A DNA stretch of 63,967 nucleotides, the filler included, from Collodictyon triciliatum (lineage: Eukaryota), in NCBI GenBank assembly GCA_043381765.1. It is 5 parts of 5 records of this genome, joined end to end, with 100 filler letters (N's around TTAATTAATTAA, not from the genome) between each part and the next. Parts side by side here need not be neighbours in the genome. Positions count along the whole stretch, not along the records: positions 14,510 to 28,917 come from JBHJMP010001821.1; positions 29,018 to 43,423 come from JBHJMP010001822.1; 3 more parts are not named here. The stretch is one strand, 5' to 3'. Below, piece after piece: positions 1 through 63,967 of the stretch. The translations under genes were made by a program, and so were the position numbers. The notes under the pieces are model-generated. The model was not told where the DNA came from. It made no database searches and worked only from the letters and a program-made list of their open reading frames with translations. Each line of letters opens with the position of its first letter. Positions within the stretch are counted from its first letter, which is position 1.

Positions 1-12237: not shown

Positions 12238-13845
12238 TCATCTACCCGGCCACGACTCTGGACTGAGCTGGAATGGAAGCGTAGAGAGGTACACAACGAT
12301 GAAAACAACTAAGGAGAACTGGATAATCACAGCGGGCTTCAAATTGTAGCGAAACTTTTTGACCAAGGGAATCTCGATGCCATAGAAGTAGTTTTCCAGA
12401 GTCAGAGAGACCATCTGAGTGGTTAACTCGATGAAAAACTGGATGAAGATGCTGTACATCATCTGATGCACATCGGCAAAGGTCTGGAATGTCACGTAAT
12501 TGCGTATCGGTCGACACAGATAGAGGATGAGCGGGACGTAAATGGACGACTGAAGCTCAAACATGGAGACGTGGTACACACGGTCGGTGTGGTAAGTTAG
12601 AATATAGTTTGTCACATCGTCCTTGCGATTCAGGCGAAGCATCACATCTTTCATCCCACGCCATGATAGGTCAGCACTTGCCGCTTCCACATCAGATCTC
12701 ACTCTGTCCGCACGGCGCTCTGTAGACGGCAGGTTGTTTTGTACGTCACTAAAGTTCATGACTCTGTGTCTAGTCAGGAAGGATATGCGGAATCTGTGGC
12801 ATAAGGCTGTCTTCGTCCATGCCTGCTTGAGATGGTGAAGAAGGCGGATGGTATAGATTGTGCGTGGGACAGCCGTGACACGAAAGACGACCTCAAAGAA
12901 CCCAGCCGAGGCTGCCATGACCATCGTATCTTGCAGGTTGGGTGAGTCGGTAATCATCAAGCGAAGAATGGCCAAACAGACGGAGTTAAGGATGTTACCA
13001 GAAACCATGCGGTATTTGAGGTACTGCCGGGATTTGTAGATGAGGAGGTTGCTCTGGTATGTATCAACAATGTTGAAGAGACAGGGCAACACAAGCACTC
13101 GCCCGATGATGCGCACGGCAATGACGGTCTCCATAAAGTACGGAATCATCAGGTATGTGGAGAAAAAGTAAACGAAAGTAAAGAAAAAGAAGCCCTTGAA
13201 GAGCGCCATGGGTGTCCCATCCGACACGAGAGACTCATGCCGTGCTGCTCTGGTTGCTGCATGACTGTGTTCAGTCACTCTCAGAACCGCGCTGGAGGAT
13301 TGGATGCTGCGCATAATGACATAGAAGTAGAGCACAAAAAGCAGGAAGCAAACCACGGCGAGGGCCGGAAGGCAGTAGATGATTCGCACCGAGTGCGCCA
13401 CGGCGTGAGGGATGTAGAGTGGAAGGAGGACCCTGTAGAAAAGCGAACCAACACGCTCCCGGCCAAAGATGTACAAGCACTCGGAAAAGACGGTCAGGTA
13501 CTGCATCAGGATGAGGAGCACGTTCAGCACCACAAAGAAGTGCTCCATGGCTGTCGGAGTGACTGGGAAAAGGCGGGTGCACCCAAACAGCAGCGTGATC
13601 AGCGAAAGCGGAACGATTGCAAGGACAAGCGAGTTGTAGAGCAGCCATGCTGTCATGCTTGCTGAGTAGCGACCCGAGCCCTTCAGGTTCGGGGCATGTG
13701 GCGGGCGGATGAATGTGTCTGCTCTTGTGATCGATTCAGGACGGGTATGCTTTGTGTTTGTCTGTGCGTCTTGCAGACTCTGCATGGCAGCTTGGCTCTT
13801 GTCCGCGATGGGTTCGTGGTTGTGTGAGTCGGTGACTTTGCTCAT
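12238..13845 (-). CDS. Uncharacterised multipass membrane protein (535 aa, single exon)
   Basis: Uninterrupted ATG-initiated ORF with roughly 8-10 hydrophobic segments. No family recognised. Confidence 0.8.
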   Translation of the reverse strand: MSKVTDSHNHEPIADKSQAAMQSLQDAQTNTKHTRPESITRADTFIRPPHAPNLKGSGRYSASMTAWLLYNSLVLAIVPLSLITLLFGCTRLFPVTPTAMEHFFVVLNVLLILMQYLTVFSECLYIFGRERVGSLFYRVLLPLYIPHAVAHSVRIIYCLPALAVVCFLLFVLYFYVIMRSIQSSSAVLRVTEHSHAATRAARHESLVSDGTPMALFKGFFFFTFVYFFSTYLMIPYFMETVIAVRIIGRVLVLPCLFNIVDTYQSNLLIYKSRQYLKYRMVSGNILNSVCLAILRLMITDSPNLQDTMVMAASAGFFEVVFRVTAVPRTIYTIRLLHHLKQAWTKTALCHRFRISFLTRHRVMNFSDVQNNLPSTERRADRVRSDVEAASADLSWRGMKDVMLRLNRKDDVTNYILTYHTDRVYHVSMFELQSSIYVPLILYLCRPIRNYVTFQTFADVHQMMYSIFIQFFIELTTQMVSLTLENYFYGIEIPLVKKFRYNLKPAVIIQFSLVVFIVVYLSTLPFQLSPESWPGR

Positions 13846-14453
13846 ATCTTGTGATTGCGTGAGTTTCTGTGTGTCTGTGTGTTTGTGTGTTTGTGCGTCT
13901 TTGCGTTTCCTTCTGTCACAAGACGCTTCTCCTGGCCTCGTCAGTGTACAGAATGTTTGTGTGCGGATTCTGAAAAAAAAAAAGGTCGATACTCAGCTGT
14001 TAAAGCTAAGAAAATTGTTAAAACTAGACCTTTTTCTTTGCTGTTTTCTTACTCTTCGTGTGTTGGTGCTTTTCGCTTTTATTCAAAATACTATTTCGTA
14101 GTTTCAATCCCGGATTTCTCATGGTTACTCAGTAAGCCAGCTATTGGGTGTGTAATTGAAGCATAAATAATATAAATTCCACATTAAATTTCATTGAAAA
14201 TCATGGGTTACGAGTACTTCCCAAAACCTTGCCCACACTCCATTTATTATCCCGCTTGTTGTGAGGGGACAAAGAGTCGCAGACTTGATAAGCGTATCTC
14301 GCCGCCGGGCAATCCGAATGGACGAGTGCAAGGAATCTTCCACACGTTTCCAAGGGGCTATGCACAATACTTTCAATACACTCTCGGACGAGCGCCCTGC
14401 GTAATGCTTNNNNNNNNNNNNNNNNNNNNNNNNNNNNNNNNNNNNNNNNNNNN

Positions 14454-14465
14454 TTAATTAATTAA
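14454..14465. other. Artificial contig linker TTAATTAATTAA inside an N spacer (also 28962-28973, 43468-43479, 57971-57982)
   Basis: An identical six-frame-stop 12-mer sits in the centre of four ~100-nt N blocks. Confidence 0.95.
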
Positions 14466-15250
14466 NNNNNNNNNNNNNNNNNNNNNNNNNNNNNNNNNNN
14501 NNNNNNNNNGTTTGATCAAGCCAGAACGAACGCAGCACCAGGCGACCACTCCAACCCGATAACAGGTCTTCGATATTAATACTTACTATTTGATATTAAC
14601 ACACTCCAAGGAAAGGTTCGAATAGTGATTCAAAAGGAAAGAAATAAATATAACCAGAGCAGACACTTGATGAAAGCCCAGCAGCGCAACAACCACAGCC
14701 GGAGCCGTTCTCACCCACTTTCCACTTCTCTTTCCGATCGCCTCTCCTCTTTTCGGCCTGAATTCAGCATATGTGGAACATTGTGCAATTTGTTTGGCCG
14801 GGTTGGAATTCACACGGGATAACGCACCAAAACACATCCCCAATTTATCCAAACACACAGCAAAACCCGGCTGCATCGCACTGCTGCGGAAATCCTATCG
14901 CTGAAGCAGGCGTTCGGCTGAATCGATATCACGAGAGGCGGCTGGTGGCTTGAAATAGGTCGGCGTGTGGGCCAACTCTGCTTGCTCCGGGTGGTTGCTG
15001 AGGCGCAGTGTGGTGTGATGTGATGTGATGTGATGCCTGATGGCTGTCTCAATTGCAGATATCGCCGGCATCCCATCATGCGCCTCATAGAACTAATTCA
15101 CCTAATATCACAACAATGCTAATATACTTCACAGCGTGAAAAGATATAAATTAAGAGGAAAAAACGAAAAAAAATGGAAGTAGAGCCTTATCATGCATGC
15201 AACAGTATGGTTCCGCTTGGATGATATGCATATATCTTTCATGCAAAGTT

Positions 15251-15306
15251 ACCAAAGCCAACATTTTCACCATCCTGCACAAAATTGAAAGGAAGAATAA
15301 AAAAAA
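15251..15306 (+). mobile_element. Family A LINE 3'-end stub with A-rich tail; 15-bp TSD ctttcatgcaaagtt (15236-15250 / 15307-15321)
   Basis: Insert accaaagccaacattttcaccatcctgcacaaaattgaaaggaagaataaaaaaaa lies between exact direct repeats and matches the LINE 3' UTR at 33121-33175. Confidence 0.92.
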
Positions 15307-15952
15307 CTTTCATGCAAAGTTCAACAAAAGTAATCTACCTGGATATCCCAGGGCTTATAACCACAGAAGTTGTGAATATAATGAGTTCAGAGTTCCGCTT
15401 ATACAATATTATTTAATTTGTTTATTTGATAATGCACCAAATCAATGATGGACACTGTGATTACTCTTTGGCAGATGAATTCGATTCGATTAATAATAAA
15501 TGTATTAATTTTTTATTGTGTTCAGAGGAGGAAAAATTCAACTAGAATGATATTGAAAAAGTCAAATACACACCAACAAAAATAATCTTTCAAACCGAAA
15601 ACCGGAATGGGCAAGAGATAAAGAAATTACATATCGTGAGAGGAACAGATAAAAAAATCATGTGCCGAAAGCTCGAATTTAATAGACAGATATACATATA
15701 CGATTAAGGAAAAGAATAAAAGAAGCACATGCATACATAATAGAGTTGCGAATCAAATAGAATTCGTGGATTTCACCATGAATATACATCTGACAATAAT
15801 GGTTTCTCCAATCAATACTCTTTTGCAAAATAATAATACAAGGGAAAAATACAAATGATAATGAAATATATGCAGCTCGATGAAGTTAAAGCTTTTGCAC
15901 ATATGTGACGCACGGAACACAGAGGAGAACACTGGCAACACGAATAAAGCCT

Positions 15953-16869
15953 TCAGCTAATTGCGTTGACCATGTCACTTGCTCATCAGGCGGCTCTCTA
16001 ACACGGAAAAATGTTAGTGAATATATGATATAATTACAATATCTAATCACATCAAAGTTGGTATCAGGTCAGGTTTGAGCGATGCAAATAATCACAATTA
16101 AGAGATGAAACATATGTCTATTAAGTTTCAAGCCGTTTCGCAAAAAAACGCAGTTTCCAATCAGAATGGCAATATGATTTAAGTACATCCAAACCATCTT
16201 ACTGAGAGTCATAGAGTGTTGGGACTGTCGGAGTACTAAAATCACTCTGCAGCACATTGGCCTATATATATGGTTGATAAAGTATGGGTCATTAATTCGA
16301 CAAAATAAAAACACGGTCGAATGAGATATTGACAATCATTATCACGGATATCTTCATTATTATATCTTTCATCGTTCACATAATCTTCGTTCATCACAAA
16401 TACAAACATGCATACCGGCATTACGAAAGACGGCTCCGGGAAATCCCCACCAGGTACATCAGGAGCAAAAGTGACCATTTTGCGACGTAATAGAGACATG
16501 TCTCTGACTGGGAGAAAGCGAGCATCCGTGTCGACTGCAAATGGGTGAGGAATCTGTGTGCTGTGACCCTCTATTATATTTACCGCACAATCATCACCAC
16601 AACCTACACGATTATGTCATGCCAAGCCAAGAGTACAAAAGACTCACCAGGTGTCTGCTCCACATAGCGGTAGCGCGGATCGCCAAGCGGCAAGACAGGC
16701 GGATAAATCAGGCCGAAAGGGTAGTATGTGTGCAGCGGCACAAAGGTGGGGGCGCAGCCTTGGTCAAGACTTTGCGAAGATTCGGCCGAGCCAGGCATTG
16801 CGACTTGGGGTTGGGCGATGAGCGTTTGATGGGGATGAAGACGATGTTGAAACTGCAGCAGCTGCTGAT

Positions 16870-16953
<84 letters not shown>

Positions 16954-17086
16954 CTTGCATCACAGGCGAAGCATGTTGTGGGGCGGACTCTGGGTCTGGA
17001 CGGTTGATGGGCGGGATTGGTGCTACGAAGGTTGGACCCAAGGACACAGGCACGGATAGAGGCAGTTGCGCAGCCCTTGTATCCAT
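15953..17086 (-). CDS. Hypothetical polyglutamine/proline-rich protein (4 predicted exons)
   Basis: The (CAA)n tract at ~16870-16952 lies in an open frame. Phase-consistent splicing continues through VDTDARFLPVRDM..., SDFSTPTVPTLYDSQ and EPPDEQSDMVNAIS*. The start codon is uncertain. Confidence 0.6.
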
Positions 17087-18887
17087 CAAGCAATGGTGGA
17101 CTCTGCATTTAGGTGAATGCGCTCTTGTGTTATCTTTCCTTTCTGCTGCCTCTTTTTTATCATTTTCAGTCCATACCACAAACTTCATTTCGCTCAGTTT
17201 GTGCGATTATTAGATATTTTTGAATCCTTTTCTTCTTTTTTGCATGGCGATGCAAGGATGCCTCTTCTTCCTTTTCCTTTTCCTTTTCCTTTTCCTTTTT
17301 TTTTTTTTTTGATTCTAGTATGAAAATAATCGACCAGCAAAGCGGGAGAATAGGAACGAACGCCAAAGCGGTGTTATGAAAGATATGTCGAGAGACATGG
17401 CCTTTCATACCCCGTCTGCTTCTCCACCAGCACGAAAACTTCGTATAAAAAAAGAGTGATTGATGATTGATGATTGATGATTGATTGGGTTGGCTGATTG
17501 GTTAGTCAAATGATTGATTACATGATAGCTGCCACCAACCCAACAGAACTGGTGCGGCTATTTATGAGCCAAAAACCCGGCGGTGGATTTGGAGGGGCCA
17601 CGGGTCTCTGGTCTCCACAAAAAGTGGCGCCCCACAGACCATCGCGGTTATTTTTTATTTATTGATATCATTTATTTATTTGGATTGCTTTTCCTTCACA
17701 AGACAAAGCTTTTTTGATTTGGAGAGAACAAAATGCTCGGCGGACGCCACACAAACACACCACGAAGAGCCCGATTCACATATCATTTATTTTTTCTACA
17801 ATCAGCAAATTTGGCAAATTTGCAGTTTGTTGTCCGAAGCGAAAATCCAGGTATGGAATAGATCTACCGATTTGTCCTGAACAGGCTCAGATCGATGCAG
17901 CACCAGATCAGTATATTTTCTGTGTATTCACTTGTCCAATTCCTACACACCCACACACTTGCGTCACGGAAGGGACAAAAAGGTCAACAGAAACCAACCA
18001 CATCGCCACAAAATAAAACGCACGAAACTCACGTTATTGCGTTATGCCGCTCCCTTCGTTTTTTCTCTTTCTCGATCCCCCTTCAAAGATACAACCCAAA
18101 CCGCAGATGAGCAACCAAAAGTCTAATCGATACTCAAATAGACCAACCTGCAAAACAGACACAAATAAACATGTTTTATGGCCTCGGAAATATGGATAAA
18201 GAATAATGTTCCGAGGGAAAGGGAGAGAGAAAGGGAAACAATCACGCCATGTATTTGCGTAGATGGGAAGCGAAGCCAATTAATTCACGGAGTTCCATAA
18301 TTCAATATCAGCACACATGTTGGAGAACTCCACAATGCAGACTGGGGTTGTGGGGTTTCTCGTCTTCTATGAGCAAGGGTGGCTTTGGGATGATTCAAAG
18401 AAAGCTCATCAGCAACGAGGATTGGACCGAGCTCGTGGGGGCGGTGGGCGAATTGGAGGGAGCAAACTCTTTGGAGGATCTGCTGATTCACTGCGGAATT
18501 CCAGCTGGAAATCTCCAAAGTGAGCCACTACTGCATTCGCATGGCTACAGTGAATATCGAAAGATGCTCATTAGCGATGTGGTTGTAAAAATGACAAAGG
18601 CACTGAAAGGAAAGTTTATATTGCTGATGAGTTTTCTAGGTTCAACTGAAACACTAAAGCATATCAATAAAGTTAGCAGTAAATTCAAAAGTGACACACT
18701 CGTGTGAATTAAAATGGTGATACTAAAACCCAGAGTATATTTAAAAGACGCGTAAAGGTAAAGGCACGAGTGATTCCCAATTTATAACAATAGGAAATCG
18801 CATATTTGAGAGTGTGGATGACAGCAAATGCACTATTTCTTGTTTTCTTGGCCGAAATTTTCTCACTTATTGATGGTATATCTCATA

Positions 18888-21800
18888 TCACGAAAGAAAC
18901 AAAAGAAACAAAAGAAACAAAAGAAACAAAAGAAACAAAAGAAACAAAAGAAACAAAAGAAACAAAAGAAACAAAAGAAACAGAAGCTGAAACTGAAGCA
19001 TGATGTAGAGGCAATAAAAACAAATCAAAGGCACGGTTGCCTCTGACAAAGCCAACCTGTGATTGTGAGGTCGCGCAGCTGTTCCGTGGGCCGGGACATA
19101 GAAGCCAACATTTGAAATACTTTGGAAGCTGGCATGTGACTCAACTTCTGATGCTTCGTACTCAGAGTGTGGCGAATCATAATTGCGAGAATAGACGTGC
19201 GACTGGTGCTGAAGGTAGGGTTGGAAGTGGCTTTCATTATCCATGCGTCGTCGACCGGATTCCTTTTCTAAATGTTACGATTGTTACATAAACTTTTTTC
19301 TGAAATGATTGCTTACAAAAAGTTGCCTAGGGGGAATCTATGTGCCGCTTTGGTGATAAAGAATCATATACCACGAAGCCGCATGTTTTTTGAAGCAGTG
19401 TTTCCATTGAGATATTGGCTGGTAGTCTTGAATTTGGGAGCTGGTGACGTTGGACTTAAAGTAGATGCATGGGGCAATGAAGCAGGTGGTGGAGATGGCG
19501 AGTAGCATGCACGCACAGTATTCAGTCCATTTCGAATGGCCAGAGACTTTAATGGGGATTGCATAGACTTGGTTGGTGATGCCGCGAATTCGTCCTCAAC
19601 AAGTTTTCGGGTGATTCTGAATTTTAATGGATAGTCATTTTTAATGCCGTATTTGGGAGATTTGGATAATAATGGCTACCTTGTATTTTGTATGCTTGTT
19701 GTAAGATTGGTGATGTAGTCAATCTGGGAATGGCTTGTTTGAAGACTCTTGTGCTTATGAGATAAAATTACTATTTGAAACATATCTTTTGAATCGAATA
19801 AAGAAAAAAATAATGGAAAGATAAACTTAGAGAAATATCCTCATCAAAATAATCACACACATCTCCTTGATAAGGAGAAATGCCCAAATGACTTATACTG
19901 GCACAAGACTCTCTAAATTTCAAGTAAATAATGTAATTAATAGATGATTTGGCCATGAGACAAAATTCGATTTTCATTCATACTCTTTGGGGCTTAGATG
20001 GTAGTCACTTCTCCTCTGAATGTTAAATTCCGATAGCAAGGTATTTGAATTGATTTTTAGAAATTTAAAATAAGAACATAAAAACGTTCATCTATACAGA
20101 TATATTTATTTACCTTCAGTCACGAAAATAATTGATAAAAAAGCACTAATTTTACGTACTAAACTAGAGCTTTCTCCGTCAGCTGACCCGTAATCTCCTC
20201 TATTGTTTGATTTGTTTTTCAAAATTCAAAATCAATGCAGCATTACAAAGTGCGTGCTACCTTTTCTTTACATCGATGTCCATGTGAAATGATACGGATG
20301 CCTGATATAAAATTAGTATCGGTTAAAAATAAATGCCATCATCCCCACCGTCCTGCACAAAATTGAAAGAAAAAAAGGTTAAAATAAATATGTAAATAGA
20401 ATCATTTTTGATTTATCTGTGTATTAAGCAGAGCTAGACCTGTTTCTTAGCCTTGACCTCGTTCGAGCTGCATAATACGTGTTGAATTTAATTAGAATGA
20501 GATTTATTTCGACAAATACTTATGAAATAAATAAACCTTCCATCAACACGAAAAAATAGAAAGAATAAAGAGGCAAAATATATGAAAATAAAAAACTAGA
20601 AAATGTATTTGGTTAAATATAGGTGTTATGACAATACATTTACCTTTCATCATTCCTGGGTTCTTGCTCAATTTTAGTTGGAGACAATTCTGCAATTGTT
20701 GCAGGGGTTGTGAGCATGTTTTTGGGTAGTGCAAATATGGAACCACTTCGTTCAACTCTTTTCTGTATCATTTCATCCATCTGGGATCATATATTGTCAT
20801 ATTAAAGCGATAAGCATGAAATCTTTAGTAAAATTATTCCAAAAAGTTTAAAAAATAATCGTGAGCATGAATAATTGTAAAAATAACTATCTTTCATCTC
20901 AACTTTGAATCGAATAAAGGAAAAAAAAACTATCTTTCATCTCAAAAGGCAGTAGATTGAGTTTTAGAATAAATTAAGTAATGGGTTGTCGTATAGGTTG
21001 ATGAAAAGTAACAAGTCTTGCTAAAAAAGAGAACTATTTTCACCTGCTTCACTTGCGTTAAAACCAACGTGCTTCTTCTGCGATACATCTCTCTTTGTAT
21101 CTCTGAGAAATTACCCATTTCACGGATTGTGATGTAGGAGGCGGAAGAAATGAATAATTTTAAGTTTAAAAAGATTAGGTCAATTAGTTACTTGATTTTA
21201 ATGTATCCAGCGCATTTTTGTTTGGATTGGGGAAAATGATCCATTCAGTTTTCAGTATTTGCTTTCGATTACTGCAATATCTCACCCATATGGTCTACTT
21301 TTTCTGAATTGCTTGCAGGTACATTCGTATCGGGTGGTAAATTGATAGTAGGGGTCTCTAGATCTTGTTGGCCTGCAAGATTTGGTGGTGACACGAGGTT
21401 TAGTTCTAGTATTTCTTGCCACTTCGTTCTGTTATCAACAAGACGGCAGCAAGTCTCTTGAAGTCCATCCAAAATTAGTCCTAGCGAAGTAAACAGCGGA
21501 GACACCAGAAAATCGATGAAATTCAAGGACGATTTTGCCTACATTTTTGCATGATTATTATTGCTATATATTTTGACTTATACATGAACCATGATATCAA
21601 TTCATATAAAGTCAGGTCAACTGTCCTATTATAGAATAAAAATTGTAAAGCTAACTGAAAGTTTTTTTAAACATCTTAACTCAATTCATTTGTGTTTTTT
21701 CTTACCTGATTAGAGTCTTCTCGATTCATAAATGGGGAGATTGTTAGATTGTATTTCTTTTCCAAGTCTCCCTATAAATTAAAATCATGGAATTTACTTT

Positions 21801-24800
21801 ATTAATTGGTTTTTGATATTTTTGAAGAAAAAGAAAACAACCAAATTCAACATATATTCCCTTGAATAATTCGATTATGACCTGCAAAAAGAACTCATCT
21901 CTCAAGCGGTCAGACCAATCTCTTCCAATTGAAAATGGCTTGGTCACATTAGATATGTCAGCGCAGTGAAGAACGAGAGCACACAAGAATTCTCTATATG
22001 TTTGTGACAAAATTAAATTGATGAATTCTATATTGTGGAACAGGATTAGTTTTGGCAAAACTTTTATTTGAAGTAGTCAAATAATTTAAAACTGATAAAG
22101 CTTACCGATCTTCTTTTTTGTCTGGAGACAGAACGATATCATTAGCTTCGATCTAAGTATTTCGATTCGTTATAAATCAGGAATATGAGCACCACTACTG
22201 TATGGACGAAATTACTTTTTTTGATATGGAAGTGAGTTTAGCTGTCATATCAAAATGCTTCGACATGTCGGTGGACAGAATCATATTGATTATGTTTCTT
22301 CTAACCTGTGCGTATTCGTCAGTGAGCTTGTGCAATTAGGGAATCAATTATTAGGGAGTATCTGATGATTACCTCCTTGAATTGTGAGGCAGTCAAGCTC
22401 TGGAGAATATTGGTATTCTTTGGGTTCGTATCAAAGTCACCATTGTTCTTCCTCGTAGAATAGTCTAAAAATAAACCTGAATACAAAAAATAAAAAAATA
22501 AAAATAGAACATGATTAAATAACATATAAGATAAAGATGGAAAAGGCATCATCCTTCAGAAATTAAAATGAGTTAAAAATAAAGAGGATATTATTATTTG
22601 ACGACAACAACGGAGTTTTGTAATTTACTTGGGTCTCTGGTTATCTCTTCGACAGGGTATTCATATCTTCTTAGAATCTCAAATGTTTTTGCGGAATGGT
22701 AACTTTCAAGAACGGAAATATCGTTGTATACTCGAGCAAGCTCAGTTTGAGTATTAATTTGGAATGTATTATTCTAAATTTAAAAGTTTGGCTTTGTCAT
22801 TCGCTTCTTTGTTTATAATTATCATAATAGTCTGATTAATTTTTTCTCTGATAATACAAAAGAAATGAAATATCTTTATTCAACATAAACCTTCCAAAAT
22901 AAAAAAGGATTAAATTCGGAAATCGCAATACTTGTCCTGGATGACCAACATCATGTGAGACCGATGCAATCATGAGCCCCAGAATGTCTATGGGTTGAAG
23001 TATTTCCCTACATCGATGTTAAATCTGTAAAACCATATGTACACAGAAAATGTCAGCACATAAAAATCATCAGCACTACTATTACCTTATATTTGTTTTT
23101 ATTACATAACAGTACACTGTTTGTGCCACATCAATGGCATGATGGAAATTGTGATATGGGTTATCTTCATATCTATTCAGAAGAAGTGTTTATGTCTTAA
23201 CATTACCTTCAGTCTATTAATTAAATTTATATAATATTCAATCACATTCACGTGCGCAATAATTGATGATTGTATTTACTCTTCGGAAAGGTTGTCTAAA
23301 AAATTTAGTAATGTGCTTGCTTTGATAATAAACGTTTGTAGCAGCCCAAGGTCCTGAATTCATACAAGTAGTCAAGATGTATATTTTAATGGTCGCTGTG
23401 TCCTTGCGCGATGAAGATTATTCATAGACCGAAGTAAAAAAACCTCTCAAAGAGTTATATAGAATTATTGCTACCTCAAACATATAGATGACACATTTTT
23501 TTAACTCATCAAAACTTCTAGAAAATATGTCGAATTTTTCATCCTGTAATTCACTCAAAACGGATGCTGGTATTTGCGGTCTCATTTCAGACGAAAAAGA
23601 AATCGAAAGCTTTCTCTTTCTACTCTGTATAGTTTTTGCCCGAAACCTGAATAATCCCAGTGCAAACAATTTATTTTATCAGTAAATCGTTTATCCACAT
23701 TTCTGTAATTATTTTTGTTGGAATCTTGGGTTGTTATAACCTAATACCTGGCAATATTTGCGATACTTCCAAATATTGACGGACGTTTTTCTTTTCAAGA
23801 GAATATTTTTGGTGTTTGGTAGGGCATAGCGCATAATTAAAAGTATTTTTCATAAAGAATCATTTTCCTATAATTCAATTCAAATTTTATGAAGAGTAAA
23901 TTGAAATTACCGGAGCCTTGATAAAGAGATGTTCTTGTAAATAGCACACCCGTGTAATAATTAAAAGATGAGTATAAATATCTTGAAATTGGATTAAAAA
24001 TATATTTTTATTTGAGTTTATTTTTGACCATATTTTTGCTTCAGGTGGTAGTAATCCAAAAAAATACTTTCTAACAGGGTCTTCAAGTGTCGTAATGTGG
24101 TCTGTATCTTCTTTCATAGGTTCTTTTGTTTCAGGATTTGATGATTCACCATCAGAATTATTGGCAGGCTCCTTAATTGGAGAAAGAAGTAATCATAATT
24201 TAGCATTCAGATAAATACATGACTTGATGTAGAATTTCACGTGAATAGATTTTGAAATATTTATTATGATGTGACAAACAGGCGATATTCCTTCGGCATT
24301 CTCATCTATCTCACCGATACCTGGAAGACCCTTTCGATTATTAGAATCCTATTGAGGTAGAATAACTCTTATTTAAAATCAATTAACAAGGATTTTATGA
24401 AATTGTGTTGGTTTAGTTGAAGTATTTAAATATAATATCAGTTTAAATATAGATGGTATCAGTTCTATATATCCCTACTTTTTCAGAGTCAGCAATCTCA
24501 TCATCAATTTCATCATCTGTATCTTCATGCTCAATACCATCCGCAATAAGTGTAGGATTGACAAGCTCTGTTGCCAGCCAATTGTTTGTTGCATCATCAA
24601 GCTCAAATTGCTTAGATGTGAATAAATGTGAATTATTTAGATAGCAATGAACAAAAAAAGGCCAATGGAGTGCAATCTATGTTATTAATTCTTAATAATG
24701 TTCTTATTCCCATTTTGCTCGCAATACTTTTATACAAAACAGTTTATGAAATAAATCAGAATGGCATAATTTTTGGATTGTGTTGCAGTTGCTCAAACAC

Positions 24801-25553
24801 TACGAAAAGGCAGCATAGTTTTTTGACTTTTTTTTTTAAAAAAAAGAGGCATACAAGCATGAAAGGGAGGAAGGGAGGAAGGAAGGAATGGAGGAAAGAA
24901 AATCATATGAAGCTACATTACTTGCGTAATTGCTGTTGCAATATTTGATCTGATTAAATCCTGTTTCTGGAGCTCTGCATCGAGTAATCTTTTTTGAATG
25001 GCGAGCTGGCTACTCATGGTAAACAACTGCACTCTTAGGCTTGATATTTTCTAGACGATAACAAACTAAAATAAGATAAACACCCAAACAAGGCTAGCAA
25101 ACCAAAGCCAACATCTTCACCATCATGCACAAAATTGAAAGGAAAAAATAAAAAAAAATAAAAAAAAAAAACACCCAAACATCCATAAAGATACATTCAA
25201 AGTATTTTGAATGATCAAAAGCTAAATCATATGCAGAAGACACCCACTTCATCCTTCAATATAAGTTGGGAATTCAAATCCTTGTTCTCCAAGACTGCCT
25301 TCTGATACAAATAGAACTGCTCTTCAATAGATAACGCCTGGAACTCCTCTAACGATTCAACACTAGAACAAGATATATGTGACTTGAATCCATTTTATAT
25401 GCTCACATCCCCAACAAAAACGGTAGAGGATACAGCGAACGGTAGTGCAGTGGGAAGGAAAAGGCCAGCAGCGCGCAAAGCCTCCAATGCTAAGCTCTGA
25501 TTGGTGGCCTACCTCATCTCTGGGGCATCGTCTTTTCCAGATGACTCGCCCAT
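18888..25553 (-). CDS. Class I 3',5'-cyclic nucleotide phosphodiesterase (many small exons; both ends approximate)
   Basis: Spliced catalytic motifs [89 protein letters not shown] and [13 protein letters not shown] at ~21400-23200. Confidence 0.9.
18892..18981. repeat. 9-bp tandem repeat (AAAGAAACA)n, about 10 copies
   Basis: Directly visible; it explains the spurious (KET)n/(LFL)n ORFs. Confidence 0.95.
19787..19810 (+). mobile_element. Probable family B retroposon stub (tttgaatcgaataaag + A-run); no TSD recognised
   Basis: 16-nt identity to the TSD-flanked insert at 20903-20927. Lies in a PDE intron. Confidence 0.55.
20335..20376 (+). mobile_element. Family A LINE 3'-end stub; 13-14 bp TSD ggttaaaa(a)taaat (20321-20334 / 20377-20389)
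   Basis: Insert gccatcatccccaccgtcctgcacaaaattgaaagaaaaaaa. The two TSD copies differ by one A. Lies in a PDE intron. Confidence 0.85.
20903..20927 (+). mobile_element. Family B retroposon 3' stub; 18-bp TSD aactatctttcatctcaa (20885-20902 / 20928-20945)
   Basis: Insert ctttgaatcgaataaagg + A-tail between exact direct repeats. Lies in a PDE intron. Confidence 0.85.
25091..25168 (+). mobile_element. Family A LINE 3'-end stub including the ORF2 stop codon; 13-bp TSD aaacacccaaaca (25078-25090 / 25169-25181)
   Basis: Insert aggctagcaaaccaaagccaacatcttcaccatcatgcacaaaattgaaagg + long A tail. The ggcTAG corresponds to the last codon and stop of the ORF2 at 33170. Confidence 0.92.
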
Positions 25554-25946
25554 ATTCGAAGACTTGTATATCCTCGCAAGCATCCTCGGTATCGCTAAAG
25601 AAAAGGAAGGGTCAACCACGAGCCAGGAAATCCCAAAGGGAGCTCGTACTGACGAAGGCTGGTGGCTGGCGGGTCTCCTAATTCGCCAAACAACTCCATC
25701 TTGCTTTGCACTCGAACGTGGAAGAGTGGAGCAAGAAAAGCGAGAACAGCAGAGAACGTATACCTTTGGTTCTGCTGGGCATGTGTGGCAGAACCTCAGC
25801 GCGTAGCACTCTCGGCTACCGTACGCGTTGCCATATTTTTTTAAAAAAAAAAAAAACTTTGCACCAGCAAAGAAAAAACGAAAAACCAAGCAGCATACAG
25901 ATTATAATAATTATATTTATATAATTGACCCATGAAATCAAGAAGA

Positions 25947-26020
25947 GGTTTTGTGGTGTAGTTGGCTATCACATCCGCTTGACATGCGGGAGGTCCTCAG
26001 TTCGATCCTGGGCAAAACCA
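25947..26020 (+). tRNA. tRNA-Val, anticodon GAC (25981-25983), no intron
   Basis: Cloverleaf: acceptor GGTTTTG/CAAAACC, D arm GTG..CAC, anticodon stem TCCGC/GCGGG with loop TT-GAC-AT, T arm CTCAG-TTCGATC-CTGGG, discriminator A. Followed by a T6 Pol III terminator. Confidence 0.93.
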
Positions 26021-26333
26021 CTCTTTTTTGCCATCGTGCCCTTCCTGTCCTTCTGCTTATGCGTGCTTTTTTTTTTTAAACTAGTCTTTACTTCTCTTTT
26101 ATTTTATTTGCTGAGTATGTTTGGTGGAGGTGGTTTTCCTTTTCTATGGCGCAGAAGCCCTCACATCAACCCAGCAACCACAGCCATTGAAGGCTGGCCA
26201 AGTGTGCTCCTTGACCAGAAGCTCCTTTAAAAGCTGCTTCAAGAAAAGTGTGCGAAGCAGGAGCAGAGTGGATAAGGGTCTTGCGGGAGCTGTTCACACA
26301 TCCCTTGAATACTGACATAGTCGCTCTGTTCTG

Positions 26334-26467
26334 ATGCTTCGCTCAATATACCCTGTCAGACCGTTTCTGACTCGAGCGCTGATGTCGTGGACTCCAGTTC
26401 AACAAGAAGCACCAGGTCTGTTTATTACTGCAATATCTTTTATTTATTCGTCTATTTGTCTATTTGT

Positions 26468-26526
<59 letters not shown>

Positions 26527-28832
26527 TTCCTATTATTACCAAAATTTCTTTCTTATATTTAACCTGTACATCCTAAATAATTATTACAACAATAATAATA
26601 TATACAAATGTCCTTTTTTTTTCTATTTGCGGACTCATGCTGGGTGGTACGCGAAGGTGATGTTTGCCAGGGCTTTTGGGTAAAAAGTTCCTCAGACTCC
26701 TTGAGTTTGTCAGTAAAGCTTTGGAAATCCGAGCAGTTGGCGCAGCAGCCAAAGAACATGCTTGTCATGATCCATGCAACAGGTTTCATTTCCATTTGTT
26801 TAGTATCCACTGTATTTATTTTTCGTTCTTACAATCCTGGTATATTTTTTGCATAAATTATGGTTAGGCTTTTGCAAAGAGCAGTGGGTTCCAGTGATAA
26901 AATACATGAGAGCACATGGCGTATGTATAATATAATTTCTAGGATAAATACCTCCAAACGATCTTAATCAACTGTTTAATTCCTTGAATACGGAATCAAT
27001 TGCATCTTCTTTCTTTTTTTTTTTTTTCGTTTTTTTTTTATCAGATGCACGACCCGATTGTTGCATTCGATGTTGTGTGTCACGGAGACTCAGACACTCG
27101 TCCTGGAAAACTTGACTGGAACCAATTCGCTCAAGTATTTCCTTTCATTTGTCGTCCCTTTTATCTGTGTATAAGAAAATGATATATCTTTTCTGTTCAA
27201 TTTTTTCAATTCCATAAAACTACTTCTTAAGGAGTAAACCTGAATACTTGGACTTCATTGTTCCATTTCATAGTGTGATTGATTTACATCCCCTTAAAAA
27301 AAAAAATAGCTAACATTACATATATTCTCCATAGGATTCCATTGATGTTATCAAATATATGAAACCTAAAGTTGCTGGTCCTGGTGAACCAATGAACGTT
27401 TTCTTAATGGGTCATTCGATGGGAGGAGCTATTTGTACTCTAGTTGATGTAACAGTTTAAAAATTCTCTTTAATTTATATGAATATGTAGCGTGCTAATT
27501 TATAACTGATTTGATTTTTTTAAAAATGCATTTAAATTACCTCTTGATTTTCTTATATTTTCATACAAACATACTTAACAAAGTATTACAATTTAGCGCC
27601 TCGACCCAACAGTGATATCTAAAATGTTTTTGATAGAACCTATTATACTACCGGCACCAAACAATAGGTTTCTGCAACAAAAAATAATAATAATAATCAT
27701 AATTTCTACAAATATCTCTTACAGTCCTTTTTAGTTTTAAATCATCTGATTTATTCAATCTAAATATACAGAAATGAGGATTTTTTCCTTGCAAAAATGG
27801 CCCTCAAAAGACAAGCCACCTTTCCCAGCTACCAAGCTATGTATGAAAGGTTTCGGGTAAATACTCCGTTTAACTATGCCTTTATTGAATCAAATTCATT
27901 TGGTTTCATCGGTTAGAGCTCTTGTAACTGCCGTACTATTAGTTGATTAGATGAATTATTCCCGGTTTGATTTGCATCTGAGCAATCTAATTGAGTTTAA
28001 TTTGGAAAAAGTGAAGTTGTCTAAACTGCCGTCATAAATAACTTTTAGTCGAAGCCTCCTTTTATCACTTTTGATGATGAAGCCCTCCGTTGTTATATTC
28101 AGAACGGAGCCAGAGAGGTTACAATATATAAGAAAAACATATACCTTCATTTTGTATAACATCATCATTTTGCTATAATTCTATTGCCACATCTTATTTG
28201 CAAAACTTTTTTTTTTCCTTTATTCGAAATCTTATTTGCAAAACTTAAACACCTTGATTATCATTGATTTAAAATTTAAAAATTGAAGGCTGCCGATGGA
28301 AAATCAGTCACCCTCAAATGCACCCCCGAGCGAGAAAGCGAGTTTTATTGCACTGGTATACTTGCTCACACTCTCTACATGTTTTGGTGTTTTGATTGTT
28401 TTGATTGTTAGTTTTTTTTGGCATATACTTTATTTTTTCCTTGATTTTCTCCATCTTCTGAGCTCAATTTGAGCTCTTAACACCTTATAGGCTCATCCCA
28501 CGACATGATTTTGTATCTGGAAAAATCAAAGACCCCAACGATGTTTTCTGGCGGAGAGGTTATTTGTTATACCATACGCCGTAGTCTATTTATTTGTTTG
28601 TTTACTATAATCGACTTTGAGCAACTTCAAATCCACTTTTTTTCGAAAGTTTTATTCGCCAAATGTTAAAGCCACTCCCGGTTAGAAGCTTAACATGGTG
28701 CTTCTCATTTAGAAAACCGACACCTACCCGATGGAATATCTGCAAAGTCTCCAATCCAGGTGGGGCGGCCCTTCTTCCATGTTTGTCTTCCCAGGAGCGT
28801 CTCATTTTGTTCCAATGGAGCAGCCTCAACGG
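26334..28832 (+). CDS. Alpha/beta hydrolase (Abhydrolase_6-like), multi-exon; last exon lost at the gap
   Basis: Spliced motifs LVMIHATGFCKEQWVP, VAFDVVCHGDS, FLMGHSMGGAI (nucleophile elbow), MFLIEPII, VTLKCTPERE and FPGASHFVPMEQPQR (catalytic His). Confidence 0.9.
26467..26528. repeat. (TTTA)n microsatellite, intronic
   Basis: Directly visible. Confidence 0.95.
28209..28228 (-). mobile_element. Family B retroposon 3' stub; 18-bp TSD atcttatttgcaaaactt (28191-28208 / 28229-28246)
   Basis: The minus strand reads ttcgaataaagg + A-tail between exact direct repeats. Lies in a hydrolase intron. Confidence 0.85.
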
Positions 28833-29017
28833 GTATGACTGCCTTGAAAGCTTATATGTTTACCCCCCCCCCCCCCCCCAAAAAAAAAAATAAAAATGTT
28901 AGTTATTTTTTTTTAAANNNNNNNNNNNNNNNNNNNNNNNNNNNNNNNNNNNNNNNNNNNNTTAATTAATTAANNNNNNNNNNNNNNNNNNNNNNNNNNN
29001 NNNNNNNNNNNNNNNNN

Positions 29018-30170
29018 AAGAGCAGTGTTTAGGGCCTCTTTTCTTTTTTGGGGGTCGTTAATCCCCCTAACGTTCCACGACAGAACGTTAAAACGCATGA
29101 ATAATCTATTGGCTTTTGGAGGCCGTAGCCTCCGGTGATTGGCCCTCTCCGCTGGAGCTGGGTTGCTCAGAGTGGGATGGTTTACTCGAGTTATCTTTAA
29201 TTTGGCCGGTGTTATAATTGCTCGCGGTTCGGCCAGGATTTGTCGGATGGTCTTGGGCTTTTGGGCTGCAACCCCTTTGTAGCTGGTGTGTTGGGAGATG
29301 CACTCTGTCGGTCACTAGAAACCCTCGGTTCCAATTTTTCTCCCTCATCCACGCGGTGGGCAAGGCTACCCATGTTTCCACTTTCATTTTGATATGCTTT
29401 CTGGTTCGCTATATTCGGTGGTGTACTTGACTGATTCATTCTCTTTTCATCGGGCGAGGCTTTATCTTCGACGTTTTCGGTTTTTTTTTTGTGCGCCGGT
29501 GATTGCAGGATGAGTAACCGGTGTTTTATATTCATCTACGTTTCTTTTTCTTGGATAGGAAGCCGTTTCTCGCTGGGGAGTCGGAAGAGTTTCGACAGTA
29601 GGTCTGGTCCCATAAACAGTACTTGAGGAGTAATTTGTCGTTCTCGAAGCTTCAAGGTGCTCACTTTCTTCTTCAGCAGAACCTTCTATGACGACGACAG
29701 GTTGGATGGACTGTTGTTCTTCCAATTCCGAATCTAGGACGTTGCTTCTTATCGATTACACAGTACTTGCTGAAGAAAGAGTCTCTTGTGTGGTTCCAGG
29801 AGTCATGACCTCTAAGGAGGCTAGTGGATGTGGTTTGCTGGGTGCCATTATGCTGTTTCCCGATTCTGTTACCGAGTTGGCTTGGGTTTCCCTTTCCTCG
29901 GAATCCTCTTCATGGTTTAAAGGAGAGCTTGGTGAGATATTATCGGCTTGAGGAGGTTGGAAATCTTGGAGGTTATTGATGTTTCCTCCACATCCTTGAA
30001 GCCATTTCACGATTTCTACTGCTTCCTCTGTGTTCAATGGTGAACTTGATGCACTTTCGGGAAAATCGCCTGGTGTTTCGTCCATCATTTCGCTATCCAT
30101 TTCTTGATTTTGGGGCCGCTCTTGAACCTTTGTCTTGATTGAGACTTCGAGCACTTTGTCTGCGGGTTTC
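29018..30170 (-). mobile_element. Decayed L1/Tx1-like non-LTR retrotransposon: ORF1 C-terminal part and start of the ORF2 APE endonuclease
   Basis: ATG at 29098 reads MRFNVLSWNVRGINDPQKRKEALNTAL into the gap, which is APE endonuclease motif I (SWNVRG). Upstream by 7 nt, a low-complexity frame ends (TAG 29108-29106); it is broken by an in-frame TAA (29758-29756) and two frameshifts. Confidence 0.85.
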
Positions 30171-30375
30171 TAGTCACGCTTGATTGCCATACAACGGCAG
30201 AAAACGATGAAAGGGCAGAAGAGAAGTTCCGAAGAAGACCGCCGTTCCCTTATTCCTGCGTCATGTGTTGCATATGTGGAATTTACATTATTTACAATTT
30301 TGGCTCTAATTATTCACGTCCTCAACAATTTATGCAATCATGGAATATTTCAGTTTATAACTTGTATTTCTGTTG

Positions 30376-30423
30376 CCAACACCTCCACTATCCTGCGCAA
30401 AATTGAATGGAAGGATAAAAAAA
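30376..30423 (+). mobile_element. Family A LINE 3'-end stub; 17-bp TSD aacttgtatttctgttg (30359-30375 / 30424-30440)
   Basis: Insert (g)ccaacacctccactatcctgcgcaaaattgaatggaaggat + A tail between exact direct repeats. Confidence 0.9.
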
Positions 30424-30899
30424 AACTTGTATTTCTGTTGATTTCAGTAAGGATGAAAATAATAACCTTCAAACAAGCCTCTGCTCAGCTATAAAACGAA
30501 CACAAATGACGCACACAAACCCACACACGTCATGTGTGAGAAATGAAAAATGAAAACACTATTCATTCCTTGACAGGTGTAAATCCAACGGTTAATGAGC
30601 ATTGTCCAAAAGCATTCTTCAGCCGAAGCAACTGCAAAAGCGAGCCTTTTCCTTCTCATAAAGGATATGTGACTCACTCGCAACATGGTCATTAGTCTGC
30701 CTTCTCACAGCCTCTCTATTTTCCTTCCTTCGAGTATTCCTCCTGATCCATTTTCGAAGCCCAATCACAGAACAATATGTCTGATGTAGCTCACCAACAC
30801 ACAAACTAGACCACTTGTCCTCGCAGAGAATGTCTGTGGGAAACAAAGCGTCCAACGAGCAACGAGCAACTGTCACCTGAATAGATTGCGCCTTTGGAT

Positions 30900-32230
30900 G
30901 AGCTCCGAAAAATAGTCGGGCTCGAAGCGTCTCCTCGTTAAAAAGCTCCACGAAACTAATTCTCTCATCCAAAGGGCTTGCAGCTGTGCCCAGTGGTGTT
31001 TTCTTGTTGGATCGCGTGAAATCCATGTGGATCAATGGCAACCAGTTGTCGTCACTGCCGCCAGAGATATCGCGTTTGACTGGTCTTCAATTTCTTAGTG
31101 TCTTTAACAATCCGGTATGCTTTTATTTATTTGTATTCTATTTTTATCTTGTTTACTTAAAAATTGACTGACAACGATGCATATAAAGATGGAGGCGCTT
31201 CCATCCTAAATCACAGCACTCACGAATCTGATTAGTCTTAGTGTCAAAATTTATGGAACACAAACTATTAAAATAGCACCGCGCGGTATCACAAATCTTC
31301 CTGTGTGGAACAACACACAAGACTATGATTATAAAAACATCTGTGCCCTGCGGCTGTACGACCCTGTAAGCCCCGAAAACATTCAAAAGTTTTATCTGAG
31401 TGGAATTGTAATATAGAACCTAGATAATAAGGCGCCTTCAGGTTGACACCTCGACCGATACTGCAACTGAAACCATTTAAGCCAAGGAAGCTTCCAATGC
31501 TACATGAATGGATAAATAAATTAATAAAAATATAAAGTTGATGAATGCTGTTGGGGTGCAACAGCATGTGAACACTTACATTCATCTTTTTCTAAATATT
31601 CTATTGCAATACAAAAAGGCCATCATCATATAGCAAAATAACGCATTTCCCAGCCCCTAGTCACATGTAAGTGCGTAGACCTTCTAAGCACACATTCTAA
31701 GAAGTGAAAAAGCACAATGGACCAAGAACTTTCATCATTCTTCAAAAAGTACAATGCGTTAGGAAACAACATGAAAATCGAGTACGGGCTACATATCATT
31801 TAGAGCCTTGTCCATCCCCATACAAGGTTGAATACCATCCCGCACCTCGAATTAAAGACTAACAGTTTTCTGCTCGTAAGCAGCATTGATACACTGACCG
31901 GCTGTAGGCTTTTGAAGGGTGGCTTGTTTGTCAAATCAATGAGCGACCTCAAAAGCTCTAAGAACTGGTAGACATCCGAGGTGTTTGAAATACGTTATGA
32001 AACATTAATGAATGGCATCTTGTGCAAATGGTGATCTGGTCTTTGCTAAGTAGTGAATATATGAAATAATGTGTGAATGATATGAAGGCCAGAACGAGGG
32101 TAGTGAGTTATAAGAACTTGCTTTCTCCGTAATCTATTCTTATAAGCTTGCTTCTCTGATTCACATACTCTGGCAAAATATAACCATTATCCCAATCATT
32201 TCCAATCGGTCGAAGCTAAGTTTGAGCTTA
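30900..32230 (+). pseudogene. Decayed LRR + TKL-type protein kinase gene
   Basis: LRR exon TKLILSSKGLAAVPSGVFLLDRVKSMWINGNQLSSLPPEISRLTGLQFLSVFNNP|gtatgc at ~30950-31114. From 31717 a stop-ridden frame reads IEYGLHII*SLVHPHT..IPHLELKTNSFLL..NW*TSEVF..KW*SG, and later LASLIHILWQN. These resemble kinase subdomains VIa, VIb, VIII, IX and XI. Confidence 0.6.
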
Positions 32231-33120
32231 TGATTGCCAACGCAGCAACACTCCCAGGATACTCATGTGGATAGTCAACGAGTTGAAAAGTGCAGACGTG
32301 CTATCCCACGTAAATTGAATAATATACCTTCGCAATATTGATGCAAACTTGCATCGACAACGAAGTGACACTTGTGAGTTTGAACTGAACGAAGAAAACT
32401 GAATTGAACTTCTTCACGACACTATGGACTCACCCACACCTACAGTGATTGATAATCATGACCCTTCATATTTTCCTTCTCTATATCGATTGATTTTTTT
32501 GGATTTTTTTTGGAGAATCAGCAAGACCTGTAGATTTTTTTTTTGTTTACTATCCTCGTGTTTTACGATCGAAGGATAAATGGGGAAAAAGGCATCATTG
32601 AAATAAACTATCAAAACATCAAATTTTACTTCAGCTCATAAAATGCTAATATTACCTGGTACACCATGTAGATTAAGAAAAGCATATTAACCCTCGAGAC
32701 CGTGCATCTCAGTTTTTATTTTGGATTTAAGGCGATTTCTAATAAACTCAGCTAAATTGCGTTGACTATAATACTGAGTCCTCTATTTGGAAGGGAACTG
32801 ATCATCTACAAAAACTCTTAGACACATCTGTCGGGACAATATGCATGTGTGATTAACAAGTGCACATCTCCTGTGGAAATGATCATTTATCTTAAAGGCG
32901 AGGACAACCAACCACTGGTTTGAGAAATTGAATATACTCGTATACAGAAACAATTTATTGCAATTTAATATATTTATTTGTTATTGAGCTTAGGTATCCC
33001 TAAACCTCAACTTATATGCTAATAAATAATTAGAAATCACTATTTGAGCAACTTCGTATGCTTTTATATATTATTCGGATGTAGAGAGTGCTTTGTTTCC
33101 TGGCTGGTAATTTTTAACTA

Positions 33121-33578
33121 TTTTTTTTTTCAATTTTGTGCATGACTGAGGGATGTTGGCTTTGATTTGCTAGCCAGCGTTTGCATGGACGCCAATTGGT
33201 GGCCGGGTGGTGAAGAAAAAATCGGTAATCAGGAATTGCATCCTGCGGTTTGGCCTGTAGCCTGAGTCTTGTGATTGTGTGAGAGATACAAGGCGAGGTT
33301 TAATATCTTGCTCAGCCTCTTTCCACATGTCTCTTCTCACGGGGTCGGAGTAGTAGAGAACGTGCAGGTGGCGAAGGAAGTTGTTGAGGAAAGAGATTTG
33401 TATGATGCCATCCAGCCTGTTATCAGAAATGGGTGGCTGGTTGTTGAGTCTTGCTTTGCGTGAGTATATGCGCACTATCCACATAGTCCATAGCAAATGG
33501 CCTCGCGTCACTGCCCAGAATGTTTTTGCCTCTCGATGCAGCTGTTGCAGAGGCCAAATATCGCCTGGATTGGGCCAA
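33121..33578 (-). mobile_element. 3' end of an L1/Tx1-like LINE (ORF2 C-terminus, 39-nt 3' UTR, A10 tail); parent of family A stubs; continues into the N gap
   Basis: Open frame from the gap to TAG 33172-33170 containing FWAVTRGHLLWTMWIVR, which resembles the Trp-rich motif at L1/Tx1 ORF2 ends. It is followed by caaatcaaagccaacatccctcagtcatgcacaaaattg(A)10. Confidence 0.8.
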
Positions 33579-34662
33579 NNNNNNNNNNNNNNNNNNNNNN
33601 NNNNNNNNNNNNNNNNNNNNNNNNNNNNNNNNNNNNNNNNNNNNNNNNNNNNNNNNNNNNNNNNNNNNNNNNNNNNNNNNNNNNNNNNNNNNNNNNNNNN
33701 NNNNNNNNNNNNNNNNNNNNNNNNNNNNNNNNNNNNNNNNNNNNNNNNNNNNNNNNNNNNNNNNNNNNNNNNNNNNNNNNNNNNNNNNNNNNNNNNNNNN
33801 NNNNNNNNNNNNNNNNNNNNNNNNNNNNNNNNNNNNNNNNNNNNNNNNNNNNNNNNNNNNNNNNNNNNNNNNNNNNNNNNNNNNNNNNNNNNNNNNNNNN
33901 NNNNCAATAAAAGTATTGATTTAACATTACTTAAATGTCAAGTTACAGCTTGTCAAACTTAGAAAGTCCTACAACTCGAAATCAGATTCCACGAGACAGA
34001 TAAAATACTATTACATTATTGAAAATTAACCCAGTATACAAACTAAATCTCCAACATTTTTAAAGTGAAAATATTCAACAAGCAATCCGATTAAATAATT
34101 ATATCAATAACCCTTTTTATGATAAACACTTCATGATATAATGGAAAATATAACTCAGTAATGTAAATTCTCGGTGATATTTTTTTTTTTTTTTGTGAAA
34201 ATCAGTGTTTTTAACGAATGTAGAAAATAAAAATACACAGCCTTTCAAGATACCACGTGATAAAATTTTTCAATTGTTTTCAAATAAAATTAAAAAATAA
34301 TATCACCTCAAAAATATGAATCATTGCCAAAAACTGTCCATCATTAAGTGGCGACCATCACTTAAATCATGGAAACTGCTCGGGTTCGGTCATTGCCCGG
34401 CAATTAAGGAAACTTGAAAATATTCGAGAAAAGAACCGATTAAACTATCAAGAAATTGATTTATGCTTCTACATTTTTGGTGTTGGTGTTTTAGGTTCGT
34501 TTCGGTTTGTGGTGGGCTAAACGTCAAACCCACACAGAAGCAAGCGAAGATTTTTTTCACACATCCGCTCACAAAACAATCGAAAGAAGACCAAAGAAAG
34601 CGACACCAAAGAAGCACAATAAGTAACTTAACTATCTCGATAACCGGCCATATAGCCCAGAC

Positions 34663-36432
34663 ATGGATCGATGCGACGATCCTTGTTCACACCAAGAAAG
34701 ATCAGGATACGTGGAGCAGTTGAAGGCAAGCTATGAGGAAATAGAGAAAGCGATCGCAAATGTTTGTTTTTGTCGATTCTTTTGCATGAAAAAAAATATA
34801 GGGGGCCTCGCGGAATCCATTTTTCCCGGTCTTAAGACTTTGAGCCGTGTCTTACACATTTCGATGTGTATTCTTCGACCTCTAAACTACTTCGTATTAT
34901 TATAATTAAGGTTGCGTGTTTGTTTGATAGTATGGATATTGATGTTCTTCAAAGGTGCGATGGCGTTCGAGCCAGTTTGATTGAAGCAGAGAGATATCTG
35001 ATGAAGATGGTACCTTTTTCTTTCTTGCTTTTTCTCTTTCCTCTTTTCCTTTTTCCTTTTTCCTTTTTCCTTTTTGATTTTTTCCTTCTTTTTTTTCTCA
35101 TTTACGCATAACTTGGGCAGATTTTATTAGTTTATTTACCAAAACGCAAATGACATAGTATATCTCAAACTTTTTTTCACGCACAGAATATATCATCTTA
35201 AATGTATTTATTTTACATAAAAGAGCAAAAACTGACTGTTTATATTTATTTCTATCATAATTATTGAATGATTTTTCTTGAACAAGTTCTCATCTGAAAC
35301 AGCCAGAGTTTCAAAGCCTCACCACGTGGCCGAGACCACCTCGAGAATATATCTAAATGATTCCATTTCACTTGTTAAGACTGCTAAAACATGCATTTCA
35401 TTTACAAGGGGTCTCAAAATGCCCTTGTGTTTTCAAAAAATGCACTCAGTCATCCGACGCTCTGCTCTTGATGTACAAGAATACCAAATAGTGAACCCCA
35501 CAGTCAGGAAAATGAGGTTCCATCTAGGCGTTGAGATTTACCCGGACAAGATGCTTCTCGAGCGGGGACCCACTTACCAGTTTGATAGGCTATTTCATAT
35601 ACCACGTACTGTGGACTCCATACAGTCTACTAATCTGAGGCATACTATTTGCAAGGAAATTAACGCACAACTGCCGGAAAGTCTCTCTCATGTTCAAGGT
35701 ATCACCATCGACTCAGGAAATGGGGATATATACATCACCGATTTTTTGAGACACCGCGTGCACTCTTTTGACCGTGATATGAATTATCAATTTTCGTTTG
35801 GTGAACACGGTAGAAATGATGGTTTCTTTGCATTCCCGAAAATGATTTCTGTTTCGCTTGAAGGAACAATCGGTGTAGTTGAACCTAGATGTAATCGTGT
35901 TCAGTTTTTCTACTCTGATGGGGCTCACAAAATGACAATACGTGGGGGTAGTCAAGCAAACGGGTTTAAGTATCCTCACAGTTTAGCGTTTGATTCTATC
36001 GGTAACATTTATATCACAGATTTATATTCCGCTCGAGTTTGTAAGTACAAAAAGGACGGTGAATTCGATATGTGTTTTGGAAATTCCTCTAACTTGAACG
36101 TGGGGAACGGTTGTAATATATTAGTGGATGAGGATGATTATATCTATACCATCGGGGCAAAAAGAGACTACGTATTGGTCTTTGACAGATATGGGAATTT
36201 AATATCAAACTTCAACTACGAAAACAACATGATTTCTAGCATGACTCACAATATCATCAGAGGACCGGATTCAACCATTGTACTGAGTTGCCCCCAGTCT
36301 GGTAGGACATGTTTCTACACCAAAGGAGGATTTCTGCTGAGGGAGATGTCAATTCCATCTGGAGTCGCAATGGCATTTACAACCAAAGGAGAATTTCTGG
36401 TCAGTAATGGCATATATGTTTTTAGATTTTGA
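34663..36432 (+). CDS. NHL-repeat beta-propeller protein with a short helical/coiled-coil N-terminus
   Basis: Repeats GITIDSGNGDIYITDFLRHRVHSF, FGEHGRNDGFFAFPKMISV, FKYPHSLAFDSIGNIYITD and ILVDEDDYIY. Two small upstream exons splice in phase 0. The start is uncertain. Confidence 0.85.
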
Positions 36433-36770
36433 GTAAGCAGACACTCACTCATATATACCCAGACATCAACACTTAGTGTTTGATATAACTCAAATATAGT
36501 CCAGCTATCGGGACAAACGAAACGGGCGCATAACTATAAAATGAAATGAGATGAAATGAAATGAAACGGGAAGTGTTTGTGGCCTGCAACCTTCGGGCTC
36601 CTCCCTCCGTAAAAAAAAGTCTTAATTAGCCTATATTGCCCCCTTGGAAACCATCACCGCCTAATTAGTGGAGTGGTTTATTTGCTCTGGAGATACTCCG
36701 TGTGTGTCTTGTTAATTTTTTTTTTTTTATCAACAGGCAAGCGTTGAGTTAGTTTAAGTTTGATGTTGGC

Positions 36771-37764
36771 ATGATCGTTCCAAGGGCACTGNNNNNNNNN
36801 NNNNNNNNNNNNNNNNNNNNNNNNNNNNNNNNNNNNNNNNNNNNNNNNNNNNNNNNNNNNNNNNNNNNNNNNNNNNNNNNNNNNNNNNNNNNNNNNNNNN
36901 NNNNNNNNNNNNNNNNNNNNNNNNNNNNNNNNNNNNNNNNNNNNNNNNNNNNNNNNNNNNNNNNNNNNNNNNNNNNNNNNNNNNNNNNNNNNNNNNNNNN
37001 NNNNNNNNNNNNNNNNNNNNNNNNNNNNNNNNNNNNNNNNNNNNNNNNNNNNNNNNNNNNNNNNNNNNNNNNNNNNNNNNNNNNNNNNNNNNNNNNNNNN
37101 NNNNNNNNNNNNNNNNNNNNNNNNNNNNNNNNNNNNNNNNNNNNNNNNNNNNNNNNNNNNNNNNNNNNNNNNNNNNCCGAAAAGACTCAATATATTGCCT
37201 ATTCTCTCCTCTGAAATATTTTTGTTATGCTCCATGTTGTTTACTTACGGTGTCAAATAAAGACGGGAATCAGTGGAATCCTGAACAACGCGTTTGTTAC
37301 TCCAAATCCTGAGAAGCAGTGGAGGTTATACTGTTATTTTATTTACTTATTTATTACTCCTTTTATTGTTTTTATTCATTAGCTTGTTTGTTTGTTTGTT
37401 TGTTTGTTTGTTTGTTTGTTTGTTTGTTTGTTTGTTTGTTTGTTTGTTTGTTTGTTTGTTTGTTTGAATATTCCTCGTTTCATTTATTTTCACTTTATTT
37501 CTACAACTCTTTCTTATATTTGCTTCATAGTAAAACAAAAAAATGCTTATATCATGTATCTGTTCAGCTTGTTGTGCTGACTCCCATACTTGTAGATACT
37601 CGTTTCTGTCTGGCCTTTTGTCGGGCGGTCTCGTCATATCTGCTTTCAGGCCGGAGTGGATCGGTCCGTTCTCAACTAGTCTGCCTATCACAGCTCTCGC
37701 CGGATTCTCAGTCGGCATTGGAGCACTGGTATCTATAAAACAACCTTTAATTAGCTAGACTCCT

Positions 37765-37845
<81 letters not shown>

Positions 37846-39672
37846 GCAGCATCAACATCATCTATAATATAGCAAACCACATGCGCCTTTCTTTCAAACT
37901 GAACAAATATCCATTCGATAACTCAATGCTTGAATGGACATTACGAATCAATTAAATAGAAGAAAAAAAACACGTAATTTCGAGCAAAGAGGAGAGAAAA
38001 AACTTCTTTTTTTTTAATTTTCATGATTATTGGATTGATTGCTTGCAGAAGAAATGATAATGCCGGATATATTGATCGCCTATATTACTTTGCTATCAAG
38101 CGTATCGCCCTTATGTACGTTTTTATCAGATGGGAAATGGCTGCACAAGTGGACACGGACTTTGTGGACTTCCACGCTTCTCGATTCGCTCCTTCGCAGC
38201 AATCGCAACATTTATGATAAGCGGCTCTGTCGCTGCCATCCTTCGAACCAGGATTTTCCCTTCTGAAGTTTTGAGCACCTCCATCCCTATCATTCCAAAT
38301 GCCTCGTAAGTTCTATTGGTTCTATGCCAAAGTGATTTAATGAATCAGATAGAAATAAGAATGCGTATGTTAGAGCCATGCTCCAAATATTTCAAACACA
38401 CTATTACGTAGCATATATAACTGATGTGAAAAAAATACAGATTCATCGTTGGATGCTGTGCGGCTTTGCTCGCTGTTTTATCCTTGATTTCGAAACCGCA
38501 ACCTAAAAAGACGGATGAGTATGAGTTGATAAATATGTCTGTCTATCAATCCCCTCTTTTATTTTATTTTTTTGTTTTAAGATTATTTGGCCAAAAAAGA
38601 GTTCCTTTTTTTTTCAATTGATTAATTGGACAAGCAAAGACTGCGATATTCTTCAATTTAATGTATGTGGCTATAGTAGCAGTTCGCAACACGAAGAAAG
38701 CATTATCGATCTGCTGCTCTCGTATGCCACTGGTCTAATTTTTGGAATCGGCCTTGGTGTGAGTGGGATGTAAGAAGAGTATATTTTTTCAGAAATGACT
38801 TAAGCTATTCATATATCTATTTGTGATCTATAAGTAGTGTGTTTATGTTGCGATTGGTAGCTTTACTATTTTCTTTTGCTCTTGTAATTTCTTTCACATG
38901 AAAGGTGTATTCCGGATAAAGTCATTAATTTCTTGAACTTTGTTGATAACTGGGACCCCTCATTGATGTTCGTAATGGCCTCTGGTGTACGTTTATGAAT
39001 CTTTTTGTTCTGAGTGATTCATCGGCGTTTCTATATATTTACTCTTTCGCAGGAGAATACGACATCCCATGATTATCAGACACACACCTCTTTTTTCTTC
39101 TGGAATAGTAACTGTCATTCATTTATGTTTATCTCCAAATTATTTACACAATAGGTTTTAATCAACGCACTGACATTTGCTAAAACGCTTAAAACGGAGA
39201 CACCACTCCTTCGACGAAAGTTTGTTGTTCCGACAAACAAAAAGATTGATTTGAGACTATTGCTTGGTGGTGTCTTTTTTGGTTTAGGTATCCCATTTCT
39301 TCTCAGTTTACTTTACGCATTTCATTCCCTAAGAAAAAAAACGATAATGTAACTGCTTTTACGTGCTTCATTATACATTGAATTGTTTTTTGTTTTTGTT
39401 TTTGTTTCCAAATCGCTTCGTTCAGATTTTATTCGCAATGTAAAAAAAAAAAATCATGATTTGTCAAGGTGGGGTTGTTTTTTGCGTCAAAAGAATGCAG
39501 TTTAACAAAATATAACTGTGGTTCAGGTTGGGGCCTTGCTGGACTCTGTCCCGGACCTGGCATTGTTGGTTTGGCGCAAGGAAGCTATGCATCGGTGGTT
39601 TATCTCTGCGCTCTGCTAGCTGGATTCAAGACCGTCATTATTCTCGACGGACTCAACATCCTACCAAAGTAG
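36771..39672 (+). CDS. YeeE/YedE-family sulfur-compound transporter, two-module fused form, multi-exon, spanning an N gap
   Basis: Module 1 splices as [60 protein letters not shown]. Module 2 splices as [58 protein letters not shown]. The start MIVPRAL at 36771 is tentative. Confidence 0.9.
37384..37465. repeat. (TTTG)n microsatellite, intronic
   Basis: Directly visible. Confidence 0.95.
37767..37843. repeat. Long poly(A) tract, intronic
   Basis: About 77 consecutive A inside a YeeE/YedE intron. Confidence 0.95.
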
Positions 39673-40016
39673 AGTCCATCTCCACGAAGAGAGAGAAGCA
39701 AAAGAAAACAAAAATAACTGAACAATAAAGGGAAAGGATAAAAGAAAAGCTCATTTTTGAGGCATGGTTTCAGAGCAACCACCAGAACATGGCAAGGACT
39801 CAAAGAGACGTTTCTTTTCAGCGGACTCTTTCTCAACTTTAGCTTCATCGCCTTTGCATAGACATTGTCCTCTTCTTTAATCTCCCCTGTCTGTAGAATG
39901 AGATGAACTCATACGATTTATTATGTCCTCATCGGATTGAGGAAATTAGATAGGGTCTTGCTCAATATCGAGTCCTCGGGACTCCTTGCAAATCAGGCAA
40001 ACCACGCGCTGCAGAC

Positions 40017-41729
40017 TCAGGTGAGCATCCCAACGACCGTGGCTGTCATGAAGCATGCCAGAGAACCCGCCACAAGCGCGCGAATAGCCAGGTCAACAGC
40101 ATCTTGACGGCGCTCTGGGCACACAGACTCGATTCCACCTGCGAGAATGGCCGCAGCATCATGAGTCACTATGTTTTGCGTTATGCGGCGGATTGCATGA
40201 GTTGGCTCACCGATTTGAATTCCGATGGAAATGACATTCGAGAAGCCACACAGGGCATATATTGCGATGGTCTGTTGAGTAAAGTAAGTACAAATTCTTT
40301 AATATGGATTTGTATGTGTTGCAAACGAGGTATTGGTTGAGGTAAGTGCTACCTGCGACCGCTCTGAGATGTAATCGACGGAATCTTCCTCCACCAAACC
40401 CGCCTGGACGAGCTCGTAGTTTTCAATCAGCTCTTGTAGGTCGAGAAAAGCCATAAACTCGGTCAAGATGGTTTTCTTCCCCAGAAGTTTCCCAACCTAG
40501 CAAGAGATTATTGTTATAAGTTTTTTTTTTTAAAAAAAAAAGGGAGAGAGAGGAGAAAAGAGAAGTAGTTATTTTTCCCGTAGAGAAATATAGGGAGGAT
40601 GACTACAATATATAAACTCCTTTATAAAAGTATAAATTTAGCCCAGCATTGTTGCAATCAAATAAGCTCTTCATTTTGTCTTTTTTTTTCTTCATCTTTT
40701 CGAATGAAATTTTAAATTCTTAAACAACAACCAGGGAAAATCACTCACCAAAAAAACATCTTCTGGTGTTACCCCCATCATCATGGCCAGTGGTACAAAC
40801 AAGTACCCTGTAATCAGCTCGAAGGTCAAATCCTCAATGTTCAGCAAAGAACCAAAGTAACCGAGAATCATGTTGCAAAGCTCAAGCAGCGAACGGAAGG
40901 CAAGCATGACCGCACCGACATTAGCCGCAAGTCCCAACCCAGCGGTCGTCCCAGCCACTGCAGCGTCGATGAAATTCATGTGTGTGGACTTCATGTCCCA
41001 TTCATGCAATGTGTCAATTGATGCTGTCTTCGCCACTCTTCAAATAGAAAAAAAGATTTTATTTAGGGATAGTAAAACATAGTTCAATACATTAGATACT
41101 CACTAAGGAATTTTTTTTTAAAAAAAAAAAAAGGACTAAAAAAATTCGAATAGTAAAACTGAGTCTATGGATTGCTGCTCAAGATTCAGTTCCAGCTGTT
41201 ACTGTTCAAACTGAGAATATTACTCTGTCTCCGGATACATGATTTTGGATATTGCGAGAGCAGCTGGAGCAGACATAACTGAGGCAGCAATCAAATGAGA
41301 CGCAGATATTCCAAAAGAGATATACGAAGCCATTACTCCCCCAGCAATGGTGGCAAATCCGGCTGTGAATATATTAAATGAAAAAAAAGTTATGAGATAG
41401 CTCATGGTAATGTCTGGAGTGCGTCATGAAAATATCACGTTTCTACATACTTGTTGATCCCATGAATAACAAAATAGGAATATATAAATGAGGAAAAGTA
41501 AGTACAGGTCATGACTACATGCAGCTCGGATTTTGTCATAGTCAAAAGATAAGGCTTTACCAACATTGGTGACTATGTATGTATACAACAAGTGAAGTAA
41601 GTAACTTGATATGAACTGTTTCTTCAAGTATAATAAAAAAATTATTGAATGGAATTGAAGAGAAAGTTTGGATTACATTTAATGAAAAAAACATGATTCT
41701 ATTTATCATTTTATTGTTCCTCGATAATG

Positions 41730-41824
<95 letters not shown>

Positions 41825-43201
41825 NNNNNNNNNNTGAAAGGAAAGGAAAGGAAAGGAAAGGAAAGGAAAGGAAAGGAAAGGAAAGGAAAGGAAAGGAAAG
41901 GAAAGGAAAGGAAAGGAAAGGAAAGGAAAGGAATAGATAATACGCGATTTACCTCTGTCTGCCCAATAAATATATTTCCCGCACATACGAGGCTTTCTGC
42001 ACCAGATGTTTTCATAGACAACATCATTACATTCGCGATTGACCGAATTACACTTTGAATCCAGCCAAAGTGATGCAGCACACACACAAGGGCAGAGAAA
42101 AAGATAATACTTGGCAGCACCTTTAGTCATGTCAAGACAAAGCATTTTTATGAAAAGCCTAAATGTGAGATGGCATTTCTCGATTCGATTATAATCTAAA
42201 GACCGAATTACCAATACAATCAATCTACTCTTTCGTAAAATGATTCTGCACAGATAGAATTACCTTGAATGCAAAGTAGTGGTCTCGAAAGTTCTCTCCA
42301 AAAATCAGCTCTGCCCCCGCATCTGAGCTCTCTAGTAAGTCAGACACAACATCACCCACCGTATTAAAGAAATCATACCCTGGTCCTATTTACATTTAAA
42401 AAAATCATACCCTGGTCCTATTTACATTTAAAAAAATCAATAATAGATATACTTATATTGAAAATGAATAGTAGATGGGAAAATCCCCCAACATGGTCGA
42501 TTATGTTGTAAGTATTCATCTCCATCGAAACCTGTCTTCAGGATGAGAAGGGCAAATATAAACTGCAACAAAAATCCCCATGTCACGGTCACCCAATTAA
42601 TCATCGCCCGGTTGTGCGACCCGGCATAGGCCATGAGAATAAAGCCACATAGCCCAGCAGCAGAGACCGCACGAAGCCAGTTTTCTGCCAAGACATAGAC
42701 AGCAAAGACAACGACAGATGCAGCTACAATCATAAACGCTAACATCCGCGCAAGCCTCGAGGAAAACGGAAAGAAAGAGGACGTATTCATCAAGCCGGGA
42801 CTCAGAAGCGACCGTATCTCGCCCGAATGACTCAGTTGCTTGTCCTGAGCATCGGCCGAATAAAGCCCGTCTCGATTGGCCCGTCCGCCCATCCGCGTCA
42901 GTCCCGCATCGGCCATAAGCTGCTCCTGTGTCTCCATGTCCGAGACAATAAGATCGGCTGAACCGCCAATCTTACCTTGGCACTTGAGGCGCAGAAGAAG
43001 GCCCCAAGTCAGGCACATGCCTAGGAAGCGGTAGGCGCAATATGTACCGACCACGTAGAGGAGTGGGAGCGAGTCATGCAGATTGAGGATGCAGGCGGCA
43101 ACCAAGTAGCAGCCAAAGAGGCCGAGGCCGATGAGGCGCAAGGGGGTTTGGTGGAGGATGCGTGTCCACCAGCGCTGGAGTTGTATCTGGGAAGATTGCA
43201 T
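40017..43201 (-). CDS. Concentrative Na+/H+:nucleoside cotransporter (CNT / SLC28 family), multi-exon
   Basis: Motifs [102 protein letters not shown] and [13 protein letters not shown]. Confidence 0.95.
41732..41932. repeat. Adjacent (TAA)n and (GAAAG)n microsatellites, intronic, with a short N gap
   Basis: Directly visible. Confidence 0.95.
42370..42433. repeat. 32-bp tandem duplication spanning a CNT splice acceptor
   Basis: Two copies of aaatcataccctggtcctatttacatttaaaa. Confidence 0.9.
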
Positions 43202-45337
43202 CCTGTGTTGTGCTATTGTGTGTATACTTGCTTGCGGTTGTTTTTGTTTGGAGACAGTTTTCTATTTTCTTTTCCTTCAATGTTCTATTTTCTTTTGCTT
43301 GACACCTTTTTCTTTTTCTTTTCTTTTTCTTTTTTCTTTTTTTCTTTTTTCTTTTTTTCTTTTTTCTTTTTTTCTTTTTTCTTTTTTTCTTTTTTCTTTT
43401 TTTCTTTTTTCTTTTTTTCTTTTNNNNNNNNNNNNNNNNNNNNNNNNNNNNNNNNNNNNNNNNNNNNTTAATTAATTAANNNNNNNNNNNNNNNNNNNNN
43501 NNNNNNNNNNNNNNNNNNNNNNNTCTCTTTTTTTTTATTCTCTTTTTTTTATTCTCTTTTTTTTTATTCTCTTTTTTTTGTTCTCTTTTTTTTATTCTCT
43601 TTTTTTATTCTCTTTTTAGTGTTTGTATTGGCTTTATTCATAAATGTAGGCTTCAATGGAAAGATATCAAAGGATGAGGAGATCAAGCTGTTGAGCATGA
43701 AGTTTTTCATTCAGCGGGCGAAATATAGGGGGTATTAGCGTGAAGTTTGAAAGAGTGAATCGCTCTGGCGTGCGAGTATACATTCTTCAAGGCTCACGGG
43801 CATGGAGGGCATGATGGGGAAAATACATATAGCTTTGTGATATCACTTGATGAACTTGGTTTTCTATCTAAAAAAAACCCCCGACTTGGAGGATATACCA
43901 GATTTATCTGCTCCTTTTTTTTTTTTTTTTTTCGGTCGGGCGTTTTTCAGGGGTGGCTTCGAATAAATGTTAACAGACTCTGTATTTGAGAGCTCAGTAA
44001 GACTCCTCTGGGTCGTGGAGGGCTTGGATAATGGCACTGATTTGAGAAAAAAGACTATGGGATTGAGCCAGCCCAATGTCAGAAAAAGACCCAGTAGCTT
44101 CATCGGATTGGTTGCTTTGGTTGGTTGTGCTATGATTGCTTTGATAGGACGATGAGCAAGTAAATCCCGCATCAACTTTTGCCAGGAGTGACATTGGGGG
44201 CGGTCTTGTTTTGAGCGTAGGCTTCGGAGGTGTCTTTGTTTGAAGAGTCATTCTGCTTTTTGACCTGTTGATGGGTGTTGTGTGTATTCCTGAGGATAGG
44301 CTTTATGGGCTACTGGCTCCAGTCGGAACTTGCTAAGTTTCTTTCTTATGCGGCTGAAGTGCGTCCTGGGTTTTGTGGTGAAAGAAGCTTTATCAGAAGT
44401 AATCGACTTTTATGTTAGACACTAAGTTTGTGTTTAACCGACATATCCGATGGGCGTATTGTTTGCATGTGCGCAGCCGTGTAATTATTTGGCCATCTTC
44501 GGAAGACCAACCAAAAAAAAAAAAACCAAAAGAAAAAAAGGGAGACAGATAGATGAGCCGCGTCGCTAAACAGCGAATTGCTCATCGTGTGTGGTGGTGT
44601 TTGCTTCTTGTGACATTTACCCGAGTTCAAGAAGGAGGTGCGGATCGAGTTAAATATGTGTGGGAGTGTTGCGCCTCCAAGATGTGCTATGGTTTGCCCA
44701 AATAACGACGTGTCTAGTAGGTCGAGAATTGCAAGTCGGTGTGCGTCATGCTTACACGAGCAAGATGCATTTATGTACTGTCGTATGTGCCAACCCATTA
44801 TCCGTGTCTTGCGCATGAAGCAACATATGTTCTGTCTACCCAGCCGGAACACACGACAAGGTCTTATCCTCCTTCTCCGCAGTAGTCTGCTAAACAGTCG
44901 TCTCATTTATACCCTCTGTCCTTTCCTCCATTTCTTTTCTTTGGTTTATGATTCACTTGAGTCAGAGCAAAAGGACGGCATTCTGATTGGAGATTGTGCG
45001 TATGAGTTTGGCATTTTTTTTGCGCCGGGTGGTTGTCCACTGTTAGTCCTTGCCTGTTGCGGCGTCATTGGGCTTTGTTTAGGCTACTTCTGGCGCTGCT
45101 CTGCGGTTTTTGTGCGTCACAAGCGTGTCACGCTGCATCACACGATGCGTCACGATACGTCACCTGTAGCAAAGTTTCTGCATTGGGCGAAACATCCACT
45201 GATGCCCTCTGCTACGGGATGCCAAATGTGGACCCAATCTACACCTTTTATGAAAATCTATACCCATGTAGGTAATGTGCTACAAACTCGAATTCACTCA
45301 TTTACATTCTCCGATTTATGAAATGTTATTTGGCTAT

Positions 45338-45381
45338 TTTTTATTCTTCCTCTCAATTTTGTGCAGGATGGTGAAGATTTT
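45338..45381 (-). mobile_element. Family A LINE 3'-end stub; 17-bp TSD aaatgttatttggctat (45321-45337 / 45382-45398)
   Basis: The minus strand reads aaaatcttcaccatcctgcacaaaattgagaggaagaataaaaa between exact direct repeats. Confidence 0.9.
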
Positions 45382-46333
45382 AAATGTTATTTGGCTATAT
45401 TCTATAGCATTATTGATATGAAATCGAGACAAATTGATTAAATTGTATGAACTTACGTACTATATTATAATATCCGCATTTATATAACAAATATGGAATT
45501 TATATATTAAGATTATATATCGATTTTGCATGTGGATAAAGAGTGCATGCATAATTCATATATACAGTTTTACATTTCATATAACATTTATGTACAGCTA
45601 ACCACACTTTCCTCATCCACAGGCCATCTTTTCCAGATGCAGGCATATTACACGAAGCCTGAAAAACAACCAAAGCAAAAACTGAAGCCACCAACCAAAT
45701 CCCATATAGAATGCTACAAGCGGAGCCCCCATATATATCTGGATTTGCCTGTACAAATAACCTGTCTGGCAAATATAAAACGCGCCCCTTCATATCTATC
45801 GTAGACCAATCCCAGCTATCTGCGATGACAAGCAAACTACACGCGCACAGCCAGAGACCGCGAATGGGACCGGCTCGCCCAACGAAGCCCAGACAGCAAC
45901 ACGTAGCAATTGCCTTCGCTGCTCCACGGTCTGGCGTTCGGCTGCTAGAACGATGGCTGCTCTAATTGCCGTGCCCCATGATCCCAAACCCAACCACGGG
46001 CGCATGCGGCTACTCCAAATCACGCCCCTCTTTACGGGCTGATTGTACTTGCGAGTTTGCATTCCATCCGCGCACTATTCTTTTGTGCGCCTATTTTTAC
46101 GCAAATATGACTAGTCTCCTAGCGACTTCTCCGCCCTTCACTCGGAGCTTATAAGGCTGCATCCGATCAGCGCACTCTTTGCCCACTGCTCTTTGCTTTT
46201 CCCCCCTGCGCCACCCTTGGTCAGTACTAAACTTCGGTCTTTTCTGTTCCTCTTCTTTTTTTATTTTTTTATTTTTATTCCGACTCCTTCCCTCTGCTTC
46301 TTGCACACATATTTGTGGTCCACAAAGACAAGG

Positions 46334-46909
46334 ATGAGAATCACCCGAAGCGTCGCCGCCGTCCTGGCTGTGTCCTTTGTTTGCGCCCTCTCTGCTGCCG
46401 CCTTGGTAACCGAGAGAGATCTGACCATCGAGGATCTCGCCTACGGAGCAAAGGCCGTGGCCCAGCTGCAGCTTACTCCTTCCCAGGAGGCCTTCGTCAA
46501 CTACACCTTGGGTGTCAAAAACTACGAACAGCAGCTCAAAGAGGGCTCCCTTGTAAGTCTTTTTTTCTAACATCTCTAGCGACTGCGTCACCTCGTCACT
46601 CTATGTTCTCTCTTTTTTCGTACAAAAATAGGCAGAACTAGCCAACTGCTTGACCCTCACTTTTTTTTTTTTTATTACTTTCTCACTTATTATTGTAGAT
46701 AAATCGTTTCGATGATTACTCTTCGAGATGAATAACAAAAATATGTTTTGATTGGAGAGAACCAGTTATTAACTGCCTTTTGTTTTCTTTTGTGCCATGG
46801 GAGGATAGGATCTCCTGAACGTCAAGTACCCACCAACCTTCTCCTGCTCGACGTTCACCAGCTCCACCCGCCCCACCTCTGGTATTACCCAGCATTCGGT
46901 CCAACGCAC

Positions 46910-46940
<31 letters not shown>

Positions 46941-48262
46941 ACTCCATGCGTTGAATCAAAACCTCTGGGGCATTTTCTTCTCATCATCTCAACAACTTTC
47001 TTCTTTACCTTCTGTATAGTCCACAAGGTTCGCGTTGCTGACGTGAAGGTTGTCGCAGCCATCGGAGACAGTCTCACTGCCGTATGCCATTCTCCACCCC
47101 TGCCCCCTTTTAACATGCCAACTTTGTATCCACATAGATCCACAGCTTTTATTCACAACACTGAAATAAAAACATATAAAAACAAATGAACACCACTGCA
47201 ATATCGCCAATAATTATACCAGCGTTGCTAAGAAAACACCCACACATACACAGGCTTTTGGAGCTGCCGCTACCACCATCGTCGACGTCCGCGAGTTCCG
47301 AGGAGTCTCCTGGTTAGTATCATTCCGCACATTCTTGCGACATACCAATTAACACAATAAAAGAAGAGAAAGAGAGAAAGAAGAGAAAAGAAAACTAAGA
47401 TATACTCACACATAACTACAGGAGCATCGGAGGAGACGGCTCCCTGCCCTCATCGGTGACGCTGCCCAACGTCTTCCGCAAGTACAACCCCAACGTCGTC
47501 GGCTTCTCGCTAGGGATCGGAACGTCGCAGACCCACTTGAATGTGGCGGTGACGGGCGCAGTCTCGCAGGACACACCTGGACAGGCCATCAACCTTGTGA
47601 ACAAGATGCGTGACTCGCGCGAGGGCGTGGACTTTGCCAACGACTGGAAGGTGGTGACGTTCTTTATCGGGGCCAACAACCTGTGCCGCTACTGCCGCGA
47701 CCCGAACCGCGACTCGCCAGCCAACTACGCGGCCAACGTGCGCGCGGCGCTGGACACGCTGACGCAGGTGCCGCGCATGATTGTGAATCTCGTGGCCGTG
47801 GTGGACGTGACAAAGCTGAAGGTGGTGGAGGGCGCAAACTACCCCGGATGCGACTCGGTGCACCAGACCGTGTGCTCGTGCGGCACATCCAACGACGCAA
47901 ACGTCCGCGCGCAGGTCTCCCGCGCATGTGCAGACTACAACGCGCAGCTGCAGACCATCGCAAACGACGCCCGCTACCAGCGCGACGACTTCACGGTGGT
48001 CTACCAGCCCATGTACGTGAACACAGAGATCCCTCGCGACGCCAGCGGGAACCCCATCCGCGCCTACTTCGCCCCAGACTGCTTCCACTTTGCCACCGTC
48101 ACCCACCAGGGCGTCGCCGTCACCCTCTGGAACAACATGCTCAAGCCCAACGGCCAGAAGCCCGCCTGGGTCCCCGGCCAGGGATACACCTGCCCGGCCT
48201 CCACAGACTACATCTGCACGCCCCGCAACCAGAACCCCTCGGCCGGCCGCTGCAACCTCTGA
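46334..48262 (+). CDS. Secreted phospholipase B1-like SGNH/GDSL lipase (5 exons)
   Basis: Signal peptide MRITRSVAAVLAVSFVCALSAA, then VHKVRVADVKVVAAIGDSLTAGFGA, EFRGVSWSIGGDG, TLPNVFRKYNP, LNVAVTGA, DWKVVTFFIGANNLC and YFAPDCFHF. Confidence 0.93.
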
Positions 48263-48569
48263 GCACACACCTGGCCGCCTCGGCCCCTGCTCTCTAAAGG
48301 ACACACGCGAATCCCCCGCCTCCTTGGCTCAACCCGCTCTCAACCGCTGCGAGTCTCTGTCTGTTGGCGCTGCCGGGTCCGTCTGCATCAGGGCAGTATC
48401 TTTTGTTTTACTTTACTATATTTCTTGGGTGACTTGTGCGGTTGGTGATACAGTTTATTAGGATGTTGTTATGCCCATGCGCCGCGAATAGGGAAGATTC
48501 TCTCCTTTTGCTATCCTTTTCTCTTTCTCTTTTTCTGGGTAGGGTGGAATGGAGCGGTGTCTCCGGCGA

Positions 48570-51500
48570 CTATGAGTGTACAGGGCGGTGGATGAATTCG
48601 TCGAAGTCTGTCTGCAGCTGCATGACCTCCGAGTGAAGCGCTCTGCAGAGGCGAGTTTTTTTTTTTTGTATGCGTTACGTGAGCGAGGCAGAAGTGATAC
48701 ACACGCATTGCCTTTTGCCTTGTGACAAGGGAAATGTTTTCTCATGATCTCTGGATTTTTGCTGTCGGAGAGTTTTTCTTTTTCTGAGGAAGAGAGAAAG
48801 AGAGAAAGAGAGAAAAGTGGGGTGCTTGCTTGGATTCATACCTGTAACGCGCCTCCAACCCATCCCGCCTTGCGGCCTGTTCTCTTTCGTAACCTTGCAG
48901 CGTCTTCGCCAGCGACGCGATATCTGAATTACCCGCAGTTTTTGATGCGCTTCGATCTGCTGTGTCCTCCTTTTCGCTCCCAGGCTGCTGGGTGTGTAGC
49001 GTGTGATGTGTGATGGGCCATGTGTGATGAGAATCATGAGTAGACATACTGTGTTTGATATGATTGTGATGGGATTGCCCAAGTACCTGGCCAAACGCCT
49101 CGTCTCGGAGGGAGGATAGGAGGGCCCTCTTTGCGTGGAGGTCTGCGCTCCACGATTCCACCTGGCGGGAATAGTGGCTGTCTCCTTGCAGAATCAGCGA
49201 CACTTTGAGCTTATCACAGAGTCAGATATATGTGTTTGGCGCGTTAGTATGCCTTGAATCAATCGAATGGAAAGGAACAACAGAGAGGAAGGTAAATCCT
49301 TGTAGGAATCATGATTTCTTATTTAAACGACTATCTCCTTTTTCTTTCTATTTCATTTTCAATTCTTTTCATGACACTCCCAAACTTCGATGCATCATTC
49401 AGATAATTTCATCTTTAGGCTTAAAGCTTCTACGAAGGATGCAATGCGCGAGTCTGAACAACTTAAAGCGACAAACAGTGTTGTGTATGTGTATGTGCAT
49501 ATGTATGTTTGTGTTTGATGTGTCGGACTGTATCGGTACCTCCAACTCCTTGAGAGACTTCTGCATCTGGACAACCTCAACCTGGCGAACTGAGTCTTGC
49601 TTCGACTGCCCTTCGAAATGCTGCACTTGCAGCCTGGAGTTGAGCAGTTGGCTTTCGATGGCCTTCTTTTCAGATGCTAGCTCTTCATACCTTATCTTCA
49701 GCCTATCATACTGAAAGCACATGTTTTTTTTTTTGTTTTGTTTAATTTTCTTTTTGTCTACCAGCATATTACCTCAACAAAAGAAAGGACACACATCCCA
49801 ACCGATTGCGCTATATGATAAAAGTTGATTTGGCGTGCACACAAACATATAATCATTAATGGCAAATATGTAAAGGTGACTCACCTTTGGGGCGATTTGA
49901 CTCAGCTGCTCGGTGGATTGTGTGTATTTTGCTTTCCACACGGCAATGTCTGCGTTTGATGAGGCCTCCACATCAGCAAGTCTCTGCCTTATCACGGCCA
50001 GATCAGATTCCAGAATCTTGTTTTGATGCTCGTGACCAGCGGCCAAATCTCTGTACTGTTTGACTGTTGCACACTCCTTTTTCAACTGTGAATCCATCTC
50101 GCTGTTTATCTTTTGCAATAACGCGATTTTCTCTTCCATCGTTTTTTTTAAAGTAGACAGTTCCTCCGATTTTTCTCGCATCTTGTCTTGCCTAGCCAAA
50201 TCCTTCTTTTGAAGGAGCGAGTTCTGTTCTTTTGTACCTCGCAATTCATCTGCTAGCCTTGTGACCGCAGCCTGCAATTCAACAATCTGCTGGTCCTGCA
50301 CTTTCGATGCTTCTTTCAATTTGTTCATCATCTTCTCTCTATTCCCTTTTTCTTCAATGGCTTTGCCTTTATAGTCTGCATACTCCCTTCTGATTCTCTG
50401 CAACTCTTCATCACAGACAGACTTTTCCTTTCGGATGGACTGCATTTCGTTCTTGAATCGCGTTTCATTATCTCCTAGCACCCTCTCCATTGCATCGGAC
50501 TTCTTGATAGCTAGGTCTCTCTCCAATCCTACATGTTCTTGTAGAGTCTTTAGAGAATCTCTTTCAGCTTTCATGCTTGCTGCAAATGATTCACTAAACT
50601 CAAGTCTGGATTCTAAATCCTTCCGTAGGACTTCATACGTAACCAGCTCTTTGTCACATGCTTGCCTCATTGCACTTTTCTCTAGAACCAACTCTTCTAC
50701 TTTGACGTTCAAAGCAAATAAATCAGTCTTATGCCTTTCATGGATAACAGCCAAACTGTTTTCTAGAGCTGACTTTTCATTCATTTCTTGTTCCAATTTA
50801 GATTCCAGAACTTTGATTTCAGACCGAATCACCCCATCCGACTCTGCAAGAGTTTTCTCTAGCACACAAACTCTGTTACATTCCGTTTGATAGGCATCAT
50901 TCAGTTCTCTAATCTTGGTTTCAAGTGCATCATGCTTACTTGTAACATCTTCCACTTTAGCCAGCATCTCCTGATGCTTTATTCGCTCGAGTTCAAGTTG
51001 TGTGTTATAGTGAACCCTCTCTGATGCAAGTTTTGATTGTACACTTTGGTATTTCTCCTCTATCTTCGACAATTCAAGTATTCTACCTGAGGATACTGCC
51101 GATTCTTTCTCCAGCATTTCAATTTTCTGTAGCAGATGCGACTCCTTGTGTTGTTGTTCATATTCACGTTTTTTCGACGCATTTAGAGTATTCTCAACTG
51201 TTTCATCTCTTTGTGAAATGGCTTCATTCAACTGATCAATTTTGGCTTTCAGTTCAGCATTCTCGGTGGACAGAATGTCATTATCTGCGATTAAACTCTT
51301 AATTTTTGGTTCCAACGATTCGACCTCTTTCCCAAATGTCTCTGATTCTTCTTGCTTTTTTCTCAGCTTATTTTCGGCTTCTGTAACACTGAATTTCGCC
51401 TGTTCAAGTTTTGCTTTCAAGGTTCGTATTTCATTTTCAAGATCTCGACAAACTCGGCTGTACTTTTTCAACTCTTTTTCGCATTCCAATCCCTTAAATT

Positions 51501-54500
51501 CGATTTCGTGGGCTGTTTGTTTTAATTTTTCAATTTCCTCGTCCTTGAATCGTCGCTCGATGATCAATTTTTCAAACTCCTGGGCTTTCAAATCTGCCAT
51601 AGTAGTCAACTCCACCAAATTTGCAGTATGTCTCTTCTCCTTCTCCTTAAATTCTTCAATACATAACTCAAGGGCATTATTCCGGTCGACTTGGATTTGC
51701 AATTTATTTTGCAAATCTTGTAGATGAAGATGCGATTTTTGAAAGCCTTCGAGAGTCATCTCCAGTTTCCCGTTGGCGGCAAAAAATTCGTGCACTTTCT
51801 TTTGCAGGTTATCTTTTTCATTACTCAGTGCAGCTATTTCTTTCCTCAAGCTATCCGCAAGTTCTTCGGATTGGGCCAAGTCTTGCTGACTTTTCTGCAG
51901 CATTTTTTCGGTGGAAGTAATTATAAGAGCCTTCTCTCTAGCAATTTCCTCTTTCATTAGCTTTTTGTATTCTCCACTTATTTTTTTGGCTTCCTCTTTC
52001 TTGACCTCCAAGTCGTTTGTTATTTTTACTATTCGTTGTTGCAAATTTCCATTTTCTTTTTGCAAATTGGATATTTGAACTTGCACTTTTTCATCAGTTT
52101 GCTGACTTTGTCTAGCTTTGGAGCGCTCCTTTTCAACTCTTGTTTTCATTATCTCTATTTCTTTACTCTGAGATTCTCTTTCTAATTTTAACGATTCGAT
52201 TTCTTTGATTAAAGCTTTCTTTTCTTTTTCAAGAGACTCCAATCGAGCAGGAATGCCAAGAATAGAATCCAAACCAGTAATTCTTTTTCTGACTTGTTCG
52301 TACTCATTTTGCATCTTACTTTGGGCATTCATGGATTCAGAAAGTTGGTATTTCAGGGCTTCCATATTTTGCTTCTCATTTTCAATTTTGCTCTGATATT
52401 GTTGTTCACAAGACAATATTTTTTTGGAGAGCTCTTCTACAGACCCCTGCTCTTTCGTTAGTTCTTTTCTTAAATCTTGAATGCTGTCGTTCAACATTTT
52501 GATATTTGCTTCATAGGCAGCGGAGCGTAAAGTGAATTCCTCAATAGCCTTTGATTCATTAGTTACTGTGTTTTGATTAGCTTCGGAAAGTTCCTTCTCC
52601 ACTAATTCAAGTTGAATAGATTTCTGGTCAAGTGAATATGTCAGATTTTTGATTGCTTCATCCTTTTTCGACATGTGAACCTCATATGCTTGAAGCTTTT
52701 CCATCAAATCACTTACTAGCTGAATAGAATCACAAAAACTGTGATATATTCTTTCGAAATGTTTTGGATAAGTCATCAGCATATTAAGGGAATCGATTTT
52801 CTCTCTGAAATGAAAGCTAAAGCCAAGAGGCAAGTCTGATACACAATTTCGAACGACAGCCCACTTTTGTTCTACATCATCCATTTGGGGAAGCCATCCA
52901 AACAAATCTGATATTACTTTCTCCTTTTCAATACTAGAACTAATATTCTTTTCCTTCTCTTGACAGAGTACATAATATTTATGCTCCAATTCAGCCAATT
53001 CAATCATATCATCCTCTTCTATATCCGTCTGAGATAATGCATGGTTTAGCTCAGAATTTTCTCTCTGTTTAAGTATGGACCTCATGACATCGTTTTCTTT
53101 TTGAACAATTTTTCCTTTTTCAAAACTTTCCTCGCATTGCTGAGCCAAATTTAAGTTCTTCATTTCCATTTGACCAAGACTTTCCTCAGCTGCAGATAGC
53201 TTTTTTTCAATATAAGCGCACTTATCAAGCGATTTCTTGTATTTCTCTAGGGCAGATTGAAGATCAACAGTTAATTGTTGATTCCTAGATTCTAAATCAT
53301 CATTCTTTCTTTTTAGTAAGATACAAGTTTTTTCATTCGTTTCTCTCTCTTCTTTGCATATTTTGATATCTTCCTCCAGTTTTCTCATATTTTCACCTAC
53401 ATTTTGATGATGTTGTTTCAAAAAAAGTAGTTCGTTCTCAAGCAATATACATGTTTCTTTATCCTTTTCCGAATTGGTAGCATGCGTCTGATTGCTTTCT
53501 GCCAATTTAGTTACAAGCATTTGAGAGGACTCTAGTTTTATCGTCAATTCTGAAATACTTTTCACATCCTTTTCTCGTTGCGAGACTAAATGCGCTACCC
53601 TTGCATCAGTTTTTTCTAAGCGCTCCTTCATTTCCGATAGTTGTTCGGTCAGTGGATTTTTCAGAGCTGCGGTCAACTTTTCTATTTGCATTCCAAGCTC
53701 AACAATTCTTTGCCTTGCTTCAGAAGATTCAACCTCGATTTTTGTGTGTTCTTTTGTTAAAGCTTCATATTTTTGTTCAGTGTCTAAAAGTCTAGTGTTT
53801 TCAACAGTCAACATATCCAATTGATTCATTAATGCAATACTTTTTGCATTTGACTCTTCTATTTTTAGCCTATGTACACTCTCTTCTTGCTTCATTTTGT
53901 TGGAAATTTTTAAAAAAAGCTCCTTGCTCTCCCTTTTACATTTTTCAGCCTCTCCTCGAACTTTACTAATTTCTTCCTTGCTTTCGTCCAACTGCTTCAT
54001 CAGAGAATGATTTAATTCCTCCACATACTTTATTTGCTTCTCATGTCTTGAGCTCATCTCGGTTTTCTCTCCGCTTAAGGCTTCAATTTTTTTGCTGAGT
54101 TCGACAATAATTTTATCTGATTTTTGTTTGGATGATTCTATTTGCTGCATTTTTGTGAGTTTATCAGATATTAAATTCATTTCAGTCGTCATTTTTTGAT
54201 GCTTCTTGCGATATGAACTGATTTCTTGAGACATAGATTTCTCGTTCGATACACGATTTTGCAGTTGAATATTGACATCTTCCAGGGATGTTTCCAGGGA
54301 GATAATTAATCTACGTAGTTGCTCTTCGCTTTCTGTTCTTGCTTTATCTGATTCAATAGCAATTTTTTTCATAGTTTCATCAAATTGAGACTGATTTATT
54401 TCTATTTGATTTTGTAGCTCTTGAATTTTATTTTCTAAAATGCTCAACGTGGATATATATCCAAGTTCCTTTTGTCTCACCTGTTCAAGCTCTTTACTTA

Positions 54501-57500
54501 ATCCTTCGTTAGATTTCTTTAATGCATCCAAATTTTCCTTCAATAAACGACTTGAATCACTATTAACTGACTTTAATTTGCTAATTTCTGCAGTGTATTT
54601 AGCTCTCTCTTCAGCTAGCACGGTATGTGCTCTTTGCTCTTCTTGGCGTGCAAGATTTCTTTCAGCTTCTATAGTCTTTATTACCTGCACTTTTTCTTGT
54701 ATGATTCCTTCCAAATTTGTAACTCTCTGTTGTCTAGAGGAATACTGAGACCGCAGTTCATTGTATTTTTGATTTAAAGAATCATATTCGGCTTTTGCCT
54801 TTGAAATATTCTCCTGCAGCGACGTTTGTAGGGACTTTAGTTGTTTTGCCCCATTCTTTTCTTTCTGCAAAAGAACATCTTTCTCTGCTAGCTGCTGTTT
54901 AAGATTTGAAATATCTATGTTTAAAGCAGAAGATACCCTTTGATGTTTCTCCCTTTCTTCCTGGAACAGTTTTTCTAGATTCTGCTGCTCCTCCACGATG
55001 GCCTTCATTTGCCCCATCTTAGACATTTCTTTTTGCATGCTAATTTTCATCGATGCAATCTCAATTTTTAACTTGGAAACGGACTCTTCTGACTCTCGAA
55101 GTTGATATTCCAGTGTTCTATGCAATTCCTTTTCTTTTAATAAAGCTTTATTCCATTCATCCTTCATCTTTTCTCGCTCTTGCCTTTCTTCATCTACTCT
55201 GTGTTGGGCGTGGTTTAGTTCTATTCGAAGCTTTTCTGATACTCTCTCTATGTCATTTTTTTCCTTTTTGATTTCATCATATGAAGCTTTCCATTTCTGA
55301 GCATTTGCTTGGGGGTCAATACTTGGGTGCAGATTTTTTTCAAGTTTCTCTACTTTCTGACTCAAGAATAGTATCTCCTGTTTCAGACTGGCATTTTCTT
55401 GTAGAATGGGAGTTGTATTGCTTTCGTCTACACCTGAGTGAATGGACTTTTCTCGTACAAAAGAATTTCCTTCTAATAAGCTCCTCAGCCTATCTAATTC
55501 TATGTCTTTTTCGTTCAAAAGATCGTCCAATTCGGTGATTCGGTTTTGTACTCGAGGAGATAAAGGAGAAGCCGACTCTATGCGTAGAGAGCGATTCTCC
55601 AGGTTCGGTAATACATTCAACCTTTCATTTTGGTCCAGATCAGGCACAGACATAATTTTACTTTTTCGAAACATTTCTCGAGCCGATTCAGGTCTATGGG
55701 GGGTAAGAGGTGTAGAGCGAGGGGTAATTGGCTTTCGAACAAGCCTCGCTGTCGAATCTAAATTGTCACCAAAGGCAGGTTCATGAAAAATGAGCGCGTT
55801 GTCCCTTGGAATACGTAGGTTTCTTTCCAAGGGAATAGTTGACAATAATACCGATTCCTGAGTAAGTCGAGGGCCATCTCGAGAAAACAAAATGTCTCTA
55901 GCTTTTATTTGATCGGCAGTCTCATATGATGTTGAATTGATTTTTCCTTCTAGCGCTGTTTTTTCCTCGCTGAGCTTCTTAATTTCACTGTGAAAATTAT
56001 CTATAAACATTTTCTTCTCTCTTGTAAACGTTTCTTTCAGATGTATCATCTGATCTTGAAGACTCTCGGTTAATTTTGATAAAGAGTCGCACCTTGATTT
56101 TTTGAAAATAAAGTTAAAATAAACTGGATTTATGTTTCATAAAAGGACTTCTTAAGCAGCAATATTCATAATTTGTTTGTTGGTGCAAACCTTTGAACTA
56201 TTTTTTGATAATTTTCCAACAATTTTTCTCTGCTCCAATTCATAAAGTCACTTGATATATATTCTTCATTGGTACTTCTGTCTATCGATACGGCTTCGTC
56301 AATCTTTTGAGATAACCTTAAATGACCAGACGTCTTGGCCAGCTCCGAAGGTGTACGGCCGTTTGCATCTCTTTCAGAAGGTCTGGTAAAATTACAATTT
56401 TTCTTCATAAGATGGGATAATTTGAATTGAATAGTAAATGTCCAACCTTGATATAATAGAAAGAATCTTACTTTGCGCCGTTTTGTATGAATAAATCGAC
56501 AAGAGGCTCGTTACCCTGAGAGGCTGCGTAATGAAGAGGTGACCGACCATCAGAGTCCTTGTAATTTAATTTTTTTTTTTAAAAAAAAGCCAATTTGGCT
56601 CACTTCGTTGGGACCCCAAATATGAATGTATAATTACCTTGATTTCTAAGTGACATCGCTTTTCAACCAGAACCCTGGCGCACTCCAAGTGTCCCTGGAA
56701 AGTAGTATAGTGAATGGCACATCGATTTTTCCCATCCATGCTGTCTACATTAGCTCCGGCGTCTAGCAGCAGGGTCATGATTTGGTTTTGGCCATGAAAT
56801 GCACATGCGTGCAAAGGAGTCATACCATCAACATCTTTGGAGTCAATCTAGTATTTTCATGGTTTGGTATATAATGGGTAAACTGCCTTTTTTGATTTTG
56901 ATATTCTCCGAAATAGTTTATACAACTTATATATAAAAAAATACTTTTATTCCCTTCTCAATAAGATAGCCGGCTATCTGTTCATGTCCATAGATTGACG
57001 CGTGGTGCAGGAGTGACATACCCCTTGCATCTGGGTTGTTGATGGCTGCACCGCCCTTTTCGATTAGAACCTAAACAAGGGCGCATACATAAAGGAATAT
57101 ATGGGTTAAATGGAGCCTTAAACGTGGAATTGGCACACAAAGATGACGATGTGTTATGTTCATGTAGTTTGTCTTTGTAAAATGTATGAACAAGGATACT
57201 TTAACACATTGGAAGTGGCCATAAAAGACAGCCCAGTAAATTGGAGTCCTGTCTTGTGCGTCTTTGACATCTGGGTTGATTTTACTTGAGATAACTTTCG
57301 CCAGTGTCTTCCAATCACCACTCTTGCTTGCTTCAAATAATGCGGAATGCGTAAGGTCTGGAAGAATGTTTCCTCCCTGCGAAGATAACTTTTGCAAGGC
57401 CGATAGATAACTGTGAGAAAGTTGCGATTGTAAAGCGCACACAGGGGAAGATAGGTAATGAACGCACGAAGCAATACCCGCGAAGTGGATAGATTACGCA

Positions 57501-57607
57501 ATATATTGCCAGAGAAAAGCAAAGGAGTCTTGATGTCTAAATACCTTTCTCGGCGTTCCGGTGAATGATGATCCGTGCCGAAGCGACAGCGGCTTTGTTG
57601 GTTGCAT
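48570..57607 (-). CDS. Ankyrin-repeat N-terminus plus very long coiled coil (RAI14/UACA-like architecture), >2400 aa
   Basis: Ankyrin motifs DRTPIYWAVFYGHFQCVK, GMSLLHHAS, GMTPLHACAFHGQ, GRSPLHYAASQG and GRTPSELA in small exons at 56200-57400. An E/K/L-rich exon of ~6.2 kb follows, then four small 3' exons ending RPVHS*. Confidence 0.88.
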
Positions 57608-58026
57608 AATGACCCCACAACTTTTTTTTAGATGCCTATCTCCCCTTGCAACGCTCCCTCACTTTCTTCTTCCTTCTGTGTTCACAAATGAGAGATATTT
57701 CTGCGCCTTAGTCTTATCATGTTAGGGGTTTCAAAAGACACCACCCCATAGAAAAGGAAAGGAAAAAAGAAAAAAAAGAAAAAAAAGAAAAAAAGAAAAA
57801 GAAAAAAGAGAAAAAAGAGAAAAAAGAGAAAAAGAAAAAAAGAAAAAAAGAAAAAAAGAAAAAAGAAAAAAGAAAAAAGAAAAAAGAAAAAAGAAAAAAG
57901 AAAAAAAGAAAAAAAGAAAAAAAGAANNNNNNNNNNNNNNNNNNNNNNNNNNNNNNNNNNNNNNNNNNNNTTAATTAATTAANNNNNNNNNNNNNNNNNN
58001 NNNNNNNNNNNNNNNNNNNNNNNNNN

Positions 58027-58061
<35 letters not shown>

Positions 58062-58238
58062 AAAAAAAACAAAAAAAAACAAAAAAAACAAAAAAAAAAA
58101 CAAACAAAAACGAAAACAAAGAACCGGGTTTACTTTCCTCATATTAAATTAGACTTTATACACTTCGTCTCTTATTTTTCGGGCTTTCTTACCCGTTGGG
58201 CTGACCAAGTACTTTTTATTTATGAGGCTGTGTATAGG

Positions 58239-60632
58239 ATGGCCTCCAGCAGAAATCCCTACGCATTCTCCAACACGAGCGAGACCAAGCTCCCCGGCGT
58301 TAAGAAAGAGGTCAATGAATCATATGTTGTATAGACATTCTGATCTAATTGGCAATCACCCGCTATTGGTTTACTATACCGCTCGATTACTTTCATGCCG
58401 TTTATTTCTTTAATCATCTCTCTCCAATTTGTGTCCAATTAAATATTTATCCTATCAGATTTTGGTTTATTCGGTTTTTTTTCGTCAATACTTTTCAAAG
58501 AAAAAAAACAACAATCACTGGATATACCCTGACTAGGAATTTCTTATTTATTTGCTTAAATATAACCCTTTAATTAAAGTGAAGAAATACACCCGCAAGG
58601 AAAGGAAACATAAATCATTAAAATAAAATGGGATTACTATCTTTGGGGCAGGTTCATACAATCGCATGGAACCACGATGGCAGTGTGTTGGCAGCTGGGT
58701 CCATCGATAACATTCAACTCTGGAATACAAGCGACGTATCTCGATCGGATGTATGTTTGAAAAAGAGACGCGTTTTCCAATAGATTCATGACAATCACTG
58801 GCATTTTTTTTCTCATCGAGTTTTAGGTAATCTCAGAGTTGAAACGCAATCTGAAACCAACGAAGAAGATTTGCTGGAACCCAAATAATAATGACATATT
58901 TGCTTCGGCTTCGGTAGATGGAACAGTCAGGATATGGGATATTCGAGGCAAGCCTCCAACATCTTGTTTATTTTCTTTTTGATTCATAATGTTGTTCCGC
59001 TCCAATGCTTTTCAGATAACCAAGTTACTTCGTCGCATTAAGTCTAACTTTTTTGTTTCGTTTTTATTTATTTATTTATTAAATAACTAGCGAAAAAGGA
59101 GGTCCATGTTATTAAAACAGATGGAGAGAATATCAATATGCACTGGAGAAGTACAGGGACTGATATATGCGTCGGCAATAGCGTAATCAGATATACGTTA
59201 TGGCATCATTTTTCCATCATGATTAGCTCGATGTATCCTTTGGAAGCAAAGAAATACACATGAATCGGTTGAATGAAAGTATTGATGTTTTTTTTTTTTT
59301 TTTATGTATACCCATATCACATATCTTATAATTATGTCTAAACAAAGTGCCAAAATAGGAAAATATGATCAGTGTTATCGAAACAAACATGTTCCAGGTT
59401 ATAAAGACGAGAAAATTTTCATACGAGGTTCGTGATAGCTCATGTACAACCACTTGGCGTCAGTAAATGAATTTTTTTTTTTTTACGTTTCTTCCAAAAA
59501 AAAAAAAAAAAAAAACATCAGATATTATATTATTAAATATAATAATTCAACTTCGTAACCTCAGGTGAACGAAATGTGCTGGTCAGCAGATAATAACTTC
59601 CTTCTTTTAACTGCCGGAAGTGGTATATTTGCTAGATGTATATGTGATGTCCTCTGTTGTTGTTCTTGTTTTTTTTTTTAAAAAAAAAAAAAAGTTCAAT
59701 AAATAATTTTGGAATGCACAGGAAACGTTGATATATTGAAGCCCACAAGTTTAGAGACTGTTGTTACACTTCCCGCACATACATCGAGTATTTATTGCGT
59801 GGAGATGAGCCCCAAGAAAAAGTGTGAACCTGACTATCATTATTGAATCAGAAAATCCTCTGTGGTATCATACAATCAATCTAAACACGAACCTACTAAT
59901 TAACTGATGGTTTTTTTATTGAGTCACAAAATTATCTTCCTTCTTTTTTTTTTTTTTTGTAGATACTTTGCACTTGCATCTGCAGATTCATTGGTGAGTC
60001 TGTGGGATTCCTCAGAGTATATTTGCGTTCGTACTTTTGACAAACAAAGGTGCTTCTACAATACTCGCCATCTACCCCACCAAAAAAACACTAAAATGTG
60101 TTCATACCATCTGATATAATTTTCATCAATTTCTCTCTTAAATACCCTAATGAATATCCATCATTTTATTTTTATTTCATTTTGCCATTACACCCTGACC
60201 ACAAAAAAGAATACTATGCGGCATTTCAAAATTACTAGAAAATGAAGCACACTAAACAAGCTATCCAATCTAATAGCAAACCGTTAAGAAGTCTCGGATT
60301 CAGCTACAACGGGGATTATATAGCATCTGCATCTGACGAAAGGATGTTAGAGATCGTAAGTGGCCTATGCTGAATCAAACATGGATTCATTCTCCCATCG
60401 CTCAAGAGAAAAAAAAAATACTTGCTTGCAACCTCCAACAACTACCGCACTCTTGCCCTAAGCTTTATTCTACCACACCTCATAGTCTCACGTAGAAAGC
60501 GGATCCTCTGCATTATCCAATACCCTTCCCATGGAGATCAACGCAATTCAATGGCACCCGCGCATCTATTGCCTTGCAATCACTTGCGGAATCAGAGACG
60601 GCTCCATATCACTGATGAGTCTCAGTGTCTGA
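58239..60632 (+). CDS. THOC3: WD40 protein, THO complex subunit 3 (Tex1)
   Basis: Spliced VHTIAWNHDGSVLAAGS, FASASVDGTVRIWDIR, IKTDGENINMHW, FSYEVNEMCWS, LPAHTSSIYCV, YFALASADSLVSLWD..ICVRTF and LRSLGFSYNGDYIASASDE. Confidence 0.85.
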
Positions 60633-60830
60633 TTAAAGATGCCTATTCAGGAATTTTTTCTGGAATTTACAATATCTATTTTGCGCACCAAACCAGACAG
60701 AAAAACCCTGGCCTTCTGCGCAGCTGGTTCAGGGTGTGCTGCCTCGTTGAAACGTGCCAGGAAAGAGCGGCCATACATACATATATATCTATTTATAAAA
60801 TAGGTGATAATTGTCTGACGCAGGATTCCG

Positions 60831-62357
60831 ATGGGTGATGCGGTGGCTCTGCTGGGCATTCAGGATTCCTCGCAGTTTCACGTCTGGTTTCCTCTGCTTC
60901 AGCGCCACTCGATTCCTGCTGTTGCTCTCGATCTTTCAGCGCAGTTTCTCGAGTATCTCAACACAGACGGCGTTTTTCTTCCGAGAATGGCTCGGCCTGA
61001 TGAGTCGTATGGTTCGGTGGACTCTGCGCAACAACCTGAAAGTCCCCCGCGTGAGTGCGATGCAGACGACGTTGAGATCCCCGCATACTATTTCCCGACC
61101 TTGGAAGGCCAGATCGCCTCTGTTTTGCGACACTTTCAGGGCCCGGTTTTCCCTAAGCTCAACTGGAGCGCTCCTACGGTATTGTTCTTTCGTTTTATTT
61201 TTATTTTTATTTTTATTTTCATTATTATTACTATGGTTACTATGATTATGAATATGATTATGAACATGAATATGAATATGATTATAATTACAATTACAAT
61301 ATGATTATTATTATTATTACTATTATTATTACTATTATTATTACTATTATTATTACTATTATTATTACTATTATTATTACTATTATTATTACTATTATTA
61401 TTACTATTACTATCAATTGAGTTATTTTTCCTTTATATATCATTTCATTGTGGATGAATAACTTTGCTGTCTTTTCCCTATTTTGTTTTAGTTAAACAGG
61501 GGCTGTATTTTTGCTCGTTTTTATGCTTGTTTTTTTTTAAAAAAAAAATGATTCAACATAATTTGCCCAGGATGCAGCTTGGATGTCTCCCACAGGTACA
61601 GTTAGCTGTGCCACTCCTAGCGACGTATTTCTTCTTCTGAAAAGCTCGACTAAGATAGCTGTTGATGTCGGAAAAAGGTATACTTATGCTTCTCTGGCCT
61701 ATCTTCGGCAGAGGGGCATCTTATATTAGTGGTATTGATCATGTTGCACTCTCAGAATCCAATTTCCTTTCGATGGGTCTCCTATTTTTCTCATTAGGTT
61801 ATTTGTACTGACTATTTAGCCCCGAAAAATGTGTCTTGGTTCTCAAAAAATGGGTAGAGTTGAATCCTTCCATGGAGTTTCGATGCATAGTGAAAGATTC
61901 CTATTTACTGGGTAAGTTAAGGCTTTTTGTGAGATTTCCACAAAGTGTGCCAACTAATCGAATTATGTACTGTCTCAGGTGTCTCGCAACGACACTGTGA
62001 TGCCCATCACGAATTTTTGGTAGCTGAGATGAAAGCAATAGTGAAAAGAATCACAGAGTTTTATCACAGTTTCATTCGGGGTGTATATCCAGATAATTCA
62101 TGTAATTGCTTTTTAGCATATCATTTCCGATATAATAGTGACCATACCATGTTTGCATGTCTTATTAAATTCTTTATTTTTAAAATATAACAAAAAAAAC
62201 AGATTATTTTGATTCATTTTACAAAGTTTGTTTTAGTTGTTTTCGATATTTGTCTGTGTGATTCGAGAGACTACGTGATAGATTTTTCAAATTATAATGA
62301 AAGTGTGGATTTTGGTTTGTTTTCTTGGGAAGATATTCAATCACTCGAGGTAAAAAA

Positions 62358-62388
<31 letters not shown>

Positions 62389-62894
62389 AAGTTTCATTAT
62401 TTTTTTTTACTTACTCTGTCACTAAATATATTTTCTGCAAGCAATAAACACCACCTTCTCCTTTTGTGGTATACACAAAGAATATATTGCAAAATATGAC
62501 GATATAATTTTTTCTTACCAGTTCATTTTGGATAGAGAAGTGCATGTGTTTCACTTACCTTTTTTTTCTTTTAAACAATTTTTTAAAAGAATATATCATA
62601 ATTGAGGTTCTGAGCGACCCTTCTGGATTGGGTTCTGTCGAATCAAGAGGTGACTCTGATAGTAAAGGTATCGTGTATGCCTGGGATGAGTTTGATGAAC
62701 ACTGGGTTGATTATCGTGTCGTTAATTTGGCTATTGGCGTGCAACCCAAGCAGTCCAGTTCGGATGGTATACCGCAGGAGCTGCGTGAAACATCATGGGC
62801 AGAACTCTTGCAGCGCTCTCAACATTTGTTTAGTCCTGGAAACAGAAATGATCGAGAATCTGATTCAGAAGATGAGAAATCATCAACCGGCTAA
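60831..62894 (+). CDS. CDC123: Cell division cycle protein 123 (D123; eIF2 assembly factor)
   Basis: QFHVWFP, FLEYLNTDGVFLP, VFPKLNWSAPTDAAWM, PSDVFLLLKSS, LVLKKWVELNPSMEFRC, GVSQR and LFSWEDI. Confidence 0.92.
61303..61413. repeat. (TAT/TAC)n microsatellite with a 12-bp higher-order unit TATTATTATTAC, intronic
   Basis: Directly visible. Confidence 0.9.
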
Positions 62895-63816
62895 CAACCG
62901 CACAACATTTCGGAACAAATAAAATAAATAGTCGATGCAAACAACCGTCCGAACAGATATTTGGGTGTCTAATTCCATGGAATTCTCTTAGTCTTTCGCG
63001 TTTATTGATGAAGATGTGTTTGCATAAAGTATGTGTCGATAACAGAGAATCAGGCAGGATATCTGGTTCGAGACGTCTTTGGTTCGTGAGGTGGTATTTT
63101 ATTCAGTGTCACAAAAGTGAAATAAATGAAAAGAGAAGAGAAGATAAGATAAGCAGACAACGCCAGTAATGTGTTGAGATTGTCTTAGACATCTAAGCAA
63201 CACAATTTCCTTCTCTCTAGAACAATAAGAAAACCCAATTCAAGTATCTGGGGCGCTCTATATTGATAATCTAAATATGTCAAAATCATGATTACGCATT
63301 TGATTCAGCAGAATGTATATATCCCGGATCCAATTTTTTTTTAGGCGTATCGGCAACATCTACAGAAAAAAATATAAAGAAATGCAAATAAAAGATGCAA
63401 TACTGACAAGCTTTGGAACATTTTTATGTGAATTGTTTGGACGTCCACACAAAATACACTATTTGAATAGTTGTTAAGCACTCTCTATTAGTAGCCATAT
63501 TTATGCTGGAATCATAACAAAGTAAAAGCCCATCAATATTGTTCACAGGCTTGGGCACTTGCATCTCCTTTTGATTCAGTAAAACTAGATTCGTCCATTG
63601 ATACCAACGAACTGCCGCTGAATAATGGTTCTGTACACAGCATTGATACACAAAATATCTAAAATATTAATGTAATAAAAGATGATAGTTAAAACAGTAA
63701 CAGAAGGAAAGGAGTCGAATAGAGAAATATGTCGGTAAATAAATTGAGGAGTGAGATGATTGTCGATTATATCCAGAATGACAGAGCGAGTTTTCACAGC
63801 AGGAGGCTATCTCACC

Positions 63817-63885
63817 CTATTACATGCAACATCCAGTATCTCAAGGTTAACGAGCTGCGTTATGCATTTAGGGATGTTTGTGAGC
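63817..63885 (-). CDS. Exon of a leucine-rich-repeat protein; the gene extends beyond the window
   Basis: tag|LTNIPKCITQLVNLEILDVACNR|gtgaga is one LRR unit with canonical splice sites. Downstream exons were not resolved. Confidence 0.6.
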
Positions 63886-63967
63886 TAATACATAGATGAG
63901 GATGTCAGTCGCTCTTGTTTTTTCTTCTTTGCTTCTCCCCGATCTACACCCGCCGCTACCACCCCTC

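Follow-up and report, generated by a model that had tools for sequence, protein, structure and literature searches.

Insertions of LINEs are commonly truncated at their 5′ ends, and the cause of this is still debated (PMC10830420, PMC3747384); defective members are usually 100–1000 bp long, as summarized in one review (PMC3747384). ORF2p is described as processive, with host cleavage of the RNA or of intermediates put forward as the likelier cause of truncation (PMC10830420), and for the 5′ junction "direct" and "annealing" modes of joining have been described, together with a LINE-specific TSD length (PMC4245944). Short retrocopies of mRNA 3′ ends have been attributed to truncation or degradation of the template (PMC2831318). 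A LINE family in which most events end within ~50 nt, at a defined point beside the stop codon and a conserved 3′ core, would offer a sharply resolved natural experiment that could tell cleavage of the template apart from failure of the enzyme, and a mechanism apart from the effects of selection. Stubs of 40–80 nt are easily missed in repeat annotation.

The DNA analyzed here, referred to as the window, is a stretch of 63,967 nt from Collodictyon triciliatum (GenBank assembly GCA_043381765.1), made up of about five unrelated contigs of ~14.4 kb (pieces of 14409, 14408, 14406, and 14403 nt plus one part) that are joined end to end by linkers (Table 1). One of the artificial joints interrupts the span 25091–33578, which a sequence-only reading had given for the finding, and distances between copies are therefore meaningless. 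The window holds a single dispersed repeat family, which accounts for all seven off-diagonal self-BLAST hits. It is represented by five stubs of 42–78 nt and by one longer copy (≥458 nt), which enters an assembly gap, and these six copies, which constitute our sample, are found in three of the approximately five contigs; three of the five stubs lie outside the span just mentioned.

Table 1. Positions of the repeat copies, their parts, and the artificial joints, counted along the whole window
Feature	Position	Strand	Remarks
Stub 1	15251–15306	+	56 nt including A8 tail; starts 3 nt past ORF2 stop position
Stub 1 TSD	15236–15250 and 15307–15321		CTTTCATGCAAAGTT
Stub 2	20335–20376	+	42 nt; tail directly after TTGAAAG
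Stub 2 TSD	20321–20334 and 20377–20389		13/14 match; one A in run differs
Stub 3	25091–25168	+	78 nt, longest; long interrupted A tail; begins AGGC-TAG
Stub 3 TSD	25078–25090 and 25169–25181		up to 13 bp
Stub 4	30376–30423	+	48 nt; core variant TGCGCAAAATTGAA
Stub 4 TSD	30359–30375 and 30424–30440		up to 17 bp
Stub 5	45338–45381	-	44 nt; core variant with terminal G
Stub 5 TSD	45321–45337 and 45382–45398		17 bp
Long copy	33121–33578	-	at least 458 nt; 5′ end lost in gap
ORF tail P0001	33577–33173	-	135 aa; open up to gap
Stop codon TAG	33172–33170	-	long copy
3′ UTR, 39 nt	33169–33131	-	long copy; contains core
Core	33142–33129	-	long copy
A10 tail	33130–33121	-	long copy
Scaffold gap	33579–33904	.	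326 N; hides 5′ end of long copy
Artificial contig joint	28918–29017	.	N44-TTAATTAATTAA-N44; inside the span 25091–33578
Further joints	14410–14509, 43424–43523, 57927–58026	.	identical linker

In all five stubs, as in the long copy, the 3′ end is A rich (A5 to A22) and is followed directly by target DNA, and each stub is abutted at both ends by TSDs of 13–17 bp that show no substitution and one indel over ~76 bp; the stubs are therefore genuine retropositions. Microhomology at the 5′ junctions of the five stubs, judged by eye, amounts to 0–1 nt. Read on the strand of the element, the TSDs begin with CTTTC, GGTTA, AAACA, AACTT, and ATAGC, none of the five with four or more A residues. L1 inserts at TT/AAAA-like sites, with TSDs that start with a run of A, and an L1-type target site, as defined by this consensus, was rejected for five of five stubs. 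Pairwise divergence among the stubs is 7–21%, far in excess of the differences between the two halves of their own TSDs, so that the differences between stubs must be older than their insertion; this in turn points to several recently active source lineages, all of which kept the 3′ core described below. Still shorter, tail-only stubs were not found in the window, where a 21-mer matched only four known copies and a 14-mer tail two known copies. The tails of three of the five stubs are AATAAA-like and could act on neighboring genes.

The long copy provides the connection to a coding sequence. The minus strand at 33175–33121 reads as it had been quoted, TAG and A10 included, which confirms the original observation, and the open frame of P0001 ends where the stubs begin. 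A search with P0001 among 1.84 billion representatives returned seven relatives (E 7e-47 to 3e-4), all of them fragments of 52–253 aa, and in four of these a zf-RVT zinc knuckle (PF13966; 27.8–36.4 bits against a cut-off of 27.5) is found just N-terminal of the aligned part; the other three end too early to reach it, and the knuckle-equivalent part of the window's own copy would fall in the N gap. P0003, P0004, and P0006, most of those relatives that extend to the C-terminus, end close to the end of P0001. A C-terminal CCHC knuckle in ORF2 is a feature of the L1 clade and is also found outside L1. Collinearity with the end of the ORF and the presence of zf-RVT in the relatives support the proposal of the sequence-only reading that the stubs correspond to the very 3′ end of a LINE-type element, at the tip of a putative ORF2. 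Past the gap (33905 onward) the DNA is AT rich and has no long ORF, which limits the long copy to at most ~784 nt.

Neither an RT nor an endonuclease domain was found in the 110 ORFs of ≥100 aa surveyed in the window (of 129 listed, 19 that spanned N runs were excluded and 1 was shortened), no full-length element was seen, and no RT domain was found in any relative of P0001; P0001 itself has no Pfam match. Searches for longer homologs of P0001 and P0004 found none, the neighbor search giving only P0002, and nowhere else in the window did sequence matching the long copy, or the proteins related to it, turn up. As expected, a collection of bacterial and archaeal genomes contained no match to the DNA pattern or the protein. 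Likeness to the solved human ORF2p was detected neither by profile A1 against PDB sequences (a chance match only, E 0.9) nor by an uninformative Foldseek comparison of an AlphaFold model of P0004 (8 rows, pLDDT 60) with the PDB (0 hits at E ≤ 0.001), both of them weak tests for a tail that evolves fast. The absence of an RT domain from the window and of a Pfam match for P0001 would also suit a host gene, with the long copy as its last exon and 3′ UTR or as a processed pseudogene and the stubs as retrocopies of mRNA 3′ ends, short examples of which are known (PMC2831318). We find this hardly credible, given the zf-RVT knuckle immediately upstream in every relative other than the three that are too short, a family known only as fragments, and the occurrence of six copies, from several diverged sources, in 64 kb.

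The copies share a 14-nt core, TGCRCAAAATTGAR, that is strongly enriched: with at most one mismatch it has six matches in the window against 0.39 expected, a number reached in 0 of 100 shuffles, and a 17-mer immediately upstream of it has five matches against 0.23 expected. The earlier description of a near-invariant core between diverging flanks is borne out by pairwise identities of 95% and 74%, respectively (200/210 and 189/256 identical pairs over all six copies; 132/140 and 133/171 over the five stubs only), and by the number of variable columns, 2/14 in the core versus 11/19 in the flank (p = 0.015). Conservation of the 3′-terminal sequence across source lineages, as seen here, is a mark of stringent-type 3′ recognition elements, and the core is most likely an RNA 3′-end signal that would serve enzyme recognition and/or end formation. 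The structural roadblock that had been considered finds no echo in the folding energies of the six sequences (z from +0.74 to -1.06) or of the 3′-terminal 300 nt of the long copy (z -0.79); energy likewise gives no signal for a stem-loop acting as a recognition hairpin, and six sequences are too few for covariation.

That the stubs are not a tRNA-derived SINE, as had been argued, is upheld by the lack of a tRNA-like head and of an A/B-box pair in them: with the consensus that we used, the B box matches in no stub, and the A box has one antisense match with two mismatches, which is at chance level. Nor do the stubs have the discrete common 5′ end expected of a SINE. Rfam gave no hits, and ARAGORN found one tRNA in the window (25947–26021), outside the stubs; this sole tRNA is 776 nt away from the stub closest to it, and targeting of tRNA genes was rejected as a candidate. 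A headless, non-autonomous retroposon is a related alternative, in which a discrete RNA of ~50–60 nt plus A tail, derived from a master stub or from processed LINE RNA, would be copied in trans via the shared core, in the manner of a headless SINE or of the Drosophila suffix. It would accommodate the conservation of a core that lies 0–9 nt from the tail and the CTTCACCATCC-type flank that is common to the five stubs and absent from the long copy, and precedents exist in suffix and the F element (PMC1868783) and in the sharing of tails between LINEs and SINEs (PMC3747384). Five copies with five different 5′ ends, no promoter-like head, and TSDs that directly abut LINE-derived sequence make this quite improbable, as do stubs that are too divergent for one master and yet have intact TSDs.

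Relative to the last nucleotide of the stop codon, the 5′ ends of the stubs lie at -7, +3, +9, +10, and +13 nt, that is, five different ends within 20 nt, in agreement with the ragged ends near the ORF2 stop that had been reported. The longest stub does reach the last ORF2 codon, as stated, and includes this last sense codon (GGC) followed by the stop; the other four, which had been placed 3–15 nt further 3′, are roughly there, as they start +3 to +13 nt after the stop and 10–20 nt 3′ of the beginning of the longest stub. Measured to the 3′ end of the core, the stubs span 49, 39, 33, 32, and 29 nt and the long copy no less than 450 nt. A smooth exponential distribution of lengths, which the sequence-only reading had named as the outcome that would speak against it, fits poorly (P ~9e-6 for the best single exponential, n = 5 + 1), and a two-component model does better (likelihood ratio test, 10.5; p ~0.001–0.005; n = 5 + 1). 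The length mode is unusually short for 5′-truncated LINE copies, as far as a few copies in a fragmented assembly can show, and the claim that most insertions abort after 30–55 nt goes too far for five stubs and one longer copy in an assembly that probably hides longer ones. A non-exhaustive literature search found no description of a 30–60-nt mode of LINE tails, and we do not claim that none exists.

Normal 5′ truncation that involves no dedicated early stop would give such a mode through purifying selection against longer inserts in gene-dense DNA, combined with an assembly that loses repeats from its contigs once they exceed roughly the length of a read or k-mer. The make-up of the window agrees with this explanation: it consists of short linker-joined contigs, several of which end in microsatellites or homopolymers, an ORF survey shows the region to be gene dense, and the sole long copy runs into the 326-N gap, because of which we consider that long repeats are probably under-assembled in these contigs. 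Longer copies do exist, as relatives of 52–253 aa imply copies of 0.2–0.8 kb in the family. Ordinary truncation as the whole explanation is nevertheless doubtful. If only inserts of 14–80 nt were visible, the probability that five of five fall in a 21-nt band would be ~(21/67)^5 = 0.003; stubs that are 7–21% different would not collapse in assembly; it is not easy to see how selection in non-coding DNA could act on differences of mere tens of nucleotides; and none of 106 small ORFs (45–99 aa) close to contig ends or gaps looks RT- or endonuclease-like.

The reading that we favor, with a probability of roughly 0.55, is that the stubs are dead-on-arrival TPRT products of a poly(A)-tailed LINE, marked by an early end of the cDNA, direct joining, and a conserved 3′ core. 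The source would be a poly(A)-tailed non-LTR retrotransposon with a 3′ UTR of 39 to ~50 nt that ends in the 14-nt core. Synthesis of the cDNA would have stopped inside the first few dozen nucleotides, either on a template of which cutting or degradation had left just the 3′ part bound to the element's protein or because the enzyme failed to pass from initiation into elongation; the data fit a shortened template and an aborted enzyme alike, just as they fit a distance set from the stop codon or from the 3′ end. The short cDNA may then have been joined directly to the upstream target end, and short copies may have been further enriched by selection and by assembly bias in gene-dense contigs.

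It is also conceivable, though unlikely, that the stubs are an in vivo footprint, in which the LINE mRNA is cut or chewed to a protected 3′ piece and then copied by the enzyme that holds it. Ribosome-linked cleavage has a reach of ~12–15 nt either side. Such cleavage at the ORF2 stop codon would fit the observed window of -7 to +13 nt; by another route, 5′-to-3′ decay might be stalled by the enzyme sitting on core and tail. If this were true, most integrations in the lineage would be aborted by the host, and the stubs would form a genome-wide record of host cut sites.

Several known systems resemble what we describe. The eel UnaL2/UnaSINE1 pair is an example of stringent-type tails shared by a LINE and a SINE, and the Drosophila suffix is an element of a few hundred bases. 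Stringent-type LINE tails common to SINEs, as reviewed in PMC3747384, have a conserved 3′ terminus that is plausibly the enzyme's recognition site, as do the stubs, which differ in having no stem-loop signal, no SINE head, and poly(A) in place of a short tandem repeat. Suffix, in its relation to the F element, is likewise a short dispersed retroelement that corresponds to a LINE 3′ end, but it is reported to include the last conserved RT domain and to be separately and strongly transcribed (PMC1868783), whereas the stubs are almost purely 3′ UTR, with ragged 5′ ends and no sign of transcription of their own. With short processed pseudogenes, as described by Terai et al. (2010; PMC2831318), they share bimodal lengths, for which truncation or degradation of the template was proposed there; in the present case RNA of the LINE itself serves as template, the stub ends gather around the stop codon, and the inserts, at 42–78 nt, are shorter still than that class, whose upper limit is set at 300 bp. 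With 5′-truncated poly(A) LINEs such as L1, finally, the stubs have in common 3′-end collinearity, an A tail, TSDs of ~15 bp, and variable 5′ ends, and they are set apart by a 3′ UTR with a conserved core, by target sites without an initial A run, and by the fact that five of the six copies keep only 29–49 templated nt up to the core. In the reading that we favor, the stubs are 5′-truncated LINE copies, an extreme but recognizable form of the usual truncation.

A search of the window for the 14-nt core motif close to the element's 3' end (TGCRCAAAATTGAR, at most one mismatch) returned six matches against 0.39 expected, a number reached in 0 of 100 shuffles, and the 17-mer directly 5' of the core gave five matches against 0.23 expected. 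Self-BLAST of the window gave seven off-diagonal matches, every one of them (7/7) from this LINE-tip family, and no other dispersed repeat appeared; 21-mer and 14-mer motif searches of the window found no tail-only stubs shorter than the known five. Five core sites lie in short A-tailed stubs and the sixth in the long copy (see table), where the minus strand at 33175-33121 reads as quoted in the sequence-only reading, the TAG falling at 33172-33170 and the A10 at 33130-33121. That reading also placed the truncation points near the ORF2 stop, in agreement with all five stub 5' ends as tabulated.

Family copies, scaffold gaps and linkers in the window (5' ends are given relative to the stop-codon end; bases ahead of the 5' TSD are on the element strand)
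Feature	Position (strand)	Length	Core site	TSD	5' end	To core end	Bases ahead of 5' TSD
Stub 1	15251-15306 (+)	56 nt	15276+	15 bp	+3	39 nt	..TAT (15236)
Stub 2	20335-20376 (+)	42 nt	20354+	13/14	+9	33 nt	..TATC (20321)
Stub 3	25091-25168 (+)	78 nt	25126+	<=13 bp	-7	49 nt	..GAT (25078)
Stub 4	30376-30423 (+)	48 nt	30394+	<=17 bp	+10	32 nt	..TAT (30359)
Stub 5	45338-45381 (-)	44 nt	45352-	17 bp	+13	29 nt	..AAT (45398)
Long copy	33121-33578 (-)		33129-			>=450 nt	
True scaffold gaps	33579-33904, 36792-37176, 41825-41834						
Linkers, N44-TTAATTAATTAA-N44	14410-14509, 28918-29017, 43424-43523, 57927-58026						

The A tail starts 0-9 nt 3' of the core. In stubs 1, 3 and 5 an AGGA-type sequence and then AAT/AATAAA precede it, and stub 4 carries the variant TGGAAGGAT in this place; in stub 2 and the long copy the A's follow TTGAAAG and TTGA, respectively, without a spacer. 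Target-site duplications (TSDs) of ~15 bp and direct 5' joining, with 0-1 nt of junction microhomology as judged by eye, show that the stubs arose by retroposition via target-primed reverse transcription. AT stands directly ahead of the TSD in four of the five stubs and a TT/AAAA-type site in none (0/5); the AT may be a trace of where the element's endonuclease prefers to nick.

In the long copy, the frame upstream of the TAG runs through 135 codons without a stop until it reaches the gap (P0001, the ORF tail), and the visible 5' end of this copy lies at least 450 nt from the core end. Pfam gave no match to P0001, and phmmer against 1.84 billion representatives found seven relatives (P0002-P0008; E 6.8e-47 to 3e-4). 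Four of these (P0003, P0004, P0007 and P0008) carry zf-RVT (PF13966) above the cut-off, directly N-terminal of the aligned part, and the other three end short of that region; P0003, P0004 and P0006 terminate near the end of P0001, and P0005 and P0007 extend somewhat beyond it. Because zf-RVT is present in relatives and the C-terminal ends nearly coincide, P0001 appears to represent the authentic C-terminal end of a reverse-transcriptase-type ORF2. There is good support for identifying the stubs as LINE 3' tips; one rival explanation, against which the zf-RVT of the relatives stands, makes them retrocopies of a host mRNA. Membership in the L1 clade is unproven: only the relatives show the zinc knuckle, target sites beginning with an A run number 0 of 5, and no resemblance to the solved human ORF2p was detected.

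Reverse-transcriptase or endonuclease families were found in 0 of 110 window ORFs of >=100 aa (129 listed, 19 over N runs excluded, 1 trimmed) and in 0 of 106 shorter ORFs (45-99 aa) close to contig ends and gaps, and tblastn of the P0001 relatives against the window matched nothing besides the long copy. All seven relatives are fragments of 52-253 aa in which the RT domain is absent, protein searches found no longer homologue, and the P0001 family is so far known from truncated tails only. Beyond the gap lies AT-rich DNA without ORFs, and the long copy is therefore also truncated, at 458 to ~784 nt. A non-autonomous element consisting of the tail only is another rival explanation. ARAGORN, run on the window, found no tRNA-like sequence in any stub, Rfam gave no match, and the lack of a Pol III A/B box noted from the sequence was upheld, no stub containing an A/B-box pair. 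One tRNA-Val was detected by ARAGORN in the window, at 25947-26021 (+), 776 nt downstream of stub 3; its anticodon, GAC, is unusual in a eukaryotic nuclear gene.

The core was described as near-invariant between diverged flanks (tgcRcaaaattgaR), and the counts bear this out: pairwise comparison gives 200/210 identities in the core vs 189/256 in the 19 nt upstream, and 2 of 14 core columns are variable vs 11 of 19 in the upstream flank (Fisher p=0.015). Among the stubs only, 46 of 311 compared positions differ. Divergence after insertion would predict ~11 substitutions in 76 bp of TSD, and the TSD halves show 0 substitutions and one indel in ~76 bp. Since the TSD halves lack substitutions despite the divergence of the stubs, we infer that the stubs derive from several diverged, recently active sources, in all of which the core was kept.

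The window is gene-dense and eukaryotic nuclear by its Pfam content (RhoGAP, Swi5, phosphodiesterase, NHL, concentrative nucleoside transporter, GDSL lipase, ankyrin, D123). Its blocks (14409, 14408, 14406 and 14403 nt, plus the last part), bounded by four identical linkers, are unrelated contigs strung together by size and form no continuous chromosome; in the literature the linker string turned up together with the words 'contigs' and 'concatenated'. Stubs per block number, in order, 0, 3, 1, 1 and 0, with the long copy in the third block, and the span 25091..33578 first assigned to the stubs crosses one linker joint. Four uninterrupted ORFs, of 2120 aa (49774-56136, -), 863 aa (209-2800, +), 948 aa (5560-8406, +) and 584 aa (12238-13992, -), some with Gln/Ala-type repeats, gave no Pfam match at E<=0.001; for the one of 2120 aa there is only a weak match to DUF7491 (E 0.0056). 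Microsatellites and homopolymers are unusually abundant (8459-8563, 11611-11853, 18873-18997, 37767-37846, 43235-43442, 57724-57929), among them (CTTT)n, (CTTTT)n, (AAAGAAACA)n and a run of ~80 A's, and several contig ends fall in such tracts. At the start of the first contig (1-180), (CAAA)n and (CAAAAA)n are followed by ~9 copies of AAAACCC (89-151), an array resembling a telomere-type repeat at the contig's end.

Under the best-fitting single exponential (detection floor 14 nt), the observed stub and long-copy lengths have a probability of ~9e-6 (n=6), and a two-component mixture fits better (LRT 10.5, p ~0.001-0.005, n=6), its short component having a mean of ~22 nt beyond the floor and comprising 83% of copies. 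A further rival explanation attributes the short copies to selection and assembly bias alone. Long repeats are probably more than the assembly can keep within contigs, the sole long copy stops at a gap, and database relatives of 52-253 aa show that family copies of 0.2-0.8 kb exist; even with visibility limited to 14-80 nt, 5 of 5 stubs within a 21-nt band still has P ~0.003. In the retroposition reading, cDNA synthesis of the stubs would end 15-35 nt past the core, either because the template is cut or degraded to a protected 3' piece ahead of copying or because the enzyme fails early in elongation, and the 5' end position could depend either on the stop codon or on how far it lies from the 3' end. 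A structural roadblock, also proposed from the sequence, found no support in RNA folding (z +0.74 to -1.06 across the six 3' ends and -0.79 over the long copy's last 300 nt).

The stubs fall into an established class, LINE copies truncated at the 5' end, and show an unusually short length mode; Ohshima's review names 100-1000 bp as the usual size (PMC3747384). In published work, cleavage of template or intermediate is favoured over poor processivity (PMC10830420, PMC2831318), and LINE-specific TSD length and 'direct' joining (PMC4245944) are consistent with the stubs. The stubs resemble short mRNA 3'-end pseudogenes (PMC2831318), the suffix/F-element pair (PMC1868783) and the tails of stringent-type LINEs (PMC3747384), but lack the stem-loop and the SINE head of the last.
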